Source: Trypanosoma brucei (taxonomy: Eukaryota). From it: DNA of 64,000 nucleotides. This document shows positions 1 through 64,000 of this stretch, piece by piece. The first letter of the stretch is position 1; the number at the start of each line of letters is the position of its first letter. The stretch spans positions 896,001-960,000 of the forward strand of contig CP000067.1 of the NCBI GenBank assembly GCA_000002445.1, given 5' to 3'. The notes under the pieces were generated by a model. The model did not search any database. It saw nothing but the letters and a program-made list of their open reading frames with translations, and had not been told where the DNA came from. A program made the translations under genes and the position numbers.

Positions 1-1227
1 AGCAAAGGCGATTCCCTCACCGCATAACCGCGAGCGACTGCCACCCCTTACCGGCCGCAGTGTGTAGCATGTTGATCCACTAGAGTAAAAGGTAACCACG
101 GAACTGCTGTTAACGCGCAACACCGCAGAGGGCGTCCCCGTCGCAGCAGAATGGTGACCACAGCCACGACCCGACGCCGCCGCAGCGTTACTAGCAATCA
201 TACACACGACTATGCGACAAATCCCACTTCTCGTCAACTCAATAACGCCGGGGTGTCTTTCGGCCCGCCACACAAACGGCAGCTCCGCCCTTCCCCCGCT
301 TAACTCAGCAAACGCTGCACGGCTGTCTGGAGAAGCTGCCAACCGTACCCACTCCCCAGTTGCAGTCCGCCTTACGCAGAGGGAACCCCATGGAATGGGG
401 CCGTCAGGGGAAGAACCACACGATGATATATTCGCCCCGCGCCAGCGCCACCGTGCGACGCTGCAGTCTAGGAGGAAACGCTTAGACGCCTGACCCTTTC
501 CACGCCTATCCGTCGTTGCTTCTGCTGCTGATCCAGATCGCCGACATCGGTGGCAGCCACTGGTTGAACGCACAGGAGGCAACGGTCGTTGCAGCAGCTT
601 TAGCCACTGATTTCTCAGTAACTTGACCTCACGCACCATCTCTCTCACAGAGTTATCTGTTTCCGCTGGTATAGAGTCCCCCGGTCCCGGTGAGGCAGTA
701 GGAGATAAAGACTGGGCAGCCCCTAACACACTCCTGGCCAGCGACCTTGCTACCACATTGTCGATTTGTCTCTGTAAGTCATTCATCCCAGGAAAGAGAA
801 CCTCTTGGTGAAATTTTTGTGTGTCACAACGCTGCATTTCCACAGCTTCCTTGAGTTGTTGCATATTGCGCCTCACTCCCTCCAGTGCAACGCCAGTGCC
901 TGTGCGCTCTGCGTTGTACCGCTCCTCCTTCAAATGGCTGTCGTTGACAAGCACCTCGACAGCCCGCTGCACCTCATCCATTTTGCTCTCCAGCGCACAC
1001 AGCCGCTCTCCGTGCAACTGAGCTTGTTGTAGCAATAACTGTGAGGCGAGCATAACGCATGGCTGAACGTTCTTCCACTCCTTCCCGACCCCCTGCTGCG
1101 TTTGTCTGAGCCCCAACAAAACTTGGGCACACGCACGGTCGACCATCTCGGCCTGTGTTGGAAAGTGTGGCGCAGAAACTGCTACATTGGTAGTATAGGC
1201 GGGAAAAGCAGCTGCATGAGCGTGCAT
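1..1227 (-). CDS. Partial hypothetical protein, C-terminus beyond window start; N-terminal coiled-coil-like segment (…LESKMDEVQRAVEVLVNDSHLKEERYNAERTG…) followed by a Ser/Arg/Gly-rich region
   Basis: Manual translation of the minus strand found no stop in 409 consecutive codons, from an ATG near 1227 down to position 1. It is absent from the ORF track because it has no in-window stop. An 80-nt polypurine(+)/polypyrimidine(-) tract at 1349-1430 lies just upstream in the gene's sense. Confidence 0.55.
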   Translation of the reverse strand, partial: MHAHAAAFPAYTTNVAVSAPHFPTQAEMVDRACAQVLLGLRQTQQGVGKEWKNVQPCVMLASQLLLQQAQLHGERLCALESKMDEVQRAVEVLVNDSHLKEERYNAERTGTGVALEGVRRNMQQLKEAVEMQRCDTQKFHQEVLFPGMNDLQRQIDNVVARSLARSVLGAAQSLSPTASPGPGDSIPAETDNSVREMVREVKLLRNQWLKLLQRPLPPVRSTSGCHRCRRSGSAAEATTDRRGKGQASKRFLLDCSVARWRWRGANISSCGSSPDGPIPWGSLCVRRTATGEWVRLAASPDSRAAFAELSGGRAELPFVWRAERHPGVIELTRSGICRIVVCMIASNAAAASGRGCGHHSAATGTPSAVLRVNSSSVVTFYSSGSTCYTLRPVRGGSRSRLCGEGIAFA

Positions 1228-1348
1228 TCCACACGCGCTCAAGCCTGCGCTGTCTACAACAAAATTATTTGGTTCAGCAAAAAAAACAAGGGCGAAAATG
1301 AAGAGCAGGGCCGGTGTAACGAGGCAGCGACGCCATCGCCACGCTGGT

Positions 1349-1430
1349 GAGAACAAAAAACGAAAAACGAAGTGGATGAACAAAAAAAAACAAAAAAAGA
1401 AAGACCAAAACAGACAGCCGACAAACTACG
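1349..1430 (-). promoter_or_regulatory. Polypyrimidine tract (minus-strand sense), candidate trans-splicing/polyadenylation signal upstream of the edge-truncated gene
   Basis: About 80 nt of almost pure purine on the plus strand (gaacaaaaaacgaaaaacgaag…caaaaaaaaacaaaaaaagaaagaccaaaacagacag), which is pyrimidine in the sense of the minus-strand genes. It lies about 120 nt upstream of the first ATG at 1227. Confidence 0.45.
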
Positions 1431-1937
1431 CAACACTGTCTACTGCAGGTAATGCTAATTCCACACCATCTTCTCCCTACCCTAAAACAAGGGCACCAGC
1501 ACCCCTTCCTCCTGCAAGGTTAACGAGAGGCAGAGGTGACTCCGCTATAGTTGCTCTAATACGCAAGAACAGGTTATGAAAATAATAACACTAACAGTGA
1601 TAATAATAATAAGAGTGATAATGGAAATAGGGAACCCCATCCCGTACGCACACCAACGTATGCGAGTGGGAAGGGCAATGTGAACAACACAGACGTGTGA
1701 GAAGAAAAAGGACGACGTCAAGGAAAGTGTAGAAATATGCCAGTTGATTGCAGAAAACTCCCAACGACATCAAGCCCTCTCCTGAGCCCTCACCGCTGAC
1801 CTTCCGCAACTCAACACCATTAAAAACACCCCTACTCACACCATCATCACTCCCGTTAAGTCCTTCATCCATTCGCTGAGCATCGCCCTCCCACACCTTC
1901 CACTGCTTTGGTTCTCCTACTACTCCCTTCGTATGTT

Positions 1938-2282
1938 TTAAATGTTGAGTGAGCGAGTAATGGCATCTGTTACGTGTGCCTGATCAAGCTCCTCGGTCCA
2001 TTCAGTATAGGTTTCATCCAACACACGGCGCAGCTTCTGCTCCGCCCGCTTCTCCTGGAGAAAGTGAATGACTGGAAGCTTGTTATACACGAAAGAGGGC
2101 ACCATAATGTCCGTCCACACCATTGGCATCCAAAAGAAAAAAGCATAATACCACACCATAGCCCAAGAGGCAAGGTACCACGTGCTCATGGGCTCCAGAT
2201 GACGCCGCGGCGACACCGTCACCGCGTATTTGTTCATCGGGCGCGCCATGTTGCTAACATTGGCACCAAGTCGCCGTAGCAT
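1938..2282 (-). CDS. Hypothetical small hydrophobic protein (114 aa; Trp/Phe-rich putative TM segment, acidic C-terminus)
   Basis: ATG-initiated ORF with the same orientation as all neighbouring genes. It has a hydrophobic core (WYLASWAMVWYYAFFFWMPMVW). No family recognised. Confidence 0.4.
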   Translation of the reverse strand: MLRRLGANVSNMARPMNKYAVTVSPRRHLEPMSTWYLASWAMVWYYAFFFWMPMVWTDIMVPSFVYNKLPVIHFLQEKRAEQKLRRVLDETYTEWTEELDQAHVTDAITRSLNI

Positions 2283-2873
2283 CGCTGATATTTAGTACTG
2301 GAAAATGCTTCGCACGTGCGATATTGGTGTATATGTATACGCTTGACGTCACTGCTCCCTACCGTGGTTTCCTCTTCCACCGCCGGTACAAATGGAAGAG
2401 GAAATAAATACAAAAAAAACATGAAAGAAAGGAAAGAAAACATTATGAGAAGCATTGCAGAGGTGGGGATAAGTCGCTAATCGTTGCGACCAAAAAGTCA
2501 CCTGAAAGGGGAAAAGGGGGAAGGGGTACATTTGGTCCCTCCACCCATTGTGACCCCGAGGGAGTGTACATGCCGAATGGAGAACGCTAGTACAAGTAGA
2601 GTAGAAGGGGAACAAGACACAAACAATGATCCCCACAAAAGTGGCTAAGCCTATGGGACAGATATGGTGAGGAGGGCGAAGGAATTAATCGCGGGAAGCA
2701 TGTGCTACCGAGAGAGCAGGTTGCCATTGAGTCCTACCTAGGCGAACGGCAGCGCTCGCCTCACATTAAAAGCGGAGTCACGCTGATTTTCGGCACTCTC
2801 TTCAGTTAATGTTATCATCCCCCGATCTGCCTCCAACTCGTCCCCCTTCACTCGCGTCAGCACCGCTTGACCG

Positions 2874-3377
2874 TCACGAGGTATCTTTGTTTTTTTTATT
2901 CAATTTTTTTAAATCTTTCTGGTACTCGCTGTTGAACAATTCCTTGTATACCGGCACACGCTCCACATTATAGCGATGACTTTTTGCAGCCAGAGCCCTT
3001 CGACTCACTGCAGTTTCCGTTATCCCGCCCAACCCACTTTCCTCACTGACCATGAATGAAAGCAAACCAGTGATTATTGTCCGCACCCCCCACATTGGGC
3101 TCCACTCTTCCGGATGAAAATCAGTTATGGTAAGGCAAATGGGACTGTTAATAACAAACCGTCCACTCGGCGTCAGCATAATTATTTTGGGTGGCTCCAT
3201 CGGATATTCAGGTGGGAACCTCAGCTCCCCAAGGTATCGACCACCTTCATAAGGCGTCTGAGGTGGTCCATCGAGGGTGAAATACCACGTGAAAATGCTT
3301 TCCGACGAAGGAGCGGCGTTACAATACGGTGGAGGGTCCACGGTGATGTCGCGTAACTCCTTCTGCAAGCGACGCAT
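2874..3377 (-). CDS. Ubiquitin-conjugating enzyme E2, UBC6/UBE2J-like
   Basis: UBC fold signature: catalytic-Cys motif SGRFVINSPICLTITDFHPEEWSPMWGVRTIITGLLSFM, typical of ER-type E2 (UBC6/UBE2J). ATG start verified. Confidence 0.8.
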   Translation of the reverse strand: MRRLQKELRDITVDPPPYCNAAPSSESIFTWYFTLDGPPQTPYEGGRYLGELRFPPEYPMEPPKIIMLTPSGRFVINSPICLTITDFHPEEWSPMWGVRTIITGLLSFMVSEESGLGGITETAVSRRALAAKSHRYNVERVPVYKELFNSEYQKDLKKLNKKNKDTS

Positions 3378-3832
3378 GGGTTACAATGCGGACTCCCGCG
3401 TAGATCCCGACTTACCGTAATAGGTGTTCTGCCCGTCTCTCAGAAAGCGAAGTGGCAGAAGATAGTTTGTGGAGAGAAAAAAATCATAAAATGGCAACCA
3501 CAATCCGATATTTCTCGCCTAGTAGTCTGTTGGTTCGTAAGGTGTGAGTTTTTTACAGACAGGGAAAGTAGATTCAAAGAAAAAAGTTGTTGGATGTGTA
3601 CATGGGGTTATGTTCCGAAGAGTTTACTCCTGCACCAAAAGAAAAAAAGAAGCATTTGTCCACGTGGGTGACCTGTTAGTTAGAGTACATGCTAGTCACA
3701 ACATTCTCTCACGTCAAACAACCGCCAACTAATGTGATTTGATTTCTACAATATAACAAGATCTTTTTTTAAAAAAAAATTCACGTTGTGCTGCAAATAG
3801 TTCCTCTATGATCATCAATCTCTATAAATCAT

Positions 3833-5638
3833 CTATGCACTCCCATGCATGCTCGATAGCACCAGCTTGTGAAGCAGGCATGTCACGTCGTGAAGCTCAC
3901 CTTGTTGCTCATCCAACCGCTCCATCACACCCCGAAGTCCCGCTTCCAGAAAGGCGCTCTTCGCGATGAGTCCGCGTAACAATTCATCCCCGCTGGCAGC
4001 CACCGGACAACGCACTCGATTCGAAGATCGCCTTTTCTTCCGATGAGACGGTGACTGACTAAAAGCTCGATTTGGCACCCCATGGTTGAACCTCGCCCCA
4101 GTAGTTGCAGTGGAAACGAACGGTGAAGGGAAAGAAGAAGGGAGTGGATTCGCAGAGCTGCCCGTCAACGTGCCCTGCTGCACCTCTGGTGCTGTGGGAA
4201 GGACATCCTCTCGACACGTACGGCAATGGAGCGACCCTCGCCAAGCCGTGTCGCCGCTACATTCAAGAACATGTTGCCTCCTCCGGCGGAGTGGCGTAGT
4301 CTTCGGTGTCCGACGCAGCCCTTTCGCTCGACCGCCAACGGCGGCAGCCACGCCAACCCTGTAACTTGCCTGAGATACACGTGGACAACAGTCAGTTGGA
4401 AAAGAAGCATGGGGTGACGGCGCCCTGTCCGTCGGAACCGTTACAGAATTGGTGACTGTCCCCCTCACCGCGGGATCATCGGAACCGTCCCTCCCCTCGC
4501 TTCGTGATAATGAGCTCGCTCGTGCACGCGCACAACCGGACGTGGTGACTGGGACTGGCCCCTCAGATGTTCCCGCAGCTATTGCCGTCTTCGGGATAAC
4601 TGCGGTGACATTCTCATGACACGCTAAACCGGCGAGGGAAGATGCTCGCGTCGCGTAGGTATCCACCTCCTCTGTGGCGGGATGGTGTTGGTTACTGCGC
4701 CCCCGCGGCCCTTTGGCTTCATCCGTCCCTTGCGTGTTGGTAGCAATGTCGAGACCCTGGTGACAAATGGGAGCCGCTGTCGTTGGAACGCCGCTGTCAC
4801 TCCGGCTCCTCGACGTAAAACGCTCAGTGGAAACCGTGGCTGTCGCGCGTGACTGCACGGGTGCACAATTAGCTCTACCAAAGCAACAGCGGCACCTTAC
4901 CGTGCTTTCGGAGCTCTCTGCTAGTTTTAACTGATGTTGTAGTGTGCCAATAAGTGCATCCCGCTCAACCAACCGCTCCTTAAGCTCGCGCTGAGTGTGC
5001 AGAAACTCCTTGCGCTCGTCCACGTGGCGCGCCGACACGGTTGCGATGCACAAATCTAGTCGTTGAATCTCGGAGAGGAGTCTACGTGCTATCCTCTTAT
5101 AAGCCTCCTCGACCTGGCAGGGGCTTGGCTCAGCACCCGACGGCTCTGTCGACACACCACAACTCTCTGACGACACGGGATCAATGCATGAATTTGTTTC
5201 GTCATCCGCAATACTACTCCTTCCGTGACTGTGATTCCAAGTAACACCCTCGGTAGGCGCCAGTGGCGGACGCTGTGAGACGGCAACCTCCTGACCTGAC
5301 GGAGTGGAGAGCCTTTTGCTTCGCGCGTTGTCATTGGAAGCACAACATCTGTCAGCCGTAGCCTCCCCACGAGGCAGCGCTGTGGTATCACGACTATTAG
5401 GTAAAATTGTAAAGGTGTCCTCCTCCATCTTGCGGCCCCCGGAGCGCGGGACTGGCATGCACATGAGAGACGGTGCGGTATTGTCTCTTGTTTCGTCATC
5501 CTCCGCAGCTACAGAAACAGCGGAAATGGTATCGTCTACGCGGGTTTCGGTGCAATCACTTGCAGTGGCCGTATCACGAGCGCGGGAGAGCCGACTGAGA
5601 GTCGCCGTCAATGCCAAGATATCGTCACGAAGAGACAT
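3833..5638 (-). CDS. Hypothetical low-complexity (Ser/Thr/Arg-rich) protein with a short coiled-coil segment near the C-terminus
   Basis: 618-aa ORF in the track begins with GTG (translated as M). The first ATG is M18 (MSLRDDILAL…), so the start was moved to about 5638. No recognisable domain. Coding status is supported mainly by ORF length and strand context. Confidence 0.45.
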   Translation of the reverse strand: MSLRDDILALTATLSRLSRARDTATASDCTETRVDDTISAVSVAAEDDETRDNTAPSLMCMPVPRSGGRKMEEDTFTILPNSRDTTALPRGEATADRCCASNDNARSKRLSTPSGQEVAVSQRPPLAPTEGVTWNHSHGRSSIADDETNSCIDPVSSESCGVSTEPSGAEPSPCQVEEAYKRIARRLLSEIQRLDLCIATVSARHVDERKEFLHTQRELKERLVERDALIGTLQHQLKLAESSESTVRCRCCFGRANCAPVQSRATATVSTERFTSRSRSDSGVPTTAAPICHQGLDIATNTQGTDEAKGPRGRSNQHHPATEEVDTYATRASSLAGLACHENVTAVIPKTAIAAGTSEGPVPVTTSGCARARASSLSRSEGRDGSDDPAVRGTVTNSVTVPTDRAPSPHASFPTDCCPRVSQASYRVGVAAAVGGRAKGLRRTPKTTPLRRRRQHVLECSGDTAWRGSLHCRTCREDVLPTAPEVQQGTLTGSSANPLPSSFPSPFVSTATTGARFNHGVPNRAFSQSPSHRKKRRSSNRVRCPVAASGDELLRGLIAKSAFLEAGLRGVMERLDEQQGELHDVTCLLHKLVLSSMHGSA

Positions 5639-6036
5639 CCCTTTCCCCCTACACCTTTGCTTTAATATGTCGCAGCAACACACAAGCACACTTCACTTCA
5701 CTACTCCGCGTGAATGAGCAACTAGGGGTTCCGCAACGCGGCGACGCAGGGTAAGAGTGGGTGGAAAGGAGTAGCCGCCACCTGCCACAGCCACACTTAC
5801 GTGTGAAACAACCCTCTGAGTCAATTACATAAAAAGTTAGAAAGAAGGGCAACAGAGTATTTAAAAAAAAAAACACGCAACGAGCAACAGAAAAAAAAAA
5901 GAGGAGAGAAATTCGCAATTTTAACCCCACCTAAACAACCAGAATTGGGCCTTGGGGGAGGGGACATAGGAATGTTTGCGGATGAACTGCATTCAATGAC
6001 AAAAGGGGGTTAGAAGGCTGTTTCTTTTCGTACCAC

Positions 6037-6054
6037 ATATATATATATATATAT
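6037..6054. repeat. (AT)n microsatellite
   Basis: catatatatatatatatatatg in an intergenic region. Confidence 0.8.
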
Positions 6055-6578
6055 GTATTCACCGGCCGCAGGCTCTTTCTCCAAAAAATGGTATTGGCAT
6101 AGAAGACGAGAATGAAAACAATAATAATAAACTACGCGGGGCAACATTTTTCACAACGTAACTCTTCCGCCGTTTAGAATGGCATTTACCTTTTCCCCTC
6201 CTGCTTTTATTCCCTAGTTTTCTCCTGACAGTACTGGACTTGTCACACCATCAGAAGCAACATCATTATCATCGTTTTCACTCCATGTCACAGCACTCAA
6301 CTCGCATGTTCCGAGAGTAGCTGCCTAAATCCATGGAAATCCACGAAAACAAGAAAAAGGGGAAAGGGGGAAAGAAACAACACCACAAGCACAACTCAAA
6401 AAGCACAACTCAAAAAGCACATACAAACGAACTGAGTAAAACATAATAAAAGCATAACAAACGAAGGGTTGTAAAGGGAGAGAGGAGTAAACAGCCGCAG
6501 AAGGCATTTAGCAAAACTCAGGAAAATCCTCCTAGTGAGGGAAAGAAACAACGTGCATGAAACTTAAACAAAGCTTCA

Positions 6579-7130
6579 CTACAGTTCCTCTAAATACATA
6601 CACATCTCGTTCAAAAATGCTGCCCAGCTGAGAAGGGCAAAGAACTGGGCTATGAGACTCCCCAAGTAAACGGCGCAGGAAGTCACTAGCAGGTAAAACC
6701 CACAGCACAACTTGAAAACACCCTTCAGAGGCTTTTTGCCAGACCCTCCGTCGTCACTGCAGAAGCCAACGAAGTACTCCACAGACATAATTGCGGTGCA
6801 GAGTGCCATGAGTAGGAAGGCGATGAAAGAAAAGCATGGTGACAGGCACATGAGGAAAGCCATCCTCCCTCGTAAAATGGTAAGAATAACAACAATGAAA
6901 GCAATGAATCCAATGACAGAGGAAGTGACAACACTCCCGCGGACCAAATTGAAATACACAGTGTTCCTGAAGCATGAATCCTTACCTGTCGATGACGCTT
7001 GTCCCACCTCGAAAAGATAAATCGTTTTATAGCCCGTTGCACGGCCAAAAATAGGAGAGAAACACGCGCAACCAGCTAAAATAAAGGCACAGAGCGTCAG
7101 CAATAAAGAGAGTACGCCGAAAAAGATCAT
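6579..7130 (-). CDS. Amastin-like small 4-TM surface protein, paralog 1
   Basis: 183 aa with four hydrophobic segments and a Cys-rich first loop. Paralogous to 8574..9104 and 10430..10966. Size and topology match the kinetoplastid amastin family. Confidence 0.55.
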   Translation of the reverse strand: MIFFGVLSLLLTLCAFILAGCACFSPIFGRATGYKTIYLFEVGQASSTGKDSCFRNTVYFNLVRGSVVTSSVIGFIAFIVVILTILRGRMAFLMCLSPCFSFIAFLLMALCTAIMSVEYFVGFCSDDGGSGKKPLKGVFKLCCGFYLLVTSCAVYLGSLIAQFFALLSWAAFLNEMCMYLEEL

Positions 7131-7364
7131 GATATCCTTCTTGGTGAAACGACAACTGATAACGAGACTTGTCTTAAGAACTTACACAACTTCCAAATAG
7201 AGCTCAAGAAGAAGAGAAAAGTATTGTGAGTCACGTACAGCAAAGGATCAAAGCAGAGAGAGAGAGAGCGAAAAAGAAAGATTGGGTAACGGCAACAACA
7301 GAAGAAGTGAAACATGTAGAGAAACATGCATGAAAGCCAACGAGGCAATACCAAAAGTGGCCAG

Positions 7365-7799
7365 TCAGATGTTTGTGTAGCGCTCGTCCACAGGCCTGTC
7401 GAAATCCACATCCAACTCACAGATCCGCCAGTCCTCGTACGTATTGTCTGGAAGCACACGCCGAATAATGAGCGGAATGACACCTTCACGGAGCTCTTTC
7501 TGCGCAATAGTCAACGGGTCCGTCTCACCCTCCAATGCAACTAACACAGGAGCATTCATACTAATCTGCAATGCACGTGTCCCAAGGATGCGGGCCCTCT
7601 CGTATTTCGTCAGCACCGGAGCCGTCACGCGATCTCTGTCATCACGCCGTTTCGCTGAACCACGCACAGGTGCAGGACCAGACACAACAACACCCGCACC
7701 CGCATCACTTCGCTCATCGTCACTTTGCGCCACGCTCTCATGCTCATCACCAATGCTCAAACTCAGTCGATCAACTTCATCCTCATCACGCTCAGACAT
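7365..7799 (-). CDS. RPB6: DNA-directed RNA polymerases I/II/III subunit RPABC2 (RPB6), copy 1
   Basis: Conserved RPB6 core [25 protein letters not shown]…[31 protein letters not shown], with an acidic N-terminal tail. ATG verified. Confidence 0.85.
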
Positions 7800-8573
7800 A
7801 TTTAGATTCCTTTACGGCTACGAACAGGTGCAATATCCGCACCTCTCCTCAACTGGCTAGTGGAAGTAGTAAGAGAAATAAGAAACGAAAACAAACAAGT
7901 GAAAGACAAAGAGGAGGAAAAAAAAGTATCAGCACAGAAAAGAGCAACGGGGATGGATCTGCACTAAAAGCAGAGGGGCGCTACATACGGTTAATTTTGT
8001 CGCACCCGATACACACACCCACTTGACTGGGTGGGTGGGGGGAGGGAGGAAATCCCTCCCCCTCTACGCTACCACCGCACGCACTCCCTAATAGTCGAAA
8101 AAAAAAAAATCAGAAACGGCCGTACGGACATTTATTCTCACAAAACCATCGCAACACGCCAGTCAGGTCAGGCACGAGTGGCCGCAAAAATAGAATGCAC
8201 TTCATAAAGTGAAAAATAACTGAACATAAAGAAATAGACACGAACGAAATTAAATACGGAAAAGTAATAACCAACCTTGGCTGATCAACTTGAAGAAACG
8301 AAAGTTGCTTAAATCAGCCACTAATGACAGGGGGAAAGGTAGTCGCTAAAAGTGTAGTATATAAATACGAAGGAATAGAACATTTAAAGAAAACACCAGA
8401 GTGGTGTGAACTGACCAAAATAAGAAATAACATATTCACGTCCGCTGTTGCACAAGGTGAAACTGGAAAGTAAGCACCACTTCATCGCATCTCCACGCGA
8501 CGCCGTGCAGAAAAAAATAAATAAATAAATGTAGTTCGTTCGAGCTGCCGTAATGCAACCGTATATGTGGCTA

Positions 8574-9104
8574 CTACAGGCAACAACCCGCGACAGAGCT
8601 GACAAGGAACAATACAGCAGTTACAACAATAAGGTAAAAACCGGCATCAACCGAAAAGTCACGCTCCTTAAACGGGGCGAAATCCTCGCGCAATTGATCA
8701 TCCCACTGACAAAACCCCTTTCCGTATCCAACAGTGATGAGTACGGCGCTCACCGAAGAAACAAGGAAGGATATGATGGAAAGTGGCGTGGATATGATTC
8801 GCAAACAACACAGTGGGATCTTGCAATTCGACAGAATAATGAAAACAAGAGCAGCAAAGCCTGTAAGCACTGAAATAAGGACACCAGCTTCAATTACCTG
8901 AAAGTATACACTGTACTCCTTACACGGGCTCTCATGCACCTTCGTTTGCTTCACTACATCATCAACCTTCTCCATGTAGTACCATAGGGTTTGGATCGCT
9001 TCCTTTGTTTCATTCTTCATGCGAAAAACGGGAAAAACCAACGCGCAAACAGCCGAAGCAACAGCGAATAGAGTAACAAGAGTTGTCAACCAACCGCAGC
9101 ACAT
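8574..9104 (-). CDS. Amastin-like small 4-TM surface protein, paralog 2
   Basis: The track ORF 8574..9482 carries a 126-aa N-terminal read-through of the intergenic repeat. The true start is taken as the internal ATG (MCCGWLTTLV…), homologous to the starts of paralogs 1 and 3. Confidence 0.55.
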   Translation of the reverse strand: MCCGWLTTLVTLFAVASAVCALVFPVFRMKNETKEAIQTLWYYMEKVDDVVKQTKVHESPCKEYSVYFQVIEAGVLISVLTGFAALVFIILSNCKIPLCCLRIISTPLSIISFLVSSVSAVLITVGYGKGFCQWDDQLREDFAPFKERDFSVDAGFYLIVVTAVLFLVSSVAGCCL

Positions 9105-9339
9105 TCTGAATATTCCTGGTGAAACGACAACTGATAACGAGGCTTGTCTTAAGAACTTACACAACTTCCAAATAGAGCTCAAGAAGAAGAGAAAAGTATT
9201 GTGAGTCACGTACAGCAAAGGATCAAAGCAGAGAGAGAGAGAGCGAAAAAGAAAGATTGGATAACGGCAACAACAGAAGAAGTGAAACATGTAGAGAAAC
9301 ATGCATGAAAGCCAACGAGGCAATACCAAAAGTGGCCAG

Positions 9340-9774
9340 TCAGATGTTTGTGTAGCGCTCGTCCACAGGCCTGTCGAAATCCACATCCAATTCACAGATC
9401 CGCCAGTCCTCGTACGTATTGTCTGGAAGCACACGCCGAATAATGAGCGGAATGACACCTTCACGGAGCTCTTTCTGCGCAATAGTCAACGGGTCCGTCT
9501 CACCCTCCAATGCAACTAACACAGGAGCATTCATACTAATCTGCAATGCACGTGTCCCAAGGATGCGGGCCCTCTCGTATTTCGTCAGCACCGGAGCCGT
9601 CACGCGATCTCTGTCATCACGCCGTTTCGCTGAACCACGCACAGGTGCAGGACCAGACACAACAACACCCGCACCCGCATCACTTCGCTCATCGTCACTT
9701 TGCGCCACGCTCTCATGCTCATCACCAATGCTCAAACTCAGTCGATCAACTTCATCCTCATCACGCTCAGACAT
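9340..9774 (-). CDS. RPB6: RPB6 (RPABC2), copy 2, identical protein to copy 1
   Basis: Same 144-aa protein as 7365..7799. It lies within a 1975-bp tandem unit. Confidence 0.85.
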
Positions 9775-10429
9775 ATTTAGATTCCTTTACGGCTACGAAC
9801 AGGTGCAATATCCGCACCTCTCCTCAACTGGCTAGTGGAAGTAGTAAGAGAAATAAGAAACGAAAACAAACAAGTGAAAGACAAAGAGGAGAAAAAAAAA
9901 GTATCAGCACAGAAAAGAGCAACGGGGATGGATCTGCACTAAAAGCAGAGGGGCGCTACATACGGTTAATTTCGTCGCACCACGCCTTATTATATAAATA
10001 TACCAGGTAAGAATAACCCTAAGTCACCACATAGCGTACAAAGTGGTAATTCTAACAGAAAGGGATGAACCAGAAACTTATCTTGCCCACAGCGTAAAAG
10101 AAATGTGAGGGAACACGAAACGGAGGAGAGTGACAACGAAGTTTAACAGCTGTTTTCGGAAACATCTACGTAAAATAAATAAATGAAATAAGTAAAATCG
10201 ATATCTGTATATTCTCGTGTTGCAGCTTAGGAAAGATGAACAAAAAACCTGGGAATAGGAAATACGTACAGATAGAAAAATAAAAATAAAAAACGTTCGT
10301 TCACGACCGCAATTGTATAGGAAAAAATAAGAAAATAGTCACTACCACGCCGCGTACCTGCAGAACCTTCAGTGTCATGGGAAGGAATGAGGCCGCTCGA
10401 GAATGTCAACGCAGCTGCTTAAATGTCCG

Positions 10430-10966
10430 CTAAAGGCAACAGTGCGTGATTGTGGTTAACAAGTATAGAGCGACAGCGGCGCAAAGAAGATATGAACCGA
10501 CATCAATTTTAAAACCACGTTCCTTGAACGGGGCGTACTTGTCGCGCAGTTTCGGATCGCCTTGGCAGTAACCTCTCAAATAACCGAGAGTAACGAGTCC
10601 AATACAAGTTATTGCACCCAGAAGAGAAAAAAAGACCAGCGATAAAGAGACAGCCTTCAAGTGCTTCATTTTTTTTCCGCAGGCAACCACACCACAGAGA
10701 AATAGAAGAGAAATGAGTCCAACTGCGGCAGCCGCTGCGACAGCGCCCATACTGACCTGAAAGTATACACTGTACTCGTAGCATTCACTCTCCCGGACAC
10801 TTGTCTTGCTTTCTGTACTCGCAGTTTTTTCCATGTAGTACCATAGGGTTTGGATCGCTTCCTTTGTTTCATTCTTCATGCGAAAAACGGGGAAGATAAT
10901 CGTACACACTGAAGTACTGGCACCCAGTAGAGTCATTAGTATTGTCAAACAGCCGCAACACAGCAT
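10430..10966 (-). CDS. Amastin-like small 4-TM surface protein, paralog 3 (more diverged)
   Basis: 178 aa. Shares FPVFRMKNETKEAIQTLWYYMEK and the C-terminal GFKIDVGSYLL…CCL motifs with paralog 2. ATG verified. Confidence 0.55.
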   Translation of the reverse strand: MLCCGCLTILMTLLGASTSVCTIIFPVFRMKNETKEAIQTLWYYMEKTASTESKTSVRESECYEYSVYFQVSMGAVAAAAAVGLISLLFLCGVVACGKKMKHLKAVSLSLVFFSLLGAITCIGLVTLGYLRGYCQGDPKLRDKYAPFKERGFKIDVGSYLLCAAVALYLLTTITHCCL

Positions 10967-11281
10967 GTTTCCTCCACCGGTTAAACGACAACTGATAACG
11001 AGGCTTGTCTTAAGAACTTACACAACTTCCAAATAGAGCTCAAGAAGAAGAGAAAAGTATTGTGAGTCACGTACAGCAAAGGATCAAAGCAGAGAGAGAG
11101 AGAGCGAAAAGGAAAGATTGGGTAACGGCAACAACAGAAGAAGTGAAACATGTAGAGAAACGTGCATGAAAGCCAACGAGGCAATACCAAAAGTGGCCAG
11201 TCAGATGTTTGTGTAGCGCTCGTCCACAGGCCTGTCGAAATCCACATCCAATTCACAGATTGGCGTTACCGTAAACGATAG

Positions 11282-13546
11282 CTAACTAACCCAGTTGTTG
11301 GTGCGCTGCAGCACTTCGAGGATCTTCTCCATGTAAACGCGAAACTCCTCGGGACGCATATTTCCATCACTTCCGCTGAAATTTTGTCCCTGAATAATCG
11401 AATGCCCGCCGTACGATTGGTCCCCGTTCGCAACTACAATACGGTCACCACTGCGCTCCTCGTTAAGGTCTTTGCCATTTTTTGGCCTTCTTTGATGGAC
11501 GCAGTACGGTTTTTTAACTAAGAAATGAGCCCGTGAGTCCAAGACGGTTGGCTCGGTAGGGGGTGGCTGGAGTGTTGCGAGAAAAGTCTCTCGGGGCTTA
11601 TGTTCGTAGTCGTAGCGTAAAAGCGCGAGTTGGGTGCGGAGGCCACTAAGTTCGCTTTCCATTGCGTTGTCGCCATAGACACGATAGACTTCATCCAGTA
11701 TGTACTTCCGCTCCTCGGGGGTAAGGTCGTAGCGACGCCGATCCGCCCATAAGAGCAGCTCATCAAGCCATGATGCTTTGAATGTGTTGCAAGAGCGTGT
11801 TGCATACCGATACAGTTCCAGTAGCTTGGGGGACTCAGTGCGCAAGTATACCTTCATCAGCCGGGACACGATGCGGGAACTGAATGGAATCCCTTTTTCA
11901 CTGACAGCCCGAGAAACCTCGCCTGCACCACCACCGGGATCTGTAGAATTGTGAGCATGTTGAAGGAGAGCACAGAAATAAACCTCCTCATTAGAATGGG
12001 TCAGGAGTAACTCACGACATGGTCGAAGGTATTCCTCTTCAAAGCGAGGAACCTGACATTTCGACAAGGCAAGAAGAGAAGTTTGCAGCAAATATTCATT
12101 GCCACGGCGGTCCTCCACGCGGGTGGCGTCGGACAGCGCGTCCTTAGCCTGCACAAAAGCGCCGAGAGCCACATCTGCCGCCCTCATCTCTCCTGCTGCA
12201 ATAAGTACAATGCTCCATACGCTAATGCTTAGCTTCTCCCCACAGCGTAGCATTGCTCGTGCGGTGAAAACAATCTTTCTGTTATCCTTTGCCGCATGCA
12301 ATACAGTGAGAAGTTGAAAGAAGAGGTAGTCGGAAACGCCCTCCATTATTTTCTCACATTCACCAACTGCACGGAAATCTTGCCCATCTGCGGCTGTTCC
12401 GGATCGCATCGCACGCGAGCGATGCCCCAAAAGAACATCACAGCCCACACTCTCCACACCAAGGCGGGACCCAACTTCATCAAAGTAATGTAACGCCTCG
12501 TGGACGTGCTGCCCCGCCCTGCAGGTTGCAATAAGGGTAGCGTAGAACCATTGTTCTTCGGATATTACCCCATGATCAACGCGAGTAGCGCCATTTGCAC
12601 TTCCGCCGTAGGAGACCTCACCACTACCAGTGTCACTGGTGGTGATACTCAAATTGGAGCCGCCTTCTTCCGTCAAGTTCGTGGTGCCACATCCTCTACG
12701 AAGGAAGCCGCGTCGAAGGCAGAAGCGAAAGAAAAGCATTTCCCCCTCGTCTCCGCATGATGCATACTGCACAAACCGCCTAACTGTGTATATGGCATCT
12801 TGCACACTGAGCTCCCGGGAGGCCTCGGGGTATAGAACTGCAATGTACTCCTTAAATATGTACGCGGCATCTTGAAGGGCTTGTTTAGCATCAACAGAGC
12901 GCGCTTTTTCAAGATGTGCGACAATGCAAACACAGCGCCAGAAGGTGCGGGCCAACGAAAATGAACTCATCACCTCCCAGCCAAGCGAGGGTTCGTGCTG
13001 GAGGTGCTTCATGCAGTGGGCTCCCAAACGGACCAAATCACTTGTACTTCCGAGGCTGTAGGCACTGTCCACAACGGAATCGGAGACGGCGAAGCTACCC
13101 GCCACGCTATTAGCCTCAGCCATAGAGGAAGAGCACACGAGGTTCGCACGACCATAGTAAATTGCAAGACAGAGTTCGTGCAGACCCGCCACGTGTGCCA
13201 ACTGCCCATACTCACGCACACACTTGTAGCTCACCTCCGCTAACCGTCGGCTAAGAAGCTCAGAAACGTGTGCGTGGACTGCCGCGGTCTGACTTGGGTC
13301 AAAATTGGTTCGACTGAAACGATGTAAACGGCGACTGAACTCCTCTGTTGAGAGGAAGGTTAATTCTTTTGCCATGTGTCTGTACGCCTCCGTGCTTGTG
13401 TCGACATGAACCATTGTTTTTGCGCCCACACGCGCTGCTAACGGGGTGACTCCAACGCCGCTAACACTCCTGATGGTATTTTTCCCGCTTCCATACTTGA
13501 AAACTGGCAGCACACTCGCGACGTGTGTAAAGAACCGACTCCTCAT
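11282..13546 (-). CDS. Hypothetical 754-aa protein, helical-repeat rich; N-terminus resembles a mitochondrial presequence (MRSRFFTHVASVLPVFKYGSGKNTIRS)
   Basis: Long ATG-initiated ORF with no identifiable catalytic motifs. Repeated Leu/Ala-rich helical segments are compatible with a PPR/TPR-like organisation. This is inference only. Confidence 0.45.
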   Translation of the reverse strand: MRSRFFTHVASVLPVFKYGSGKNTIRSVSGVGVTPLAARVGAKTMVHVDTSTEAYRHMAKELTFLSTEEFSRRLHRFSRTNFDPSQTAAVHAHVSELLSRRLAEVSYKCVREYGQLAHVAGLHELCLAIYYGRANLVCSSSMAEANSVAGSFAVSDSVVDSAYSLGSTSDLVRLGAHCMKHLQHEPSLGWEVMSSFSLARTFWRCVCIVAHLEKARSVDAKQALQDAAYIFKEYIAVLYPEASRELSVQDAIYTVRRFVQYASCGDEGEMLFFRFCLRRGFLRRGCGTTNLTEEGGSNLSITTSDTGSGEVSYGGSANGATRVDHGVISEEQWFYATLIATCRAGQHVHEALHYFDEVGSRLGVESVGCDVLLGHRSRAMRSGTAADGQDFRAVGECEKIMEGVSDYLFFQLLTVLHAAKDNRKIVFTARAMLRCGEKLSISVWSIVLIAAGEMRAADVALGAFVQAKDALSDATRVEDRRGNEYLLQTSLLALSKCQVPRFEEEYLRPCRELLLTHSNEEVYFCALLQHAHNSTDPGGGAGEVSRAVSEKGIPFSSRIVSRLMKVYLRTESPKLLELYRYATRSCNTFKASWLDELLLWADRRRYDLTPEERKYILDEVYRVYGDNAMESELSGLRTQLALLRYDYEHKPRETFLATLQPPPTEPTVLDSRAHFLVKKPYCVHQRRPKNGKDLNEERSGDRIVVANGDQSYGGHSIIQGQNFSGSDGNMRPEEFRVYMEKILEVLQRTNNWVS

Positions 13547-14084
13547 GGTGTATACTTGCGGCCTTCAGAATGGGGGTTTGTGCGTGTTTAACTCAACTCA
13601 CAGACGCCAAACAAACACTTTCTCTATAGGCATGCTCTGCTCTCATAGTGTGCGATTTAGAGGCCGCCGCGTGAAGAGGAAGTGGAAGGGTGGTAGGAAC
13701 AAAAACGGAAGGTTGTAAAAGCGTTGGAAAGGGGGGGAAAAGACTTACAGATACTAGTCAACACTCATGGAAAAAGAGATAGAGAGGGACATAAGAAAAG
13801 CACACAATCGATCAAAACAAACGCGTGCCGCCAGAGAGAATCAACGCCCACCCTGAAAGCTCACATGCTGCGGGTGGGCAACTCAGCATCACATAAAAGA
13901 AAAGGGAACCGGAGGATGCAACGGAACTAAACAATATGTCCCTGGCTCAAAGCCTAGTATGCCAGGCATTTGCACCCCCTCCACCACTGTTCCTGCCTTC
14001 GACTTCAGCGCTGTCACGCCTACATCTCGACAGCACCGCGCATACTTCCCTTCCTCTCTTCCCGCACCGCTGCCGCATGAGAGT

Positions 14085-15224
14085 TCACTTCTGGAGCCCC
14101 TTTAGCGCTGCTGATATGTCGGCAAAGTGTAGCTTGATCCTCGGCTTCACGTTGTCCCCTCCCTTTTCCTCCGCAACGGCAACCGGGGTAGCAGGGGCGT
14201 GCCTATTAATCAACTCTAGAATGGGTCCGTTATTCCATAGCTGCCATTCTGCTGAATTTGCACTGTTCTTCTTCTTTCCCACCCATTTCCCCCAAGCACT
14301 TCCTGGGTCCTCAAGATCACCCTCACATCGCTGCAAGGGCATGGGCGCCTCCGCGTCGGGAAGAGCAAACACGCGCTGATGCAACAAGTTGCATGTTGCC
14401 TCGTCGCCATTGCAAAGACCCATTAGAAAGCATATGCAAAGGTCGTACGGTGCGCCGCGGAAAAGACAGGTTTCGCCGTGTAGGCAACTACCCCACACAC
14501 GGTGGCATGGGTGCTTGCTACTTTCCAGTGATTGCTGCTGTTGTGACGCAGCTGTCATCCCCCTAGCTAGCAGTGCTCCACCAACGTTGCCTGCATTCGA
14601 AACGGTGTTCATCGCCGTCGCTGGAAGCTGCTGAATGTGAGTTGGGCGGCTTCCCCCTGGAATAGTCGGCACCGCCACACGGTCGGCCGAAGGCGCCACA
14701 GCTTCAGCAGGCCGACTCGCGATGTCCTCCGACATCTCCATAACCCTCGAAGGTGTGTAATTTAACCAGGAAAGGAGGGAGGGAAACGGAACAACACGAC
14801 TCGGGCGGTACGTGCGTGGCCTAATGATACGCGTGAAACATCGTGTGCAAAGCATCAATTGGTGCACAGCATCGATAGCAAGTGAATCAGATATGATGTT
14901 ATCGCGACGGCACTTGTTGCAGTAGAAGGAAACTTGCTCTGAAAGTTGCCAGAGTTTCGTATTCGGGGCGGCGCTTGTGTTTGCATCGAGTGGGGTCTTC
15001 TTATTGCGTGCGCTAAATGTCCTGAAATTGTTAAATGTTAAACGCCTGGGGCCACCACGGTCACTGCCTGCCACCTGCGACACCACAGCACCAGAACCGC
15101 CTGAGGCAGGAGCAATAGCAACAATGGCACCCGCAGAGGTGTCGGAAGGACGAGGTTGATGGTAATTAGCACGCCCGTGTTTATTGTACGGCTCCCCCCT
15201 GTTGTAGACACCACGTGAGTGCAT
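14085..15224 (-). CDS. Hypothetical Cys/His-rich protein with putative zinc-finger-like clusters
   Basis: The track ORF begins at 15323 with GTG inside a (CA)n microsatellite (MCVCVWVCG), which is an artefact. The first ATG is M34 (MHSRGVYNRG…). It contains C-x2-C…C-x2-C and CHRVWGSCLHGETC…CNLLH clusters. Confidence 0.4.
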   Translation of the reverse strand: MHSRGVYNRGEPYNKHGRANYHQPRPSDTSAGAIVAIAPASGGSGAVVSQVAGSDRGGPRRLTFNNFRTFSARNKKTPLDANTSAAPNTKLWQLSEQVSFYCNKCRRDNIISDSLAIDAVHQLMLCTRCFTRIIRPRTYRPSRVVPFPSLLSWLNYTPSRVMEMSEDIASRPAEAVAPSADRVAVPTIPGGSRPTHIQQLPATAMNTVSNAGNVGGALLARGMTAASQQQQSLESSKHPCHRVWGSCLHGETCLFRGAPYDLCICFLMGLCNGDEATCNLLHQRVFALPDAEAPMPLQRCEGDLEDPGSAWGKWVGKKKNSANSAEWQLWNNGPILELINRHAPATPVAVAEEKGGDNVKPRIKLHFADISAALKGLQK

Positions 15225-15298
15225 GACGCACCTTTTTTTTTCCTCACCCGGCTCGTCTGGATCGCTGGGAGGCCACGAACCTTTCTCCAACTTTGCCC

Positions 15299-15330
15299 CA
15301 CACACCCACACACACACACACACGCACGCA
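15299..15330. repeat. (CA)n-rich microsatellite
   Basis: cacacccacacacacacacacacgcacgca. It generates the spurious MCVCVWVCG N-terminus on the minus strand. Confidence 0.7.
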
Positions 15331-15750
15331 GCTTTGCTTTCTTTGCTAACTATCCCCCTTCTCCAATTTTATTTTCCTTAATGTCTAATGCTCAAAACCA
15401 CCTCCACACAAATGCTGCGCGGCGCAAAATGCGGGGTTAACTTAAGTTCCCCTTAACTCAGGTGGGTAAAGAGGCGAAGACACAACCGGATGGAGTGGGG
15501 AAAACAAAAAAGGAGAACTGTTGATGGCGTCGCGGAAATGGCGAGCGGGGGCAACGCAGAAGGCAGCGAAAGCAACAGAAGAGAAGGGGGAGGGCGGCAC
15601 CATAAAGGCCCACCATATCCATATCCCCGTGCACAAAAAAAGGATGAATATATGCAAAAAGAAATAAAAACAAAAGGTGATCAGTCGAGCCCCTGAGGTA
15701 CTGCAAACCCTCTCACAGAAGAAGCAGCGGCAGCCGCATCTTCACTCCCA

Positions 15751-16419
15751 TCACGCAAGACCAAACTTCTTGAGAACCTCCACATTCTTCTGGGGCATCT
15801 TCTTGAGGGCCTCCTTGCGGGCATTCTTCCAAGCGACGCGAACCTTCTCCATCTTCTTGTGGTGACGCCCGGACTTTTCAATACGGGCTGCCTCAAGTTT
15901 CTCCACAACGTCGCTGTACTTCCATCCAACGTGTTTGCACATGTTACCCAACACCGTGAAGCGGCGCTCGTTACGGTAGCAGTTGTGACGCTGCGCCTTG
16001 GGAATCACTACACGACCACCGGTACGCACGACGTTGACGGGTACGCCCTCGTAAGCAACGAGCTGGCGGAGCGCGCGCTGGCCTCGCTTTGTGTAACGCG
16101 GCAGCATGGAGCGAACTGTCCGGATAAACACATCAGAGGGGCTACGGTGGTGAAAGGGTCCAAGTTTCGGGTTGGACAGCTTCCGCTTGCGAAGGAACTG
16201 CAGGTACTTGATCTTGTTGCGAATCTCCGACCCAGCGATAGTCAGCTTCTCACAGCGAACCACAGTAATCTTCTTTCCGAGAAGCAGCTGTTTGGCGACT
16301 ATCGCGGCCGCACGACCCAACACATGGTCCTTCAGGTCAATAACAATAATGTCTGGACGGTGCTTCTTAAAGCCCTTGCGGCTGCTGCGATTCAGGGACC
16401 TACGGCTGGGAAGAACCAT
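15751..16419 (-). CDS. RPL13A: 60S ribosomal protein L13a (uL13)
   Basis: Strong match to the L13a family: IVIDLKDHVLGRAAAIVAKQLLLGKKITVVRCE…YLQFLRKR…GPFHHRSPS…RTVRSMLP…KRGQRALRQL. The first 120 aa of the track ORF are an upstream extension. The start was moved to the internal ATG (MVLPSRRS), giving 222 aa. Confidence 0.9.
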   Translation of the reverse strand: MVLPSRRSLNRSSRKGFKKHRPDIIVIDLKDHVLGRAAAIVAKQLLLGKKITVVRCEKLTIAGSEIRNKIKYLQFLRKRKLSNPKLGPFHHRSPSDVFIRTVRSMLPRYTKRGQRALRQLVAYEGVPVNVVRTGGRVVIPKAQRHNCYRNERRFTVLGNMCKHVGWKYSDVVEKLEAARIEKSGRHHKKMEKVRVAWKNARKEALKKMPQKNVEVLKKFGLA

Positions 16420-17573
16420 CGTCCAGGCGTTTGACGGTGCTTTCCCTCCGTTGACTACCAAGAGGTTGCTAGGCAAAACGGAGGGTAAATGCCGAGAAAA
16501 CGTTGGGATTTTTTTAAAAAAAATCAAGCGAAGAGAACGTTGAAAGAATGTCAATATTTGTGAATGAGCCGGGGTACGGCCACTCAGCAGCGCAAAGTGG
16601 TACTGCGGGAGGACCAAAAGCCGGGTAGCTAACCAAACCGCGCCCTTTGAGCCAAGTGTAAGAAGTCCCCGAAAATGAAGGGGGAATCTTACTGAGATGA
16701 GCTTGTGACTGAGTGCAAAAAGGAACAGAATTTGCAAACCCTTCATATTGCCGAGAGGAGCACGCACACATACACGCATTTAAGTATATAAGAGCAGACG
16801 ACGCATAAACCGGCACAGCACAACCGTCTGCAAATCCGTGCAAAATGTGGCTGCGGTGAACACTATACGAGCAAGTTCACTCAACGTTACACACATAGTC
16901 AAGTGAAAGACCACTGAGGATGCTTGTAAGTGCGCACGTGCACGAATACATCTACATTTCTGTCCGTGTATTTGTTCGTTTGTTTTTGGACAAAGATGAA
17001 CAGAGACTAAAAGCAAACAATGCGCCGGTCCAGCAGTACAATCCACACACCGAATTGGGTATCCCATCCGTAAATGAAGAACACACCGTCCTCCCTCAAA
17101 GTGATGGTCCCACGCTCAAAAATTCGCAATCGCCGATTCTGCTCCCTCCCCTCCCACTTTAGAACAAAATCAGAAAACACGCAAGTTTGAATTTTCGCAA
17201 AAACAAAGTGTTCCCTTCATTTCGCTCACTATTTCACCTTTCGTTAATATTTATTCACTTCGTCACGCTTAATTCACCACAGGGCACGCAAGCGTTACAC
17301 TCCTGACCTATCACTGCCCTTCCCGTTGCCCCCCCCCTCTCATCAGACCAGCACCCAAAAACGTACACGTAGGCACTCCCTCAGCCACCTCTGCGACTAC
17401 CGCAAGAGTACCTTCCCCACAGTTATATTCTTCATTCAACACAGCACCAAACAAAACAACAGCTTCCCTCACATTTCCTCGAGCAATTCAGTACCCTTAC
17501 CCCTCCTTTACTTCCATTAAACATAAACAACTAACACATAGTAATCTATTTGCTCCTACCCGTCACATCGCAC

Positions 17574-18554
17574 TTAATCGTATTGTGGTCTAAATATCTC
17601 AAAGCGGCACTTACAGTTTTCGTCCATAATCATCATAGCACCGCTGTTAGTAAACTCACCGCAGTAATTCGAGGCGCTGAAAATGGTTACAAGCTGCCGT
17701 CCCGCAAAAAATTGGTAACCTTTATCAACAACCTGGTGAGCGCGGAGAACAACGTCAATATCAAGCCTTTCACATGTTTCCTTAACGATGTCTTCCCCAA
17801 ACGTGTAGCTGACACCGCGCTCACTCTCCATCCAACCACTTCCCGCCTCCTCGGGATCAGCCCAGAGCAGATCACACGCAAGTCCGGTGTCAGGAACGAT
17901 AAGTGGGCGCTCGATCCTCTCAATCTGTCGTAAGTTGCGTAGGTCCGGGCTCAGACCACCGTGCATGCAGAGTGCAATGTCATCAATGAGCGCAGCAATC
18001 GGCAAACAATTGAACACATCAGTGAACTCCTTGAATAGTTTCACTGAAAAACGCCGCTTCACCTCATCAAAGAAACCGTATATCCTGCAGATGCTGTCGG
18101 ATTCATGATTGCCACGAAGAACACACATGCCGTCAGGGTACAGGATCTTCAATCCCAGAAGCACAACAATCACCTCCGTCCCATGCTTCCCACGATCTAC
18201 GTAATCGCCTAAAAACAGGTAGTTCGTTGCGGGAGGCATCCCACCGGCACGGAATATCTCTACAAGATCACCAATTTGGCCATGAATGTCTCCACAGACG
18301 TTGATCGGAGCCTGCAGTCGAACCAGCATGGGTTGGGCCATGAGGATGGGCCGAACAAGTCGGAGAATGGTGCTTATTATTTGGCCATCCAGCAACTCCT
18401 GGGCTGATTGCCAATCTTTCAGGATTGATTCCACTAGACGCTGAATGGTTTCTCTGTCACGATTAGAAGGGTCTGGCCGAGCTCCGTGGGACCACCGCCC
18501 AGATTGTGCCTCAGACGAATTGGTACGTCCCCGTTTCCGCACAATAGTCGACAT
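17574..18554 (-). CDS. Ser/Thr protein phosphatase, PPP family (PP1-like, divergent, with N-terminal extension)
   Basis: Metallophosphatase motifs GDIHGQ, GDYVDRG and GNHE are present, together with [13 protein letters not shown] and a SASNYCGEF-type C-terminus. 326 aa. Confidence 0.85.
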
Positions 18555-19104
18555 CCACAGCTCACACCAAAGTCTCTCCTCGAACAGTTAGAGTCCAAGT
18601 CTAATGTTAAAAAAATTTCACCCAGGGCTGGGAAAAACAGCAAGTCCCACAGTAGACGGCACAAGAAAACCTTGTTGAATGTACCTCACACCTTTGCCGA
18701 ACAGAATGGTCAGTGGGAGAAAAGGCTAGCTGAGTACCTGCTGTTGTGGTCCTTTTTGACGCGGCCTCACCTCACCCTCTGAATGGAGCGCCGTGTCACC
18801 CTAGTATACCTGACTAACATGCACGCAAGTTTAATAAATAATTCGACAGAGGGAAAGGAGCGGAATATTCCAAACAGCATAACAGTACATGGGGCAGCAG
18901 CACGAGGTGGTGTCGAACCTCCACCACCACCCATCTACGACATACACACACATGCACACAGATGCAAACAACTTATCGGATTAGCAGCATTATATAATAT
19001 GGAGAATAAAACCGAAAAAAAAAAATACCATTTCTCCTATTTTCCTCGTATCCCTTAGACCATTTAACTCTTCATCCTATCCCCCTTGCCTCTGGAATGG
19101 GCGA

Positions 19105-19785
19105 CTAGATTTTATTCCAGGCCACAATGTCCATTGACTGTACGGCATCTCCGAAAGACATGATCATCTCCTCCAGGTCATCTCCAGACACCTTATCGTC
19201 CTCAATGACAACCAACTGTTGCAGCTTCTTAACTCCGAACGCAATGGGTACCAGTTTGTGGTCACCCCACAGTAGACCGTCTCTCTTAATTGCATGGAGT
19301 TCCGTGGCAAGCTTTTGCAAATCCACTGTATCATCCCACGGCTTGATGTCAAACAGGATTGATGACTTTGCAATGATAACCTTCTTTGTGCTCTTGGCTG
19401 CGGCATCCTTCTTCTTCTTCGCCTCCAGGGCTGCAAGCTCCTCCTCCGTGGTCTCACCGAAGAGATCGATGTCATCGTCGTCGGCCTCAGCAGCCTTCCT
19501 TGCTGGGGTAGCAGCGGGAGCAGCAGCGGGGGCAGCAGCGGGGGCAGCGACAGGAGCGGCAACAGGGGGCGTGATCTTCACGGGGGCACCCCAGGCAGTG
19601 CGCTCGGCCTCGGTAAAAGAGGCGATATTCTTCACCCAGCGGAATACATTCGTATTGTCTCCACCGAGCAGATCGTTGAATGCCTTTACATCCTCCTCGG
19701 AGGGCTTCACGCCACCCAAAAATAGTTTCCCCTTAAGCTTCTCCTCCAGCTTCCCGCTCTTCACATTGACGTCCTTGATCGACAT
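19105..19785 (-). CDS. EF1B: Translation elongation factor 1-beta, copy 1
   Basis: EF1B guanine-nucleotide-exchange domain (…SILFDIKPWDDTVDLQKLATELHAIKRDGLLWGDHKLVPIAFGVKKLQ…VAWNKI). There is an Ala/Pro-rich linker and an acidic DDDDIDLFG motif. The start was moved from the track 'M' to the in-frame ATG (MSIKDVNVKSG). Confidence 0.9.
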   Translation of the reverse strand: MSIKDVNVKSGKLEEKLKGKLFLGGVKPSEEDVKAFNDLLGGDNTNVFRWVKNIASFTEAERTAWGAPVKITPPVAAPVAAPAAAPAAAPAATPARKAAEADDDDIDLFGETTEEELAALEAKKKKDAAAKSTKKVIIAKSSILFDIKPWDDTVDLQKLATELHAIKRDGLLWGDHKLVPIAFGVKKLQQLVVIEDDKVSGDDLEEMIMSFGDAVQSMDIVAWNKI

Positions 19786-19897
19786 GTCCTTCCCGCTTCG
19801 ATTACACACAAATGAGCACTTGTTGTGGCATTTCACAATAGAAAAAAAAGCAAAGGGTATGAAAACGGGAGAATACATATGATCACACATCCGAAAG

Positions 19898-19933
19898 GCA
19901 GAAAGGGGAAAAAAAAGAAGGAAAGGGAAAGGA
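19898..19933 (-). promoter_or_regulatory. Polypyrimidine tract upstream of EF1B copy 1
   Basis: Plus strand ggcagaaaggggaaaaaaaagaaggaaagggaaagga, about 110-150 nt upstream of the EF1B ATG (19785). Repeated at +2057 for copy 2. Confidence 0.45.
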
Positions 19934-19965
19934 CCTGAACTCCGGGCAGTACTTGTACGTGCGCA

Positions 19966-20277
19966 CTAGACATTGGCAGGTGCATCGACAGGGAAGGCAT
20001 CCAACGTACGAAGGACAAGCTTTGTTTGCTCCAATAGCGCCGCAACAGCTGCACGCAACGCCCGCTCCTGCGTGGCACATAGCCTAGCAAACACCGTCGA
20101 TCGCGCACTATCATCAGCCCATAGCTGAACCTCTCTCGATGTGCCAGGGACAGGTGGTTCTACGCGCAATACCTGCAACATGATGGATGCCACCTCAGGG
20201 TTCGGAAGGGGGAGCCGCAGCACACACTGCAGCAAATCGTGGTCCCCACCCCCTGCATCGGGATCCATACGCCTCAT
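19966..20277 (-). CDS. Small hypothetical protein (about 103 aa), duplicated with the EF1B unit
   Basis: The ORF is retained intact in both copies of the 2057-bp unit. The track start is GTG, so the first ATG was used. No family recognised. It could instead be UTR sequence. Confidence 0.3.
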   Translation of the reverse strand: MRRMDPDAGGGDHDLLQCVLRLPLPNPEVASIMLQVLRVEPPVPGTSREVQLWADDSARSTVFARLCATQERALRAAVAALLEQTKLVLRTLDAFPVDAPANV

Positions 20278-21161
20278 CAGCTTGCGAGTCACACTGATGA
20301 CAAACAGGTAACCAACTACACCTTACGTCACCTCCAGCCCAAAGACACAACAGAGAAGGGAGAAGGTTGGCTGCAGGGAACCACTCATGGCCACTTTCGA
20401 GGGGAGTGATACGGTGGGTAACAGGAAGAGGCTCACACCAAAAAGTGGGGCAAAAGGCACCAAAAACATGGGGGCAACCGCAGTTCCCCCCTTCGTATAA
20501 ACCGCAACCTGGGGCAACCAAGGAAAAGACCCTGCAGATCCTCAGCAAGAGCCAAAATACTGAAAGCGGGCGCGGCATTGATAAACTGCATTCGGTAGTG
20601 TATGTTTTCTAACCTGTGGCCGCATGGGCCTTTGTGCAGGACTAGAAGTGTGGTCTAGCAATACGAGAAACAAACGTCATTTACCACCTTCATTATTGTT
20701 GGGGTACAATAGACGGCACAAGAAAACCTTGTTGAATGTACCTCACACCTTTGCCGAACAGAATGGTCAGTGGGAGAAAAGGCTAGCTGAGTACCTGCTG
20801 TTGTGGTCCTTTTTGACGCGGCCTCACCTCACCCTCTGAATGGAGCGCCGTGTCACCCTAGTATACCTGACTAACATGCACGCAAGTTTAATAAATAATT
20901 CGACAGAGGGAAAGGAGCGGAATATTCCAAACAGCATAACAGTACATGGGGCAGCAGCACGAGGTGGTGTCGAACCTCCACCACCACCCATCTACGACAT
21001 ACACACACATGCACACAGATGCAAACAACTTATCGGATTAGCAGCATTATATAATATGGAGAATAAAACCGAAAAAAAAAAATACCATTTCTCCTATTTT
21101 CCTCGTATCCCTTAGACCATTTAACTCTTCATCCTATCCCCCTTGCCTCTGGAATGGGCGA

Positions 21162-21842
21162 CTAGATTTTATTCCAGGCCACAATGTCCATTGACTGTAC
21201 GGCATCTCCGAAAGACATGATCATCTCCTCCAGGTCATCTCCAGACACCTTATCGTCCTCAATGACAACCAACTGTTGCAGCTTCTTAACTCCGAACGCA
21301 ATGGGTACCAGTTTGTGGTCACCCCACAGTAGACCGTCTCTCTTAATTGCATGGAGTTCCGTGGCAAGCTTTTGCAAATCCACTGTATCATCCCACGGCT
21401 TGATGTCAAACAGGATTGATGACTTTGCAATGATAACCTTCTTTGTGCTCTTGGCTGCGGCATCCTTCTTCTTCTTCGCCTCCAGGGCTGCAAGCTCCTC
21501 CTCCGTGGTCTCACCGAAGAGATCGATGTCATCGTCGTCGGCCTCAGCAGCCTTCTTTGCTGGGGTAGCAGCGGGAGCAGCAGCGGGGGCAGCAGCGGGG
21601 GCAGCGACAGGAGCGGCAACAGGGGGCGTGATCTTCACGGGGGCACCCCAGGCAGTGCGCTCGGCCTCGGTAAAAGAGGCGATATTCTTCACCCAGCGGA
21701 ATACATTCGTATTGTCTCCACCGAGCAGATCGTTGAATGCCTTTACATCCTCCTCGGAGGGCTTCACGCCACCCAAAAATAGTTTCCCCTTAAGCTTCTC
21801 CTCCAGCTTCCCGCTCTTCACATTGACGTCCTTGATCGACAT
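21162..21842 (-). CDS. EF1B: Translation elongation factor 1-beta, copy 2 (one R to K substitution relative to copy 1)
   Basis: Same sequence offset by 2057 bp from copy 1. Confidence 0.9.
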   Translation of the reverse strand: MSIKDVNVKSGKLEEKLKGKLFLGGVKPSEEDVKAFNDLLGGDNTNVFRWVKNIASFTEAERTAWGAPVKITPPVAAPVAAPAAAPAAAPAATPAKKAAEADDDDIDLFGETTEEELAALEAKKKKDAAAKSTKKVIIAKSSILFDIKPWDDTVDLQKLATELHAIKRDGLLWGDHKLVPIAFGVKKLQQLVVIEDDKVSGDDLEEMIMSFGDAVQSMDIVAWNKI

Positions 21843-21954
21843 GTCCTTCCCGCTTCGATTACACACAAATGAGCACTTGTTGTGGCATTTCACAATAGAA
21901 AAAAAAGCAAAGGGTATGAAAACGGGAGAATACATATGATCACACATCCGAAAG

Positions 21955-21990
21955 GCAGAAAGGGGAAAAAAAAGAAGGAAAGGGAAAGGA
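21955..21990 (-). promoter_or_regulatory. Polypyrimidine tract upstream of EF1B copy 2
   Basis: Same sequence as 19898-19933, offset by 2057. Confidence 0.45.
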
Positions 21991-22022
21991 CCTGAACTCC
22001 GGGCAGTACTTGTACGTGCGCA

Positions 22023-22334
22023 CTAGACATTGGCAGGTGCATCGACAGGGAAGGCATCCAACGTACGAAGGACAAGCTTTGTTTGCTCCAATAGCGCCGC
22101 AACAGCTGCACGCAACGCCCGCTCCTGCGTGGCACATAGCCTAGCAAACACCGTCGATCGCGCACTATCATCAGCCCATAGCTGAACCTCTCTCGATGTG
22201 CCAGGGACAGGTGGTTCTACGCGCAATACCTGCAACATGATGGATGCCACCTCAGGGTTCGGAAGGGGGAGCCGCAGCACACACTGCAGCAAATCGTGGT
22301 CCCCACCCCCTGCATCGGGATCCATACGCCTCAT
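22023..22334 (-). CDS. Small hypothetical protein, second copy
   Basis: Identical to 19966..20277, offset by 2057 bp. Confidence 0.3.
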   Translation of the reverse strand: MRRMDPDAGGGDHDLLQCVLRLPLPNPEVASIMLQVLRVEPPVPGTSREVQLWADDSARSTVFARLCATQERALRAAVAALLEQTKLVLRTLDAFPVDAPANV

Positions 22335-22629
22335 CAGCTTGCGAGTCACACTGATGACAAACAGGTAACCAACTACACCTTACGTCACCTCCAGCCCAAA
22401 GACACAACAGAGAAGGGAGAAGGTTGGCTGCAGGGAACCACTCATGGCCACTTTCGAGGGGAGTGATACGGTGGGTAACAGGAAGAGGCTCACACCAAAA
22501 AGTGGGGCAAAAGGCACCAAAAACATGGGGGCAACCGCAGTTCCCCCCTTCGTATAAACCGCAACCTGGGGCAACCAAGGAAAAGACCCTGCAGATCCTC
22601 AGCAAGAGCCAAAATACTGAAAGCGGGCG

Positions 22630-23262
22630 CGGAGAACAACGTCAATATCAAGCCTTTCACATGTTTCCTTAACGATGTCTTCCCCAAACGTGTAGCTGAC
22701 ACCGCGCTCACTCTCCATCCAACCACTTCCCGCCTCCTCGGGATCAGCCCAGAGCAGATCACACGCAAGTCCGGTGTCAGGAACGATAAGTGGGCGCTCG
22801 ATCCTCTCAATCTGTCGTAAGTTGCGTAGGTCCGGGCTCAGACCACCGTGCATGCAGAGTGCAATGTCATCAATGAGCGCAGCAATCGGCAAACAATTGA
22901 ACACATCAGTGAACTCCTTGAATAGTTTCACTGAAAAACGCCGCTTCACCTCATCAAAGAAACCGTATATCCTGCAGATGCTGTCGGATTCATGATTGCC
23001 ACGAAGAACACACATGCCGTCAGGGTACAGGATCTTCAATCCCAGAAGCACAACAATCACCTCCGTCCCATGCTTCCCACGATCTACGTAATCGCCTAAA
23101 AACAGGTAGTTCGTTGCGGGAGGCATCCCACCGGCACGGAATATCTCTACAAGATCACCAATTTGGCCATGAATGTCTCCACAGACGTTGATCGGAGCCT
23201 GCAGTCGAACCAGCATGGGTTGGGCCATGAGGATGGGCCGAACAAGTCGGAGAACGGTGCTG
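22630..23262 (-). pseudogene. Internal fragment of the PP1-like phosphatase gene (about 630 bp, corresponding to about 17738-18382), lacking the N-terminal 57 codons or so and the C-terminal 55 codons or so
   Basis: Near-identical to the middle of 17574..18554. It is joined to the end of EF1B unit 2 at a 6-bp gcgcgg microhomology (22627-22632). It diverges from the parent at about 23262. The track ORF 22599..23228 shows the fused, truncated reading frame. Confidence 0.6.
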
Positions 23263-25727
23263 ATCGTGAGGTCTCCTCTCTAGGAGGTATGGAAATGCTG
23301 TCGCAAACGCACGCGCAGAGGGGACCGAAAAAAAAAAAAGTGAACTTTGTAAAACTTCACCAATGAAATAATAATTTCGTGTGCTCGCCGTAGAAACGGG
23401 CAAACTTTATCCTCTCATACGCGTCATTGCATCATCTTATTACCTTGCATGGTATGTGTGACGGAGCAAGGCTTCGTCGTGCTGTTTCGCCACCAGTGAC
23501 TTAAAGGAGAATACCAGAGGACGAAAACAAAGAAAAGCACAGGAAATTTAGAGAAAACACGTGCTATCTGCATCAGTTATGAAAAAAACGCTGCTTTCCA
23601 GCCAGTTAACACACAAATAATTGTCGCAAAACGCGGACAACCACCAACCTAAATGATTAAGTATAAAAACTTGCGTGCGTGTGCATGCGCATGTATGCGT
23701 TAAATATATGACAACAGGGGCATAAACGTATATGATATTTAACATCGACGTGTTACGCGGTGCCATACGAGGGGGAGAACTGTGCGCGTTGAAGACAATA
23801 TTGAGGAACTCATCGCGCAGAGATGCGAGAAGAAAAAAAAAAAGCAAAACACAAACAACGTAAACTGGACCCTTTTTGTTCCGTTTTCCACCATCTCGTT
23901 ATTTCCCTCCATTTCTTCCCGCAAACAAACTGGACACAAATCAAATTGCTGATGGGCAGTCTCGTCAGGTTTGGTGTGCGGTGTGACGCACAAGAAGTAA
24001 AAACACAAATATCACTTAACACCGTCTTCCTTTCCCTTTCATACTCCCTCGTCATATCTTTCTCAGGTCCTTCCTTCACATTTTCCTCTCCGCATTGCTT
24101 CGTTTCACCTCACCTCGATCACCACTCGCCTCGTCAGCCCCTTTTTTTGTCGCTTCATGTCTCTCCTACACGCACACACACGCAGACACACGTTGGGCCT
24201 GCTCTCCACGCCCTTCTTATATATATATATGAACTCTTCACTCATTCATACCACTTATTCTCCGTACTCTCAAACTTTTTCGTTCCTTTTCCATTTCGAT
24301 TACAACTTACCCCCGCCCGTCGCGCACTCGCAACAGAAGTGGGAAGGAAGAAAAGAATCGACCGATGGCAAAAAGCAGAAAAAAAGAGGGCACCCACTGG
24401 ATGGCGCTGTACAATTAGAGTGAGACAAAAACAAAAACAAGACGAATTATAAAACAGGAATAGCGCTAGAATGAGAAGAATTAAACCTAGAAGAAAAGAA
24501 CACAAAGATAATAAGAAGAGGGGCAAAGGAGGAGAAGAGAGATTTAAAAGAAGGAAAACAAAAAAAAAAGGAAAATGAATGGCTGAAGAATTACCGCCAT
24601 CGCTGCCAGCACTGCCGGTGTCCTTTTTGTGCTGATGGTGGTATTTCTTGCTTCCTTTCTATTACTTCCCTTCCTACCCTTGCCGTTGTGTTTCGGCACG
24701 CCATCCATCACACATCCCTCCGCCCCAACTTCTTTTTCCACGGACACCACTCCTTCCCCTCCCCCCGGCAACCCCGCCAAGTCACAAGACTTCACACACT
24801 GTTATCTGAATGCCCCACAACTCAGACATATGAGTATGTTGTCGGCACACAGCAGTGGTAACGGAGGGTGTGAGTGAGGAGGTCATGGAGGTGAAGGAAA
24901 AATAATTGACCAACTCTACAACGCAACCGTACCCATTATCCCTATACCCACACCGAAAAAAAAAAACGAAAAGGAAAAATTGTAGAGAAACAGGAAGAAC
25001 ATCCATCCCACACACCAATAACATTATAATCCGTTTCACCATTATATGCCCTCACTCTCTCACCTATTCTCGCCGTATTTATACTGGCACCATTTGTCCT
25101 CTCCCTATTCAACTTTCATTTTCATGCATATCATCCCCCACTCTTCACCGGTGCAGTAAACATCAGGAAGAGGTTGGGGAAAGAAAAGCATTGCTCAGGC
25201 GTAACGATATCATAACATGAAAGCAAAAATGGAGAAAACAAGGTGCTACTGCCAATAATGAACATAACAACATATAACTTCACGGAGATACGAAAATGGA
25301 AACTTTAAGAAAAAATGATAAAAACAAACGAATGATGATGGTGGAAATCACTGACACCCATATCAGCACTGTTTGAAGCGGAGGAGGGATAAAAAACATG
25401 TGACATACCGTAACATGTGCAGACGAGTAAAAGGTAGTATAAAGAAAAGTTATGCCCCCGAAGGCAAACAAGAGGGCAACGAACGAAGTAGAGGTGGCTA
25501 CCAATGAGCAAAGCTCAGGGCAACAGAAACTTCTGATAACTAAAAAAAATATTTAAATGGCGTCACCTCCTGTACAACAAGGCCGCTGCAGAGCGTTTGG
25601 CCGATTGCTCTCCTTCCCCATACCCTTGCCCAACAACTCTCCCGCAGTGCATTCAACCATTGCAGACAAACAAAACAACATATCCCATTACTAAATATAC
25701 ACTCACTACGCAACGACTACTTGGCAA

Positions 25728-26612
25728 TCAGCGAGCAGGTATAATGAGAAAGGAACATTGTAACTTCTCGTCAACATTCATGACGGCTGCATCATTGTCA
25801 AATTCACCACAGTAGTTCGGCGCAGAGAAGATGGTCACCAACTGGCGGTTTGCGAAGAAGCCGTAACCACGCTCCATCACTTGGTGAGCACGCACAACAA
25901 GGTCCATATCCACCATATCAAGGAAGTCAGTTACAATGTCTTCCCCAAACAGGTAACTCACACCGCGGTCACTCTCCAGGAAACCCTTTACTTCATCCTC
26001 GGGATCTGCCCACAGCAAGTCACAGAGAATACCTTTGTCAGGCACATCCAGCGGGCGTTCTATTTCATTCACAGAGGCCAATGAAGTCATGTCCGGACTC
26101 AGCCCACCATGCATGCAGATGATTTTCTCGCTCACAACACAGCATACAGGCATAGTGTTAAATACATCTGTGAATGCTTTAAACAGTTTGATGTTATAAC
26201 GTCGCTTTACGTCATCGAAGAAACCGTACATTTTGTTTATGCTCGCACATTCATGATTACCGCGAAGGAGAAAGAAATTCTCCGGATACACAATTTTATA
26301 ACAAAAAAGCAAAGTGATTGTCTCTACGCTGTGTCGGCCACGGTCAACATAGTCACCTAGAAACAGGTAATTTGAATACGGTGGAAATCCACACTTCTCA
26401 AATACGCGCAGCAAGTCGTAGTATTGGCCATGGATATCCCCACAAATCCTCACTGGTGGCGTGATCTCTAGAAGCATGGGCTGTGACATGAATACGTCAC
26501 GAACGGTATTGAGAATTGTCCGTATGTCCTCCTCGCGAATGAGAATTTGCTGTTGCGTTGCACTGCCCTTGGCGCTGAGCATCCGCTCCAGCAGTGTCTG
26601 TACTAGGGTCAT
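25728..26612 (-). CDS. PP1: Ser/Thr protein phosphatase PP1 catalytic subunit, array copy 1 (most diverged)
   Basis: Canonical PP1: [69 protein letters not shown]. 294 aa. ATG verified. Confidence 0.9.
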
Positions 26613-26780
26613 CCTTACGGGCTGGGTTGTCGGGCTAAACTACGCACGTCGATCGGATGCACACTCACACGAGTGCTACTCCTCCCCCGCCTTGCTTTCG
26701 TGTCCCTTAGTTATCGCTCTTGTCTGACGACTTCGATGCTACCTACACACTTGCTAGTAAGCCAGTAACACCTAATTACT

Positions 26781-26818
26781 AAACGAAAGCAAAGAAAGAT
26801 GGAAGGAAAGGGAAAAAG
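26781..26818 (-). promoter_or_regulatory. Polypyrimidine tract upstream of PP1 copy 1 (repeated upstream of copies 2 and 3 at +1921 and +3842)
   Basis: Plus strand aaacgaaagcaaagaaagatggaaggaaagggaaaaag, about 170-200 nt upstream of the ATG at 26612. Confidence 0.4.
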
Positions 26819-27648
26819 TAATTAGAGCGGTGCGGTTTCGCGGTTACAGCAAACATGCCAAGAACCTACGGGGCGTCCCTGCGCAACGGAAGGAACCTCA
26901 AACAGGGGAAGCCCAACAGCAACAGCCAGGGTGACGACTTTTACGTATTCACAACATTGTTCCCGCCTAGACAGCTGTGCCACTGAGTGCAATGACGAGA
27001 GAGCAAAGCTACAGGGGTGAAAATATAAACATGCATAAAAGGGGGGATAGAATATTAGAATATTTATCTGAAACGGTGGCAGGGTGGACAAATCTCAAGC
27101 AGCAAACCCAACCCAAATTTCAAGCCACAGTCCATTTCAGGGTGATGGGTGTACATGAACTCTTTAACATGAGATTACGACAATTCCTCAGACAGCGTAT
27201 TTGTTTCCACTCCTTCATTTTCTCCTCTGAACGCATATGTGGAAATATAAGCCATGACAAAGCACGCTTTTCTTAACGTCAGCCCTCATTACCAGAAAAC
27301 GGAAACACACATGAACATATCTGCAAATGATGGGAGAGTAGATGGGCGGGGGGAACGAATGGTTGAAGGAGCGAATGTATCATCACCGCCGCAAAAAAAC
27401 AAAAAAAAGACAGCGAAAAGTTGCAATTCAACGAGAGCGGGTGTGGAAAAAATGACCCATCCGGGCCTATTGACTGGGAGGTTTAACCTGATAAAGGACC
27501 CTACCCATGCTGCCATTAACTTAAACTCACTTCGTATAACAAACGATTTCTTCGCATTTCATCACGTCACACGCACTATCAAGACCATTCCGTGATTCAC
27601 ACATTGTCGCAGATACAAAAACGTCAGTACCCGACTCCCCGGCCCACA

Positions 27649-28533
27649 TTAGCGAGCTGCAATGATAGCAAAAGAACATTGTAACTTCTCGTCGACATTC
27701 ATGACGGCTGCATCATTGTCAAATTCACCACAATAGTTCGGCGCAGAGAAGATGGTCACCAACTGGCGGTTTGCGAAGAAGCCGTAACCACGCTCCATCA
27801 CTTGGTGAGCACGCACAACAAGGTCCATATCCACCATATCAAGGAAGTCAGTTACAATGTCTTCCCCAAACAGGTAACTCACACCGCGGTCACTCTCCAG
27901 GAAACCTTTTACTTCCTCCTCAGGATCTGCCCACAGCAAGTCACAGAGAATACCTTTGTCAGGCACATCCAGCGGGCGTTCTATTTCGCTTACGCAAGCC
28001 AACGAAGTCATGTCCGGACTCAGCCCACCATGCATGCAGATGATTTTCTCACCTACAACACAGCATACAGGCATAGTGTTAAATACATCTGTGAATGCTT
28101 TAAACAGTTTGGCGTTATAACGTCGCTTTACGTCATCGAAGAAACCGTACATTTTGTTTATGCTCGCACATTCATGATTACCGCGAAGGAGAAAGAAATT
28201 CTCCGGATACACAATTTTATAACAAAAAAGCAAAGTGATTGTCTCTACGCTGTGTCGGCCACGGTCAACATAGTCACCTAGAAACAGGTAATTTGAATAC
28301 GGTGGAAATCCACACTTCTCAAATACGCGCAGCAAGTCGTAGTATTGGCCATGGATATCCCCACAAATCCTCACTGGTGGCGTGATATCTAGCACAACCG
28401 GCTGTGACATGAATACGTCACGAACGGCATTGAGAATTGTCCGTATGTCCTCCTCGCGAATGAGAATTTGCCTTTGAGCCGTGTTTCCCTTGGCGCTGAG
28501 CATCCGCTCCAGCAGTGTCTGTACTAGGGTCAT
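27649..28533 (-). CDS. PP1: PP1 catalytic subunit, array copy 2
   Basis: Same family. Offset by 1921 bp from copy 1. Confidence 0.9.
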
Positions 28534-29569
28534 CCTTACGGGCTGGGTTGTCGGGCTAAACTACGCACGTCGATCGGATGCACACTCACACGAGTGCTAC
28601 TCCTCCCCCGCCTTGCTTTCGTGTCCCTTAGTTATCGCTCTTGTCTGACGACTTCGATGCTACCTACACACTTGCTAGTAAGCCAGTAACACCTAATTAC
28701 TAAACGAAAGCAAAGAAAGATGGAAGGAAAGGGAAAAAGTAATTAGAGCGGTGCGGTTTCGCGGTTACAGCAAACATGCCAAGAACCTACGGGGCGTCCC
28801 TGCGCAACGGAAGGAACCTCAAACAGGGGAAGCCCAACAGCAACAGCCAGGGTGACGACTTTTACGTATTCACAACATTGTTCCCGCCTAGACAGCTGTG
28901 CCACTGAGTGCAATGACGAGAGAGCAAAGCTACAGGGGTGAAAATATAAACATGCATAAAAGGGGGGATAGAATATTAGAATATTTATCTGAAACGGTGG
29001 CAGGGTGGACAAATCTCAAGCAGCAAACCCAACCCAAATTTCAAGCCACAGTCCATTTCAGGGTGATGGGTGTACATGAACTCTTTAACATGAGATTACG
29101 ACAATTCCTCAGACAGCGTATTTGTTTCCACTCCTTCATTTTCTCCTCTGAACGCATATGTGGAAATATAAGCCATGACAAAGCACGCTTTTTTTAACGT
29201 CAGCCCTCATTACCAGAAAACGGAAACACACATGAACATATCTGCAAATGATGGGAGAGTAGATGGGCGGGGGGAACGAATGGTTGAAGGAGCGAATGTA
29301 TCATCACCGCCGCAAAAAAACAAAAAAAAGACAGCGAAAAGTTGCAATTCAACGAGAGCGGGTGTGGAAAAAATGACCCATCCGGGCCTATTGACTGGGA
29401 GGTTTAACCTGATAAAGGACCCTACCCATGCTGCCATTAACTTAAACTCACTTCGTATAACAAACGATTTCTTCGCATTTCATCACGTCACACGCACTAT
29501 CAAGACCATTCCGTGATTCACACATTGTCGCAGATACAAAAACGTCAGTACCCGACTCCCCGGCCCACA

Positions 29570-30454
29570 TTAGCGAGCTGCAATGATAGCAAAAGAACAT
29601 TGTAACTTCTCGTCGACATTCATGACGGCTGCATCATTGTCAAATTCACCACAATAGTTCGGCGCAGAGAAGATGGTCACCAACTGGCGGTTTGCGAAGA
29701 AGCCGTAACCACGCTCCATCACTTGGTGAGCACGCACAACAAGGTCCATATCCACCATATCAAGGAAGTCAGTTACAATGTCTTCCCCAAACAGGTAACT
29801 CACACCGCGGTCACTCTCCAGGAAACCCTTTACTTCCTCCTCAGGATCTGCCCACAGCAAGTCACAGAGAATACCTTTGTCAGGCACATCCAGCGGGCGT
29901 TCTATTTCATTCACGGCAGCCAACGAAGTCATGTCCGGACTCAGCCCACCATGCATGCAGATGATTTTCTCACCTACAACACAGCATACAGGCATAGTGT
30001 TAAATACATCTGTGAATGCTTTAAACAGTTTGATGTTATAACGTCGCTTTACGTCATCGAAGAAACCGTACATTTTGTTTATGCTCGCACATTCATGATT
30101 ACCGCGAAGGAGAAAGAAATTCTCCGGATACACAATTTTATAACAAAAAAGCAAAGTGATTGTCTCTACGCTGTGTCGGCCACGGTCAACATAGTCACCT
30201 AGAAACAGGTAATTTGAATACGGTGGAAATCCACACTTCTCAAATACGCGCAGCAAGTCGTAGTATTGGCCATGGATATCCCCACAAATCCTCACTGGTG
30301 GCGTGATATCTAGCACAACCGGCTGTGACATGAATACGTCACGAACGGCATTGAGAATTGTCCGTATGTCCTCCTCGCGAATGAGAATTTGCCTTTGAGC
30401 CGTGTTTCCCTTGGCGCTGAGCATCCGCTCCAGCAGTGTCTGTACTAGGGTCAT
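29570..30454 (-). CDS. PP1: PP1 catalytic subunit, array copy 3
   Basis: Same family. Offset by 1921 bp from copy 2. Confidence 0.9.
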
Positions 30455-30852
30455 CCTTACGGGCTGGGTTGTCGGGCTAAACTACGCACGTCGATCGGAT
30501 GCACACTCACACGAGTGCTACTCCTCCCCCGCCTTGCTTTCGTGTCCCTTAGTTATCGCTCTTGTCTGACGACTTCGATGCTACCTACACACTTGCTAGT
30601 AAGCCAGTAACACCTAATTACTAAACGAAAGCAAAGAAAGATGGAAGGAAAGGGAAAAAGTAATTAGAGCGGTGCGGTTTCGCGGTTACAGCAAACATGC
30701 CAAGAACCTACGGGGCGTCCCTGCGCAACGGAAGGAACCTTAGAGTGATAACTTCTTTGTTGTAGCTTAACGTAAAACACAGATCAATACGCTTCGTGAA
30801 GTTAGAACCATCACTAAAAAATATAACTGCATTACCCTATTTCGGCACCTAT

Positions 30853-31362
30853 TTATACAACATCAGTTTCTTGTGCCCTCGCGAGCCAAGTTCGGGGAAC
30901 CATGACACGAACGGACCGCTGAAACGGGACACGGTCAAGTATGAACTTTCGCAGTTGCTTCAACCATGCGGAAGTGTCTCCCACACGGGGTGACGCAGTT
31001 GGTGCCTCTTCCATGAGCCCACTCGATTGAATCTCTACGGCACAACTAAAGATAATTTCCGCCCTTCGAGGTGCCACTCCCGCTGATTGCCCGGGTTGCA
31101 ATAGTCCTGAAGCAAATACCTGGCGGCGCATGGCTTCGCGCAACCGTCCGAGTTCGTCGTCCTGGACTGAAAGTTTCTCCTTTCGCCTCAGGCGGAACCG
31201 CATCTCCTCCGTGATCATATGCTGAGTTCCAACATTTAATTCTTCTAACGGGACCGCGACGTTAGCGTCGTCACCTTCACTCTCAGAAGACGAAATGTCA
31301 TCGTCCCTTATATGATTGATTTTACACGTCCCCCGCCCCCACCCCTTGACCAAGACGGACAT
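30853..31362 (-). CDS. Hypothetical protein (169 aa), acidic Ser-rich N-terminus
   Basis: ATG-initiated ORF in cluster orientation. No recognisable domain. Confidence 0.35.
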   Translation of the reverse strand: MSVLVKGWGRGTCKINHIRDDDISSSESEGDDANVAVPLEELNVGTQHMITEEMRFRLRRKEKLSVQDDELGRLREAMRRQVFASGLLQPGQSAGVAPRRAEIIFSCAVEIQSSGLMEEAPTASPRVGDTSAWLKQLRKFILDRVPFQRSVRVMVPRTWLARAQETDVV

Positions 31363-32223
31363 TCAACTACTCACAGTTTCTAACTTCTCGAGAGAAAGAT
31401 GATAGTTGGAACATTCGAATACCGAAACGAGTGCAAGAAAACACAGGGCGTTGTAAACAGCAGTTCGTTAACTTCAAGGAATCATGGTGATGAAGGTCCC
31501 TCTAAGCAAACCTCGCAAGCTGTCACACAAACGCTGGGTCGTATCTCTGATGTTGTGACAGCGCAACTGAGCCACGTTCACACGTTTCCTCACTACAGCG
31601 GACAAGATAACATCACGATCGTATTTCCTTTCTCAAATGAGCGGAAGAATCACAACAGGTGCTGAGTGTCCGTATAGCATTCTCCAACTTAGAGATTTCT
31701 AGACCATAGCTCCTACAACGCGTGCATGACTATGGTGGCACCGCTAGTGGTAAATCTCAGCTGTGTGGCATTACTGCCAGGACGCTGGTGCCACCGACGG
31801 AAACAAAAGAAAGAGGGAGGAAGTATTCTTTAGTGTTGGGGTGATCGGATGACCAGCAAAAGACCTTACAACAACTCCGCATATTACTCCCCGCAATCCA
31901 CGCCTCCGCCGCCCTACTCAGTTGTGCCCATCCACATAAAATACCGCTCACACTAAAGCGTTTATAAAAAAACGCAATACCAAAGAGGGATTCCGCTGCA
32001 CCGGCAAACGAACTTCGACACGCACGCAATCAATATTCAATTATGCTAGAACTTAAATACCACAATATATACAAAAGGAAGCCGCACAAAGGGAAAAGAA
32101 GGATAAGCTGTAACCTTTAAAACGGCAAAGGAGCAACGCACCAAATCTGCGGGGTAAACACAAACTCATTTTTAAAACTGAATTAGTCGTTGCTTCTCAA
32201 TAGTAGTCCATGCAGTGTCTTCC

Positions 32224-33669
32224 TCACGGAGTGGTGACGACGCCGCGCAACATATTCTTACACGGTCCCTCCCGCTCTGCGCTTATTAGTTGCTCAATGA
32301 GGTCTGGTCGCCCCACAATGCTGGCGCCTCTCGCACAGGCGACACGCACCATATCACTTCTGTGTGTCTTGTAAACATCAAACACATCCTTAATGAAACG
32401 ATCGTAGTTTACCAAAGCAACATAAATTATTGTGTACGCCAATTGTCCGACAATGCGATTGGCGCTCAACTGATCGTCAGAAATGCGGAATACGCGCTCC
32501 TCATCCGGTGCCCGCTCAGCCGCCGCTGTCAGAAACCTAAGTTCTTCCAACAGTTCGTTGGGGCCCTTGACACACTGCTCCTTTGCCAACGCCGCTAGTA
32601 TGTCAACGGGAGTGTCCAGAGGGTATGTTGTCCCCATCACAGTGTTGAAACGCTGGACGAGGGGCTTGCCGCCGCAAAGTCGAGTGTTCTTCGGATAATT
32701 AATGTTGCAGAAAATGGGGACATCCAACAACGTTTCCTCACCAGCCTCACTGGATGCAAGACGGTGGTCTACTTGCAGGTCCAGTCGTGTGTGAAACATC
32801 AATAATGACTTTGAGTAGACGGTTCGGAATGCGGCCATCCGCAACGGTGTTCCGTCAAGATGTTCGTTACCATCACTCAGGAGCAGTGGCCACCCAAAGA
32901 CAAAGGGATTGGATTTCATCATCCTGTCCTCCACAAGACGAAAATGTGGGGAGGTTCCAAGAAACACACTGTATTCACAAGGGTAGTCAAGTTCAAGGTC
33001 CTTTGGATCTCGCCGACGCATGTCCGCCACGAAACGATCCTTCACACTGGTGGGACTTAGCGTTACACCAAGCCTCTCCTGTGTTGACGTTTCCATGGCA
33101 TTTTGCACAGACTCGTAGTAGGGAAGATTTTTCTTCATATGTTCTGCGTCGACATCCAGAAACTCTGAAAAGATGCGCTTAAGTGACTCAAGGGTAGGCT
33201 TCACAGCATACCACAGCAACGGTGGGAAATGGTCTGAAATCTGTATGAGCAACTTTTCAACAGAACTGTTATGATCCCACAGTAGTTTGCATGAATGTTG
33301 TGGCTCATTCACAACGGGGGAGTCTTCCCTGTCGGCAAACGCAAAGGCTTCGCCAATGACGGTGTACTCCGCTTCCTCGTTACCAAGACAGAGACGCCGG
33401 CGCACAATACTGCTCATCCGCGCCGGATCCCATAGCTCCTTGTCGAAACTAAATCGGCGGCGACGCCACGACAACTCATCATATACTTTCACATCACAGG
33501 AAATTGTCTTCTCCGATTTTTGTGCGTCACTGCAGAGCTGTGCTATCCATGAAGGCTTCTGTAAATTGGCACCACTGCCAGTAGAAATGGACCTACAACG
33601 ACGCAGCGATGGTGCGTGTAGTGTGCTCACTGAGAAAAAGACGCGGCCGCAGGCCCCGAAACATCTCAT
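32224..33669 (-). CDS. Hypothetical conserved-looking 481-aa protein
   Basis: Long ORF with ATG verified. Mixed-complexity sequence. No family could be assigned from memory. Confidence 0.5.
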   Translation of the reverse strand: MRCFGACGRVFFSVSTLHAPSLRRCRSISTGSGANLQKPSWIAQLCSDAQKSEKTISCDVKVYDELSWRRRRFSFDKELWDPARMSSIVRRRLCLGNEEAEYTVIGEAFAFADREDSPVVNEPQHSCKLLWDHNSSVEKLLIQISDHFPPLLWYAVKPTLESLKRIFSEFLDVDAEHMKKNLPYYESVQNAMETSTQERLGVTLSPTSVKDRFVADMRRRDPKDLELDYPCEYSVFLGTSPHFRLVEDRMMKSNPFVFGWPLLLSDGNEHLDGTPLRMAAFRTVYSKSLLMFHTRLDLQVDHRLASSEAGEETLLDVPIFCNINYPKNTRLCGGKPLVQRFNTVMGTTYPLDTPVDILAALAKEQCVKGPNELLEELRFLTAAAERAPDEERVFRISDDQLSANRIVGQLAYTIIYVALVNYDRFIKDVFDVYKTHRSDMVRVACARGASIVGRPDLIEQLISAEREGPCKNMLRGVVTTP

Positions 33670-34041
33670 GTTCGCCCTCCGTTAGCCCCTAGTGCAGACT
33701 GCAACCTAATAAAACACACACTCCGAACACGGCCGTTCACCCCCTGTGCGGTGCCAAAATGAAAAAAAAAAGGACAGCACGTTCCTGTGTATGAATGGGT
33801 GTGAGGCAAAGAGGAGGGATTAATAAAAAAACAAATGAGAAACAATGTTGTCACTGCGCTCGTAACGGACGTGCGCATCCACATTTACCCGCTTGCAGCG
33901 CGGGGCGGTACCACATTGACACCCCGAATATTAGTCTTACGCGCCAAAACGACGTCTCGCACAGCCTACGTATACCTCCATACGATCGGTACTGCGTTAT
34001 GATTATCGAGTCCACACACACACACATCGAACGGTTCTGGG

Positions 34042-35415
34042 TTACACAAACAGCAGCGCTCCATCCTCACTCTCCGGTTCGCGATATGCAACAGTTGGAA
34101 GCTGTGATTTTGAAATTGGCCGCGTCACCTCCGAAGTGAAGAGACGTGCATACGTCTTCTCGTAACGTAGGGGTGCCTGGTCCTCTGCAGGGCTGCTAAA
34201 AACAGAAACCATCAGCGGTACTGTGGGGATAAAGTGACGTTCCAGTGCTGTAAGCTCCCATAATGTGCTGTGCAGTGCGTGAGATTCTCCCAATGGAGCA
34301 TCAGGTACGAAAGGGTCGTTCCCGTCAAACAGCGTTGCTGCCAGTCGGCCCGCCTCCCTTGCTCTATCCCCAGCATCCGAATGTGCAACCTCGTGGTCAT
34401 CATTAGCTGGCACAAATGCCTCCTTCGTGGACCGGTGGATCAATGCGAGGCAGTTTTGGTGACGCTGCAGCACCTTACGGATAAAGGGGAGCACAAAGTA
34501 AAGAACAGGAGCAGGGGAAAGCGTCGCCACGCGAGCTACTTTTTTCGCGAAAGCGGCGGCAATGTACGCTGGCACACGAAGAGATGTTAAAGAAAGATCC
34601 AGCAAACGAAACAGATCGTAGCGATGCCGTGAGGCAAAGGAGTCCGGGGTGAGCAGAGTGTAAAGTTGCTGATAGTAATTAGGGTACTCCAATCCGTGGT
34701 CTAGCATAAGAATGAATATGCCGTGCAGTGCAAGCACGGCAATGAGACCGCCACTGGCAAAGCAACCGCTCAAATAATCTGCTACAACGAGAGGATTCGT
34801 CAGGTACGGCAAAATCACATCGCCCATCCGATGCAGTATGTGCACATGCAATGCCGCCTCTGCCGCATGCTGGAGGCAAGGCATCCACAACGCGGTGAAG
34901 TAGTGCCGATGGGCTCTCTCCGAGAAAACAGAAAGAACCGAAGACATCATAAGCTTTCGCCGTTCAGCGGCGTTGGAGTGGACGTACGCTTCGTCCGACT
35001 CGTAGTTTTTCTTTTCATCACGCAGGAAGTCCCACCGAAGGCATAGCTTGGACAGATCGGGCAGCGCACGGCCGTAGAAGAGAACAAAAACATTCACCGC
35101 TAGCGTTGAAACATTACACTTGTCATTGCGCATCCGTTTCTTCGTGAAGCGGGACAACAACGAGCCGGCGGTGCGATAAAGAAAAAACCAGACATCGTCA
35201 CTTCCGCCCCTAATGTTACACAGCACGTCCCGCAACTGTGATACTTGCGGGTTGCACTCATTAGGACTCACATGATCACGTACGGGTTTCAGCAGCGCAG
35301 AACAGAGACAATTTTCGACCAGGGGTCGCACGGTTGCATCAAAACAGTCACAAAGGTCGTGAAATGTCGAGCATTTGTCACAGCTCTGCAGTGCCTTCGT
35401 GAATTCTTTCTCCAT
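34042..35415 (-). CDS. NOC4: Nucleolar complex protein 4 (NOC4/UTP19)-like, CBF/Mak21 domain
   Basis: The segment HGIFILMLDHGLEYPNYYQQLYTLLTPDSFASRHRYDLFRLLDLSLTSLRVPAYIAAAFAKKVARVATLSPAPVLYFVLPFIRKVLQRHQNCLALIHR matches the conserved CBF-domain core of NOC4 homologs. The track start is GTG, so the third-codon ATG (MEKEF…) was used. Confidence 0.6.
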   Translation of the reverse strand: MEKEFTKALQSCDKCSTFHDLCDCFDATVRPLVENCLCSALLKPVRDHVSPNECNPQVSQLRDVLCNIRGGSDDVWFFLYRTAGSLLSRFTKKRMRNDKCNVSTLAVNVFVLFYGRALPDLSKLCLRWDFLRDEKKNYESDEAYVHSNAAERRKLMMSSVLSVFSERAHRHYFTALWMPCLQHAAEAALHVHILHRMGDVILPYLTNPLVVADYLSGCFASGGLIAVLALHGIFILMLDHGLEYPNYYQQLYTLLTPDSFASRHRYDLFRLLDLSLTSLRVPAYIAAAFAKKVARVATLSPAPVLYFVLPFIRKVLQRHQNCLALIHRSTKEAFVPANDDHEVAHSDAGDRAREAGRLAATLFDGNDPFVPDAPLGESHALHSTLWELTALERHFIPTVPLMVSVFSSPAEDQAPLRYEKTYARLFTSEVTRPISKSQLPTVAYREPESEDGALLFV

Positions 35416-35754
35416 TGTCACTACTATTCCCCTTGTATCCCTTCCCCGTCACCACAGCACCAAAGGTATCCCGAAGCGGCTGCTGGAAATACCACGGCGC
35501 CCTCCCTCTTTACTACGCAAAGGAAGTGTGGCAGATGCCTTTACAAAACACCTTCCCGCGTGTCGCTCGCCACTTGGCACAAACTTTTATTTGAAACAAT
35601 GGACAAAGTGTTGAAACAAAAACGACAGGTAGAAAAAGTAAGGAGCAAAGGCCAGCTGGCAAAAAGTGAGCAACTTACAGACACATAAGCAGCGCAACGC
35701 ATGCACCCAGATATATATCTATGTATTGATACAACTATCACTATAACAAGCGAC

Positions 35755-36594
35755 TCATGTCTTGTGCACATCGAGAAGCTCCGTGATAAGGCTAGGACAA
35801 TCATCTGGTGCCACAGTCCCACGGGTCAGCTGCGCCACTACAACAGTTACATCATCCTGTTTCCCGCCCATGTAGTGGTAGCCTACAGCGCGCGCCTGCT
35901 TGGCAAACGGCGAGTCAAATCCCTTGTTTGCACCGTTCCGGCACGCACAAGCCACAAGGTTTTCCGCGACCCGTTGGCATCCATCACGGTTGACAGCGTC
36001 GAGATGCCGAAGAATGTCTGACATATCAACATTGTCGAGCAATCCATCACTTGCACACAAAAATACGTCGCCCTCACTTACCTCCAGCGTTGTTCGGTCC
36101 CCAACGCTCGGCGGATCCTCGGGGAGCTGGTACGGGCAGTTGAAGCTATGCTGTTGGGGTTCTGTTGCGAAGAAAAGCTTGGAACTACGCAAACAAATCG
36201 TCCCACAGTCTCCAAGGTTCAAGACAGAGGCAAAGCGACCGTCAAGAAGGGTCACAAGAGTTACGGGGCAACCCCCGGGCTGCTTCAGCTTCTGCGCCTC
36301 CGTGTACCCGTAGGTTAAGGCCTGCAACGCCCCAATGGTCCCGCGGTTGTCATCTTCTTGGAGCGCACGAAGCGTATGTTTCATGACATTCCGCGTGTAT
36401 ACTCCCGGATCAACACCATAACTTGCGTAGCCACCCACACCATCCGCAACTCCAATTCCACTTGTGTGAACCACAAAGGCATCCTCGCCGCCTGTTTTGG
36501 CTTTTTCAGGATGCGGTGCCGCAAACACACCACGACGACCAAACCACAGCAGGGGCCTAGCTGAACAGAGAAATCGGGTCGACGGTGTAAACAT
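35755..36594 (-). CDS. PPM-type (PP2C) protein phosphatase, PTC7-like
   Basis: GGEDAFVVHTSGIGVADGVGGYASYGVDPGVYTR…, LGDCG and ASDGLLDNV are characteristic of PTC7-type PP2C. The track start is TTG, so the start was moved to the first ATG (MFTPSTRF…). Confidence 0.75.
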   Translation of the reverse strand: MFTPSTRFLCSARPLLWFGRRGVFAAPHPEKAKTGGEDAFVVHTSGIGVADGVGGYASYGVDPGVYTRNVMKHTLRALQEDDNRGTIGALQALTYGYTEAQKLKQPGGCPVTLVTLLDGRFASVLNLGDCGTICLRSSKLFFATEPQQHSFNCPYQLPEDPPSVGDRTTLEVSEGDVFLCASDGLLDNVDMSDILRHLDAVNRDGCQRVAENLVACACRNGANKGFDSPFAKQARAVGYHYMGGKQDDVTVVVAQLTRGTVAPDDCPSLITELLDVHKT

Positions 36595-36833
36595 TGCGCT
36601 CAATTTATTTTTTTGTTTTTTTTGTTTTGTAAATTACAAAGTTTGAGGGTGGAAAGGATCTCACAGTAGATGAAGTCATAGAGACCGACGATCCACGGTA
36701 GCACACGAAAGGACTGGAAAGGGGGAGGGGACAACAAGGGGAAAAACAGATCGGTGGACCCCACCCATGTACATGCGCACGTGCATATAGATAAACAACG
36801 ATAAGTGCCCCCATATGTGAAGATAGAAACAGG

Positions 36834-38153
36834 TTACCGCCTAATCATCTCCTCCTTCGTCGTGCCATCTTCGAACGTTGTCACACGCACACCGTCGGCG
36901 CGATCGAGGATGGACGTGTTGTTTGCATATTGGAACAGCATACTACCGTCAGGGTAGGCTGTTGTAGTTAACTCCCTTTTCCTAAATACTCTCGTACCAT
37001 CGGGCTTGAGAAGTGTCACATCTCCATTACGATATGAATATTGCCACGTGCCGTCAGGCAACTGCGTACATTTGGGATCAGGCTCCGCAGAAGCCTTGTT
37101 CTCGCATGGGTCCATACCCTCCGTCTGGGGCTGCTTGGCCTGCACCCCAGGCACGCGTTCGGGAGAGGAGGGTTCGCTGTTAGCAGATGGTGTTGTTGTA
37201 ACCTCAACCGTATCATGTGTCAAAAAAGTAGCCCCACTGTCTCTTAGCCCGCTCATTGCCTTCGTTACCGCTTCACGCTCCAACTTCATGCGATGAACCC
37301 GGATCTTCTCCCCCCGATCACTGGAGGCGTAGTAGGTCTCTGCTTTTTTTAACTGCTGAAGAATGAACCCCCAGTTCATCCGAGACACGGCGTCACGTGC
37401 TACCTTCTCACGAATTTCGCTCAACTTCTTGCCCACGCCCTCCGACATCGGTGCAGTCATGGCAAATGCTTCAGCCGCAGCTTTAGTATCATAAAGCGAG
37501 GCGCGCGCTGCACGACACCACGGTGGCGGCGGAGCCGCCGCTACAGATCCGCTGGATTCAGCACGAACTGCCTCCACTAGCACAGCTTCCGTTACGTTGA
37601 CCACTGCCAGTGGCCAAAGACCGAGAAGTAATGGGGAGCGTTGAGCGGGCATATTCACGACGAGGAGCGGACGTTCCCCCGCTTGCTGTGCATCGTAGAC
37701 TAACCACGTCCATCCGGCTTCTCGGCGGTTCGACGCATGTATAACGAGCTCCTCCACAAGAGCGGCCATCGATCCGAACTGCCGCTCAACAATACATCGC
37801 CATTCCGGCGGTAGCGCGCCGTCGGTCCCACACCCACACCGCTCTACAAAGTCATAGCAGAAATCCTCGCTGGCAAGAAAGTTGATTCGGTGTTTGAGGC
37901 ACGGCACACAAGGGTGTTTCAAAAAGTTATCATCGCTCGCGATCTCAGACAGCGGGATTTTGCGTTCGAGAACGGGACAATTAGACATATGTGGTTCCCT
38001 CTGCTTGGACACGTGACCAGTGGCCACAATGAGGTGCGCGGCGCATACCGAAGCCCCGGTCGGCACGGGTGGATCGAGCAGCGGCAGCAGCGCCGGCAGC
38101 AACCGATGCAACTCCCGTGCGTTGCGCAACGATGTTACAGTCCTCCGCAGCAT
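36834..38153 (-). CDS. Hypothetical 439-aa protein; C-terminus with DGT-type beta-repeats resembling the TCP10_C / G-box fold
   Basis: The C-terminal sequence LPDGTWQYSYRNGDVTLLKPDGTRVF…AYPDGSMLFQY…DRADGVRVTTFEDGT shows a spaced (P)DGT periodicity like the CPAP/SAS-4 G-box. The rest is unassigned. Confidence 0.45.
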   Translation of the reverse strand: MLRRTVTSLRNARELHRLLPALLPLLDPPVPTGASVCAAHLIVATGHVSKQREPHMSNCPVLERKIPLSEIASDDNFLKHPCVPCLKHRINFLASEDFCYDFVERCGCGTDGALPPEWRCIVERQFGSMAALVEELVIHASNRREAGWTWLVYDAQQAGERPLLVVNMPAQRSPLLLGLWPLAVVNVTEAVLVEAVRAESSGSVAAAPPPPWCRAARASLYDTKAAAEAFAMTAPMSEGVGKKLSEIREKVARDAVSRMNWGFILQQLKKAETYYASSDRGEKIRVHRMKLEREAVTKAMSGLRDSGATFLTHDTVEVTTTPSANSEPSSPERVPGVQAKQPQTEGMDPCENKASAEPDPKCTQLPDGTWQYSYRNGDVTLLKPDGTRVFRKRELTTTAYPDGSMLFQYANNTSILDRADGVRVTTFEDGTTKEEMIRR

Positions 38154-38466
38154 GGCAACAGGTGATGGGTCACCTTGTACTATTCCTCCCCCTCAAAAAG
38201 GACAAGCACCTTGGTACAGCAACGGACGAAAGGAAGAATCATTTCAGGCGAAGAAAGGGGTAAAGGTAGTGGACAGATGATTAAAAACAAAAGCGACGAT
38301 GATAAACCAAGTAACAATACAGATCAATGGAGAAATAGGAAAGGTAGGCGTACGATCGAACCGCTGGGAGGGAAAAATCCATACAAAATACATGGGACCA
38401 GACCCAGGACACTCGGTAAGAACAGTCAGTACAAACAAAATGGTACACGCACATCTCGAAAAGTGT

Positions 38467-40983
38467 TTAACCTACTTCAAAGGACCGCCATTCAGGTTTT
38501 TCCTTGTTCTTCTTCAACTTGCAGTGCAAGGCGTACGACTTACCATACATTGCAGCAGCTTTTCGAATTGACTTATCTGTTAAGTCCGCGCAATTACTAC
38601 TACGCGTGCGGGCTTTTGAAAGAAGCGCCTTCCCCACGCTATCGTCGCGTATGCTGTGCTTAACATACAACTCCAGCCATTGAATAGCATTGTCAGCGGT
38701 CATGCTGTTGGCGAGACGCAAGACACACCTTCCCACAACTCGAAAAAAAACGTTAGGGAGTTCAGGTGCTCGCCTAACCGCCTCAAGCGTGCGCATCAAC
38801 ATATTTTCGTCCATGGCTTGTAACGCAGAGGTCGCTGAACGACAAACAGCGGCAAGCGCATCCTTATCGTCCACGACATTAACAATCGCCCTAAGTGCAT
38901 CTTCTGCCTCCAGGTCGTTGGCACCAAGCGGTTGGCGTTTGCTAAGCGCCGAAGCCATTGAAAGAAGTTGCTTCCTCGCATCAGCTACAATGGATATTAT
39001 CAAAAATAGATCAAGCGTTGTCAGGTCCTCTGCTTGCGCCTGGGCCAGGACATCCGCACCAGGAAGCGCGAGAAACCCCGCGCGTCGATTTTCACTGCAA
39101 GTGGCAGCAATGAGCACAATATCCGATACGCTCCATCCTTCGAGGGATGTCAGGTTCTGTAGCAATCCGGATTGCTGGAAGTATGTCACGAACTTCAGCT
39201 TCCGTGCAGCCACGGCTATGGCAGTGAGACTCGTGCGATCGGGACCGCAGCGGCCAAGGTGTTCGAGAAGCGCACGAAACATCAAAACGTCGCGAGATTT
39301 TAGGGCGACAAGCACTTCACAAAGTTCTCGAACGTCCGCAGACGTCAGACTGGTGAGGGCCCTTGAAACGTTGGTCAGCAGAACCGTCGGTAGCGATGCG
39401 TTCCCAACATTTAAGCCCGCCAGCAACCTCAACAGACGAATGTTAGCTTCTGTTGATAGGGACCCCTCACGCTGCAGCTGCTCCAGCGTCCTACGAAGGA
39501 CCGCATAAACTCGGGCGTCGTCGAGAAGACTTCTACCTTTTGCAATCTGAAGTGCTTGCAAAACCATTTCCAGTAACTCAGCTGTTAATACACTGGTCTG
39601 GTGTGGACCACTCTTGCGACGATCGAACTTACGAACCGTCGTGAAGCGATTAACTACCTCTTTAAAAAAAGCGCTTGTGGCACTTTCACCCGTGCGCGCT
39701 CCTGCATACATCATGTAAACCGCATCCTGCTGGTTGAAGGATTGTAGTGGGTTAGCAAGATAAGATGCCTTACAAAGAGTGACGGCACGCGGTGGAAACA
39801 CCCGCAATGAACGCATGGCGCGGATGAGGTCCCTTGTGTCGGAGGGTGAAAGTGACGCTTCCGCATCCTGTATGTTTTCTTCGAACCGTCCAAGTAACTT
39901 ACCGGCCTCCTGTGGTGCTACCATTGACAAACAACGCAGCCGCCACGGTACAGCTTTGTCCACAAAATTTTTCCCTTTCGCCCCAGCCACAGCCATGGTG
40001 CATAGCGTACGATGAAGTTCAGTACGAATACGGGGAGCCGTACCAGAAAGCGTGGAAAGGCTTTCGCAGCATTTCAAAATTTCGTCTTGTGACATTCCCG
40101 GAAGAAGCTGTAGCAGTAAGTCCTCAAACATTTCACTGAGAGTTGTCTCATTAAGCACCGCCATAGAATGAAGCAACCCAACTGCGTGTGCGGCCTCAAC
40201 CTCGCCAGTCCTCCGACGACATAGAGCCTCCTGTAGCGCAACTAGCCACTCCGAGTTGGCAGTCTCCGCGGAGCGGCGCGTTGCGAGAACGTTCGCCACC
40301 TCCAACACCTGTGCGGCGCTCAGCATCTCTCGGGTGATGGAAAGGGTAACCGCACGAAGTTCGGCGAAGGTATCACCGCGCAAAAATATCCCGAGTTTGG
40401 CGCACAAGCAAACCGCACAAGGGCGGTTATCACCGCACCCTTCAATGCGTTGCGCTGTCAGTGCGGCTAGTCTGGTTGACACTGCTACAAACGAACCCGA
40501 CACAAGCTGGCGACCGCAGCGACTTTGTGGCGTGGGAAGCAGAGAGTGCCAATATGAAGCACAAAGTGTGAGGTGTTCCTCCAGCGTCATGGTACTGAGC
40601 ATAGCCACAACACTGCTTGTGAACCACCCACGCTCAAACACAACACGTGACCACAGTGGCCCAGAGCCCGGCTCCTCCTGAATCCGCTTGCCGATCGCTA
40701 AAATGTGCTGGCCACAAACCTGCGGCGCGCATTTTGAAAGAAATTCACCCACCTTCATTTCGAGGTGGCTCTCTGCGGGATACGATACGCGATGCATGAA
40801 ATAGAGCAGGTCTGTTGCATCATCCACCTCCTCAATGGACTGCTCGAATTTCAGTTCGTGCAGATACGTCCGAGCCTGTTGGAGCTCTCGCGGTTCACTC
40901 ACAGAACGTGCTATTAACGACTGAATATGCTCGGCATGTGGCCTCCACAACTTCGAAATCCATAAAGTCAGTGATCGACGCAT
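38467..40983 (-). CDS. Hypothetical about 838-aa Leu/Ala-rich helical-repeat protein
   Basis: The track ORF starts with TTG. The first ATG is M20 (MRRSLTLWISKL…), verified at about 40983. No enzymatic motifs. Confidence 0.5.
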   Translation of the reverse strand: MRRSLTLWISKLWRPHAEHIQSLIARSVSEPRELQQARTYLHELKFEQSIEEVDDATDLLYFMHRVSYPAESHLEMKVGEFLSKCAPQVCGQHILAIGKRIQEEPGSGPLWSRVVFERGWFTSSVVAMLSTMTLEEHLTLCASYWHSLLPTPQSRCGRQLVSGSFVAVSTRLAALTAQRIEGCGDNRPCAVCLCAKLGIFLRGDTFAELRAVTLSITREMLSAAQVLEVANVLATRRSAETANSEWLVALQEALCRRRTGEVEAAHAVGLLHSMAVLNETTLSEMFEDLLLQLLPGMSQDEILKCCESLSTLSGTAPRIRTELHRTLCTMAVAGAKGKNFVDKAVPWRLRCLSMVAPQEAGKLLGRFEENIQDAEASLSPSDTRDLIRAMRSLRVFPPRAVTLCKASYLANPLQSFNQQDAVYMMYAGARTGESATSAFFKEVVNRFTTVRKFDRRKSGPHQTSVLTAELLEMVLQALQIAKGRSLLDDARVYAVLRRTLEQLQREGSLSTEANIRLLRLLAGLNVGNASLPTVLLTNVSRALTSLTSADVRELCEVLVALKSRDVLMFRALLEHLGRCGPDRTSLTAIAVAARKLKFVTYFQQSGLLQNLTSLEGWSVSDIVLIAATCSENRRAGFLALPGADVLAQAQAEDLTTLDLFLIISIVADARKQLLSMASALSKRQPLGANDLEAEDALRAIVNVVDDKDALAAVCRSATSALQAMDENMLMRTLEAVRRAPELPNVFFRVVGRCVLRLANSMTADNAIQWLELYVKHSIRDDSVGKALLSKARTRSSNCADLTDKSIRKAAAMYGKSYALHCKLKKNKEKPEWRSFEVG

Positions 40984-41265
40984 CCCCCGCCGCCGATTCA
41001 AAGCAATACCTGTGGCACTACCGTCTCCGATTTCACACAAAAGAAAACTGACCTCCGTGCACAGAAGCTGCCTAAACCTCCCTCGCTGGAGATGAGAGAG
41101 TCATATCGATGAAAAGATTTGATAAAGGGAAGTAAGGATGAATGAGTGTGAGAAGCCTTGAATTAAAGAAGGGGAATAAACCGAAGCATTAAAACAACTT
41201 ATAGGACAACGCGTATGTATGTGACGATGGCAAAATCAGACAGCGGCTCTTGACACCAACTGGAC

Positions 41266-41775
41266 TCAGTCACCTTTTCCATGTTTTATGTCGACCACCA
41301 CAGCGATTGGGGGCGCTTTCCCCACCAACAGTATCCCGTTCCACTTGCTGCGTCTGGAACGAAAGAGGCCAAAGGCGGTGCATGCCCCACAAAGTGCCGT
41401 CAGTGTATCGAGGACAAGCATCACAAGGGAAACAATAAAATCGAGCATCATAACGTACGTTTGTAACCACATGTAATATACGGCACCACCTATCCCCACA
41501 AGCAAAAGAAACACAGTCAAACTTGTAGACCCCACCTCTTCAAGGAGATTTCCGCGCTTGCCGAGAGCAAGGGTGGAAATACCCAACACAAGAAGCAAGA
41601 AAACTGAAATAATCTCCATGAACAACGCCGTGGGTGGAAAGTATAGAGTCGCACCCTTAAAGATAAGTAACGATAAGGTCGTGACAAACCAGAAAACGCA
41701 CCAGCTGCACGTGCAATAGAGCAGCACTTGAAATAAAAGCGAAAGGCATGTCGGCTGCGTCCTGTTCACTCTCAT
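41266..41775 (-). CDS. Hypothetical small multi-pass membrane protein (169 aa, 4 to 5 hydrophobic segments)
   Basis: ATG verified and hydrophobicity pattern clear. No family recognised. The true start may be an internal Met. Confidence 0.35.
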   Translation of the reverse strand: MRVNRTQPTCLSLLFQVLLYCTCSWCVFWFVTTLSLLIFKGATLYFPPTALFMEIISVFLLLVLGISTLALGKRGNLLEEVGSTSLTVFLLLVGIGGAVYYMWLQTYVMMLDFIVSLVMLVLDTLTALCGACTAFGLFRSRRSKWNGILLVGKAPPIAVVVDIKHGKGD

Positions 41776-42072
41776 TCAGCTTCAAAAATAAGGAACACTC
41801 TACCACCATATGTTACGGCGAGGTGATGTTTTGGTGTGTTGTAAGCATGTTGTCACCGATGACGAAAAAAAAAGAGGGGAAGAGGTTATTGTTTACCAAA
41901 CAATTAAAAACCTTCAGTGTTAACAAGTGCATATAAAGGGAGAACCCATACTCAGGGGAAATGATCCACAAACACATTTACTCGTTCATTGCAACTTGCT
42001 CCCGTGTATCCTTCAATGGGGGAAAGGGGGTTTTAGTTAGTTAATAGGTGCGAGGCGCAAAGAAAACTGCTA

Positions 42073-42762
42073 CTATTCCTCATCAATAGAGTCATCATCC
42101 TCATCGTCACACCCTGGCCCTTTGGCGGAACGCCGGAGAATTGTCCGCCGTTCGCGCTCCCTCAAACGGCCTAGGCGTTCTCGCTCTTGTTGCCGGACAT
42201 TAGCTTGCTTCGAGGCCTTTAGCTGACGGATGTCTAATCCTCTCAACGGTTTCAAATCCTCGTCACTATCTTCCCGGTCAACAAACAAGAAGTTGCTACA
42301 CGAGCTGCGCTTCACCGGCATTGCACCTGTTCCCCCTCCTTGCCTCGGGACCGAAGCGTCTCCATGAGGATCCCCTTCACTATCACAATCCTCCGTGTCT
42401 TCACCACTACTCTCCATTGTTGTCGCCTCGTAAGGCGTACCCGGAGGCTTTTGACACTTCGCACAGCACCGCAGAGTTGCTGCACAGGTCTGGCATATAT
42501 GATGATATGCATGGGAAATTGAATTCTCGCCGCAGTGATTGCACTTTTTACGACGCTGTAGTTGAGCGTACTTACCGTAGTCAACCTTCCATTGCAGTAT
42601 ATCACAGCAGCGGCGACAGCACAAACTTGTCATGCGTGCCAAAACGCTGGCAGGTACCTTTTCATCGTCTAACTTGTAACGGTAAGGGTCAAACTTCACC
42701 TTATTCATGTGCACCTGATGTGAGCCGCGGGTACCATTCTTCGTGACTCGCCTACTAGGCAT
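42073..42762 (-). CDS. Conserved zinc-ribbon protein, C9orf85-like
   Basis: KFDPYRYK…CCRRCCDILQWKVDYGKYAQLQRRKKCNHCGENSISHAYHHICQTCAATLRCCAKCQK matches the C9orf85 family pattern (KKC-x2-C…AYH-x2-C-x2-C…CAKC). The start was moved to the internal ATG (MPSRRVTK…). The 61-aa upstream extension is the track's alternative start. Confidence 0.6.
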   Translation of the reverse strand: MPSRRVTKNGTRGSHQVHMNKVKFDPYRYKLDDEKVPASVLARMTSLCCRRCCDILQWKVDYGKYAQLQRRKKCNHCGENSISHAYHHICQTCAATLRCCAKCQKPPGTPYEATTMESSGEDTEDCDSEGDPHGDASVPRQGGGTGAMPVKRSSCSNFLFVDREDSDEDLKPLRGLDIRQLKASKQANVRQQERERLGRLRERERRTILRRSAKGPGCDDEDDDSIDEE

Positions 42763-42988
42763 TGTTTCTGGGATGTAGTGACAGTGACAACAAAACTGGG
42801 CAGAAAGATGGTGTACGGTCGTGCAAAGTAATTGGTTAAGTTCAAGCGGTCCTCGCCACAGGGAGAATAAAGGAACTGCAAACGGATTCTTAACAGGCAT
42901 AAACACAAGAAAGGAGAAGGAAGAGGGCAAGTACATGCAAGTCACCTTAGCAACGCTAGCACTGTATAATGCACGTTGCTCCCATATG

Positions 42989-43501
42989 CTAAGTGAGACA
43001 CTTGCCTCCCATGGACGTGGGGTTGTCTAAGTAAAGTGAAAGCTGAGAAAGAGTGCTGCAACTAGCAAGCTCCCCCCATTCCCATAGCACAACGTCAGAA
43101 TCGCCACCGGCCGGCCGACGCAGCACAAATCCGGCAACTACGCCAAAACTGCAAGGATCTCCAGCACATTGCTCAATTACGGTCCATGGTCCTAGTGAAG
43201 TGATGGGAAAATGCGAGGGTGCTTCTGCCCCATTTGTCGTCAAATACTCATCGTGTGTATTACCAGCGCCTCGTGCCCAAGACACAACAGAGAAGAGGAG
43301 GTCCTGCTCATCGTATTCTTTTCCGGATTGCGGCCCGTCACTCTCCATAGCTCCAACAACGTCACTTTTTAGGAATAGTACGCAGCCACAAGAGGCTGTC
43401 ATGCCATCCGTCTCATTCATAATAGGTTTCTGCGTCGACTCATCAGTCACCAAGTCAGCCACAGTGCACCCCTTTGTGTAAACCCAACGTCCTGTAAACA
43501 T
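42989..43501 (-). CDS. Hypothetical 170-aa protein
   Basis: ATG verified and cluster orientation. No motif recognised. Confidence 0.35.
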   Translation of the reverse strand: MFTGRWVYTKGCTVADLVTDESTQKPIMNETDGMTASCGCVLFLKSDVVGAMESDGPQSGKEYDEQDLLFSVVSWARGAGNTHDEYLTTNGAEAPSHFPITSLGPWTVIEQCAGDPCSFGVVAGFVLRRPAGGDSDVVLWEWGELASCSTLSQLSLYLDNPTSMGGKCLT

Positions 43502-44043
43502 GCTTGCAAACCTTCAACCACAAACACATATAAGCCTAAGTGTTTACGTGTAAGGCAAATAATAAGAAAAACGTGCTAGCTGTCCTCCCATTAAACGCAA
43601 ACAGAAGAGAAATACCAGAAGACTATTCGTGACCACAGTAAACATAAACAGATCGTGAACCCTAATTTTTTTTCTGAGTCCCCGGTAGCACCGATCTCAA
43701 CGACTGGGGTCAAAAGCTTCCACAAAAAAATGCACCGAAGAACAAAATGCATAGTGCAAAAAATGAATTTTCTAAGGATGCCAATACATGGTAGAGATTA
43801 AAACCTATACACCAGCTCTATTCAGGTGCTATTCAGGAGGAGTACCCTCTTAGCATAACCCACAAAATTTGTCAACCTGAGGTAAAAAACATATGACAAC
43901 AACAGCTCGAAACAATAAATACATCTTCAAAGGTACATCTTCGACACCAACACGACACTTTTATAACCTAAGAACGAGTAGCACTGTAAACCTTTGGTGG
44001 CATCCCACGTGCAAGAGAAAAAAACAAAAACCTTGAAGGTTGT

Positions 44044-47000
44044 TTAATGCTTTTCCTTATTATTTAAAAAGGAAACCTCGTGTATCTGATCTCCAGGGAC
44101 GTGACAAGCGTTACCCGCATCAATTACAAATGCGGACATAAGCGCTTCAGGGCGATCAGTAATCAGTTTCATCCATTCGTTTCCGTCAAACACCTTAACG
44201 TGACGCGTGATGACCTTCTCCTTCTTGGTGGTGGGATCAGTCCACAACTCACAGTGCTCCCGCAAAAATACCAATTCCTTTTCTTTTGACGCACAGAGTG
44301 ACTCCAATGCGCTGTTTGTACCATTCAGTCCCTTCAATTGAGTTAGTAAGTCAACTATCTCTGCTTCAAGTGTAGCTAATGCAGTTTCTTTTTCAGATGA
44401 TAAAAGGGTCAGTTTTTCCTCTAAATGCTTAACCTTACACTGCAGTGCGCTATTGGCTGAGTCAGCCTCGAGTAGCCGCGCGCTAGTATCCTCGGCCAAC
44501 AACTCCTTCTCCGACAGACGTTGGGTCACCTCCTCTGCGAGCCTCTTATTCTCGGCAACCTTCAGCTCCAGCTCTTCTGCAAGTTTCTCATTCTCGGCAG
44601 CCTTCAGCTCAAGCTCTTCTGCAAGTTTCTCATTCTCGGCAGCCTTCAGCTCCAGCTCTTCTGCAAGCTTCTCATTCTCGGCAGCCTTCAGCTCAAGCTC
44701 TTCTGCAAGTTTCTCATTCTCGGCAACCTTCAGCTCCAGCTCTTCTGCAAGTTTCTCATTCTCGGCAGCCTTCAGCTCAAGCTCTTCTGCAAGTTTCTCA
44801 TTCTCGGCAACCTTCAGCTCAAGCTCTTCTGCAAGCTTCTCATTCTCGGCAGCCTTCAGCTCAAGCTCTTCTGCAAGTTTCTCATTCTCGGCAGCCTTCA
44901 GCTCCAGCTCTTCTGCAAGCTTCTCATTCTCGGCAGCCTTCAGCTCAAGCTCTTCTGCAAGTTTCTCATTCTCGGCAGCCTTCAGCTCAAGCTCTTCTGC
45001 AAGCTTCTCATTTTCGGCAGCCTTCAGCTCAAGCTCTTCTGCAAGCTTCTCATTTTCGGCAACCTTCAGCTCAAGCTCTTCTGCAAGCTTCTCATTCTCG
45101 GCAGCCTTCAGCTCAAGCTCTTCTGCAAGCTTCTCATTTTCGGCAACCTTCAGCTCAAGCTCTTCTGCAAGCTTCTCATTCTCGGCAGCCTTCAGCTCAA
45201 GCTCTTCTGCAAGTTTCTCATTCTCGGCAACCTTCAGCTCAAGCTCTTCTGCAAGCTTCTCATTCTCGGCAGCCTTCAGCTCAAGCTCTTCTGCAAGTTT
45301 CTCATTCTCGGCAACCTTCAGCTCAAGCTCTTCTGCAAGCTTCTCATTCTCGGCAGCCTTCAGCTCAAGCTCTTCTGCAAGCTTCTCATTTTCGGCAGCC
45401 TTCAGCTCAAGCTCTTCTGCAAGTTTCTCATTCTCGGCAGCCTTCAGCTCAAGCTCTTCTGCAAGCTTCTCATTTTCGGCAGCCTTCAGCTCAAGCTCTT
45501 CTGCAAGCTTCTCATTCTCGGCAACCTTCAGCTCAAGCTCTTCTGCAAGCTTCTCATTTTCGGCAGCCTTCAGCTCAAGCTCTTCTGCAAGCTTCTCATT
45601 CTCGGCAACCTTCAGCTCAAGCTCTTCTGCAAGCTTCTCATTCTCGGCAGCCTTCAGCTCAAGCTCTTCTGCAAGTTTCTCATTCTCGGCAGCCTTCAGC
45701 TCAAGCTCTTCTGCAAGTTTCTCATTCTCGGCAGCCTTCAGCTCCAGCTCTTCTGCAAGCTTCTCATTCTCGGCAGCCTTCAGCTCAAGCTCTTCTGCAA
45801 GCTTCTCATTTTCGGCAGCCTTCAGCTCAAGCTCTTCTGCAAGCTTCTCATTCTCGGCAGCCTTCAGCTCAAGCTCTTCTGCAAGTTTCTCATTCTCGGC
45901 AGCCTTCAGCTCAAGCTCTTCTGCAAGTTTCTCATTCTCGGCAACCTTCAGCTCAAGCTCTTCTGCAAGCTTCTCATTTTCGGCAACCTTCAGCTCAAGC
46001 TCTTCTGCAAGTTTCTCATTCTCGGCAGCCTTCAGCTCAAGCTCTTCTGCAAGTTTCTCATTCTCGGCAGCCTTCAGCTCAAGTTCTTCCATGAGTCTTT
46101 GTACCTGAACATTAAGATTCCGGATGTCACTGCGACTTTTGTTATTTTCAAGAACTAGTTGTTCGTTTTCAGCGGTTTTTCTCTGTATCTCCTCCGCCAA
46201 GCGCTCGTTCTGCAGGGTAACTCCGGACCTATCCCTTTCTTCTCTTTCAAGTTCCTCATGCATATTGTGCAGTTGCTCGCTTAGGCTTTGATTTTCTGCC
46301 ATAAGTTGCTCTAATCTGTCGTGGAGATTTTCTCGCTCGTCATTGGCTTGTTGAAGCTGCTGTCGCAACAGATCGTTTTCTTGCTGGAACTGGTTACTTC
46401 GATGCATATGGTCGTTGTACTCATCCAACGTCACCGAAAGCAGTGGTTCACTACTTATTTCGTCTGCGCTAACCATTTCCTGAAACGGCTTGGTTTGCGT
46501 CCCAATGGGTCGTAACGTAGGTTCAAGAGAGCGAACCTTGTGGGCATTTTGCCGTTTCTCTCTGTATGCCATGAGTTCCGCCTCCTGTTTGTCGAACAAC
46601 TCTTCTAGGTTGTTATAATGCTTTCGCAACTCTTCCAGCAATGCAGTTGTCTTGATATGGTCATCGATCTCACCCTCAAGCCTCTGCTGAAGATCAGATA
46701 TTTCCCTATCGCGCGCCTCAATGTGTGCTTGTGCGCTCTTCTCGGCCGCCCTGAGTGCCTCCAACTGTTCATCTAACTGTTCCAGATTCTCTAAGAGTCC
46801 CTCAATTTCCGCCTGTTTCTCTTCCAAGCGTTGAGTCATTTCTGAAAGCCCCTGCTCAGACAGTCTTGATTTCTCCTCCATCTGCCGAAGCTCGGCTTCG
46901 AGCCTCTCACACTCCGCTTCTAACTTTTCCTTTTCTTCCGAAACACCGCTTAACTCTGCCAGAAGGTCGTCCTGGGCGTTGAGAAGATTCTGGCACTGCT

Positions 47001-49122
47001 CCCGCTGCCGCTCTAGCTCCCGTTCAACTTGGTCACAGTGCTCCGTTTGCTCGCGGAGCTCGTCAAGGGTCACGCAGTAAACCGGTTCCGCGGTATCGTC
47101 CCCTCTGAAAGTCGACAAATTGCGCTGTGCACGTATTTGATTCGCCTGGGTTTTTTGGAGTTTCAATAACTCAAGTTCACTCGCCTGGTTATCGGCAAGA
47201 TCCCTAAGCTTTTCAACCAAATCACGCAAACGACCGATCTCAGCATGAAGCTCACCATTTCGCTGTCGCAGCGACTCCTGTTCGCGCATGGTTGATGCTG
47301 TCTGCCGGCGAAACTCCTCGGCGGATTTCTCAAGCGTGTACTGCAGTGAACGGTTCTCGTTATGGATTTTGTCCAGAAGCATAAGCAGGTCTCCTATCTC
47401 GCTTTCATACGCATCCTTATCGCCTACGCGGCCCTTCATAGCAACCTCTTCAATAAACTTGTCGAACGTCATACCGCGGAATGCATGCTCCCTGAGATCA
47501 AATGCGCGGCACACCTCAACAATTGCACGATCCAAACCCTTTTTGGGTTGGTCGACGTCGCAAAGCATCCGATCCATTCCACGGGAAGGAAATTCTTGCA
47601 GCCGCTTATTTATCTCCGCGGCAGTTTGTTTCACTGGGTGTTGAACGTCAAACGACACCTGTAGCTTCTCCGATGTAGCAGTGAACTCAATATTCCTAAT
47701 AGCATCCTCAGGAACATGGCAGGCCGCAGCCTGCTCGGTCCTGAATGTCGACAGAAGCTCCTCTGGCTTGCGTTCAACAACCTTCGACCACTCCCTCCCC
47801 GGATAAGACTTTCTGTGCTTGGTGGTGACGGTGGGTTCGTTCCGGTACATCCAACGCTCATCATGGCTGCTCAGTTCCTTGATAATTTCTTGTAAGTCCT
47901 TAATATTATTTGCAGAATCGCCTCTGGGGGCCTCAACAGACCTTAACCCGACGTCGGTTTCGATTCTTTCACGACGCGGAGCATTTGTCTTGCCTGCGTT
48001 TGTAAACAAACTGAACACGAAACGCTCCTGTAAATTCAAACGCCTTTCTTCAAGTTCGCTCGTGTACATTGAAAGGCAATGAAGCTCGGCCATCGCCTCC
48101 ATGTAGCTGTTAGATAAATGAGAAAAGTGATCATTTATCTGGAGGCGAGTTTGCTCTGCCTTATCGAGTATCAACCCCACTTCATCGTCAGTTAATACGC
48201 AGTCCTGTGCTGAAGGATCAACTCCCACAATGGATATGACGGAGGAGAGGGGAGCCTTAAGCTGCACCGACGTTTTGGTGAATGATGTTAACTGACCTCC
48301 GAATGTCGGCGTCCCTCCCCGTTCGAGCTCCTCCTTCAGCTTCATCACCTTCAAACGGCAGCCCTTCATTCCCGCAATGCAGTTTGCAATGGCATCATTT
48401 TGTTCCTGCACTCGTGTGTCCGTTGTCAGACGGCAGTACGCTTCCTGATACGCTAAAGCACTTAATACCCAGTGATGTAAGCTGCTGATTGCCTCAGAAT
48501 CTCGTGATGCAGCCAGTGACGAAAGACGCTGCTCGTTTAGTGATGAACATATCTCTTCAGCGTTAGGGTACGTTTTCCCAGTGATGTCTGCGCTTATGAA
48601 ATCTGCAATGGCATTCGGCCTCCGGTATTCCATACGAATGTCGTCCCATGTGGAGCAGTTGGTTACTGTCGGGTCGTTTTGTGCCAGCGCGAGCACAGAC
48701 TTGAGAACCTCAACGGCAACTGGAGAGGGGCATGCTTGAGACGTTACTTCCCGCATGTGCACTTCGTCAACGCTCGCCACACGCGCCTTGGCATCCTCAA
48801 ACACGGCGCGTGCGGCAGAAACGCGGTCTTCGTTTTCGCTGCGGATGGCAGCCAGTTTATCACGCGCACTGGAGAGCTGCTCCTGAAACACGCCCATGCG
48901 CTTCATCTCCTTCTGAATTTCGCTGGATATATTGTGCTTCAGCGTCTCGCAGCTACCTTCATTGACTGCCCACTGCTCCACGACAACAACATGTTTGTCG
49001 GAAGAGACGACCGTGCCCAAAGCCCACTGCCAGTGCTCTCCGTTTGCCAAATGATCGAATGCAATAACTTGGCCAGGCTGTAAAGTTAGTGGGTTTTCAC
49101 TGATAACATTCAGAAGAGCCAT
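44044..49122 (-). CDS. FAZ1: Giant coiled-coil repeat protein (1692 aa), FAZ1-like (flagellum attachment zone protein 1)
   Basis: It has a globular N-terminal region, then long coiled-coil, then about 37 tandem 14-aa repeats (ELELKAAENEKLAE / ELELKVAENEKLAE), then a coiled-coil C-terminus. Size and 14-aa repeat architecture match my recollection of T. brucei FAZ1. This attribution is from memory and is not searchable here. Confidence 0.75.
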   Translation of the reverse strand: MALLNVISENPLTLQPGQVIAFDHLANGEHWQWALGTVVSSDKHVVVVEQWAVNEGSCETLKHNISSEIQKEMKRMGVFQEQLSSARDKLAAIRSENEDRVSAARAVFEDAKARVASVDEVHMREVTSQACPSPVAVEVLKSVLALAQNDPTVTNCSTWDDIRMEYRRPNAIADFISADITGKTYPNAEEICSSLNEQRLSSLAASRDSEAISSLHHWVLSALAYQEAYCRLTTDTRVQEQNDAIANCIAGMKGCRLKVMKLKEELERGGTPTFGGQLTSFTKTSVQLKAPLSSVISIVGVDPSAQDCVLTDDEVGLILDKAEQTRLQINDHFSHLSNSYMEAMAELHCLSMYTSELEERRLNLQERFVFSLFTNAGKTNAPRRERIETDVGLRSVEAPRGDSANNIKDLQEIIKELSSHDERWMYRNEPTVTTKHRKSYPGREWSKVVERKPEELLSTFRTEQAAACHVPEDAIRNIEFTATSEKLQVSFDVQHPVKQTAAEINKRLQEFPSRGMDRMLCDVDQPKKGLDRAIVEVCRAFDLREHAFRGMTFDKFIEEVAMKGRVGDKDAYESEIGDLLMLLDKIHNENRSLQYTLEKSAEEFRRQTASTMREQESLRQRNGELHAEIGRLRDLVEKLRDLADNQASELELLKLQKTQANQIRAQRNLSTFRGDDTAEPVYCVTLDELREQTEHCDQVERELERQREQCQNLLNAQDDLLAELSGVSEEKEKLEAECERLEAELRQMEEKSRLSEQGLSEMTQRLEEKQAEIEGLLENLEQLDEQLEALRAAEKSAQAHIEARDREISDLQQRLEGEIDDHIKTTALLEELRKHYNNLEELFDKQEAELMAYREKRQNAHKVRSLEPTLRPIGTQTKPFQEMVSADEISSEPLLSVTLDEYNDHMHRSNQFQQENDLLRQQLQQANDERENLHDRLEQLMAENQSLSEQLHNMHEELEREERDRSGVTLQNERLAEEIQRKTAENEQLVLENNKSRSDIRNLNVQVQRLMEELELKAAENEKLAEELELKAAENEKLAEELELKVAENEKLAEELELKVAENEKLAEELELKAAENEKLAEELELKAAENEKLAEELELKAAENEKLAEELELKAAENEKLAEELELKAAENEKLAEELELKAAENEKLAEELELKAAENEKLAEELELKVAENEKLAEELELKAAENEKLAEELELKVAENEKLAEELELKAAENEKLAEELELKAAENEKLAEELELKAAENEKLAEELELKAAENEKLAEELELKVAENEKLAEELELKAAENEKLAEELELKVAENEKLAEELELKAAENEKLAEELELKVAENEKLAEELELKAAENEKLAEELELKVAENEKLAEELELKAAENEKLAEELELKAAENEKLAEELELKAAENEKLAEELELKAAENEKLAEELELKAAENEKLAEELELKVAENEKLAEELELKAAENEKLAEELELKVAENEKLAEELELKAAENEKLAEELELKAAENEKLAEELELKAAENEKLAEELELKVAENKRLAEEVTQRLSEKELLAEDTSARLLEADSANSALQCKVKHLEEKLTLLSSEKETALATLEAEIVDLLTQLKGLNGTNSALESLCASKEKELVFLREHCELWTDPTTKKEKVITRHVKVFDGNEWMKLITDRPEALMSAFVIDAGNACHVPGDQIHEVSFLNNKEKH
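44509..46085. repeat. 42-bp (14-codon) in-frame tandem repeat, about 37 copies, inside the FAZ1-like CDS
   Basis: Period-42 repetition of ctcggcagccttcagctcaagctcttctgcaagcttctcatt. Variants gcagcc/gcaacc give A/V, and ctcaag/ctccag and aagctt/aagttt are synonymous. Confidence 0.9.
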
Positions 49123-52100
49123 AATTGGAGCACTTCTAAAGCGACTTAATCCGGAGTTCGCGAATCCCTATATCCTTGCGGAAGTGCTATTTTATTTTTT
49201 CCTACCCACTGTTGTTGCTTGACTTGTTTTCCCTCTCCGATGTCGAGGAGAGAAATTTAATTTTACGTAGAGAAAAATGGCATAGGTGTATGGTCACATT
49301 TTTTTCTGTGCGACCGCAGGGGCAGGCAGAGCAAGATGATCCACATCCACCTGTTCCTTTCTTGCAGAACTCCAACCCCGACACAGAAAGGGTTTACAAT
49401 AGATATATCGGTACTGCATCAACTGCTGCAGCTTCCGAAGGAGGTTGCAGGTGTTTACCACAAGTATAAACAAAATAAATATGTTATCGCGTGCAAAAAG
49501 CTGCTTCTTAAACGCGCAAGAAAATAAAGTCCTCTGTTAATCCTTACGCACACCTCGAAGGGGCACAAAGACATGTTACGCAGAACTACGCGAAGAAAGA
49601 CGGTATTGTATGCTATCGCCCTCCCCTATAGCCACGTTAACATAAATAGTGAAACGCTGAAATGGGTTAGTCGTGCAAACGTAACACCCCTCCCGCACAC
49701 ACTCGCTGATCCCTCCTCATATACGCCTTTACTGGGGCGGGTAACGCTGCGCACGTCACTTCACATCCCTTTGCACAATAATCTTGACGCTCTGTTTGGA
49801 CCATGTGCTTTATTTCCGTTACGGAACACTACAAAGATATAAGCACCGAATGAACAGCTGTGAGGGAATCAGTCGAGTATTCAAAAAAAAAAAATGCCCC
49901 TTCCGACTATATAAGAGCAACCACATATTCGTCAATCGATTTGTTCCTTTATACGAAATTTTCTAACTGCAAAGGTAACTACAACAACCTCATTAGTAAA
50001 CAGCTAAACAAAAAATCTACACACAAACGTCGGCACGAGAGTGCCTATGAATTGAAACAAAGAAATTACAGAATACACACCCTGACACGCAAAATACGCT
50101 CGCTCGCTGACAGCGTAGGTAGGCGGGTAAAGGACAAACCACTGTAAATATTTTATTCTTAATACCTTTTCACACACGCTGAACAAAAATGTGATAACAT
50201 CGGTAACTGTCCGCTTTAGCTTGTGTTTTTCTTTAAGATACCAGTCTCTAGTAACAGAAAGCGGTAGCTGTCCTGATTATCCTTGTGAACTACAAAATCA
50301 ACGCCATTTCGTTCCTGTAAATGGTCAGATAATGTCCACAACAGTACCAGATGGTATAATATTTGATAAAATGGCACGCAATGCGACAACTTCATGGCAT
50401 CAGACAAGCAGGACAAATCAAATACTTCCACTTCGCCATCGATGCAGATTCTGTGGCGGAAGGAGCACGGCAGCACAACGGCAAGTATTAATGCTGCGCA
50501 TTCAACGACGTGCTGTTACTTGCACTCCTCATTTATTACAACAATAGGAAATACAGAACACCACCATAACCCCTCGTAAGCGTAGTGTTTTAACTTGGAG
50601 AAATCCCACACCAAAAGATACCTGGATATTCGGAAGTTGCTATAAAAACAAACACTCTATGGGTCCAACTAAGTGTATCGTGACGATCATTTTCATTTTT
50701 TTTTTCCTAATCCAGTGAGATATGCTTCTGCTTCCCTTGATCATATGTGTTGCTTCATTTTACTCCCTGGGTTTATTACTGTTCTATGCTTGATAGCCGT
50801 TTCACCTTCGGCACAGCGAAGCATTGAGAACCGGAACGGATATAAAAGCCACTTGCGCTTGGAACGAATCATTTTCGTGAGCACCGGTGATAATAAAAGT
50901 GAATGCGGCAAACTGATGGGCATAGCAGTGACCGCCACAAAAGCAACTATAGCACGACCCCTTCTCAACATGTAAATATGGTGTCCCCCTACATAGCCCG
51001 GTGTTTTGGTGCAAGTATCCGAACGACAAAGAGTAATCAATTTCCCGTTTTTCACTACAAAAATACAAGAGAACATAAGCTAAAAATACCGGATCTCACT
51101 GTATGAATAGAAACACAATAACGTGCAAACGTGCAATGCCTTGCCAACGCGTAGCTTATGTAAAGTCATCCATTTATTTACGCAACATGAAACACACACC
51201 CTGATGTTAAAAACACAGAGGTGGGACAAACCCCCCTCCTGCGGGTACGCTGTGGTAAGGAAATAAAGACATCAGACAACGTACTGTTAATTAAAGTTAA
51301 ACGAAAGTTCATTCCGTCGCCGACTGTCAGCTCAACGCATATGTATTTTTCCAAGCAGAATCATCACAGTTTTTTTCTTGATATGGATACCATTTTATAC
51401 AATAACGGCATTAACCACGTCTTTCTCAAATGACATTGCTTCGCTATCCCAACACTAACATCTGGCAACCACTCTATGTATACTCTGTTTCACATCTACT
51501 GCGTCCTGACTCTGTGATGCAGATTATAAACCTTGGTACCGCAAAATAGAAGCTTTAATAGCACTGAACCACATAGTTACTCGAAACTACCCAACGCTTT
51601 GAACCACCGCATGCAAAAGCCGGAATGAATCAGGACATGCGTAGCATCAAGAAGTAAACATAAGCTCACGGAAGTGAAATTCAACTATTTATCGCATTGG
51701 GATAACTCGAACAATGCTCCGTTAGAGACCCACCGTATGTTTCAGTTGAACGAATACTAAAAACGCTCGGTCTCTGCTTGAAAAATTTGAAGTCCCTTCT
51801 ATATCAATAACTAAGTGGTCGCGCTTCAATAGTCGTGCGCTCCAAAAGAAAGAAGGAGAGCTAGAAATTTTTCGGTGAGTATAGTACAAGAAATTTGCAA
51901 AGAGGCATGAGTAAATGAACTTCGGGGGAATGTTTGAGCAACGAGAGTACCGTATCTGAATGCGAGGTAAGACTCAGTGTACTTGTTAGTGGCGCTTACC
52001 ATCTTCACCTGCCTTGTTGACTAGTGCTGAAAAACGAGAGGAATAAAAGTGCCGCGGGCATAAAGCCAAAAGGCAAGCCAACTTGGTAATCTATTTATTT

Positions 52101-55100
52101 TTTTAACGGAGGTATCAATAATAACTTCAACAGAGGTTGAAACGAGGATACTTAGTGTGGAAAGGGCTGATGAATACATCTAGGACGCGAACCGGTAAGT
52201 ACCTTAATTTCGGGTAAATGATAATAATAATAATAACCGTATTTCTCCAGTAGTCATACCATAAACCGAGCACATGCATAATGAGTTGTTAAAACACGCA
52301 CACTATCTTCATTGTCACCAGTGTATGACACCCAACGCTGATCAAGCGCGTAGGCAACATATTACAAACGGGTGTTAAGTTGTATGAAATATGGCACTGT
52401 TTCAAATGCTACCCCCTTCTCAACAGCGTCAGTACACCTCGCACTGCAGTCGGACGAAGGCACAGATGTGACACCCAACGTCACGGTGTTTCAACAAGAC
52501 GCTTGCAGAGCGTGCAGAAAAGTGATTCCTTTGCGGCTGTGCCTATGCGCGCACCCCATTACCATCAGTACTCCCGAACAGGAACCCACCTTCCGAGACG
52601 ACAACAACGGCTGGTATAAAGATCAACGACCATGCACTTGCCAGCGCGCAGCGGACGCAACTCATAGACCCATAAAAGCATGAATTCAATAAAACAATAG
52701 CAACACCAATGTGAAAACGTCTGCGATAGCGCCGCCACCTTCATTCACCCGGTCCACTGCACTGCGCACCGCTCCCACACCGATAGGTGCCAGAGGCATC
52801 GATGAACGACTACTTCGCAGCACCTCCAAAACGGTTTTAGACAGAAATTAGCAGGGCCGCCGGCTCGCCCGGGCACTAAAGCAATCCCTTAAACTACCTG
52901 AAACCTGGCGGAAGACCCCACGGAAACGCACGGGCGGAGGCCTACAGAGAAAGGCGCCCCGCTACGCACAGGCGCCCTCGCCGGCTCACAAAAAGGAAAC
53001 CATGCGTACCTCCCACTCACGAGACACACCACAACCGCCGAACCCCATACCGTGTGGACGTCCCCCGCGCGCAGGGGGAACCACGGGTTTACTGCTGCAG
53101 TCCCGTCACCCCAGCAGCGAACACGCGGATCCCTCGCGATAGCCGAAAACAAAGCAGAGGGAAATGACTCGCGTCTGTCGGGGCCGCGGACGCCAGCGCC
53201 TCAACAGGTCAACTTTGGGCAGAACCTCCTCAGGTCGGGGACGTCAAGAGCCCCCACGTGGCACCGGGGTTGAGTACATCATTAAAGGGGAGGCCAAACG
53301 ACTGTTCGCACCCTGTCATCAGGGAGACATGGCAGCTCGCCGGCTGTTGGTTGTTGGGGTAATGGGAGAAGTGGAAACGATATTGGCTCCCTGATGTGGG
53401 AACCGATATCTTTGTTGTCCCTTGCACGCTCTTGCATGTTCCCGTGGGCGTGTAGGGGCAACTCCCGTTGTGGAGAAGATATCAGAGGCAACTGTAATTC
53501 ACCTACTGGCGTATGGTAAGGGACTGTCTCTTCAAATTTTTTTGGGGGAAAAGGAAGGCTTCTTTTGCGTTTTGAAGGGGACATACATCCACGCGACGAA
53601 GAAGTGAACTGCAAAATGATGCCTGTATTTCCGGAGCATTGATATAGCAAACCCTTCTAGGGGTTGACGAGTGTCAAAATCGGCAGAAAATAGCACAGGT
53701 AGAATGCAAGGCTCGTAACAAAATGGGGACTGGAAGAGTGCCAGCTAAACCGAAACTCGCTCAGGAGTAGTGGAACACACTCGTGTCAATATTTTTCTGT
53801 GGCCAAATCTGGAATCACCTGACCACTACTGGAAGGTTGCATGGAAGAGATAGTTTGAAGGTTTGCAGAAAGGCAATGGAGTAGCAATTCGACGAAGGAG
53901 GAAACTTAAATACCCCACATATCACGCGGAATGCTGCCTTGGAATAGGATTCCGCAGAATATGAGGGATAAATGTTATTGCCGCCTGAAGGAATAATAGT
54001 CACTTATAGGGATAGGGGTTTACGATGGGAATTAGGCAGTTCCTTCAGCTGTTGGAAGTTTTGAAGCAAATAGACAAGACAGAAAAAACAATGAACTTCC
54101 TGAGGAATCAGAGCAGGCAATGCAAAAGGCACTGACCGAAGCGCAGAGTAGAACACGATACAAATGTAGATGGTGCGATTATTAGCGTGTTCATGTGTCG
54201 GGGCCCATTCTGCACACAAGGAACAAACACTCGGTGGAAGTTGGAATGAAAAAAGATACAAATGATAAAGCATCTCCGGCATCAAAGACAGCTCCAAAGA
54301 CCCTCCAACGCTCGCAGTACAAAATGCGTGCAACAAAGTGACCTCACTGAACTCATGCAGCGGAAAGGCGAATGCAAAATAGGAAAAAAAGCACAACACT
54401 GTAAAAAGTGGGTACTACTCATCTTCCCTAAAACCGTCACAACACCCCTCCCCAGGAAGCGCTGCGTAGAGAAAGCGGTCGAAAATGCCGCAAACAGATG
54501 GTTGCCGTTTCGCATGCAACTGGCACGTTTCCATGCAAGCTATTTCAACCAAAGGATTTGGAGCTAAACACAGAGGAGCGTCAACAGACTCAAGATAACT
54601 GTCAAAGGAATTCACACTGAAACGACCATGGGTTGGGAAAAAGGAAAAGGGGGACTACTTCGCCGACGGCCAAGCCTACCTACATTCCGCCACGCCATAC
54701 TTTGAAGAACCCGGCGTGTGAGTGCTGCTTGCGGCCGAGGGCACACAACTCATTGGCGCAAAAGGTGACAGTCACGCGGCGGTGTGGAACCGCACGATTC
54801 GATCAGATACTAGGGGAATAACTTTACTGCGGCGCCATGTCGGTAAGTAGCTTCGGGCCAACAAAAAACTGGCGATAGCACCAAGTGTGCGTGCCAACAT
54901 CGGGAGCTCACACCTGATGCGTCACCCCTCAAGGGAAGTGCGGGGCGCACCAATGGATGTCATAGAACTTCACCGAGCAGTGATGGTCAACATCTCCTCG
55001 ATATGAGTGTGTGGAACGTACGGGGTGAGCCCATTCGCCAACAGCTTCTCTGCATTCGTAGACCAAATCCAAACGGAGAAATTTTCTCAGGACAGCCGAC

Positions 55101-55974
55101 GAACTCTGACGGAAGAATTGGAACTGGTGGAACGCGCACGAATTGGAGAAATGTCTGAGGTGCGGCATCCGTGTTGCAACCGCAGGGGTTGTTCCTTGAA
55201 TCACAGCCACACCACAACACTCAACACCTCAACTTACTAAACTCGATAAGGGGATTGCGAGGTGTCATCGCTCATTGAATGGGGGAACTGGTCGACATGC
55301 AGAGGTAGCTTCCAGGCCGCATGACAAATGAAGGGTGTTTCGTGCCGTTCTGAGAGCACAAGGCTCCGGTCCGTTGCAACTGGTGCGTCAAGAAAGTGTA
55401 CGCGTCGGGGCCATTCAACCTCCTGGCGGCTATATGAGACGGTGCTCCAAAACCGACTACCGGCAGGAGAAACATTTCGTTGATCCCTACGCGCCCCGGG
55501 CAACAGATTACTTATCCTCGCCCTTAAGGCATTCGACGTGAGTTTATGGAATGGAATCGTACCTGCTGCACGGGAGAGTTATCAATAATTTCCATACAGA
55601 AACACCCTAAGAAGGTGGAGCGTTTGGATGTCCACGAGGCGGTGAAAGCGATGAGTTGCGCGCGCAAAGCCATCGAGAACATCGTTGGTAATGGAATTGG
55701 GGACTTTATGAGGGAGGGGCCCACACTAGAACCGGGATTTCGGCCGGGTCGCCCCACGCTAAGGCTGCTTCAGCGCTTCCAGATGGCCCTTGGTCACCCG
55801 TCGCCGTCGCACATGGGAGCGGCATTCATAGTTTACGCGAATGCCTTGGATGTCACACGGAAAGCGGCTGATGGTTTTATTTTACAGCAGAATGAAAGGA
55901 ACAAAAGTTGGCAAAACACTGTTAAACAGCCGGACGCTTGCAAGAGGCATAAAGCAACTGCATCAGAGCGCACT

Positions 55975-58211
55975 GTGCCCCTCAGCCTCGGACTCGCAGA
56001 GCCAACTCTTGGAAGCATTTCCGCTATCACATGACGGCTTTTTTGCGGATAATTTGGCGCTATCGGCGCGATGCACGAAGAGGGACCCCGAAGACCGCAC
56101 ACCGCAGGGCAGCCCCGGCGTTGTGATACAATGGCAGCAAAAGTGACTTATGTACGCCCGCACGCCGGTGACGAAATGCAAACTGCTCAGTTACATTGAA
56201 CACTTATCGTCAATGTAACATCACGGTGGGGCTCGGGCTGGGGTTGGAAAAGTACCGAAGATGTTTTGGGACGGCGCGCTGCGCAAACACAGCGAATAGC
56301 AAGCCGCAGGGCGCTGAAAATAGAAACCGTTTGGGCGACGGCGTATCACCCAGATGAGGCGTTGCGTGCTTTACACTTCCGGTTTTTACAATTACGTGAC
56401 ACGTGCAGAGCTGATGTGTGGCATTAGTGCGTCTCAGAAGGTATTCGAGAGGCGACCGGAGCGGAGCGGCACAAAGACAGCCAAACCATCGAGGATGTAT
56501 CGCACGCGCACTATACAACCCCACCCGTAACTTCGTGCCGGGACGGAAGCCGCTGATCCAAACTTCTCCAACGCCTTCCTTTTCAATGCAACAGGGCCTT
56601 CCGCGGGAAGATAAGGCCCGTGTGCGCAAACTGTCCCGGAGAGGCTTAGATCGGCGAATGGACATTCTTAAACCAGAGGTCCGGCCAGACCCTCAGCCCA
56701 AGTGAGGACGAAAAAACGATACATCAGGTCAACAAAAGCGGCGGCGCACTTGCACGTGGGCGCTGTGTAGGACCCCTTGCACTGGCGGTGGGCCTGCGAA
56801 AGGCACCGAATCCCTTCCTAATTCACAAGGCGGTGCTGCCCAGCCTCTCGATATACCCGCTTTCGTTCTCCACCATGCCGGAGGCGAGCGCAGTTACCAT
56901 TACTGACCCGTCCCTGCACAAATTGCGGTGGTCAGCTGTGACAATACCGGGCAGGAACAATTGCATTAGACCACAGTTTGTACTCCCCTGCTGCGGCGTG
57001 GCATTGAACGAAGGCGCGCGGCGAAATTGCGAAGAATGTCGTTGGCATGTCACAGTTGCCCGACCGGGGGTTTGCAGACACCGCGGCCTATTCGAAGCGT
57101 TTGTTGTGATCTGGGGAAATATACTCGGGGGCCCACCGGGACACATTTCACGACCAAATGCAAAGAATGGATGCGCGGGCCGACAGCGTTGGCTGGCACT
57201 GCTGGTGGTCGCCGCACAAAATCAACTCATGGGTGGCCCGTTCCACCGGTGGCAGGAACCGTAATTTCCACTGGCGACGCTTGCACCCCAACCAATCCCA
57301 ACGACCACGACCTCGGTGTTAACAACCTTCTTTCACGCTGAGGGACAAAAAAGGTGTACTAATTGCGGTGCGATATGGCAAACACCGAACGAGTGCAGTG
57401 ACGAATATGGCGGCGGATCTTCTGGCGTAGGCGCGTTCTTTTGAAAAATGAAATGCGGTGATGCGTCGCGTCCAGCGTATGATCCATCAGAACCCATGCA
57501 ACCGCGGCCCGTACTGGCGCCTTCGCGAGTATCAACAACAGCAAGCCTCAACACTAAACATTCAAAGGCGTCACGACGGCACCACCTTCGCAGCCACATT
57601 TGTGATACAAAGCAATCGGTTCGCGAGCTAAACAGGTCTTGAATTGAAAAGCAGGATGCAAGATGTAAAGCAATAACTACAAGACAGCGCATCTACCGCA
57701 AGAAAACATTGTTTTACCCAACAAGCTACCATGCCCCGGAGGCAACATAGCCAACACCAAACGACACCGCCATCCTGCAGAAGTTCTGCTTCTCCGGTCG
57801 CCTTGAATAACTTCAACTCACCACAAAACGACTCCAGCGCTTGACGCCACTCTTAGCTACGACTATTGAAAAACAGGGTAAACAGGAACAAAAATCATAC
57901 AGCACCCCCATTAACAAGAGAATAGACAGAAAAAACTAAGCAACAAACAAAGAAGTGGAAAAGTAGGCAAGTCAGCAAGTCTAACATCTAGCATCGCCTC
58001 CTCACCCTTCAACAAACACACACCCAAAAGACAAAACAATGCACGAAAAATATTCACATCAGCAAAAGAAAAAAAACCAAAAATACAAAATAAAGAAAAA
58101 AACAACATTTATCAGCGGTGAAGAGAACGGTACAACTAAAGAAAAAACAAGAATAAAAAAAGACACAATCAACAAACACAAAACATATTAAAACCAGCGA
58201 CAAATGGGTAT
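55975..58211. repeat. Inverted repeat, left arm (at least 2.2 kb) flanking the 147-bp array
   Basis: Reverse complement of 61776..64000. Paired ORF translations show 98-99% identity (57333..57692 minus = 62286..62645 plus; 56210..56665 minus = 63313..63768 plus). The arm start is set by the window end on the partner arm. Confidence 0.85.
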
Positions 58212-61200
58212 GATTGTGCAACACTGTTTTTGCACAATCATACGCATAAACGCGTATTTGACGTGAAAATACGCAATAGTGCACAATTTGCACACAAACA
58301 TGCCACATTGTGCATGTTATGCAAGAATGCGTGTTTTGCACCAAAACACCTTACATATTGCATTGCAACACTGTTTTTGCGCAATCATACGCATGAACGC
58401 GTATTTGACGTGAAAATACGCAATAGTGCACAATTTGTGAACAAACATGCCACATTGTGCATGTTATGCAAGAATGCGTGTTTTGCACCAAAACACCTTA
58501 CATATTGCATTGCAATACTGTTTTTGCACAATCATACGCATAAACGCGTATTTGACGTGAAAATACGCAATAGTGCACAATTTGCACACAAACACGCCAC
58601 ATTGTGCATGTTATGCAAGAATGCGTGTTTTACACCAAAACACCTTACATATTGCATTGCAACACTGTTTTTGCGCAATCATACGCATGAACGCGTATTT
58701 GACGTGAAAATACGCAATAGTGCACAATTTGCACACAAACATGCCACATTGTGCATGTTATGCAAGAATGCGTGTTTTACACCAAAACACCTTACATATT
58801 GCATTGCAACACTGTTTTTGCACAATCATACGCATAAACGCGTATTTGACGTGAAAATACGCAATAGTGCACAATTTGCACACAAACATGCCACATTGTG
58901 CATGTTATGCAAGAATGCGTGTTTTGCACCAAAACACCTTACATATTGCATTGCAACACTGTTTTTGCGCAATCATACGCATAAACGCGTATTTGACGTG
59001 AAAATACGCAATAGTGCACAATTTGCACACAAACATGCCACATTGTGCATGTTATGCAAGAATGCGTGTTTTACACCAAAACACCTTACATATTGCATTG
59101 CAATACTGTTTTTGCACAATCATACGCATAAACGCGTATTTGACGTGAAAATACGCAATAGTGCACAATTTGCACACAAACACGCCACATTGTGCATGTT
59201 ATGCAAGAATGCGTGTTTTACACCAAAACACCTTACATATTGCATTGCAACACTGTTTTTGCGCAATCATACGCATGAACGCGTATTTAACGTGAAAATA
59301 CGCAATAGTGCACAATTTGCACACAAACACGCCACATTGTGCATGTTATGCAAGAATGCGTGTTTTACACCAAAACACCTTACATATTGCATTGCAACAC
59401 TGTTTTTGCGCAATCATACGCATGAACGCGTATTTGACGTGAAAATACGCAATAGTGCACAATTTGCACACAAACACGCCACATTGTGCATGTTATGCAA
59501 GAATGCGTGTTTTACACCAAAACACCTTACATGTTGCATTGCAACACTGTTTTTGCGCAATCATACGCATAAACGCGTATTTGACGTGAAAATACGCAAT
59601 AGTGCACAATTTGCACACAAACACGCCACATTGTGCATGTTATGCAAGAATGCGTGTTTTACACCAAAACACCTTACATGTGGCATTGCAACACTGTTTT
59701 TGCGCAATCATACGCATAAACGCGTATTTGACGTGAAAATACGCAATAGTGCACAATTTGCACACAAACACGCCACATTGTGCATGTTATGCAAGAATGC
59801 GTGTTTTACACCAAAACACCTTACATATTGCATTGCAACACTGTTTTTGCGCAATCATACGCATGAACGCGTATTTGACGTGAAAATACGCAATAGTGCA
59901 CAATTTGCACACAAACACGCCACATTGTGCATGTTATGCAAGAATGCGTGTTTTACACCAAAACACCTTACATGTTGCATTGCAACACTGTTTTTGCGCA
60001 ATCATACGCATAAACGCGTATTTGACGTGAAAATACGCAATAGTGCACAATTTGCACACAAACATGCCACATTGTGCATGTTATGCAAGAATGCGTGTTT
60101 TGCACCAAAACACCTTACATATTGCATTGCAACACTGTTTTTGCACAATCATACGCATAAACGCGTATTTGACGTGAAAATACGCAATAGTGCACAATTT
60201 GCACACAAACATGCCACATTGTGCATGTTATGCAAGAATGCGTGTTTTACACCAAAACACCTTACATATTGCATTGCAATACTGTTTTTGCACAATCATA
60301 CGCATAAACGCGTATTTGACGTGAAAATACGCAATAGTGCACAATTTGTGAACAAACATGCCACGTTGTGCATGTTATGCAAGAATGCGTGTTTTACACC
60401 AAAACACCTTACATGTTGCATTGCAACACTGTTTTTGCGCAATCATACGCATAAACGCGTATTTGACGTGAAAATACGCAATAGTGCACAATTTGCACAC
60501 AAACATGCCACATTGTGCATGTTATGCAAGAATGCGTGTTTTGCACCAAAACACCTTACATATTGCATTGCAACACTGTTTTTGCACAATCATACGCATA
60601 AACGCGTATTTGACGTGAAAATACGCAATAGTGCACAATTTGCACACAAACATGCAACATTGTGCATGTTATGCAAGAATGCGTGTTTTACACCAAAACA
60701 CCTTACATATTGCATTGCAACACTGTTTTTGCGCAATCATACGCATGAACGCGTATTTGACGTGAAAATACGCAATAGTGCACAATTTGCACACAAACAT
60801 GCCACATTGTGCATGTTATGCAAGAATGCGTGTTTTGCACCAAAACACCTTACATATTGCATTGCAACACTGTTTTTGCACAATCATACGCATAAACGCG
60901 TATTTGACGTGAAAATACGCAATAGTGCACAATTTGTGAACAAACATGCCACATTGTGCATGTTATGCAAGAATGCGTGTTTTGCACAAAAACACCTTAC
61001 ATGTTGCATTGCAACACTGTTTTTGCGCAATCATACGCATGAACGCGTATTTGACGTGAAAATACGCAATAGTGCACAATTTGTGAACAAACATGCCACA
61101 TTGTGCATGTTATGCAAGAATGCGTGTTTTGCACCAAAACACCTTACATGTTGCGTTGCAACACTGTTTTTGCGCAATCATACGCATGAACGCGTATTTG

Positions 61201-61780
61201 ACGTGAAAATACGCAATAGTGCACAATTTGCACACAAACATGCCACATTGTGCATGTTATGCAAGAATGCGTGTTTTGCACCAAAACACCTTACATATTG
61301 CATTGCAACACTGTTTTTGCGCAATCATACGCATGAACGCGTATTTGACGTGAAAATACGCAATAGTGCACAATTTGTGAACAAACATGCAACGTTGTGC
61401 ATGTTATGCAAGAATGCGTGTTTTGCACCAAAACACCTTACATATTGCATTGCAACACTGTTTTTGCGCAATCATACGCATGAACGCGTATTTGACGTGA
61501 AAATACGCAATAGTGCACAATTTGTGAACAAACATGCAACGTTGTGCATGTTATGCAAGAATGCGTGTTTTGCACCAAAACACCTTACATATTGCATTGC
61601 AACACTGTTTTTGCACAATCATACGCATGAACGCGTATTTGACGTGAAAATACGCAATAGTGCACAATTTGTGAACAAACATGCCACATTGTGCATGTTA
61701 TGCAAGAATGCGTGTTTTGCACAAAAACACCTTACATATTGCATTGCAACACTGTTTTTGCACAATCATACCCATTTGTC
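58200..61780. repeat. 147-bp AT-rich satellite, about 24 tandem copies (CIR147-like candidate centromeric repeat)
   Basis: Exact 147-bp periodicity (e.g. tacgcat[a/g]aacgcg at 58241 and 58388) with a small set of recurring unit variants. A 1229-aa open frame is an artefact of 147 = 3 x 49. Confidence 0.9.
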
Positions 61781-64000
61781 TCTGGTTTCAATATGTTTTG
61801 TGTTTGTTGATTGTGTCTTTTTTTATTCTTGTTTTTTCTGTAGTTGTCCCGTTCTCTTCACCGCTGATAGATGTTTTTTTTTCTTTATTTTGTATTTTTG
61901 GTTTTTTTTCTTTTGCTGATGTGAATATTTTTCGTGCATTGTTTTGTCTTTTGGGTGTGCGTTTGTTGAAGGGTGAGGAGGCGATGCTAGATGTTAGACT
62001 TGCTGACATGCCGACTTTTCCACTTCTTTGTTTGTTGCTTAGTTTTTTCTGTCTATTCTCTTGTTAATGGGGGTGCTGTATGATTTTGGTTCCTGTTTAC
62101 CCTGTTTTTCAGTAGTCGTAGCTAAGAGTGGCGTCAAGCGCTGGAGTCGTTTTGTGGTGAGTTGAAGTTATTCAAGGCGACCGGAGAAGCAGAACTTCTG
62201 CAGGATGGCGGTGTCGTTTGGTGTTGGCTATGTTGCCTCCGGGGCATGGTAGCTTGTTGGGTAAAACAATGTTTTCTTGCGGTAGATGCGCTGTCTTGTA
62301 GTTATTGCTTTACATCTTGCATCCTGCTTTTCAATTCAAGACCTGTTTAGCTCGCGAACCGATTGCTTTGTATCACAAATGTGGCTGCGAAGGTGGTGCC
62401 GTCGTGACGCCTTTGAATGTTTAGTGTTGAGGCTTGCTGTTGTTGATACTCGCGAAGCCGCCAGTACGGGCCGCGGTTGCATGGGTTCTGATGGATCATA
62501 CGCTGGACGCGACGCATCACCGCATTTAATTTTTCAAAAGAACGCGCCTACGCCAGAAGATCCGCCGCCATATTCGTCACTGCACTCGTTCGGTGTTTGC
62601 CATATCGCACCGCAATTAGTACACCTTTTTTGTCCCTCAGCGTGAAAGAAGGTTGTTAACACCGAGGTCGTGGTCGTTGGGATTGGTTGGGGTGCAAGCG
62701 TCGCCAGTGGAAATTACGGTTCCTGCCACCGGTGGAACGGGCCACCCATGAGTTGATTTTGTGCGGCGACCACCAGCAGTGCCAGCCAACGCTGTCGGCC
62801 CGCGCATCCATTCTTTGCATTTGGTCGTGAAATGTGTCCCGGTGGGCCCCCGAGTATATTTCCCCAGATCACAACAAACGCTTCGAATAGGCCGCGGTGT
62901 CTGCAAACCCCCGGTCGGGCAACTGTGACATGCCAACGACATTCTTCGCAATTTCGCCGCGCGCCTTCGTTCAATGCCACGCCGCAGCAGGGGAGTACAA
63001 ACTGTGGTCTAATGCAATTGTTCCTGCCCGGTATTGTCACAGCTGACCACCGCAATTTGTGCAGGGACGGGTCAGTAATGGTAACTGCGCTCGCCTCCGG
63101 CATGGTGGAGAACGAAAGCGGGTATATCGAGAGGCTGGGCAGCACCGCCTTGTGAATTAGGAAGGGATTCGGTGCCTTTCGCAGGCCCACCGCCAGTGCA
63201 AGGGGTCCTACACAGCGCCCACGTGCAAGTGCGCCGCCGCTTTTGTTGACCTGATGTATCGTTTTTTCGTCCTCACTTGGGCTGAGGGTCTGGCCGGACC
63301 TCTGGTTTAAGAATGTCCATTCGCCGATCTAAGCCTCTCCGGGACAGTTTGCGCACACGGGCCTTATCTTCCCGCGGAAGGCCCTGTTGCATTGAAAAGG
63401 AAGGCGTTGGAGAAGTTTGGATCAGCGGCTTCCGTCCCGGCACGAAGTTACGGGTGGGGTTGTATAGTGCGCGTGCGATACATCCTCGATGGTTTGGCTG
63501 TCTTTGTGCCGCTCCGCTCCGGTCGCCTCTCGAATACCTTCTGAGACGCACTAATGCCACACATCAGCTCTGCACGTGTCACGTAATTGTAAAAACCGGA
63601 AGTGTAAAGCACGCAACGCCTCATCTGGGTGATACGCCGTCGCCCAAACGGTTTCTATTTTCAGCGCCCTGCGGCTTGCTATTCGCTGTGTTTGCGCAGC
63701 GCGCCGTCCCAAAACATCTTCGGTACTTTTCCAACCCCAGCCCGAGCCCCACCGTGATGTTACATTGACGATAAGTGTTCAATGTAACTGAGCAGTTTGC
63801 ATTTCGTCACCGGCGTGCGGGCGTACATAAGTCACTTTTGCTGCCATTGTATCACAACGCCGGGGCTGCCCTGCGGTGTGCGGTCTTCGGGGTCCCTCTT
63901 CGTGTATCGCGCCGATAGCGCCAAATTATCCGCAAAAAAGCCGTCATGTGATAGCGGAAATGCTTCCAAGAGTTGGCTCTGCGAGTCCGAGGCTGAGGGG
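61776..64000. repeat. Inverted repeat, right arm; runs off the window end
   Basis: See left arm. The true extent is unknown. Confidence 0.85.

Follow-up and report, generated by a model that had tools for sequence, protein, structure and literature searches.

A truncated copy of the phosphatase gene PP1-7 beside a duplicated Pcc1-EF1beta unit in Trypanosoma brucei

Layout of the locus

The locus described here lies on chromosome 4 of T. brucei TREU927 and was analyzed within a 64,000-nt stretch of DNA (the window), in which all coordinates are given as plus-strand positions. Self-BLAST and base-by-base comparison of the window establish the plus-strand order PP1-7 gene (containing P), U1, E1, S, E2, P' and X (Table 1), which confirms the succession of a complete PP1-like gene, a first EF1B unit, a spacer, a second unit and an internal gene fragment given in a preliminary description of this DNA. 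Several boundaries had to be adjusted. Unit 1 is indeed a repeat, but it extends over 18649-20575 rather than 18650-20590. The spacer is unique within the window as claimed, but its measured length is 130 bp instead of 117 bp. Similarly, an internal PP1-like segment has been copied, but its exact parental bounds are 17740-18374 and not 17738-18382. Each unit formerly described as carrying EF1B also holds a Pcc1 gene (Pfam Pcc1), which had been overlooked.

The complete phosphatase gene, Tb927.4.3560, is named PP1-7 in PMC2175518, and its product matches Pfam Metallophos (3.3e-36) and aligns to solved PP1 structures at ~1e-110. The two Pcc1-EF1beta units differ at 2 of 1927 bp (18652G/20709A and 19499C/21556T; 99.9% identity), and pairwise alignment of the fragment with its parent gives one contiguous 635-bp match with a single mismatch (18368T/23255C; 99.8% identity). 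From position 23262 onward the sequence (X) is unrelated.

Table 1. Features of the PP1-7/Pcc1-EF1beta locus in window coordinates
Feature	Position	Strand	Remarks
PP1-7 (Tb927.4.3560), complete PP1-like gene, fragment donor	17574..18554	-	326 aa; exact match XP_844506/AAZ10947
P, parent segment, PP1-7 codons 61 (phase 0) to 272	17740..18374	-	635-bp repeat with 22627-23261
U1, single-copy segment, PP1-7 codons 1-60 and 94 bp upstream	18375..18648	-	not duplicated
E1, Pcc1-EF1beta unit 1	18649..20575	-	1927-bp repeat
EF1beta CDS of E1	19105..19785	-	226 aa; Pfam EF1_GNE 4.3e-28
Pcc1-like CDS of E1	19966..20277	-	103 aa from ATG; Pfam Pcc1 2.1e-13
Pcc1-like ORF of E1, GTG start at 20292		-	108 aa
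S, unique spacer separating E1 and E2	20576..20705	.	130 bp
E2, Pcc1-EF1beta unit 2	20706..22632	-	1927-bp repeat
EF1beta CDS of E2	21162..21842	-
Pcc1-like CDS of E2	22023..22334	-
Chimeric ORF Tb927.4.3610 (XP_844511, Q585I9)	22599..23228	-	209 aa; exact sequence match
GCGCGG microhomology at E2-P' junction	22627..22632	.	in both parents, 20570-20575 and 17740-17745
P', internal PP1-7 copy, codons 61-272	22627..23261	-	635-bp repeat with P
Polypyrimidine tract and AG, predicted spliced-leader acceptor	23298..23340	-	direct sequence reading

A simple tandem duplication would present two complete head-to-tail copies joined at one novel junction with no extra sequence. The E-S-E segment has instead a period of 2057 bp, of which about 1.94 copies are present, and a single S, and P' lies on the opposite side of E from P, in the orientation of PP1-7, which bears out the earlier view that the layout goes beyond a simple tandem duplication. 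Within the 64-kb window S has no second copy, and comparison there revealed no similarity of S to X, to U1 or to the 3' flank of PP1-7. Parts of this arrangement are known, in that the 209-aa ORF is already annotated as Tb927.4.3610 among eight TbPP1 genes and the EF1beta tandem pair is already published. What is new is the presence of Pcc1 in each unit, the concerted evolution of P and P' and the variation in unit copy number.

Other strains and trypanosomatids

The X-P', P'-E and E-U1 junctions are identical, and their coordinates contiguous, in T. b. gambiense DAL972 and in T. b. equiperdum GCA_003543875. Both assemblies contain P' with the same ends and one E unit each, and S is missing from both loci. 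When the Pcc1 protein was used for an exact look-up of further T. brucei strains, the only match was a contig of T. equiperdum OVI, which shows the order E2-S-E1-U1-P and carries S at 100% identity. The number of Pcc1-EF1beta units differs between strains, and P' and the EF1B duplication are separable, given that two assemblies have P' with a single E unit. In DAL972 the one-unit state could reflect collapse of the repeat during assembly.

It is almost certain that the TREU927 structure itself did not result from mis-joining or collapse of a regular tandem array in the reference, which had been named as the outcome that would overturn the description. Repeats of 0.6-1.9 kb that are 99.8-99.9% identical are of a class that Sanger-era assemblies can mishandle, and the number of units does vary between assemblies. 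However, the junctions are reproduced in three other assemblies, X-P' and P'-E in two independent ones and E2-S-E1 in a third. N runs are absent from all these loci, and a paralog-specific base near the edge of P is conserved across strains.

Comparison of P and P' in three strains uncovers six variable sites, four of which have changed in parallel in both copies within strains. At sites 189, 417 and 529, TREU927 differs from DAL972 and T. b. equiperdum in both P and P', and at site 600 a base specific to T. b. equiperdum is found in both copies, whereas at site 7, at the edge, the two paralogs show a difference that is fixed across the three strains. Paralogs of one lineage therefore carry the same substitutions, and the differences lie between orthologs of different lineages. 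P and P' evolve in concert by gene conversion, and their near-identity is to be attributed to this process rather than to recency. Gene conversion may also act on the E units, as suggested by the OVI E1 unit, which is a mosaic of TREU927 E1 and E2 variants.

The outgroups compared were T. cruzi, T. theileri and T. vivax; neither of two protein searches yielded a locus from T. congolense, which is a closer outgroup. A single Pcc1-EF1B-PP1-like set without any PP1-like fragment is present in T. cruzi and T. theileri. In T. vivax, a PP1-like fragment is located upstream of Pcc1 and EF1B is present in two copies, and this duplication is independent because it involves another part of the gene (codons 1-73 rather than 61-272), has different breakpoints and is 99.8% identical to its own parent. 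Intergenic DNA does not align between species, and S, the terminal part of X and the 5' end of E gave only poly-T or low-complexity matches against the loci of T. cruzi, T. vivax, T. theileri and Leishmania donovani.

These comparisons bear on the suggestion that the fragment is a remnant of a former longer array, in which P' would be the leftover of an upstream full-length PP1-like copy in a (PP1-like + Pcc1 + EF1B)n array reduced by deletions. The T. vivax fragment upstream of Pcc1 and two EF1B copies resembles such a leftover, and the orientation and relative position of P' upstream of Pcc1 are the same. Nevertheless, this history is quite improbable, since the T. vivax fragment is an independent event, no second copy or array exists in T. 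cruzi or T. theileri, and the history would call for one additional duplication and a minimum of two precise deletions. In addition, local alignment against shuffled sequences reveals no residual homology between the flanks of P' and those of the parent gene (z = -0.7 and 0.3), whereas a diverged paralog used as a control yields z = 61, and the breakpoints of P' are accordingly sharp. A processed (retroposed) pseudogene was also considered and rejected, as P' is internal to the coding sequence and no A-run, spliced-leader sequence or flanking direct repeat is found at its ends.

The truncated open reading frame

P' lacks PP1-7 codons 1-60 and 273-326. The chimeric truncated ORF noted earlier exists on the minus strand and consists of M72-A272 of PP1-7 followed by RFQYFGSC* read from E2. 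It keeps GDIHG, GDYVDRG and GNHE (parent positions 88, 116 and 148) as well as H198, and so possesses the signature motifs GDxHG, GDxVDRG and GNHE as these are defined in PMC2175518. The catalytic domain is not full length, as parent residues 1-71 are missing, and the Pfam Metallophos match is partial (profile positions 2-186 of 191) with no STPPase_N match. The parent-derived part stops at A272, one residue short of the metal ligand H273 (RAHQ), which is equivalent to PP1alpha H248 (the offset from PP1alpha numbering is a constant 25). SASNYC (parent position 293; the SAPNYC/beta12-13 region) is likewise absent, with RFQYFGSC* in its place, and the ORF therefore has neither the complete set of metal ligands nor the C-terminal region. 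The protein had been proposed to be a catalytically dead fragment if expressed. Its missing parts are essential to the phosphatase, in keeping with this proposal.

A possible route to expression is provided by a T12 plus CGGTCCCCTCT... tract followed by a first AG at 23299-23298, which is 37 nt upstream of the X-P' junction and 70 nt upstream of the ATG at 23228, with no ATG between. This predicted spliced-leader acceptor might allow an mRNA to be formed from the fragment, and given this good signal and a location within a polycistronic unit, Tb927.4.3610 may be transcribed and trans-spliced. None of the gene identifiers of the locus occurs in the accessible part of the supplement to the spliced-leader-trapping paper PMC2916883. 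The literature searched yielded no expression evidence for the fragment, and the only in-text mention of Tb927.4.3610 was within a 2021 gene list. The searched papers class it with the PP1 family and make no further remark, whereas the sequence reveals a chimera built on a truncated PP1-7.

Most likely, the 209-aa ORF has no function and is simply a by-product. That it is functional and kept by selection, for example as a catalytically inactive PP1 decoy, is highly improbable. All three assemblies with the fragment preserve the full 209-aa frame, a canonical polypyrimidine-AG signal precedes it with no intervening ATG, and several catalytic motifs and H198 are retained. However, the intactness of the frame is fully accounted for by ongoing gene conversion from a working parent, and what is a single-domain fold has lost its first 71 residues, the equivalent of PP1alpha H248, and the SAPNYC loop along with the C-terminal strands. 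Furthermore, the fragment is missing in every outgroup examined, and the searched literature is silent on its expression. Selection, and not gene conversion alone, might conceivably maintain P' across T. brucei subspecies in either of two ways, through a trans-spliced and translated PP1 fragment with a defective metal site that titrates PP1 partners or through an influence of P' on the processing of Pcc1/EF1beta mRNA, although we regard this combined proposal as hardly credible. With respect to such a cis effect, P' is directly upstream of Pcc1, which in some strains is the sole Pcc1 gene.

Origin and meaning of the rearrangement

The hexamer GCGCGG at 22627-22632 was reported to be common to both parents, and base comparison bears this out. 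It is 100% GC, and among 400,000 random junctions between E and PP1-like sequence drawn from the window, microhomology of at least 6 bp arises with P = 0.0017, which is more than chance would supply. The join between E2 and P' is a genuine microhomology junction. Microhomology does not extend to all junctions, as only E2-P' has 6 bp; under the favored reconstruction the X-P' junction has 1 bp of homology and the E2-S junction has 0 bp.

Taken together, the evidence makes it probable that P' arose by a microhomology-primed templated insertion that was later homogenized by gene conversion. Repair of a break or a stalled fork, located upstream of the Pcc1-EF1beta unit in a T. brucei-clade ancestor, would have copied a nearby template, with the GCGCGG at the end of the unit annealing to the identical hexamer inside PP1-7, a few kilobases downstream in the same transcription unit. 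About 629 bp would then have been copied, from codon 272 back to codon 61, and the new end would have been joined to upstream X with 0-1 bp of homology. The outcome would be the truncated PP1-7 copy now known as Tb927.4.3610 (P'), placed directly upstream of Pcc1. After the insertion, gene conversion would have kept P and P', and E1 and E2, nearly identical.

The origin of S affects how the second unit is explained. The favored proposal is that S represents the ancestral upstream flank of the Pcc1-EF1beta unit, with insertion as filler being the alternative. If S is the original flank, the extra material would be a block composed of P' and E2 located between X and S. This block might have been generated in a single event of serial template switching that left three junctions, or by tandem duplication of S+E followed by replacement of the first S with P'. 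The one-unit alleles of DAL972 and GCA_003543875 would then be deletions formed by homologous recombination between E1 and E2. An ancestral S would also mean that the homology of E1 and E2 must end exactly at the P' junction, a coincidence that would need no separate explanation.

Alternatively, P' might first have been inserted upstream of a single unit, as in a DAL972-like ancestor, with the TREU927/OVI unit duplicated later along with a captured 130-bp filler, S. P' accompanies a single unit in two of the four assemblies, the difference between E1 and E2 (2/1927 bp) is below the haplotype divergence of roughly 0.7-1%, as expected of a young duplication, and a mismatch 4 bp from the E2-S boundary could be a junction scar. 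This order of events seems unlikely, although less so than the other alternatives. It requires the left duplication breakpoint to hit the same 6 bp as the older P'-E junction (roughly 6 in 2000 by chance), and it offers no source for S in the window. Moreover, low divergence between E1 and E2 is explained equally well by gene conversion, which is evident for P and P' and for which the OVI mosaic provides an indication in E.

Complex duplications attributed to serial replication slippage or FoSTeS-MMBIR have been described for human genomic disorders. Like these, the T. brucei locus has several duplicated segments reordered in direct orientation over a few kilobases, with breakpoints that show micro- or no homology, and a single event of this type can explain the path from X to P to E to S-E. 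A two-step history of tandem duplication and then templated insertion fits equally well.

The favored insertion can also be compared with repair in T. brucei itself. According to PMC3045614, end joining in this organism is exclusively microhomology-mediated (MMEJ), uses 5-20 bp with GC-rich sequences favored, and proceeds without any observed NHEJ, and in one-sided MMEJ gene conversion tracts of 28-1084 bp are acquired from ectopic templates. The present locus resembles those events in its GC-rich 6-bp junction, which falls within the 5-20 bp range, and in the few hundred base pairs acquired from an ectopic template. It departs from them in that their other end relied on extensive homology and homologous recombination, whereas the second junction here has 0-1 bp. 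Also, the template in this case is on the same chromosome, 2-5 kb away, and the event is natural and fixed. The 1-bp and 0-bp homologies at the other two junctions are unusual for experimentally characterized T. brucei MMEJ and count against the favored reading.

As a partial copy near its parent that remains nearly identical through concerted evolution, P' resembles duplicated, unprocessed, truncated pseudogenes. As in trypanosomatid tandem arrays, where gene dosage substitutes for transcriptional control (a rationale given in PMC2175518), it adjoins housekeeping genes of variable copy number. Unlike such pseudogenes and arrays, P' is internal, has lost both gene ends and sits outside the repeating unit.

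The locus is probably an ordinary scar of DNA repair that leaves current understanding unchanged, and its value is mostly in housekeeping. Tb927.4.3610, which papers on the phosphatome and on phylogeny include among the eight PP1 catalytic subunits of T. brucei, is better treated as a gene fragment or pseudogene, and the DAL972 annotation mislabels its counterpart as EF1-beta. The 99.8% identity of P and P' makes the signals of PP1-7 and Tb927.4.3610 in RNA-seq, RNAi (RIT-seq) and proteomics inseparable except at the junctions. More broadly, several trypanosomatid lineages have independently duplicated the Pcc1-EF1B-PP1-7 locus, and in T. brucei, a species lacking NHEJ, it would represent a clean natural case of microhomology-primed templated insertion, with the gene and its fragment subsequently subject to gene conversion.

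Repeat structure and gene content

Self-BLAST and base-by-base comparison delimit two repeat pairs at the PP1-7 gene (Tb927.4.3560) of T. brucei TREU927. One pair consists of an internal PP1-7 segment (P), which runs from codon 61 (phase 0) to codon 272, and a copied fragment (P') that consequently lacks both ends of the gene, as had been noticed from sequence alone. The other consists of two Pcc1-EF1beta units (E1 and E2) separated by a unique spacer (S). The layout given in the preliminary description, an EF1B duplication joined to a PP1-like fragment at a 6-bp microhomology, is borne out, but its unit-1 end (20590), its spacer length (117 bp) and its parent coordinates require slight correction.

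Coordinates of the repeats and associated features (window positions, except T. vivax)
Feature	Position	Strand	Description
E1	18649-20575		1927-bp repeat with E2, 2 mismatches
E2	20706-22632		1927-bp repeat with E1, 2 mismatches
S	20576-20705		unique spacer, 130 bp
P	17740-18374		635-bp repeat with P', 1 mismatch
P'	22627-23261		635-bp repeat with P, 1 mismatch
GCGCGG	22627-22632		overlap of E2 and P'; found in both parents
Pcc1-domain gene (KEOPS/EKC subunit family)	22023..22334 and 19966..20277	-	Pfam PF09341, 2.1e-13
T. vivax duplicate copies	SOPI01000560 (L006) 9748-11423 and 12221-13896

Every gene in this section of the window is encoded on the minus strand. Along transcription the order is the PP1-4/5/6 array (three 294-aa genes), a 2.4-kb segment (X) in which no gene is called, P', E2, S, E1, PP1-7 and ribosomal protein L13a. 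The ORFs at 17574..18554 (-; 326 aa) and 22599..23228 (-; 209 aa) exactly match T. brucei brucei TREU927 XP_844506 and XP_844511, both on a 1.59-Mb chromosome. They correspond to Tb927.4.3560 (Q585J4) and Tb927.4.3610 (Q585I9), respectively (Jensen et al. 2021 gene list; TriTryp phosphatome paper supplement). Two tandem EF1beta genes were already reported to separate PP1-7 from PP1-4/5/6, and the 209-aa entry is included among the eight TbPP1 genes (PMC2175518). The structure is genuine and unremarkable, and the annotation already contains it.

Two genes rather than one occupy each E unit: a Pcc1-domain gene of 103 aa from its ATG (regions 19966-20292 and 22023-22349, minus strand) and EF1beta (EF1_GNE 4.3e-28), so that Pcc1 is duplicated along with EF1beta in TREU927. 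The Ala/Pro-rich linker of EF1beta (PVAAPVAAPAAAPAAAPAA) is encoded by a 12-nt periodic GCAGC(A/G)GCGGGG repeat (19490-19578 and 21547-21635), beside which an E1/E2 mismatch (19499/21556) creates an R/K difference between the two proteins.

Elsewhere, the PP1-4/5/6 tandem array (25728-30454, minus strand) varies in copy number among assemblies, with 3 copies in TREU927, 2 in T. b. gambiense DAL972 (L001 4688-7492) and at least 4 in a T. b. equiperdum assembly (L002 847-7491). At 44-48 kb, GC and AT skew are both negative and unusually strong within a 1692-aa ORF (44044-49122, minus strand), which is followed by a low-GC stretch (0.38-0.42; 50000-62000) holding the first long plus-strand ORF (58230-61919, 1229 aa). 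A strand switch may be located here, or the polycistronic unit may end here.

Conservation and concerted evolution in the T. brucei clade

In DAL972 and the chromosome-scale T. b. equiperdum assembly, X, P', E, the unique segment carrying PP1-7 codons 1-60, P and the PP1-7 3' end align as one contiguous series with unchanged breakpoints, around a single E unit and without S. A contig (L005) of T. equiperdum OVI (PMC5278650) reads the last 36 bp of E2, S (100% identical), E1, the same unique segment and P. Because the junctions recur in these three loci, none of which contains gaps, the fragment and its junctions are common to the T. brucei clade, and mis-assembly of a regular array is not supported. 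Haplotypes or assemblies differ in carrying either one or two Pcc1-EF1beta units; in one-unit strains the sole Pcc1 copy sits directly downstream of the phosphatase fragment. The 209-aa fragment in DAL972 (CBH10658.1; L001 10001-10630) is annotated "translation elongation factor 1-beta, putative", which appears to be a name-transfer error due to the absent second EF1B unit.

The 635-bp P and P' copies from TREU927, DAL972 and T. b. equiperdum vary at six sites. TREU927 differs from the other two at three of these, and T. b. equiperdum at one, in P and P' alike; at another (codon 63, I/V), which lies 7 bp from the 5' edge, P and P' carry a fixed difference throughout the three strains, and the last is private to T. 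b. equiperdum P'. This pattern indicates that the duplication predates the divergence of these strains, and the 99.8% P/P' identity is due to repeated gene conversion rather than recency. The E1 of OVI, a mosaic of both TREU927 E variants, suggests that gene conversion also acts on E.

Outgroups and the order of events

T. cruzi and T. theileri carry a single unit (PP1 array, Pcc1, EF1B, PP1-like, L13a), and tblastn revealed no PP1-like fragment upstream of Pcc1 in either. Furthermore, the flanks of P' retain no residual similarity to those of P (z = -0.7 and 0.3, versus 61 for a diverged PP1-6 control). Thus, an ancestral (PP1-like + EF1B)n array, of which the locus had alternatively been suggested to be a remnant, is not supported; no such array occurs among the trypanosomatid loci compared.

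Other duplications are present. In T. vivax, a 1676-bp duplication (99.8% identity, period 2473 bp) spans the last 30 Pcc1 codons, EF1B and the first 73 PP1-like codons, in a D-U-D layout resembling the T. brucei E-S-E; it generates an 80-aa N-terminal phosphatase fragment (ORF 11203-11445) upstream of intact Pcc1. T. theileri (L009) has a 257-bp copy of an EF1B N-terminal fragment (7936-8191 = 9188-9444), and L. donovani (L004) two EF1B genes ~6.3 kb apart (306-1025 and 6609-7328). The locus has thus undergone several independent duplications, partial or complete, with differing breakpoints. A PP1 array member of T. theileri is also truncated (L009 4303-4803).

The proposed role of microhomology is supported by GCGCGG, since an overlap of at least 6 bp has a probability of 0.0017 when junctions are sampled at random from the sequences involved (400,000 draws); homology at the other two junctions is 1 bp and 0 bp. 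Chromosomal breaks in T. brucei are repaired by homologous recombination or microhomology-mediated joining, with no NHEJ seen, typically using 5-20 bp with GC-rich tracts favoured; an ectopic template can also supply 28-1084 bp of copied sequence, one end of which is joined through microhomology (PMC3045614). The E/P' junction agrees with this behavior (6 bp of G/C only; 629 bp copied; template 2-5 kb away).

From these observations we infer the whole mechanism. S-E1 would be the original continuous sequence, into which a [P'+E2] block was added between X and S; on this view E1/E2 homology should end exactly at the P' junction, as it does. The block could have arisen by one serial template-switch event (S end to E start; E end to P start via GCGCGG; P end to X), or by tandem [S+E] duplication, after which a templated copy of P took the place of the first S. 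Alleles with a single unit would be products of E1/E2 recombination. The reverse order, with P' first and a later E duplication using S as filler, is less likely: the duplication would have to break at the site of the older junction, and S would need a separate source.

The chimeric reading frame and the recurrence of duplication

The predicted chimeric ORF is present as Tb927.4.3610, comprising PP1-7 M72-A272 followed by RFQYFGSC*. It retains GDIHG, GDYVDRG, GNHE and H198; SASNYC, the C-terminal strands and the first 71 residues of the parent are missing. The parent-derived part stops one residue before H273, the counterpart of PP1alpha metal ligand H248; every motif shows the same numbering offset of 25. 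The suggestion of a dead phosphatase fragment is upheld as regards these losses, and the product is most likely inactive and probably unstable. At 23340-23298, 70 nt upstream of the ATG with no ATG between, a T12-rich polypyrimidine tract leads into an AG, which makes processing into mRNA plausible. Gene conversion accounts for the intact frame in three strains.

The small additions made here are the junction-level anatomy of the locus, the Pcc1 gene within the EF1B unit, the copy-number difference among assemblies, P/P' concerted evolution, and the recurrent duplications, by which the Pcc1-EF1B-PP1-like locus looks like a duplication hotspot in trypanosomatids.

What the first reader, a model, noticed from the sequence alone, without database searches (positions are those of the whole stretch)
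44044..49122. 1692-aa FAZ1-like coiled-coil protein with about 37 tandem 14-aa repeats; repeat variants record the array's history
The repeat ELELK[A/V]AENEKLAE is encoded by a 42-bp unit with only three variable sites. One non-synonymous change (gcc/acc giving A/V) and two synonymous changes alternate in a non-random, interspersed pattern, giving A-A-A-A-V-A-V-A… blocks. This is consistent with repeated unequal crossing-over or conversion. Such arrays are copy-number polymorphic between strains and are often collapsed or expanded in assemblies. Size, domain layout and genomic neighbourhood (PP1 and EF1B arrays, amastin-like genes) fit my memory of the T. brucei FAZ1 locus.
Basis: partly seen in the sequence, partly recalled or inferred. 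Interest (0 to 1): 0.5.

Follow-up and report, generated by a model that had tools for sequence, protein, structure and literature searches.

The report
Trypanosoma brucei FAZ1 gene, repeat array
This is the already well-studied Trypanosoma brucei gene FAZ1, a flagellum-attachment cytoskeleton protein; its 37-unit tandem repeat is real and differs in number and order from the sister subspecies, so the finding is correct but ordinary.

Summary
The ORF at 44044-49122 (minus strand) is real. Its 1692-aa product is identical to UniProt Q585H6 / XP_844524.1, FAZ1 (Tb927.4.3740) of T. brucei brucei TREU927, so it is FAZ1 itself, not merely "FAZ1-like". The array is exactly 37 in-frame 42-bp units (window 46086..44533, aa 1013-1530).

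Two details need correcting. Interior units have four variable sites, not three: one A/V site (GCT/GTT) and three synonymous sites. The non-randomness is modest: no two neighbouring units are identical (0 vs 4.95 expected, P≈0.002) and V-A-V is enriched (P≈0.017), but the A/V runs test alone is not significant.

The predicted copy-number variation is seen. T. b. gambiense DAL972 FAZ1 has 41 units in a very different order, while the flanking coding sequence differs at only 9 of 3525 nt. Assembly error cannot be excluded.

The neighbourhood claims (PP1, EF1B, amastin) hold. The gene lies next to the chromosome 4 centromeric 147-bp array, as published.

Two extras emerged. The N-terminus is a dynein stalk/microtubule-binding-domain-like module with no motor. 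The Leishmania orthologue is deposited in the PDB as mitoribosomal "mL100".

Verdict: already known, low interest.

The parts
44044..49122 (-). Complete FAZ1 coding sequence (Tb927.4.3740), 1692 aa plus stop
   Evidence: ORF list; exact identity to Q585H6 / XP_844524.1; Pfam FAZ1_C and FAZ1_cons
47995..49089 (-). N-terminal module, aa 12-376. It consists of a small beta domain (strands 19-54), a long helix (58-116), a cluster of short helices (120-234), a return helix (236-267), strands 279-310 and a helix 312-376. This is a dynein stalk/MTBD-like hairpin
   Evidence: AF2 model, pLDDT 74.8; Foldseek against PDB, top 46 hits all dynein stalk/MTBD, best E=3.8e-6; six-sequence profile hits yeast dynein MTBD at E=1.1e-7
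48313..48960 (-). Core of the dynein stalk/MTBD-like region, aa 55-270
   Evidence: Aligned ranges. Orthologue P0007 and paralogue P0016 pass the Pfam PF12777 gathering score; the T. brucei protein itself does not
47563..47832 (-). FAZ1_cons domain, copy 1 (aa 431-520)
   Evidence: Pfam PF23398. AF2 model gives beta-alpha-alpha-beta-beta-alpha-alpha, pLDDT 70. No significant PDB fold match
46087..47355 (-). Non-repetitive alpha-helical rod, aa about 590-1012
   Evidence: Only weak coiled-coil-type Pfam matches (Rootletin, TPR_MLP1_2, TMF) and no enzymatic or motor domain. Sequence inspection
44533..46086 (-). Array of 37 x 42 bp (14 aa: ELELK[A/V]AENEKLAE), aa 1013-1530. The first unit carries a private synonymous change and the last unit is degenerate (ENKRLAE)
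   Evidence: TRF; unit map; variable-site and adjacency statistics
44260..44532 (-). C-terminal non-repeat helical linker, aa 1531-1621
   Evidence: Sequence; identical in DAL972
44047..44259 (-). FAZ1_cons domain, copy 2 (shorter C-terminal type, aa 1622-1692)
   Evidence: Second Pfam PF23398 stretch; alignment A2; the same copy type sits at the C-terminus of the T. congolense, T. cruzi marinkellei and Leishmania orthologues

Best explanation
The locus is the known gene FAZ1 of Trypanosoma brucei TREU927, chromosome 4. It is the first gene of the minus-strand gene cluster that starts beside the centromere. [quoted passage not shown]

Anatomy (shown here): an N-terminal hairpin resembling the dynein stalk with its microtubule-binding domain but with no motor; two FAZ1_cons domains; and a helical rod of about 1000 residues whose distal half is the 37 x 14-aa array.

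The array as protein (inferred): each 14-aa unit is two heptads. Across Trypanosoma species L2, K5, N9 and L12 never change, while positions 4, 6, 10 and 11 do. This fits a coiled coil with a = L2/N9 and d = K5/L12, and puts the A/V site at a flanking 'e' position. The array would then be a rod or spacer of about 77 nm, and each unit gained or lost would change its length by about 2 nm.

The array as DNA (partly shown): it evolves by unequal exchange or slippage and by conversion between units, under purifying selection on the peptide. Within TREU927 the interior units carry only three synonymous changes and one conservative A/V change. The common unit types are older than the brucei/gambiense split, but their number and order have been reshuffled since.
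For: Identity: exact match to Q585H6; Pfam FAZ1_C and FAZ1_cons; position next to the 147-bp centromeric array as in PMC1868937 Table 1.

N-terminal module. Trepout 2020 (PMC7394968) independently reported a Phyre2 dynein-stalk prediction.

Array turnover: 37 units in TREU927 against 41 in DAL972. Flanks differ at 9 of 3525 nt and 2 of 1174 aa. Unit types a-e are shared; G at col 6 is private to 927; ALDLK and ELDLK units are private to DAL972. The unit orders barely align outside the conserved first and last units.

Conversion or recombination: all four allele combinations occur for column pairs 6/17, 17/24 and 17/33.

Purifying selection and conserved register: T. congolense has 29 units of ELEQKSAENE[KR]LAE, and the cruzi clade has ELEQK[AT]AENERLA[ED].

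Allelic length variation was already proposed for the FAZ1 western-blot doublet (Vaughan 2008, as cited in PMC5358337).
Against: The 927/DAL972 difference rests on two Sanger-era assemblies. The same TREU927 assembly holds only 3.6 kb of a chromosome 4 centromeric array; Echeverry 2012 measured these arrays at 20-120 kb across chromosomes (PMC3292466). So some of the difference could be assembly error, for example the run of 13 identical units in DAL972.

The coiled-coil register is inferred from conservation only. K5 at a 'd' position and a net charge of -3 per unit are not ideal for a canonical dimer.

Microtubule binding by the N-terminal module is untested, and its tip is net acidic (-2 to -7) whereas dynein MTBD fragments are 0 to +3.

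The T. brucei sequence itself does not reach any Pfam PF12777 score.
Confidence: 0.9

Rival explanations
1. The difference in unit number and order between TREU927 and DAL972, and the absence of identical neighbours in TREU927, are products of assembly or finishing rather than biology. The true arrays may be the same, or both may be mis-sized.
For: The same TREU927 assembly holds only 3.6 kb of a centromeric array type that was measured at 20-120 kb. DAL972 has a 546-bp run of 13 identical units, which is hard to size from reads. Several orthologue entries stop at or inside the array.
Against: The 1.55-kb TREU927 array is rich in distinguishing variants, with no identical neighbours, so overlapping Sanger reads can order it uniquely. 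DAL972 has private non-synonymous unit types (ALDLK, ELDLK) that cannot arise by collapse. The literature reports a FAZ1 protein doublet for which allelic repeat-number variation was one proposed explanation.
Confidence: 0.2
2. The variant pattern reflects only independent point mutations in a static array, with no unequal exchange or conversion.
For: Only four sites vary. The A/V runs test alone is not significant (P=0.11), and there is no excess of repeated multi-unit blocks in TREU927.
Against: The same base change recurs in 4 to 20 units at each site. Three site pairs show all four combinations. Identical unit types are shared with DAL972 in a different order and number. Flank divergence is 0.26%, far too low for that many recurrent identical mutations.
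Confidence: 0.03
3. FAZ1 is an active dynein-like motor that pulls the FAZ along subpellicular microtubules (the 'alternative pull' model of Trepout 2020).
For: Phyre2 predictions of 'dynein stalk and motor' reported in PMC7394968. The stalk/MTBD-like fold is confirmed here.
Against: Pfam detects no AAA+ or dynein motor domain anywhere in the 1692 aa at E<=0.1 for the whole protein, or at E<=1 for aa 380-1012. All fold matches cover only about 215-240 residues of stalk plus MTBD. The rest of the protein is FAZ1_cons, helical rod and repeats.
Confidence: 0.03
4. FAZ1 orthologues are, or are also, mitochondrial ribosome large-subunit proteins ('mL100').
For: PDB chains 7aih_BG, 7am2 and 7ane, named mL100, have the sequence of L. 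donovani TPP39988.1. That sequence has both the FAZ1 N-terminal module (E=6.7e-144) and the C-terminal FAZ1_cons (E=1.1e-11).
Against: No chain from any other PDB entry matches FAZ1, so no T. brucei or T. cruzi mitoribosome entry contains it. Foldseek with good models of both FAZ1 domains does not retrieve 7aih_BG, so the modelled part of that chain is not one of these domains. The paper's main text never mentions mL100. FAZ1 is localised to the FAZ filament by immuno-EM (PMC4827413).
Confidence: 0.07

Closest known systems
T. brucei FAZ1 (Tb927.4.3740; UniProt Q585H6; Vaughan et al. 2008)
   Same: Identical sequence over all 1692 residues, same Pfam domains, same chromosomal position beside the chromosome 4 centromere.
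   Different: Nothing; it is this gene.
T. b. gambiense DAL972 FAZ1 (C9ZN16, 1748 aa)
   Same: Same architecture and synteny, including the 147-bp repeats about 9 kb upstream. Non-repeat protein differs at 2 of 1174 residues.
   Different: 41 units against 37; different order of unit types; a run of 13 identical units; two private unit types (ALDLK, ELDLK); lacks the CTG (col 6) variant.
FAZ1 orthologues of other trypanosomatids (T. congolense, T. vivax, T. cruzi clade, Leishmania, Angomonas)
   Same: N-terminal stalk/MTBD-like module at 44-70% identity, FAZ1_cons domains, central repeats.
   Different: The Trypanosoma unit is ELE[L/Q]K[A/V/S/T]AEN[E/Q][K/R]LAE with species-specific variants. 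Leishmania has unrelated long repeats of 222 aa or 122 aa.
Dynein heavy chain stalk + microtubule-binding domain (Pfam PF12777; PDB 3ERR, 3WUQ, 5AYH, 6KJN)
   Same: Antiparallel helical hairpin with a small helical tip. Profile-to-sequence E=1.1e-7 and Foldseek E=3.8e-6 to 1e-4.
   Different: No AAA+ ring or linker. About 15-20% identity. The tip is net acidic. The T. brucei protein is below the Pfam threshold. Extra beta elements flank the hairpin.
Other repeat-bearing giant FAZ/cytoskeletal proteins of T. brucei (FAZ10, FLAM3, ClpGM6)
   Same: Repeat-rich FAZ proteins that migrate as doublets on gels (PMC5358337). FAZ10's assembled repeat region is suspected to be too short.
   Different: Different repeat units and sizes. 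FAZ1's predicted mass is given as 193 kDa in PMC4827413; I did not check it against the observed band size here.

Membership tests
FAZ1 (flagellum attachment zone protein 1) | Sequence identity to the reference FAZ1 protein | tested here: met
   Exact full-length match to Q585H6 / XP_844524.1 / AAZ10965.1
FAZ1 (flagellum attachment zone protein 1) | Pfam FAZ1_cons (PF23398) and FAZ1_C repeat (PF23404) above gathering score | tested here: met
   150.5 bits against 27.5 (two copies) and 536.8 bits against 27.6
FAZ1 (flagellum attachment zone protein 1) | Chromosomal position: last gene before the chromosome 4 centromeric 147-bp array | tested here: met
   147-bp x 24.2 array at 58217-61775, 9.1 kb upstream, about 61.5% AT. 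This matches Table 1 of PMC1868937
FAZ1 (flagellum attachment zone protein 1) | Localisation to the FAZ filament and an attachment/segregation phenotype on depletion | not testable with these tools
   Taken from the literature only (PMC4827413, PMC5358337)
Dynein stalk / microtubule-binding domain (PF12777) | Stalk hairpin + MTBD fold | tested here: met
   Top 46 Foldseek PDB hits are dynein stalk/MTBD; profile E=1.1e-7 to yeast MTBD chains
Dynein stalk / microtubule-binding domain (PF12777) | Pfam PF12777 gathering score reached by this protein | tested here: not met
   No PF12777 hit for T. brucei aa 1-378 even at E<=10. The Angomonas orthologue (25.6 against 24 bits) and paralogue P0016 (29.1 bits) do pass
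Dynein heavy chain (motor) | AAA+ motor ring | tested here: not met
   No AAA or dynein motor family in the whole protein or in aa 380-1012
Dynein stalk / microtubule-binding domain (PF12777) | Binds microtubules | not testable with these tools
   The only indirect evidence argues against: the tip has net charge -2 to -7, whereas dynein fragments are 0 to +3
Two-heptad coiled-coil repeat | Hydrophobic a/d core with conserved register | tested here: inconclusive
   The best conservation-based register has a = L2/N9 and d = K5/L12, and all cross-species variable positions fall on b, c or e. But only 2 of 4 core positions are strongly hydrophobic
Kinetoplastid mitoribosomal protein mL100 | Present as a modelled chain in mitoribosome structures of several kinetoplastids | tested here: not met
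   Only three Leishmania entries (7AIH, 7AM2, 7ANE) carry a FAZ1-like chain, with no T. brucei or T. cruzi entry. Models of both FAZ1 domains do not retrieve that chain by fold

The most novel reading that the evidence does not exclude
FAZ1 and its shorter kinetoplastid paralogues (68 proteins in total at E<=1e-3 in 1.84 billion representatives) form a family of non-motor proteins. They have kept a dynein-derived stalk/MTBD hairpin as a passive anchor to the microtubule quartet or subpellicular microtubules. The strain-variable 14-aa array would set the reach of that anchor within the FAZ filament. In that case repeat-number alleles would be a natural series of 'ruler' variants.
Probability: 0.25. 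Interest if true: 0.5.

Novelty: already known. Interest (0 to 1): 0.12.

Why it matters
The gene, its repeats and the idea of allelic repeat-number variation are all in the literature, so the finding adds no new biology. It has practical value in three ways.

1. It gives a unit-resolved map of the array: four variable sites and 10 unit types in TREU927. This could serve as a genotyping marker, or as a check on assembly quality in T. brucei isolates.

2. It corrects a published suggestion that FAZ1 contains a dynein motor. Only the stalk/MTBD-like hairpin is present.

3. It flags that a Leishmania FAZ1 orthologue is named as a mitoribosomal protein in three PDB entries. That annotation can spread through databases and deserves a check.

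Tried and rejected
1. The word-indexed homologue search with the N-terminal profile returned only one protein. The first such search returned five and omitted the T. brucei cluster itself. The exhaustive HMMER search was needed to see the family.

2. The look-up of encoding contigs found no record for the exact TREU927 protein, so no further isolates could be compared.

3. Vaughan et al. 2008 (Protist) is not held. Its content is cited only through PMC5358337 and PMC4827413.

4. The supplement of the mitoribosome paper is not held and its main text never mentions mL100. Which residues of chain BG are modelled remains unknown.

5. FAZ1_cons fold search: no significant PDB match, best E=0.018 to a designed ferredoxin-like protein. 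The domain's fold class and function stay open.

6. Rfam found nothing in the window.

7. Pfam found nothing in the short ORFs of the 49-58 kb gene-poor region, including the inverted-repeat arms. The published 'degenerate DIRE' label could not be confirmed at protein level.

8. Multi-unit block duplication in the TREU927 array: no excess of repeated 3- or 4-unit strings. An 84-bp higher-order period is suggested only by lag-2 identity and V-A-V enrichment.

9. A single-alpha-helix (ER/K) reading of the repeat was considered. The unit has 5 acidic and 2 basic residues, which is not the balanced charge pattern I would expect of such domains (my own background knowledge), so it is not favoured. 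It was not tested.
Full report
OBSERVATION. The minus-strand ORF 44044-49122 starts with ATG and encodes 1692 aa. Tandem Repeats Finder reports a single 42-bp array at 44530-46089 with 37.1 copies, 95% matches and score 2805. In frame there are exactly 37 units of 14 aa, at aa 1013-1530 or window 46086 down to 44533. They comprise 26 ELELKAAENEKLAE, 10 ELELKVAENEKLAE and a degenerate last unit, ELELKVAENKRLAE.

- col 6, CTT/CTG (synonymous)
- col 17, GCT/GTT (Ala/Val)
- col 24, GAG/GAA (synonymous)
- col 33, AAA/AAG (synonymous)

Unit 1 also has a private GAA, and unit 37 has five private changes. Two long plus-strand ORFs over the array are stop-free artefacts of the repeat.

IS THE PATTERN NON-RANDOM? 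Partly.
- Shuffling the units shows that no two neighbours are identical at the DNA level: 0 observed against 4.95 expected, P about 0.002. This becomes roughly 0.06 if corrected for all lags and tails I tried.
- Units two apart are identical more often than expected: 10 against 4.8, P=0.011. The P value rises to 0.06 once the lag-1 result is conditioned on.
- The V-A-V motif is enriched: 5 against 1.85, P=0.017.
- The plain A/V runs test is not significant (P=0.11).
- There is no excess of repeated 3- or 4-unit blocks.

Three of the six site pairs show all four allele combinations. For units related by duplication, that requires either recurrent mutation or exchange and conversion with breakpoints inside units.

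IDENTITY. The product is identical over its whole length to AAZ10965.1 / XP_844524.1 / UniProt Q585H6, 'Flagellar attachment zone protein 1', from T. brucei brucei TREU927, on a 1,590,432-bp contig. Pfam has dedicated models, and both match: FAZ1_C at E=2.2e-165 and FAZ1_cons at E=1.3e-44 with two copies. The gene is Tb927.4.3740 (PMC4827413, Table 1).

- three equal-sized PP1 genes plus further PP1-like ORFs (Metallophos with or without STPPase_N)
- two EF1B genes (EF1_GNE)
- an amastin gene at 8574-9482
- also DUF2039, CBF/Mak21 and an L13 ribosomal protein

Upstream of FAZ1 there are no long ORFs. At 58217-61775 there is a 147-bp x 24.2 array with about 61.5% AT. Obado et al. 2007 list exactly this as the chromosome 4 centromeric repeat: 3.5 kb, 147-bp unit, 61% AT, between Tb927.4.3740 and Tb927.4.3750 (PMC1868937).

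COPY-NUMBER AND ORDER VARIATION. The only other member of the 90% cluster is T. b. gambiense DAL972 FAZ1, at 1748 aa. The 56 extra residues are exactly four units, giving 41 against 37. The 1012-aa N-terminal and 162-aa C-terminal flanks differ at only two residues in total.

At the DNA level (locus L001) the flanking coding sequence differs at 9 of 3525 nt, yet the arrays barely align outside the conserved edge units:
- Five unit types (a-e) are shared.
- The CTG (col 6) variant is found only in 927.
- The ALDLK and ELDLK units are found only in DAL972.
- DAL972 has a run of 13 identical units (lag-1 identity 20 against 10 expected, P=0.0002). TREU927 has none.

So the main variants predate the split and the arrays were reshuffled afterwards, provided both assemblies are right. 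Caution is warranted. The same TREU927 assembly holds only 3.6 kb of a centromeric array type that restriction mapping sized at 20-120 kb across chromosomes (PMC3292466).

FAZ1 database entries from T. conorhini and T. rangeli end inside the array, and the T. vivax entry ends just before it. This fits the remark that such arrays break assemblies. The FAZ1 doublet on western blots has been suggested to reflect either allelic repeat-number variation or post-translational modification (Vaughan 2008, as cited in PMC5358337).

THE REPEAT AS PROTEIN. T. congolense FAZ1 (1558 aa) has 29 units of ELEQKSAENE[KR]LAE. The T. cruzi clade has ELEQK[AT]AENERLA[ED]. Leishmania orthologues have unrelated repeats of 222 or 122 aa.

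Within Trypanosoma, positions 1, 2, 3, 5, 7, 8, 9, 12, 13 and 14 are invariant, and positions 4, 6, 10 and 11 vary. Suppose the unit is read as two heptads with a = L2/N9 and d = K5/L12. Then every variable position is b, c or e, and the A/V site is an 'e' position (this is inference). That fits a coiled-coil rod, but half the core positions are polar and the unit carries net charge -3, so the oligomeric state is open. Assuming the textbook rise of about 0.148 nm per residue for a coiled coil, 518 residues would span roughly 77 nm, and one unit about 2 nm.

REST OF THE ANATOMY. A phmmer search of aa 1-378 against PDB sequences gave borderline hits to dynein stalk/MTBD chains (E=0.026). A profile of six FAZ1 N-termini raised this substantially:
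- E=1.1e-7 against yeast dynein MTBD (6KJN, 6KJO, 6KIO)
- E=1e-4 to 7e-4 against full-length dynein heavy chains annotated 'putative' (9Y6S, 9E5C), spanning CC1-MTBD-CC2

The AlphaFold2 model has pLDDT 74.8. It shows a long helix (58-116), a cluster of short helices (120-234) and a return helix (236-267), flanked by beta elements. With Foldseek against the PDB, the top 46 hits are all dynein stalk/MTBD regions, with best E=3.8e-6.

The T. brucei sequence itself does not reach Pfam PF12777. The Angomonas orthologue and a paralogue do. No AAA+ or other motor domain is detectable anywhere.

This resemblance is not new. Trepout 2020 reported Phyre2 'dynein stalk and motor' predictions for FAZ1 and built a pulling model on them (PMC7394968). 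My data support only the stalk/MTBD hairpin, so a passive anchor is more plausible than a motor. The tip is also net acidic (-2 to -7) where dynein MTBD fragments are 0 to +3, which is a caveat for tubulin binding.

An exhaustive HMMER search found 68 proteins with this module at E<=1e-3. About ten are orthologues. The rest are shorter proteins, and the named ones are from T. theileri, T. conorhini and T. cruzi. Two of the six scanned also carry FAZ1_cons.

FAZ1_cons models as a small beta-alpha-alpha-beta-beta-alpha-alpha domain (pLDDT 70) with no significant structural match.

AN ODDITY. The best PDB sequence match of the N-terminus is chain BG of 7AIH, 7AM2 and 7ANE, named 'mL100', in the Leishmania mitoribosome large subunit: E=3.6e-94 with the single sequence and 6.7e-144 with the profile. 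That chain is L. donovani TPP39988.1, which UniProt calls 'Flagellar attachment zone protein'. It also carries the C-terminal-type FAZ1_cons (E=1.1e-11). So it is a true FAZ1 orthologue.

Several points argue against a real mitoribosomal role:
- No chain from any other PDB entry matches, so no T. brucei or T. cruzi mitoribosome entry contains it.
- Neither of my two domain models retrieves the chain by fold.
- The paper's main text never mentions mL100.

I consider a doubtful or fragmentary assignment more likely than a real dual role, but I could not inspect the coordinates.

VERDICT. This is FAZ1 itself, a well-characterised gene with known repeats and a published hypothesis of allelic repeat-number variation. 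Novelty: already known. Interest: low. The useful residue is a corrected unit map, direct evidence from two assemblies for array turnover, a correction to the 'motor' reading of the N-terminus, and the mL100 annotation flag.

Noticed in passing
window 58217-61775: A 147-bp x 24.2 tandem array, 97% matches, about 61.5% AT. It is the chromosome 4 centromeric repeat of T. brucei, listed in Table 1 of PMC1868937 as lying between Tb927.4.3740 and Tb927.4.3750. Restriction mapping sized these centromeric arrays at 20-120 kb across chromosomes (PMC3292466), so this 3.6-kb copy is probably a collapsed assembly. A spurious 1229-aa ORF (58230-61919, +) runs through it.
   Followed up: partly
window 55978-58102 and 61876-64000: The centromeric array is flanked by inverted-repeat arms of at least 2125 nt that are 100% complementary and run to the end of the window. 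The literature calls these head-to-head degenerate DIRE retroelements. Pfam found nothing in their short ORFs. Perfect identity could reflect recent conversion or an assembly choice.
   Followed up: partly
PDB 7aih_BG / 7am2 / 7ane (Leishmania), homologous to window 47995-49089 and 44047-44259: The Leishmania FAZ1 orthologue (L. donovani TPP39988.1) is deposited as mitoribosomal protein 'mL100'. No T. brucei or T. cruzi mitoribosome entry has such a chain, and the modelled part does not match either FAZ1 domain by fold. This may be a misassignment.
   Followed up: partly
window 48313-48960 (-), FAZ1 aa 55-270: A dynein stalk/MTBD-like hairpin with no motor domain. It is shared with a family of 68 proteins found by exhaustive search, most of them shorter than FAZ1 and not its orthologues. 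Phyre2 predicted the resemblance in 2020 (PMC7394968), but that paper interpreted it as a motor.
   Followed up: yes
L001 13034-14761 (T. b. gambiense DAL972 FAZ1 array): A run of 13 consecutive identical 42-bp units (546 bp) and two private unit types (ALDLK, ELDLK). By contrast, TREU927 has no identical neighbours. This is either a recent expansion or an assembly artefact.
   Followed up: partly
window 17574-30454: Tandem gene families on the minus strand. There are three 294-aa PP1 genes spaced 1921 bp apart (25728, 27649, 29570), further PP1-like ORFs (17574-18554, 22599-23228), and two 261-aa EF1B genes (19105-19890, 21162-21947). Each EF1B gene contains the same 12-bp GGGGCAGCAGCG x 3.7 microsatellite (19505-19548, 21562-21605).
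   Followed up: partly
window 49123-55977: About 7 kb upstream of FAZ1 has no ORF over 131 aa and no Pfam or Rfam match. All ORFs of 250 aa or more that do not overlap a longer minus-strand ORF lie on the minus strand from 3833 to 49122. FAZ1 therefore appears to be the first gene of this directional cluster next to the centromere. I did not look for a transcription start region.
   Followed up: no

What the first reader, a model, noticed from the sequence alone, without database searches (positions are those of the whole stretch)
55975..64000. Palindromic architecture: 147-bp satellite array embedded between inverted repeats of at least 2.2 kb and about 99% identity that extend beyond the window
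The left arm (about 55975-58211) is the reverse complement of the right arm (61776-64000). Every ORF on one arm reappears on the opposite strand of the other with one or two substitutions per 100 aa. This near-identity points to recent formation or ongoing homogenisation. The right arm is cut by the window edge, so the inverted duplication may be much larger, conceivably mirroring the whole upstream region. A large perfect palindrome centred on a satellite array is the signature of a fold-back inversion or isochromosome-like event, or of a centromere-type structure. It could equally be an assembly artefact in a repeat-rich region. The array sits immediately upstream of a 49-kb unidirectional gene cluster, the typical context of kinetoplastid centromeres and strand-switch regions.
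Basis: seen in the sequence. Interest (0 to 1): 0.8.

Follow-up and report, generated by a model that had tools for sequence, protein, structure and literature searches.

The report
Trypanosoma brucei chromosome 4 centromere
The 147-bp satellite array between two near-identical inverted arms is real, but it is the published centromere of Trypanosoma brucei chromosome 4 (CIR147 repeats between two facing degenerate retroelements), so it is an ordinary, known feature and not a new palindrome.

Summary
Arms 55978-58221 and 61758-64000 are reverse complements, 99.4% identical over 2,244 columns. They flank 24 head-to-tail 147-bp units at 58217-61775.

The unit is the canonical T. brucei CIR147 centromere repeat: a published 15-nt CIR147 target occurs in 23 of 24 units. 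The neighbouring gene is FAZ1 (Tb927.4.3740). Obado et al. 2007 described this locus as 'head-to-head DIREs either side of a 3.5 kb AT-rich element' at the topoisomerase-II-mapped centromere of chromosome 4.

The array is known to be collapsed in the reference: 3.6 kb assembled against about 70 kb by restriction mapping.

The symmetry does not run through the upstream region. Independent Trypanozoon assemblies show a sharp outer arm boundary at window 54679, which gives arms of about 3.54 kb. This boundary is inferred from other strains.

The arms are not an assembly duplicate. They differ at 14 positions, mostly close to the array, and a de novo T. equiperdum contig reproduces the left junction.

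Two details may be new. The left junction carries a 14-nt inverted satellite stub that forms a hairpin. Arm divergence rises towards the array.

Verdict: already known, low interest.

The parts
58217..61775 (+). CIR147 centromeric satellite array: 24 units of exactly 147 bp, all in one orientation, 39% G+C. It is collapsed in the assembly (about 70 kb in vivo according to PMC3292466).
   Evidence: Tandem Repeats Finder. Unit-by-unit comparison. The published CIR147 TALE target TTGACGTGAAAATAC occurs in 23 of 24 units, with 0 expected by chance. Array sizes from the literature.
54679..58221 (+). Left arm of the inverted repeat. 55978-58221 is demonstrably mirrored within the window. 54679-55977 is inferred to be mirrored beyond 64000. 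The literature calls it a DIRE (degenerate ingi/L1Tc-related retroelement) whose A-rich end faces the array.
   Evidence: blastn 99.38% over 2,244 columns. Outer boundary at 54679 from loci L001-L003 and L005. DIRE label from Obado 2007. No RT or endonuclease domain detectable here.
61758..64000 (-). Right arm of the inverted repeat, cut by the window end. It is predicted to continue to about 65300 and then into sequence 'Y' (L001:1-4370), which is absent from the window.
   Evidence: Extension inferred.
58209..58244 (.). Local centre of symmetry at the left junction. It consists of a 14-nt inverted copy of satellite positions 14-27 (GTATGATTGTGCAA), an 8-nt loop (CACTGTTT) and the forward TTGCACAATCATAC of the first unit. 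The join overlaps the TGCAA/TTGCA inverted microhomology that is present in the consensus unit.
   Evidence: Sequence. DNA fold -19 kcal/mol, z = -6.2, 0 of 200 shuffles as good. The same junction occurs in T. equiperdum OVI contig L005.
61749..61775 (+). Right junction. The array ends in a partial unit (positions 1-27, TGCAACACTGTTTTTGCACAATCATAC) that runs straight into the right arm (CCATTTGTCTCTGG...).
   Evidence: Sequence. Alignment of the arm ends.
53251..53306 (+). Weak match to the Pr77 5' hallmark and promoter of ingi/L1Tc-type retroposons, with the CGTG DPE motif kept. It may mark the 5' end of the left DIRE, 1.43 kb outside the inverted-repeat arm.
   Evidence: nhmmer E = 0.1 and a local alignment of about 70% identity to L1Tc Pr77, whose sequence comes from PMC8190864 Table S3. 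Suggestive only.
44044..49122 (-). FAZ1 (flagellum attachment zone protein 1), the first gene of the minus-strand cluster and the nearest real gene to the centromere. It anchors the locus to chromosome 4.
   Evidence: 1,692-aa ORF with 37 repeats of 42 bp. Best hits are FAZ1 of T. vivax (69%), T. conorhini and T. rangeli (58%). FAZ1 = Tb927.4.3740 in the literature.

Best explanation
This is the regional centromere of Trypanosoma brucei chromosome 4, most probably from the TREU927 reference. It consists of a CIR147 satellite array at the head of a directional gene cluster, bracketed by two copies in opposite orientation of a segment of about 3.5 kb. That segment is the 3' part of a degenerate ingi/L1Tc-type retroelement plus its A-rich junction with the satellite. 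According to the literature, the array and its flanks are where topoisomerase II cleaves. The array binds the kinetoplastid kinetochore protein KKT2, and both of its strands are transcribed by Pol II to give DCL2-dependent siRNAs. Centromeres coincide with early-firing replication origins. The inverted arms are best read as a local inverted segmental duplication. One copy of 'arm plus the last 14-27 nt of satellite' was joined in reverse to the other end of the array, at the 5-bp inverted microhomology TGCAA/TTGCA that lies within the satellite unit. The mechanism would be fold-back priming followed by in-register loss of the inverted units, or replicative template switching. The copies have since been kept nearly identical by arm-to-arm gene conversion. 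The identity of the locus is shown. The origin of the arms, their homogenisation and any role of the arms are inferred.
For: Identity of the satellite: period 147, 24 units. The 15-nt sequence that PMC12975129 gives as lying within the consensus CIR147 repeat is present in 23 of 24 units, with 0 expected by chance. Chromosome: the adjacent gene is FAZ1, which is Tb927.4.3740. Taxon: the region is 98.9% identical to T. equiperdum OVI contig CZPT02001332.1. [quoted passage not shown] The GeneDB array size of 3.6 kb matches the 3,559 bp found here. Function from the literature: KKT2 enrichment on the chromosome 4 CIR147 array; siRNAs and Pol II transcripts from both strands; centromeres as early origins. 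Local rather than chromosome-scale duplication: the arm boundary at 54679 has two unrelated outer flanks in other assemblies. Junction anatomy: a 14-nt inverted satellite stub and hairpin, conserved in T. equiperdum.
Against: The DIRE nature of the arms could not be reproduced. Pfam on all six frames found no reverse-transcriptase or endonuclease signal. phmmer against the PDB and against 1.84 billion representative proteins also found none. The right arm beyond 64000 is not in the window, so its length and the assignment of 'Y' as its outer flank are inferred from other strains. Y could instead be an allelic variant or a third copy. No T. brucei record could be retrieved for a direct match. 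The assembled array is about 20-fold collapsed, so unit orientation across the real array is unknown.
Confidence: 0.9

Rival explanations
1. Assembly artefact: one flank was placed on both sides of a collapsed repeat, so the inverted repeat does not exist in the genome.
For: The array is certainly collapsed, 3.6 kb assembled against about 70 kb mapped. Short-read assemblies merge the two arms into one contig.
Against: The arms differ at 13 substitutions and 1 indel, clustered near the array; a duplicated read set would be identical. The two array junctions differ in structure: an inverted stub and hairpin on the left, a continuous partial unit on the right. A de novo Velvet assembly of T. equiperdum reproduces the left junction with left-type alleles at 8 of 11 inner sites. 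Two different outer flanks meet the arm at the same base. Obado 2007 drew both DIREs independently.
Confidence: 0.05
2. Large fold-back inversion or isochromosome-like palindrome: the symmetry continues far beyond the window and mirrors the upstream gene cluster.
For: The right arm runs to the last base of the window. The left junction looks like a fold-back join at a short inverted microhomology.
Against: Contigs from four read sets and from T. equiperdum leave the window sequence sharply at 54679 and continue into 4.4 kb that is found nowhere in the window. The literature describes the domain as separating directional gene clusters on chromosome 4. All 24 assembled units share one orientation.
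Confidence: 0.03
3. Two independent insertions of the same retroelement, one on each side of the array, with no duplication event.
For: Retroelements accumulate at trypanosome centromeres and strand-switch regions.
Against: DIREs are old and degenerate, and here no coding domain is detectable. Yet the two copies are 99.4% identical and share every ORF-breaking lesion. The identity also covers the A-rich junction and 14 nt of satellite. It stops at 54679, about 1.4 kb inside the putative element if the Pr77-like site marks its 5' end.
Confidence: 0.04
4. Functional inverted-repeat centromere: the arms are selected because they drive convergent transcription across CIR147 to make the dsRNA for siRNAs, permit flip-flop inversion, or act as boundaries, as in fission yeast or Candida tropicalis.
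For: Both CIR147 strands are transcribed by Pol II and yield DCL2-dependent siRNAs. All seven long inverted repeats surveyed in T. brucei make small RNAs. Pr77 at DIRE 5' ends is a Pol II promoter, and both elements point at the array. Outer-arm identity is very high, 0.16% divergence.
Against: CIR147 centromeres on chromosomes 5 and 8 also yield siRNAs, and no flanking inverted repeat has been reported for them (Table 3). The Pr77-like match is weak and lies outside the arm. Centromeres on other chromosomes use other repeats and flanks. No expression data could be examined here.
Confidence: 0.1

Closest known systems
T. brucei chromosome 4 centromere (CIR147 array between head-to-head DIREs; Obado et al. 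2007, Echeverry et al. 2012)
   Same: The repeat period is about 147 bp. The assembled array size is 3.5-3.6 kb. The canonical CIR147 sequence is present. The array lies next to a directional gene cluster, with facing degenerate elements on both sides and FAZ1 (Tb927.4.3740) adjacent.
   Different: Nothing material. This report adds base-level arm limits, the divergence gradient and the anatomy of the left junction.
Long inverted repeats of T. brucei that produce siRNAs (IR1-IR7; Tschudi et al. 2012)
   Same: The arms are kilobase-sized, 99-100% identical, and separated by a few kb of spacer.
   Different: The chromosome 4 centromere repeat is not among the seven listed. Its spacer is a satellite array. 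siRNA output from its arms is unknown.
Palindromic 177-bp repeat core of T. brucei minichromosomes (Wickstead et al. 2004)
   Same: A satellite-based palindromic architecture in the same organism, also bound by kinetochore proteins.
   Different: In minichromosomes the array itself reverses orientation at a single inversion point. Here all 24 assembled units run one way and only a 14-nt inverted stub exists. The repeat family is different.
Inverted-repeat centromeres of fission yeast (imr/otr around a central core) and Candida tropicalis
   Same: A centromeric core is flanked by near-identical inverted repeats of a few kb. There is an RNAi link to centromeric repeats (background).
   Different: In those fungi the core is unique sequence and the repeats form heterochromatin around CENP-A chromatin. 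According to established knowledge of the field, kinetoplastids lack CENP-A. Here the core is the satellite itself. A requirement for the arms is untested, and other T. brucei centromeres lack such arms.

Membership tests
CIR147 centromeric satellite of T. brucei | Tandem array with a unit of about 147 bp | tested here: met
   Period 147, 24.2 copies, 97% matches, no indels. There are 24 units of exactly 147 bp.
CIR147 centromeric satellite of T. brucei | Canonical CIR147 sequence (published consensus segment TTGACGTGAAAATAC, specific for the chromosome 4, 5 and 8 arrays) | tested here: met
   23 exact matches, one per unit, all on the + strand, with 0 expected by chance. The target sequence comes from PMC12975129.
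CIR147 centromeric satellite of T. brucei | AT-rich, chromosome-internal, at the boundary of directional gene clusters | tested here: met
   The unit is 39% G+C, against about 50% in the flanks. The minus-strand gene cluster at 3.8-49.1 kb starts next to it. The right-hand cluster lies outside the window.
CIR147 centromeric satellite of T. brucei | Occupied by kinetochore proteins (KKT2/3), cleaved by topoisomerase II, source of DCL2-dependent siRNAs | not testable with these tools
   Literature only.
[quoted passage not shown] | Recognisable remnants of the ingi/L1Tc endonuclease, reverse-transcriptase or RNase H coding regions | tested here: inconclusive
   No Pfam hit in any of six frames of 53500-58216, nor on a stitched reverse-transcriptase-like stretch. 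Nothing in the PDB. Nothing among 1.84 billion representative proteins. By eye, the motifs GFRPGRPT, AAFIVYANALDV and FFADNLAL on the + strand at 55.7-56.1 kb resemble non-LTR reverse-transcriptase motifs. No ingi or L1Tc protein was available for direct comparison. The DIRE label rests on Obado 2007.
[quoted passage not shown] | Pr77 hallmark at the 5' end | tested here: inconclusive
   The best match to L1Tc Pr77 is at 53251-53306 on the + strand, E = 0.1, with the CGTG motif kept. It would give an element of about 5.0 kb ending at the array.
Fold-back inversion or isochromosome-type palindrome | Mirror symmetry continues outward over the whole duplicated chromosome segment | tested here: not met
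   Symmetry ends at 54679 in related assemblies, where two unrelated flanks X and Y meet the arm. This is inferred for the window's own genome.
Fold-back inversion or isochromosome-type palindrome | Short spacer or hairpin with microhomology at the centre of symmetry | tested here: met
   A 14-bp stem and 8-nt loop at 58209-58244. The join overlaps the TGCAA/TTGCA inverted microhomology. This fits a local inverted duplication as well as a true fold-back.
Minichromosome-type repetitive palindrome (177-bp core) | The array reverses orientation at an internal inversion point | tested here: not met
   All 24 assembled units run in one orientation. The real array of about 70 kb is not assembled, so this holds only for the sequence given.

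The most novel reading that the evidence does not exclude
The 3.5-kb inverted arms are a working part of the chromosome 4 centromere. Two facing retroelement remnants fire or pass Pol II transcription into the CIR147 array from both sides. This would supply the dsRNA behind the DCL2-dependent CIR147 siRNAs. Recombination between the arms would flip the array and keep the arms identical. That would make this an inverted-repeat-type centromere in a eukaryote that lacks CENP-A.
Probability: 0.08. Interest if true: 0.55.

Novelty: already known. Interest (0 to 1): 0.15.

Why it matters
The finding matters little as a discovery. The locus, its satellite, its facing retroelements and the collapse of the array in the reference are all published. 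Three base-level details are cheap leads for anyone who studies how trypanosome centromeric arrays rearrange, or why CIR147 is transcribed on both strands. The first is arms of about 3.5 kb that end sharply at 54679. The second is a 14-nt inverted satellite stub and hairpin at one junction. The third is arm divergence rising about 20-fold next to the array. All three could be tested directly on the existing long-read Lister 427 assemblies.

Tried and rejected
1. I tried to show that the arms are retroelements and failed. Pfam on six-frame translations with stops masked found nothing. Pfam on two hand-stitched reverse-transcriptase-like sequences found nothing. phmmer against PDB sequences found nothing. 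An exhaustive phmmer of the 162-aa ORF against 1.84 billion representatives returned only the ORF itself plus a repetitive junk protein.

2. I tried to fetch the window's own genome record and the sequence beyond 64000 by exact protein look-up. This failed for the right-arm 119-aa ORF, FAZ1, PP1, a left-flank ORF, the right-junction ORF and the 151-aa arm ORF. T. brucei itself appears to be absent from the collection. A homology search with the left-flank ORF found nothing.

3. Rfam and tRNA scans of the window were empty.

4. I considered X (window left flank) and Y (the alternative flank) as diverged 5' halves of two DIREs. A sensitive blastn found no similarity between them.

5. The 1,229-aa ORF at 58230-61919 is not a gene. 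It is the satellite read in an open frame, because 147 bp equals 49 codons.

6. The read-set accessions of the Logan contigs could not be traced to a paper.
Full report
**1.

A gapless repeat search finds inverted arms 55978-58102 and 61876-64000, 2,125 nt long and rounded to 100% complementary. A further 170 nt at 86% reaches the array. A gapped blastn joins these into one alignment: 61758-64000 against 58221-55978, 2,244 columns, 99.38% identity, 13 mismatches and 1 gap. The right arm ends at 64000 only because the window ends there.

Between the arms, Tandem Repeats Finder reports one array at 58217-61775, with period 147, 24.2 copies, 97% matches and no indels. Cutting it into units gives 24 units of exactly 147 bp. 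All run in the same orientation, differ from the consensus at 0-8 positions, have 39% G+C, and show no higher-order pattern.

The arm differences are unevenly spread. Three lie in the outer 1,888 bp (0.16%) and eleven in the 356 bp next to the array (3.1%). Five of the six mirrored ORF pairs are identical, and one pair differs at 2 of 119 residues. These ORFs are not genes. The 158-aa and 162-aa ORFs that were searched have no relatives other than near-identical copies of themselves in other Trypanozoon assemblies.

**2. What it is**

The eukaryotic gene content points to a trypanosome. On the minus strand from 3.8 to 49.1 kb lie genes for PP1 phosphatase (three copies), EF-1 beta (two copies), ribosomal protein L13 and a CBF/Mak21 protein.

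The gene nearest the array, 44044-49122 on the minus strand, encodes 1,692 aa with 37 copies of a 14-aa repeat. Its non-repetitive N-terminus matches flagellum attachment zone protein 1 of T. vivax at 69% and of T. conorhini and T. rangeli at 58%. In T. brucei, FAZ1 is Tb927.4.3740, on chromosome 4.

A 162-aa arm ORF occurs with exactly the same sequence in contig CZPT02001332.1 (locus L005). That contig belongs to the T. equiperdum OVI genome and is 98.9% identical to window 54506-58238. The window therefore comes from the subgenus Trypanozoon.

The 147-bp unit contains TTGACGTGAAAATAC. PMC12975129 gives this sequence as lying within the consensus CIR147 centromere repeat and used it to target the chromosome 4, 5 and 8 arrays. 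It occurs in 23 of the 24 units, with none expected by chance.

Obado et al. 2007 mapped etoposide-induced topoisomerase-II cleavage on chromosome 4. [quoted passage not shown] Echeverry et al. 2012 list the assembled array as 3.6 kb but measured about 70 kb by long-range restriction mapping. The 3,559-bp array here matches the assembled reference value.

**3. How far the symmetry runs**

The window cannot answer this, so I used other assemblies. The 158-aa arm ORF is present in seven short-read (Logan) contigs.

- Contigs L001-L003 match the window from 57745 outward to 54679 at 99.25%. They then continue into sequence 'Y', up to 4.37 kb long, that occurs nowhere in the window.
- The break is sharp, at ...CCCCCG|CCTACATTCCGCC.
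- In the T. equiperdum scaffold, a piece of Y ends at exactly that base. A 10-N gap follows, and then window-like sequence runs from 54506 through the arm to the array.

Two unrelated sequences thus abut the arm at the same base: X, which is the window's own left flank, and Y. The simplest reading is that X flanks the left arm and Y flanks the right arm. That gives arms of 3,543 bp, 54679-58221, with a predicted mirror image at 61758 to about 65300. The symmetry does not extend into the gene cluster. This is an inference from other strains. Y could also be an allelic variant or a third copy.

**4. The arms are not an assembly duplicate**

- They differ at 14 positions.
- Their junctions with the array differ in structure.
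- The T. equiperdum contig comes from a de novo Velvet assembly. It carries the left-arm allele at 8 of the 11 inner diagnostic sites and the left-type junction.

**5. Junction anatomy**

On the right, the array ends in a partial unit (positions 1-27) that runs straight into the arm. On the left, the arm is followed by GTATGATTGTGCAA, the reverse complement of unit positions 14-27. Then comes CACTGTTT, and then the forward TTGCACAATCATAC of the first unit.

This forms a hairpin with a 14-bp stem and an 8-nt loop at 58209-58244. Its DNA folding energy is -19 kcal/mol, z = -6.2, and none of 200 shuffles folds as well.

The join overlaps TGCAA, which is both unit positions 1-5 and the reverse complement of positions 14-18. 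The consensus unit therefore carries a 5-bp inverted microhomology. Removing exactly the 24 units at 58245-61772 would leave a perfect palindrome with an 8-nt loop.

This is the signature expected of an inverted join made by fold-back priming or template switching at that microhomology. If a fold-back made it, the inverted half of the array was later lost in register. This origin is inference.

Because the array lies between inverted repeats, recombination between the arms could also flip it. Which junction is ancestral therefore cannot be decided.

**6. What the arms are**

I could not confirm the DIRE label with the tools available.

- Pfam found nothing in any frame.
- The PDB sequence search found nothing.
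- The exhaustive representative search found nothing meaningful.

By eye, the + strand at 55.7-56.1 kb carries stretches that resemble non-LTR reverse-transcriptase motifs: GFRPGRPT, AAFIVYANALDV and FFADNLAL, spread across a frameshift. The end next to the array is A-rich. The best match to the L1Tc Pr77 5' hallmark is at 53251-53306 on the + strand, with E = 0.1 and the CGTG motif kept.

Together these hints suggest an element of about 5.0 kb that points at the array and starts 1.4 kb outside the inverted-repeat arm. If so, the duplicated unit is the 3' two-thirds of an element plus its junction with the satellite, not a whole element. All of this is weak.

**7. How it works**

From the literature:

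- The array on chromosome 4 is occupied by the kinetochore protein KKT2.
- The region is a topoisomerase-II cleavage site.
- Centromeres are the earliest or most efficient replication origins.
- CIR147 is transcribed on both strands by Pol II and yields DCL2-dependent siRNAs, whose levels rise when histone H3.V is lost.

None of this could be tested here.

The most likely status of the arms is a by-product of repeat-driven rearrangement, kept uniform by gene conversion. A functional role is conceivable, for example convergent transcription into the array, since Pr77 is a Pol II promoter. It is unsupported, however. The survey of long inverted repeats by Tschudi et al. lists none at the chromosome 5 or 8 CIR147 arrays and, oddly, none on chromosome 4 either.

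**8. Verdict**

The feature is already known and of low interest. The junction hairpin, the arm boundary and the divergence gradient are small additions that can be checked on existing long-read assemblies.

Noticed in passing
window 58230-61919 (+): A 1,229-aa ORF spans the whole satellite. It exists only because 147 bp equals 49 codons and one frame of the unit has no stop codon. It is not a gene, though a gene caller would report it.
   Followed up: yes
window 44530-46089 (within FAZ1, minus strand): 37 copies of a 42-bp (14-aa, EELELKAAENEKLA) coding repeat at 95% identity. Such a repeat is likely to be length-polymorphic and prone to collapse in assemblies.
   Followed up: partly
window 25728-30454 and 19105-21947 (minus strand): Tandem gene copies: three 294-aa PP1-type phosphatase genes spaced 1,921 bp apart, and two 261-aa EF-1 beta genes spaced 2,057 bp apart.
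   Followed up: no
window 53251-53306 (+); L001 861-902 (+): Weak matches to the Pr77 promoter hallmark of trypanosomatid retroposons, with E = 0.1 and E = 0.72. One lies upstream of each putative arm flank, and both are on the strand that points towards the array.
   Followed up: partly
L001 1-4370; L005 29-978: Sequence 'Y' abuts the arm at window position 54679 in other Trypanozoon assemblies. It is absent from the window and unrelated to the window's own flank. None of its called ORFs has a Pfam hit. It is presumed to be the outer flank of the right arm.
   Followed up: partly
window 57866-58221 versus 61758-62112: Arm divergence is about 20-fold higher in the A-rich 356 bp next to the array than in the outer arm. 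The T. equiperdum contig also differs from the window's left arm at several positions in the array-proximal 120 bp that were inspected. Either gene conversion does not reach the inner ends, or this low-complexity stretch mutates quickly.
   Followed up: partly
window 58217-58363 (consensus unit): The 147-nt unit contains several short dyad symmetries. As single-stranded DNA it folds at -31.3 kcal/mol, z = -2.7. This is in line with the idea that centromeric satellites are rich in non-B-form DNA.
   Followed up: partly
window 6001-10000: Unusually strong AT skew (+0.28) and low G+C (0.45) compared with the rest of the gene cluster. The cause was not examined.
   Followed up: no
protein collections used by the tools: Exact look-ups of FAZ1 and PP1 failed, and of the arm ORFs tried all but two failed. 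The best FAZ1 hit was T. vivax at 69%. T. brucei itself seems to be missing from the searchable collections, while T. equiperdum and some Logan read sets are present.
   Followed up: yes

What the first reader, a model, noticed from the sequence alone, without database searches (positions are those of the whole stretch)
58200..61780. About 24 tandem copies of a 147-bp AT-rich satellite with higher-order variant structure; candidate centromeric (CIR147-like) repeat
The periodicity is exactly 147 bp. Units fall into a few recurring subtypes distinguished by linked substitutions: ataaac/atgaac, tttgcacacaaaca/tttgtgaacaaaca, catgcc/cacgcc, gttttgcacc/gttttacacc and catattgc/catgttgc. These interleave rather than form a gradient, suggesting higher-order repeat organisation or frequent unequal exchange. 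A 147-bp AT-rich repeat at a gene-free boundary of a directional cluster matches what is known for centromere-associated arrays on several T. brucei megabase chromosomes. There the arrays are tens of kb, so this one may be collapsed in assembly. Whether this particular locus binds kinetochore proteins cannot be read from sequence.
Basis: partly seen in the sequence, partly recalled or inferred. Interest (0 to 1): 0.7.

Follow-up and report, generated by a model that had tools for sequence, protein, structure and literature searches.

The report
Known trypanosome chromosome 4 centromere repeat
The 147-bp tandem repeat is real and is the already published centromere repeat (CIR147) of Trypanosoma brucei chromosome 4, shown here much shorter than in the living parasite because the reference assembly collapsed it.

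Summary
There are 24.2 head-to-tail copies of a 147-bp, 61% AT unit at 58217-61775, 97% alike, with no indels. All copies lie on the + strand.

Window ORFs are exact matches to T. b. brucei TREU927 proteins on the 1.59-Mb contig that carries FAZ1 (Tb927.4.3740), which is chromosome 4. The 15-mer used to target canonical CIR147 occurs in 23 of 24 units. The literature describes this same 3.5-3.6 kb array. It has been mapped by etoposide/topoisomerase-II cleavage, is bound by KKT2/KKT3 in ChIP-seq, yields DCL2-dependent siRNAs, and measures about 70 kb by restriction mapping (33 and 55 kb in the Lister 427 long-read assembly).

The higher-order-repeat idea is not supported as a regular pattern. 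No single lag stands out. I found only local similarity and small duplications of 3-4 units, and the unit order in a collapsed assembly is unreliable anyway.

One detail goes beyond the finding. The array lies between near-identical inverted arms of at least 2.24 kb, the published "head-to-head DIREs". The left junction carries a 14-nt inverted CIR147 fragment that forms a perfect hairpin. This suggests an inverted duplication that broke inside the array.

The parts
58217..61771 (+). CIR147 centromeric satellite: 24 full 147-bp units (58217-61744) plus a 27-nt partial 25th unit (61745-61771), all in one orientation
   Evidence: TRF. Unit dissection and the TALE 15-mer in 23 of 24 units. Sub-repeat autocorrelation at shifts 48 and 29. 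Sequence read directly.
58208..58221 (-). 14-nt inverted CIR147 fragment (reverse complement of unit positions 14-27) at the left array junction. It overlaps the first TGCAA of the array, giving 5 nt of microhomology.
   Evidence: Sequence read directly. Alignment of the left flank with the reverse complement of the right flank.
58208..58243 (.). Perfect 14-bp stem / 8-nt loop palindrome at the left junction, made of the inverted fragment plus positions 14-27 of the first unit
   Evidence: DNA fold gives -19 kcal/mol, z = -6.2, and 0 of 200 shuffles fold as well.
55978..58221 (.). Left arm of the long inverted repeat flanking the array. The outer end is unknown because the partner arm runs off the window. 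Published as a DIRE (degenerate ingi/L1Tc-related element).
   Evidence: the repeat finder I1/I2. 8 mismatches in 2125 nt. 5 further mismatches and 1 indel in the inner 119 nt. 'Head-to-head DIREs' in PMC1868937.
61758..64000 (.). Right arm of the long inverted repeat, cut off by the window end
49123..55977 (.). Gene-poor stretch between FAZ1 and the verified part of the inverted repeat. It may belong partly to the arm or the DIRE.
   Evidence: No ORF over 162 aa. No Pfam domain in any of the six frames of 52.3-58.2 kb.
44044..49122 (-). FAZ1 (Tb927.4.3740, Q585H6), the last gene of the minus-strand directional cluster next to the centromere. It anchors the window to chromosome 4.
   Evidence: Exact protein match. 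The gene id co-occurs with FAZ1 in papers.

Best explanation
This is the centromeric CIR147 satellite of Trypanosoma brucei brucei TREU927 chromosome 4, as represented in the reference assembly. In the cell the array is roughly 20 times longer, about 70 kb. According to the literature, it is the platform on which the kinetoplastid kinetochore assembles (KKT2 and KKT3 are the constitutive, DNA-proximal components), and it is the site of topoisomerase-II action on sister chromatids. Also from the literature, RNA polymerase II transcribes it at a low level on both strands, and the resulting double-stranded RNA is diced by nuclear DCL2 into AGO1-bound siRNAs. What the sequence shows here is the identity of the repeat, its chromosome and position, its single orientation, its 48/30-bp sub-repeat make-up, its pattern of variants, and its flanking near-identical inverted arms. 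I infer that the variant pattern comes from unequal exchange or local multi-unit duplication rather than a fixed higher-order repeat. I also infer that the inverted arms arose by an inverted segmental duplication whose breakpoint lay inside a CIR147 unit, joined at the 5-nt TGCAA/TTGCA microhomology.
For: TRF array. TALE target 15-mer of consensus CIR147 in 23 of 24 units. Exact TREU927 proteins on the 1,590,432-bp contig, including FAZ1 = Tb927.4.3740. Chromosome 4 array listed as 3.6 kb in GeneDB and 70 kb by mapping. Etoposide cleavage at this locus and 'head-to-head DIREs either side of a 3.5 kb AT-rich element'. KKT2/KKT3 ChIP-seq on the chromosome 4 array. DCL2-dependent siRNAs and transcription of both strands. 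H3.V control of CIR147 siRNAs. Lister 427 v12 centromere 4A/4B of 33/55 kb with period 148. Sub-repeat shifts 48 (z 4.6) and 29 (z 3.6), matching the published 48/30-bp sub-repeats. Inverted arms and junction hairpin.
Against: I could not align the unit to the full published CIR147 consensus, because it is only in figures. Sequence identity therefore rests on one 15-mer plus the identity of the locus. Published periods for chromosome 4 are 149 bp and 148 bp, against exactly 147 bp here. No domain search confirmed the DIRE nature of the arms. Kinetochore binding, cleavage and siRNA data come from papers and were not recomputed on these coordinates.
Confidence: 0.96

Rival explanations
1. The array has a true alpha-satellite-like higher-order repeat: a fixed multimer of distinct 147-bp variants, itself repeated.
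For: Some identical units recur at short lags: 1=5 and 3=7 at lag 4; 9=12, 13=16 and 18=21 at lag 3. Column 18 alternates A/G through units 1-8.
Against: No single lag is favoured. Lags 1-5 are all slightly more alike than permuted orders (p 0.01-0.08), and lags of 6 or more are not. Similarity simply decays with distance (Mantel r 0.26, p 0.0025). Only 3.6 kb of about 70 kb is represented, so the unit order in this assembly is not trustworthy. Obado et al. saw no ordered gradient.
Confidence: 0.1
2. The inverted-repeat-plus-short-array structure is an assembly or cloning artefact. The real locus might carry the flank on one side only, or might be a long palindromic array with units in both orientations, like the 177-bp cores of minichromosomes, collapsed by shotgun assembly.
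For: The array is known to be collapsed about 20-fold. Shotgun reads from the two arms are nearly indistinguishable. Long palindromes are unstable in E. coli clones (general knowledge). This inverted repeat is missing from the list of 7 long inverted repeats in TREU927.
Against: The arms differ at 13 positions plus 1 indel, so they are two separate sequences rather than one sequence used twice. The left and right junctions are different, specific sequences. Obado et al. drew the head-to-head DIREs independently and did restriction mapping across the region.
Confidence: 0.12
3. The array encodes a repetitive protein, since a 1229-aa ORF (58230-61919, +) runs through all 24 units.
For: One of the six frames has no stop codon across the whole array, and 147 is divisible by 3.
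Against: 20% of shuffled units have at least one open frame, so this is expected by chance. No related protein was found among 5.8 billion clusters. The exact product is not on record as a called gene. The Pfam hits are artefacts of summing over repeats, with no single stretch passing. The locus is a silenced, siRNA-producing satellite.
Confidence: 0.01

Closest known systems
CIR147 / class III centromeric repeats of T. brucei chromosomes 4, 5 and 8 (Obado 2007; Patrick 2009; Tschudi 2012; Rabuffo 2024)
   Same: This is that repeat, at the published chromosome 4 locus. The unit length, AT-richness, 48/30-bp sub-repeats, TALE target 15-mer, 3.6-kb size in the reference and flanking head-to-head elements all agree.
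   Different: Nothing of substance differs. The period here is exactly 147 bp, whereas papers quote 149 and 148 bp for chromosome 4.
Human alpha-satellite higher-order repeats
   Same: A tandem AT-rich satellite of about nucleosome length that underlies a regional centromere, with variants shaped by unequal exchange.
   Different: There is no fixed multimeric higher-order period. The array is far smaller. The kinetochore is the unconventional KKT type without CENP-A.
Inverted-repeat-flanked centromeres of Schizosaccharomyces pombe (imr/otr) and RNAi-linked pericentric repeats
   Same: The centromere core lies between near-identical inverted arms, and the centromeric repeats are transcribed and processed into siRNAs.
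   Different: Here the satellite itself is the centre and the arms are degenerate retroelement sequence. No functional role of the arms or of RNAi in T. brucei centromere function has been shown.
[quoted passage not shown]
   Same: A tandem satellite in the same organism, associated with an inversion point and bound by KKT proteins.
   Different: The unit is different (177 against 147 bp, unrelated target sequences). In this window all 24 units point the same way, and only a 14-nt fragment is inverted.

Membership tests
CIR147 centromeric repeat (T. brucei chr 4/5/8) | Tandem array with a unit of about 147 bp | tested here: met
   Period 147, 24.2 copies, 97% matches, no indels
CIR147 centromeric repeat (T. 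brucei chr 4/5/8) | Sequence matches the canonical CIR147 consensus | tested here: met
   The published 147R-TALE target TTGACGTGAAAATAC is present once in 23 of 24 units, + strand only. The full-length consensus is in figures only and could not be aligned.
CIR147 centromeric repeat (T. brucei chr 4/5/8) | Chromosome-internal position on chromosome 4, 5 or 8, between directional gene clusters and next to DIRE/ingi elements | tested here: met
   Exact TREU927 chromosome 4 proteins. A minus-strand cluster ends at FAZ1, followed by a gene-poor 9 kb. The DIRE identity of the flanks comes from the literature only and was not confirmed by Pfam.
CIR147 centromeric repeat (T. brucei chr 4/5/8) | [quoted passage not shown] | tested here: met
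   60.8% AT. Circular autocorrelation peaks at shifts 48 (z 4.6) and 29 (z 3.6), above the 95th percentile of shuffle maxima.
CIR147 centromeric repeat (T. brucei chr 4/5/8) | Kinetochore protein (KKT2/KKT3) occupancy and etoposide-induced topoisomerase-II cleavage | not testable with these tools
   Published for this chromosome 4 locus: PMC3978658, PMC12975129, PMC1868937
CIR147 centromeric repeat (T. brucei chr 4/5/8) | Source of DCL2-dependent, AGO1-bound siRNAs | not testable with these tools
   Published for CIR147 as a class: PMC3447711, PMC4721609
Higher-order repeat (HOR) satellite | Units a fixed number n of positions apart are markedly more alike than neighbouring units | tested here: not met
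   Mean differences at lags 1-5 are 3.7-4.05, all similar, against a permuted mean of 4.74. No lag stands out, and similarity decays with distance.
Palindromic satellite core (177-bp minichromosome type) | Array switches orientation at an internal inversion point | tested here: not met
   All 24 units are on the + strand. Only 14 nt at the left edge are inverted. Collapse of the assembly means this cannot be excluded for the real 70-kb array.

The most novel reading that the evidence does not exclude
The chromosome 4 centromere may be built as a large palindrome. In this reading, near-identical arms of at least 2.24 kb, kept alike by gene conversion, were created by a fold-back or template-switch event inside the CIR147 array, at the TGCAA/TTGCA microhomology that left the 14-bp hairpin at 58208-58243. 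The inverted arms would then matter functionally, for example by bounding the kinetochore domain or by seeding the double-stranded RNA that DCL2 dices. That would be analogous to the inverted-repeat-flanked centromeres of fission yeast and Candida. This inverted repeat is not among the 7 long inverted repeats catalogued for TREU927.
Probability: 0.08. Interest if true: 0.45.

Novelty: already known. Interest (0 to 1): 0.1.

Why it matters
The result confirms that a reader working from sequence alone correctly recognised a centromere satellite and correctly suspected assembly collapse. For biology it adds almost nothing. The locus has been mapped, ChIP-profiled, sized and re-assembled in at least five papers. 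The only new detail is the fine anatomy of the array/flank junctions: a 14-nt inverted unit fragment, 5-nt microhomology, and arm divergence that rises towards the array. This hints at how the flanking inverted duplication arose, and it could be checked cheaply against existing long-read assemblies.

Tried and rejected
1. I tried to read beyond base 64000 and to fetch the same locus from other assemblies. The look-up of encoding contigs has no TREU927 positions: the arm ORF, the array ORF and FAZ1 are all 'not on record'. The 169-aa neighbour gene returned loci from T. b. gambiense DAL972, T. b. equiperdum IVM-t1 and T. equiperdum OVI. These reach only to window position ~52500, short of the array. 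The DAL972 111-aa ORF that would have allowed a further step differs from the window by one residue.

2. I searched 5.8 billion protein clusters with the translation of the array ORF, hoping to pull CIR147 arrays out of other assemblies. Nothing scored.

3. I ran Pfam on six-frame translations of 52.3-58.2 kb to confirm that the arms are DIRE (reverse transcriptase or endonuclease). There were no hits except one sub-threshold C2H2 finger at E 0.045.

4. Rfam and tRNA scans of the whole window found nothing.

5. I looked in PMC3359990 for a CIR147 probe or primer sequence as a second sequence check. None is in the text.

6. I rejected the coding-repeat reading of the 1229-aa ORF.

7. I rejected a regular higher-order repeat.
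Full report
**Observation**

Tandem Repeats Finder reports one long array in the flagged interval, at 58217-61775. It has period 147, 24.2 copies, 97% matches, no indels and score 6544. Reading the sequence and cutting it into 24 units gives these figures:
- 18 distinct units
- mean pairwise identity 96.8%
- 15 variable columns out of 147
- all units in the same orientation

The array is 39.2% GC, against 48.9% for the whole window. The description is accurate, and an array like this cannot arise by chance.

**Where the window comes from**

Ten window ORFs were looked up by exact sequence. Seven are in the collection, and six of them are identical to T. brucei brucei TREU927 proteins on a 1,590,432-bp contig. 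These include FAZ1 (Q585H6, 44044-49122, minus strand) and several PP1 phosphatase paralogues. The seventh is a 169-aa membrane protein shared by four Trypanozoon genomes. FAZ1 is Tb927.4.3740, so the window is chromosome 4.

Almost all long ORFs from 1 to 49122 are on the minus strand. FAZ1 is the last gene before the array. The 9 kb between them has no ORF over 162 aa and no Pfam domain in any frame of 52.3-58.2 kb.

**What the repeat is**

The eLife 2026 TALE study designed its 147R-TALE against TTGACGTGAAAATAC 'within the consensus CIR147 repeat'. It showed that the TALE and KKT2 co-occupy the arrays on chromosomes 4, 5 and 8. That 15-mer occurs once in 23 of the 24 units here, on the + strand only.

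The unit's circular autocorrelation peaks at shifts of 48 (z 4.6) and 29 (z 3.6). [quoted passage not shown]

The published record for this locus is as follows:
- Echeverry et al. list the chromosome 4 centromeric array in the TREU927 database sequence as 3.6 kb (954159..957772) and measure it as about 70 kb by long-range restriction mapping.
- Obado et al. map etoposide-induced topoisomerase-II cleavage on chromosome 4 to this region. [quoted passage not shown]
- Akiyoshi and Gull show KKT2 and KKT3 ChIP-seq enrichment on the AT-rich arrays of chromosomes 1, 2 and 4-8, with chromosome 4 among the examples shown.
- Tschudi et al. show that CIR147 gives DCL2-dependent, AGO1-bound siRNAs and that RNA polymerase II transcribes both strands.
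- Reynolds et al. show that H3.V restrains those siRNAs.
- The ultra-long-read Lister 427 v12 assembly has chromosome 4 centromeres of 33,158 and 54,643 bp with period 148.

The array is CIR147. It is a kinetochore-bound centromere. The 24 copies are a collapsed remnant of an array roughly 20 times longer.

**Higher-order structure**

I tested this directly. Mean differences between units at lags 1 to 5 are 3.7-4.05, against 4.74 for permuted orders (p 0.01-0.08 for each lag). Lags of 6 or more are no better than chance, and no single lag stands out. Difference rises with separation (Mantel r 0.26, p 0.0025).

Identical units recur at lag 4 (1=5, 3=7), lag 3 (9=12, 13=16, 18=21) and lag 1 (22=23). 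Some variants sit in blocks, for example column 85 C in units 7-12 and column 122 G in units 18-24. Apart from the CAC->TGA triple at columns 75-77, linkage between variant columns is weak and does not survive correction for multiple tests.

This is what local multi-unit duplication and unequal exchange would produce. It is not a fixed higher-order repeat. Because only about 5% of the real array is represented, the order of units in this assembly should not be over-interpreted.

**Surroundings: the inverted arms**

The array lies between the arms of a long inverted repeat. By my alignment the arms are 55978-58221 and 61758-64000. The right arm is cut by the window end, so 2.24 kb is a minimum length.

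The arms differ at 13 positions and one 1-nt indel, so they are two real copies rather than one sequence used twice. Divergence rises towards the array:

| Part of the arm | Length | Differences |
|---|---|---|
| Outer part | 1.47 kb | 1 mismatch |
| Middle part | 650 nt | 7 mismatches |
| Last part, next to the array | 119 nt | 5 mismatches + 1 indel |

These arms correspond to the published head-to-head DIREs. I could not confirm a retroelement origin from protein domains.

The junctions are informative:
- On the right, the array ends in a partial unit (positions 1-27) followed by CCATTTGTC.
- On the left, the flank ends in the reverse complement of that junction, ACAAATGG + GTATGATTGTGCAA. 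This is an inverted copy of unit positions 14-27. It then runs straight into the forward array, sharing TGCAA.
- The left junction is therefore a perfect 14-bp stem / 8-nt loop palindrome (58208-58243; -19 kcal/mol, z -6.2).

My inference is that the inverted arms were made by one inverted segmental duplication after the array already existed. Its breakpoint lay inside a CIR147 unit, and the join used the 5-nt inverted microhomology TGCAA…TTGCA that every unit carries. This would be a fold-back or template-switch event rather than two independent retroelement insertions.

This inverted repeat is not among the seven long inverted repeats catalogued for TREU927; I do not know why. Given the collapsed array, an assembly artefact cannot be ruled out without long reads.

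**Mechanism**

The following steps are shown in the literature. The array is the site of KKT kinetochore assembly and of topoisomerase-II action. It is transcribed on both strands at a low level and feeds the nuclear RNAi pathway.

The following remain inferred or unknown. Different chromosomes use unrelated repeats, so the sequence itself may not be required. It is also unknown whether the inverted arms or the siRNAs contribute to centromere function.

**Rivals**

- A coding reading of the 1229-aa open frame through the array is rejected. 20% of shuffled units have an open frame. No homologue exists among 5.8 billion clusters. The Pfam 'hits' are artefacts of summing over repeats.
- A regular higher-order repeat is not supported.
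- An assembly artefact certainly explains the array's length. It possibly, though less likely, explains the inverted-arm structure.

**Verdict**

Interest is low. The junction anatomy is a small addition that could be checked against existing long-read assemblies.

Noticed in passing
window 55978-58221 and 61758-64000: Near-identical inverted arms of at least 2.24 kb flank the array, with 13 mismatches and 1 indel. The right arm runs off the window. This inverted repeat is not in the published list of 7 long inverted repeats of TREU927, although Obado 2007 drew 'head-to-head DIREs' here.
   Followed up: partly
window 58208-58243: The left array junction is a perfect 14-bp stem / 8-nt loop palindrome. 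It is made of an inverted 14-nt CIR147 fragment joined to the array at a TGCAA/TTGCA microhomology (-19 kcal/mol, z -6.2). This looks like the scar of a fold-back or template-switch inversion inside the array.
   Followed up: yes
window 55978-58221 vs 61758-64000: Divergence between the two arms rises towards the array: 1 mismatch in the outer 1.47 kb, 7 in the next 650 nt, and 5 plus an indel in the last 119 nt. The cause is unknown. Weaker gene conversion near the array or mutation-prone A-rich tracts are possibilities.
   Followed up: no
window 58230-61919 (+): One reading frame is open through all 24 units, giving a 1229-aa ORF. 20% of shuffled units give an open frame, no homologues exist, and the Pfam hits (Crust_neurohorm, DUF6727, PIGA) are repeat-summed artefacts with no single passing stretch.
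   Followed up: yes
window 44530-46089 (inside FAZ1, 44044-49122, minus strand): There are 37 copies of a 42-bp coding repeat (14-aa unit LELKAAENEKLAEE, with A/V variants) at 95% identity. FAZ1 is 1692 aa here and 1748 aa in T. b. gambiense DAL972, so the repeat number is polymorphic.
   Followed up: no
window 17574-30454 (minus strand): This is a cluster of tandem gene duplicates. Two identical-length EF-1 beta genes lie at 19105-19890 and 21162-21947, each with a GGGGCAGCAGCG repeat. Three 294-aa PP1 phosphatase genes sit at a 1921-bp spacing (25728, 27649, 29570), with further PP1 paralogues at 17574 and 22599.
   Followed up: partly
protein P0013 (DAL972 CBH10658.1), homologue of window 22599-23228: A 209-aa protein that clusters at 90% identity or more with PP1 phosphatases is named 'translation elongation factor 1-beta, putative' in the DAL972 NCBI record. 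This is probably a label carried over from the neighbouring EF-1 beta gene.
   Followed up: no
window ~54153-54230 (+): There is a sub-threshold C2H2 zinc-finger-like match (E 0.045, 13.9 bits against a cut-off of 27) with the pattern C-x2-C-x12-H-x4-H. It is interrupted by a stop codon in the x12 spacer. It could be a remnant of an ingi/L1Tc-type ORF, but the evidence is too weak to count.
   Followed up: no
window 58217-61775: The period here is exactly 147 bp with no indels. Papers quote 149 bp (Obado 2007) and 148 bp (Tb427v12) for the chromosome 4 array. This is a minor discrepancy, possibly due to strain or software.
   Followed up: no
window 8574-9482 (minus strand): An amastin-family surface glycoprotein gene (Pfam PF07344, E 3.7e-22) lies in the same directional cluster.
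   Followed up: no

What the first reader, a model, noticed from the sequence alone, without database searches (positions are those of the whole stretch)
58190..58240. Array/arm junctions are symmetric: each inverted-repeat arm ends in a 14-nt piece of the satellite unit, creating a short palindrome at the left junction
The left arm ends …gacaaatggGTATGATTGTGCAAcactgtttTTGCACAATCATACgcataaacgcg. The right arm begins (61776) …TTGCACAATCATACccatttgtc…, which is the exact reverse complement. The 14-nt segment ttgcacaatcatac belongs to the repeat unit. At the left edge it therefore faces its own reverse complement across an 8-nt spacer. This is the footprint expected if the inverted duplication arose by hairpin or fold-back priming within the satellite, or by recombination between inverted satellite units. 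It pins the symmetry axis of the palindrome to the array itself.
Basis: seen in the sequence. Interest (0 to 1): 0.5.

Follow-up and report, generated by a model that had tools for sequence, protein, structure and literature searches.

The report
Trypanosome centromere satellite between invertible arms
The 14-base hairpin is real: it is the scar where one of two inverted 3.5-kb flanks meets, head-on, the one-directional 147-bp centromere satellite of Trypanosoma brucei chromosome 4, and the whole satellite block lies the other way round in the sister subspecies, so it appears to flip between its flanks.

Summary
GTATGATTGTGCAA (58208-58221) faces TTGCACAATCATAC (58230-58243) across CACTGTTT. 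The right-hand copy is at 61758-61771, not 61776.

The window is the T. b. brucei TREU927 chromosome 4 centromere: a CIR147 147-bp array, 24 copies here but about 70 kb by published mapping, between inverted arms that Obado 2007 called head-to-head DIREs.

The array runs in one direction, so it is not a palindrome with its axis in the satellite.
- **Right junction (R):** the array ends in register against the arm.
- **Left junction (L):** the inverted arm plus 14 nt is fused to a forward unit inside TGCAA. In the unit, TGCAA is the natural inverted partner of TTGCA 8 nt downstream. This is a 5-nt microhomology breakpoint, and the hairpin is its by-product.

The identical L junction occurs on T. 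b. gambiense chromosome 5, where only one arm is seen. It also occurs at the opposite end of gambiense chromosome 4, where the junction-array-junction block is inverted relative to TREU927.

Best reading: a flank module was duplicated in inverted orientation by template switching or microhomology joining, and the two arms now mediate flip-flop inversion of the centromeric array. The main caveat is that these are old Sanger assemblies phased through near-identical arms.

The parts
54679..58207 (.). Left inverted-repeat arm (flank module). Only 55978-58207 can be paired inside the window, because the partner runs off the window end.
   Evidence: 99.4% reverse-complementary to 61772-64000. The outer boundary at 54679 (CTACATTCCGCC) is inferred from Logan contigs L001-L003. 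These match the gambiense chromosome 4 right arm (99.95% to L007 18447-20306) and diverge from the window exactly there.
57746..58207 (.). Inner 462-nt spacer of the left arm. It is 47% A on the + strand, so pyrimidine-rich on the strand that reads away from the array.
   Evidence: composition. Of the 14 differences between the arms, 11 fall in the inner 341 nt (P = 2.6e-7). 57745/57746 is the site where gambiense carries a RIME insertion.
58208..58221 (+). Inverted 14-mer GTATGATTGTGCAA: inner end of the left arm and left stem of the hairpin. Its last 5 nt, TGCAA (58217-58221), are also the first 5 nt of the first forward unit, so they are the microhomology at the breakpoint.
   Evidence: three-way comparison of the L junction, a forward unit and the reverse complement of the R junction.
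58222..58229 (+). 8-nt loop CACTGTTT. This is native unit sequence lying between TGCAA and TTGCA.
58230..58243 (+). Forward 14-mer TTGCACAATCATAC of the first unit: right stem of the hairpin.
58217..61771 (+). CIR147 centromeric satellite: 24 full 147-bp units plus a terminal 27-nt partial unit, all in one orientation.
   Evidence: TRF: period 147, 24.2 copies, 97% matches. (units in register; no reverse 20-mers; the published TALE target TTGACGTGAAAATAC occurs 23 times on + and 0 times on -). PMC12975129, PMC1868937 and PMC3292466 (array about 70 kb in vivo).
61758..61771 (+). Terminal 14-mer TTGCACAATCATAC, in register with the array and abutting the right arm (R junction, CATAC|CCATTTGTC).
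61772..64000 (.). Right inverted-repeat arm, cut by the window end. It would run to about 65300 if it is 3,529 nt long like the gambiense-type arm.
44044..49122 (-). FAZ1 gene. This is the landmark used to identify the organism and to orient the comparison with gambiense.
   Evidence: 100% identical to XP_844524.1 of T. b. brucei TREU927, on a contig of 1,590,432 bp.

Best explanation
**Locus (shown).** This is the chromosome 4 centromere of T. brucei brucei TREU927. A one-directional CIR147 satellite lies between two inverted copies of a roughly 3.5-kb flank module.

**Junction anatomy (shown).** Each module copy carries the same satellite end at its inner tip.
- At the R junction (right side here) the array simply stops in register at ...TTGCACAATCATAC|CCATTTGTC.
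- At the L junction (left side here) the inverted module with its 14 satellite bases is fused to a forward unit within the pentamer TGCAA.
- In the unit, TGCAA is the inverted partner of TTGCA 8 nt downstream.
- L therefore equals the reverse complement of R up to TGCAA, and equals a normal unit from TGCAA onward.
- The 14/8/14 hairpin follows automatically from this fusion.

**Origin (inferred).**
- R is the primary boundary between array and flank.
- L arose once, by a microhomology-mediated template switch or end joining at that native dyad. This happened when the module was copied in inverted orientation to the far end of the array.
- An equivalent route is a microhomology-mediated inversion of the array against a module.

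**Spread and inversion.**
- Shown: the same L junction and arm occur on gambiense chromosome 5.
- Shown in the assemblies: the gambiense chromosome 4 block is inverted relative to TREU927.
- Inferred: recombination between the arms flips the whole junction-array-junction block, giving two isomers, as in yeast centromeres flanked by inverted repeats.
- Inferred: gene conversion keeps the arms nearly identical except for the roughly 340 nt next to the array.
For: **Identity.**
- FAZ1 is 100% identical to the TREU927 protein.
- The array has a 147-bp unit and carries the published CIR147 TALE target (PMC12975129).
- The literature describes 'head-to-head DIREs either side of a 3.5 kb AT-rich element' on chromosome 4 (PMC1868937).

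**Breakpoint.**
- Three-way comparison and alignment A1: two R junctions (TREU927 right, DAL972 left) and the aligned L junctions are all identical from TTGCACAATCATAC outward.
- The L junctions switch to reverse-oriented array just inside it.
- The native dyad TGCAA-N8-TTGCA is present in 10 of 25 TREU927 units and 17 of 17 gambiense chromosome 5 units.

**The L junction is real and shared.**
- Found at L006 about 10066-10101, on DAL972 chromosome 5.
- Found at L007 17451-17486, on the DAL972 chromosome 4 right side.

**Inversion.**
- In L007 the FAZ1-side junction is R-type (13946-13959).
- Both array segments are reverse-oriented relative to the window.
- The far junction is L-type.

**Phasing support.**
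- In gambiense the L junction lies about 470 nt from a RIME present only in the right arm. Independent short-read contigs link that RIME-bearing arm to DNA that is not on the FAZ1 side.
- A G insertion in the spacer is shared only by the two chromosome 4 arms that carry L: TREU927 left and DAL972 right.
- The gambiense chromosome 5 copy joins L, the arm and 613 nt of FAZ1-side flank. That reproduces the TREU927 arrangement.

**Concerted evolution.**
- Gambiense-specific variants are shared by both chromosome 4 arms and by chromosome 5.
- Differences between the TREU927 arms cluster in the inner 341 nt.
Against: - All three assemblies are Sanger-era and their arrays are collapsed or gapped. TREU927 shows 3.6 kb against about 70 kb by mapping. 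Both DAL972 arrays contain a 100-N gap.
- Linking a junction type to a chromosome side means crossing 3.5 kb of 99.4-99.9% identical arm. The TREU927/DAL972 orientation difference could therefore be a phasing error in either assembly.
- Only one shared spacer character (the G insertion) links the two L-bearing arms.
- The right arm of TREU927 beyond 64000 was not seen. Its outer boundary is inferred from gambiense-like contigs.
- The direction of events (R first, then L) rests on parsimony only.
- I could not confirm that the arms contain a DIRE. Pfam scans of all six frames gave nothing, and no ingi/RIME 5' sequence is present.
Confidence: 0.6

Rival explanations
1. The inverted duplication arose by hairpin or fold-back priming inside the satellite, giving a true palindrome whose axis lies within the array. 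Inverted satellite halves would be hidden by the assembly collapse.
For: - The L junction sits on a native 5-nt dyad and forms a strong hairpin.
- The array is collapsed about 20-fold in the assembly (PMC3292466).
- From my own knowledge of Wickstead 2004, T. brucei minichromosomes are built on palindromic 177-bp arrays. That paper is not held.
Against: - Every assembled unit in TREU927 chromosome 4, DAL972 chromosome 4 (both sides of the gap) and DAL972 chromosome 5 has one orientation per array.
- Each chromosome 4 assembly has one R and one L junction, not two R junctions.
- A fold-back at the terminal unit predicts arm-14-8-14-arm with no array between.
- The same junction exists on chromosome 5, where only one arm is seen in the assembly.
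Confidence: 0.08
2. There is no biological flip. The junction anatomy is real, but the opposite orientation of the block in TREU927 and DAL972 is an assembly phasing error through the near-identical 3.5-kb arms.
For: - The arms differ at only 3 sites in their outer 1.9 kb in TREU927.
- DAL972 has a gap inside the array, so its two junction contigs were placed independently.
- Both are old Sanger assemblies.
Against: - In gambiense the RIME marks the right arm. It is linked within read length to the L junction, and independent short-read contigs link it to DNA that is not on the FAZ1 side.
- The gambiense chromosome 5 paralogue preserves L, the arm and FAZ1-side flank as one piece. This shows that the TREU927-type arrangement existed.
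- The G insertion in the spacer follows the L junction to opposite sides.
Confidence: 0.3
3. L came first. The original boundary between array and flank was made by end joining after snap-back synthesis. A 3' end ...TGCAA-N8-TTGCA folded back, copied 9 nt (CAATCATAC) and was then ligated to the flank. This is a templated insertion of the polymerase-theta or microhomology-joining type. The R junction arose later by inversion at the same dyad.
For: - The stem beyond the native 5-nt dyad is exactly what snap-back copying would add.
- The chromosome 5 array has L only.
- The arm copy with the longer shared flank (4.14 kb) is joined to L in TREU927 and on chromosome 5.
- From my own knowledge, T. 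brucei repairs breaks mainly by microhomology-mediated joining.
Against: - It needs an extra step. R needs no special explanation, because the array continues in register for 27 nt and more up to the flank.
- In gambiense the shorter, presumably derived, right arm is the one carrying L.
Confidence: 0.12
4. The hairpin is a selected functional element, for example a cruciform or protein-binding site marking the centromere edge, rather than a scar.
For: The 36-nt core is identical in three L junctions across two subspecies and two chromosomes. The flanking spacer, by contrast, has accumulated differences.
Against: - The R junction lacks it (-3.7 kcal/mol), yet it bounds the same centromere.
- The three copies are explained by common descent plus gene conversion.
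- Edge units are generally 'frozen'.
- No evidence bears on binding.
Confidence: 0.04

Closest known systems
T. brucei chromosome 4 centromeric domain as described by Obado et al. 2007 (PMC1868937) and Echeverry et al. 2012 (PMC3292466)
   Same: It is this very locus. [quoted passage not shown] Restriction mapping shows the real array is about 70 kb.
   Different: In the parts I read, those papers do not describe several things found here:
- the junctions at base resolution;
- the microhomology breakpoint;
- the shared junction on chromosome 5;
- any difference in orientation between strains.

I also could not reproduce the DIRE assignment with Pfam.
Centromeres flanked by inverted repeats with an invertible core: Komagataella phaffii (PMC5010909). 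From my own knowledge, also the S. pombe imr/central core and Candida tropicalis.
   Same: - An inverted repeat of a few kb brackets the centromere core.
- Isolates differ in core orientation, attributed to recombination in the repeats (K. phaffii abstract).
- The arms are kept nearly identical.
   Different: - Here the core is a roughly 70-kb tandem satellite rather than a 1-kb unique sequence.
- The arm is shared with another chromosome, whereas K. phaffii centromeres are unrelated to one another in sequence.
- Kinetochore occupancy of the arms is unknown.
Palindromic 177-bp repeat cores of T. brucei minichromosomes (Wickstead et al. 2004; cited from my own knowledge and from reference lists, paper not held)
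   Same: Same organism. A satellite array is associated with an inversion point.
   Different: In minichromosomes the array itself switches orientation near its middle. Here the array runs in one direction, and the only switch is at its edge, against a non-satellite arm.
Microhomology-mediated template switching and fold-back inversion junctions (FoSTeS/MMBIR; replication U-turns at short inverted repeats; Tetrahymena rDNA palindrome formation; Leishmania inverted amplicons, PMC4028189 as cited). All from my own knowledge.
   Same: - The breakpoint lies in a 5-nt microhomology that is one half of a short native inverted repeat.
- The product is an inverted duplication with a short asymmetric spacer at the junction.
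   Different: - The palindrome at the junction extends only 14 nt, not along the whole duplicated segment.
- No chromosome arm was lost.
- A second, outer junction at 54679 is needed.

Membership tests
CIR147 centromeric satellite of T. brucei | Tandem array of AT-rich units of about 147 bp | tested here: met
   period 147, 24.2 copies, 97% matches. GC is 0.38-0.39.
CIR147 centromeric satellite of T. brucei | Contains the published consensus segment TTGACGTGAAAATAC (the 147R-TALE target) | tested here: met
   23 exact copies on the + strand and none on the - strand. The target sequence is taken from PMC12975129.
CIR147 centromeric satellite of T. brucei | Lies on chromosome 4 of T. brucei, between directional gene clusters | tested here: met
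   FAZ1 is 100% identical to TREU927 XP_844524.1 on a 1.59-Mb contig. All large ORFs from 3.8 to 49 kb are on the - strand.
CIR147 centromeric satellite of T. brucei | Bound by kinetochore proteins and a site of topoisomerase-II cleavage | not testable with these tools
   Literature only (PMC1868937, PMC12975129).
Invertible centromere flanked by inverted repeats (K. phaffii / S. pombe type) | Near-identical inverted repeats directly bracket the centromere core | tested here: met
   99.4% over 2,229 nt in the window. DAL972 shows both arms.
Invertible centromere flanked by inverted repeats (K. phaffii / S. pombe type) | Core orientation is polymorphic between isolates | tested here: inconclusive
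   The TREU927 and DAL972 assemblies show opposite orientation, with the junctions swapped. The RIME marker and the G-insertion marker support this. It rests on assemblies only.
Invertible centromere flanked by inverted repeats (K. phaffii / S. pombe type) | Arms are specific to each centromere | tested here: not met
   The same arm (97.8-98.1% over 4.14 kb) flanks the chromosome 5 array in DAL972.
Fold-back (hairpin-primed) palindrome | The two arms are symmetric right up to a short non-palindromic centre | tested here: not met
   A 3.56-kb one-directional array (about 70 kb in vivo) separates the arms. Palindromy at the L junction stops after 14 nt.
Fold-back (hairpin-primed) palindrome | The junction lies at a pre-existing short inverted repeat | tested here: met
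   TGCAA-N8-TTGCA is native to the unit.
Palindromic satellite array (minichromosome 177-bp type) | The array switches orientation internally | tested here: inconclusive
   No reverse units occur in any assembled part. However, the arrays are collapsed or gapped.
Microhomology-mediated rearrangement junction | The two parental sequences share only a few bases at the breakpoint | tested here: met
   the reverse complement of R and a forward unit share only TGCAA. The bases on either side of it differ.
DIRE (degenerate ingi/L1Tc-related element) in the arms | Recognisable remains of reverse transcriptase or endonuclease, or the conserved ingi/RIME 5' end | tested here: not met
   Pfam gave no hits on three-frame translations of the - strand of 49200-57750 (E up to 0.01) or of the + strand of roughly 54.4-57.75 kb (E up to 0.1). 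There is no match to the RIME 5' motif or to the whole gambiense RIME. The DIRE label rests on PMC1868937 only.

The most novel reading that the evidence does not exclude
The chromosome 4 centromeric satellite of T. brucei is a recombinationally invertible cassette, and both isomers exist in the species. The arm together with its L junction has been exchanged between the centromeres of chromosomes 4 and 5. Trypanosome centromere flanks would then evolve by exchange between centromeres and by concerted evolution. A further, speculative step: transcripts running from one arm through the array into the other arm, or across an L junction, would fold back on themselves. That could supply the double-stranded RNA behind the DCL2-dependent CIR147 siRNAs, whose origin Tschudi et al. 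2012 called unexplained.
Probability: 0.35. Interest if true: 0.65.

Novelty: new member of a known kind. Interest (0 to 1): 0.45.

Why it matters
Trypanosome centromeres lack CENP-A and use an unconventional kinetochore, and little is known about how their DNA is organised or how it evolves.

A base-level description of the array edges would place a kinetoplastid among organisms with invertible centromeres flanked by inverted repeats, a layout so far documented mainly in yeasts. It would also show that centromere flanks are homogenised between chromosomes.

There are three practical consequences:
- It gives unique junction sequences (the 36-mer L core and the R core) that can anchor and orient long-read assemblies of these arrays.
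- It offers a concrete, testable source of double-stranded RNA for the CIR147 siRNAs.
- It warns that reference assemblies may hold this region in either orientation.

Tried and rejected
1. **Rfam scan** of the whole window: no hits, so the arms are not rRNA or another known RNA.

2. **Pfam on arm translations**: three-frame translations of the - strand of 49200-57750 and of the + strand of roughly 54.4-57.75 kb gave no hits. A search for the ingi/RIME 5' motif and a BLAST of the gambiense RIME against the window also found nothing. The DIRE label could not be reproduced.

3. **Exact-protein look-ups that found nothing on record**: junction-spanning and spacer ORFs of the window, FAZ1 of TREU927 and the window's 101-aa arm ORF.

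4. **Homology search with the array ORF**: no hits. The exhaustive representative search was what finally produced P0011.

5. **15-nt reverse-oriented satellite fragment at 51000-51014**: it does not extend, and BLAST gives E = 1.4, so I treat it as chance.

6. **First reading of 57745 as the end of a dispersed element, rejected.** The Logan contigs stop there because gambiense-type right arms carry a RIME at that site.

7. **Independent DIRE insertions into the satellite, rejected.** Target-site duplications are direct repeats, not inverted ones. The arms are also 99.4% identical, including 462 nt of non-element spacer and the 14-mer.

8. **Assembler-made L junction, rejected.** The junction carries arm-specific variants within 20 nt, and it recurs in two DAL972 contigs on two chromosomes.

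9. **Literature searches** for a reported centromere inversion between DAL972 and TREU927 found nothing. The nanopore paper PMC11739655 and the TALE paper PMC12975129 do not mention inverted flanks in the passages matched by searches for 'invert', 'palindrom' and 'orientation'.


Full report

Yes. The window reads ...GACAAATGG-GTATGATTGTGCAA-CACTGTTT-TTGCACAATCATAC-GCATAAACGCG. The two 14-mers are at 58208-58221 and 58230-58243.

The right-hand copy TTGCACAATCATAC|CCATTTGTC is at 61758-61771, and the arm proper begins at 61772.

The hairpin has a 14-bp stem and an 8-nt loop:
- It is the longest perfect short-loop hairpin in the window.
- No block shuffle (0 of 30) reaches a 14-bp stem.
- As single-stranded DNA it folds at -17.1 kcal/mol, z = -7.3. 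The same site in ordinary units gives about -6, and the right junction gives -3.7.

The flanking arms are reverse complements at 99.4%, with 13 substitutions and 1 indel in 2,229 nt. The right arm is cut by the window end.

**2. What is the locus?**

- All large ORFs from 3.8 to 49 kb are on the minus strand.
- The last of these, 44044-49122, carries 14-residue repeats. It is 100% identical to FAZ1 of T. brucei brucei TREU927, on a contig of 1,590,432 bp.
- The repeat has a 147-bp unit, 24.2 copies and 97% identity. It contains the published CIR147 TALE target TTGACGTGAAAATAC 23 times, always on the plus strand (PMC12975129).
- Obado et al. [quoted passage not shown]
- Echeverry et al. 2012 list the array as 3.6 kb in the reference but about 70 kb by restriction mapping (PMC3292466). 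The array in the window is therefore a collapsed version of the real one.
- I could not reproduce the DIRE label: Pfam gave nothing on the arm translations, and there is no ingi/RIME 5' sequence.

**3. Anatomy of the junctions.**

All 24 full units and the terminal 27-nt partial unit point the same way, and the window contains no reverse 20-mers of the unit.

I call the right junction R. There the array runs in register up to ...CATTGCAACACTGTTTTTGCACAATCATAC and then meets CCATTTGTC.

I call the left junction L. Comparing it with a forward unit and with the reverse complement of R shows:
- L is identical to the reverse complement of R up to and including TGCAA.
- L is identical to a forward unit from TGCAA onward.
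- The two parental sequences share only those five bases.

In the unit, TGCAA (positions 1-5) is the inverted partner of TTGCA (positions 14-18, in the A variant), 8 nt downstream. This native dyad is present in 10 of 25 units here.

The 14/8/14 hairpin is therefore the native 5/8/5 dyad, lengthened by the 9 nt CAATCATAC that the inverted arm brings with it. R needs no coincidence. If L were the original boundary, a 9-nt match would have to be explained by chance or by snap-back copying. I therefore take R as primary and L as derived.

**4. Related loci.**

Three loci could be fetched.

*L005 and L007: T. b. gambiense DAL972 chromosome 4.* In window-like orientation L007 reads, in order:
- FAZ1;
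- the left arm;
- an R-type junction in mirror image (GACAAATGG-GTATGATTGTGCAA-AAACAGTGTTGCAATGC);
- CIR147 units all reverse-oriented relative to the window;
- a 100-N gap;
- more reverse-oriented units;
- an L junction (GTATGATTGTGCAA-AAACAGTG-TTGCACAATCATAC-CCATTTGTC);
- the right arm.

The whole junction-array-junction block is thus inverted relative to TREU927, with R and L swapped.

*L006: DAL972 chromosome 5.* A CIR147 array ends in the same L junction and the same arm, at 97.8-98.1% over 4.14 kb. The other end of that array abuts unrelated DNA next to ISG65/75 genes. There is no second arm within the 7.6 kb assembled on that side.

*L001-L004: short-read contigs from runs ERR79291xx.*
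- They match the gambiense chromosome 4 right arm at 99.95%, including the first bases of a RIME poly(A).
- They continue outward into DNA that matches neither the window nor the FAZ1 side.
- They leave the window's sequence at 54679.
- This places the outer boundary of the inverted repeat at 54679, so the arms are 3,529 nt plus the 14-mer.
- The chromosome 5 copy shares a further 613 nt (to 54066) with the FAZ1-side flank of chromosome 4.

**5. What this says about mechanism.**

The L junction is not an artefact of the TREU927 assembly. It is also not a private footprint of this locus, because its 36-nt core is identical in three copies on two chromosomes and in two subspecies.

The structure is not a palindrome centred in the satellite:
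- Each chromosome 4 assembly has one R and one L junction and a one-directional array.
- The only change of orientation is L itself, at the edge of the array.
- A simple fold-back at the terminal unit would give arm-14-8-14-arm with no array in between and would lose a chromosome arm. Neither is seen.

The simplest history consistent with everything seen has four steps.
1. A flank module abutted the array at R.
2. About 3.5 kb of that module, with its satellite tip, was copied in inverted orientation to the far end of the array. The nascent strand or broken end switched to the forward array at the TGCAA microhomology, and a second, outer junction formed at 54679. This created L. The same L could equally come from a microhomology-mediated inversion between TGCAA and TTGCA.
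3. Recombination between the two arms then flips the block and gives two isomers.
4. An L-bearing isomer donated array, L, the arm and 613 nt of FAZ1-side flank to chromosome 5.

Steps 2 and 4 are inference. Step 3 is supported by the assemblies and by three pieces of linkage evidence:
- In gambiense a 502-nt RIME with a 12-bp target duplication (TTGCCTCCGGGG) marks the right arm about 470 nt from the L junction. Independent short-read contigs tie that RIME-bearing arm to the side away from FAZ1.
- A G insertion in the spacer is shared only by the two chromosome 4 arms that carry L, which lie on opposite sides in the two subspecies.
- The chromosome 5 paralogue preserves the TREU927-type linkage of L to FAZ1-side flank.

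**6. Evolution of the arms.**

- Differences between the two TREU927 arms are concentrated next to the array: 11 of 14 lie in the inner 341 nt (P = 2.6e-7).
- Gambiense-specific variants are shared by both chromosome 4 arms and partly by chromosome 5.
- The modules therefore group by subspecies rather than by position. This indicates gene conversion between the arms and between chromosomes, weaker at the inner edge.
- In gambiense chromosome 4 the internal units have TGCTA instead of TGCAA. Only the unit next to each junction keeps TGCAA...TTGCA. Edge units thus escape array homogenisation and are inherited with the arm.

**7. Caveats.**

- Every comparison rests on Sanger-era assemblies with collapsed or gapped arrays.
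- Assigning a junction type to a chromosome side requires crossing 3.5 kb of nearly identical arm.
- I give the flip about 0.6, and an assembly phasing error about 0.3.
- A hidden orientation switch deep inside the roughly 70-kb array cannot be excluded.
- The order of events (R before L) is a parsimony argument.

**8. Comparison with what is known, and novelty.**

The locus and its inverted flanks are already in the literature at map resolution. In the papers I could search I did not find:
- the base-level junctions;
- the microhomology breakpoint at a native dyad;
- the same junction and arm on chromosome 5;
- the opposite orientation of the block in gambiense.

The closest analogue in how it works is the yeast centromere flanked by inverted repeats whose core orientation differs between isolates (K. 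phaffii, PMC5010909). The differences here are a large satellite core and an arm shared between chromosomes.

I rate it a new member of a known kind, of moderate interest. It would be more interesting if long reads confirm the two isomers, or if the arms and the L junction prove to be the source of the double-stranded RNA for the CIR147 siRNAs, a question left open by Tschudi et al. 2012 (PMC3447711).

Noticed in passing
L007 17957-18458 (DAL972 chromosome 4 right arm); equivalent to window 57745/57746 and 62233/62234: A 502-nt insertion that begins GGGCCCTGGCGATGCCGG..., ends in poly(A) and is flanked by a 12-bp direct duplication, TTGCCTCCGGGG. From my own knowledge this looks like a RIME retroposon. 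It is absent from both TREU927 arms and from the gambiense left arm, so it serves as a physical marker of the gambiense right arm.
   Followed up: partly
window 58230-61919 (+); L007 13798-15198 and 15670-17373; L006 10001-10396: Because 147 is divisible by 3 and one frame has no stop codon, the whole array reads as a 1,229-aa ORF. In DAL972, pieces of it are annotated as proteins of 466, 568 and 131 aa ('hypothetical protein, unlikely'). These are almost certainly annotation artefacts.
   Followed up: partly
window 44404-46000 within FAZ1 (44044-49122, - strand): About 38 tandem copies of a 42-nt unit encoding the 14-residue FAZ1 repeat EELELKAAENEKLA. The gambiense protein is 56 residues longer (1,748 aa against 1,692 aa).
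   Followed up: no
window 25728-30454 and 19105-21947 (- strand): Three tandem ORFs of 294 aa spaced 1,921 nt apart, and two tandem ORFs of 261 aa spaced 2,057 nt apart. These are tandem gene arrays inside the polycistron and were not identified.
   Followed up: no
window 51000-51014: A 15-nt exact match to the reverse complement of the satellite unit (GGTGTTTTGGTGCAA), 7 kb left of the array. It does not extend, and BLAST gives E = 1.4, so it is probably chance.
   Followed up: yes
window 54066-54678; L006 13629-14240: The flank shared between the chromosome 4 left side and gambiense chromosome 5 extends 613 nt beyond the outer boundary of the chromosome 4 inverted repeat. This suggests that a chromosome 4 left-side segment (or its source) was exchanged with chromosome 5.
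   Followed up: partly
L007 13942-17470: TRF reports a 441-nt (three-unit) higher-order period in the gambiense chromosome 4 array. The internal units carry TGCTA where the TREU927 and chromosome 5 units have TGCAA, and only the two edge units keep TGCAA.
   Followed up: partly
window 2368-2404: The only other perfect short hairpin in the window: TTTCCTCTTCCA, a 13-nt loop, then TGGAAGAGGAAA (12-bp stem). It lies in the 5' part of the window.
   Followed up: no
window 57746-58207 and 61772-62233: The inner 462 nt of each arm is strongly pyrimidine-rich on the strand that reads away from the array (47% T). This resembles trypanosome intergenic or splice-acceptor regions and fits transcription diverging from the centromere.
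   Followed up: no
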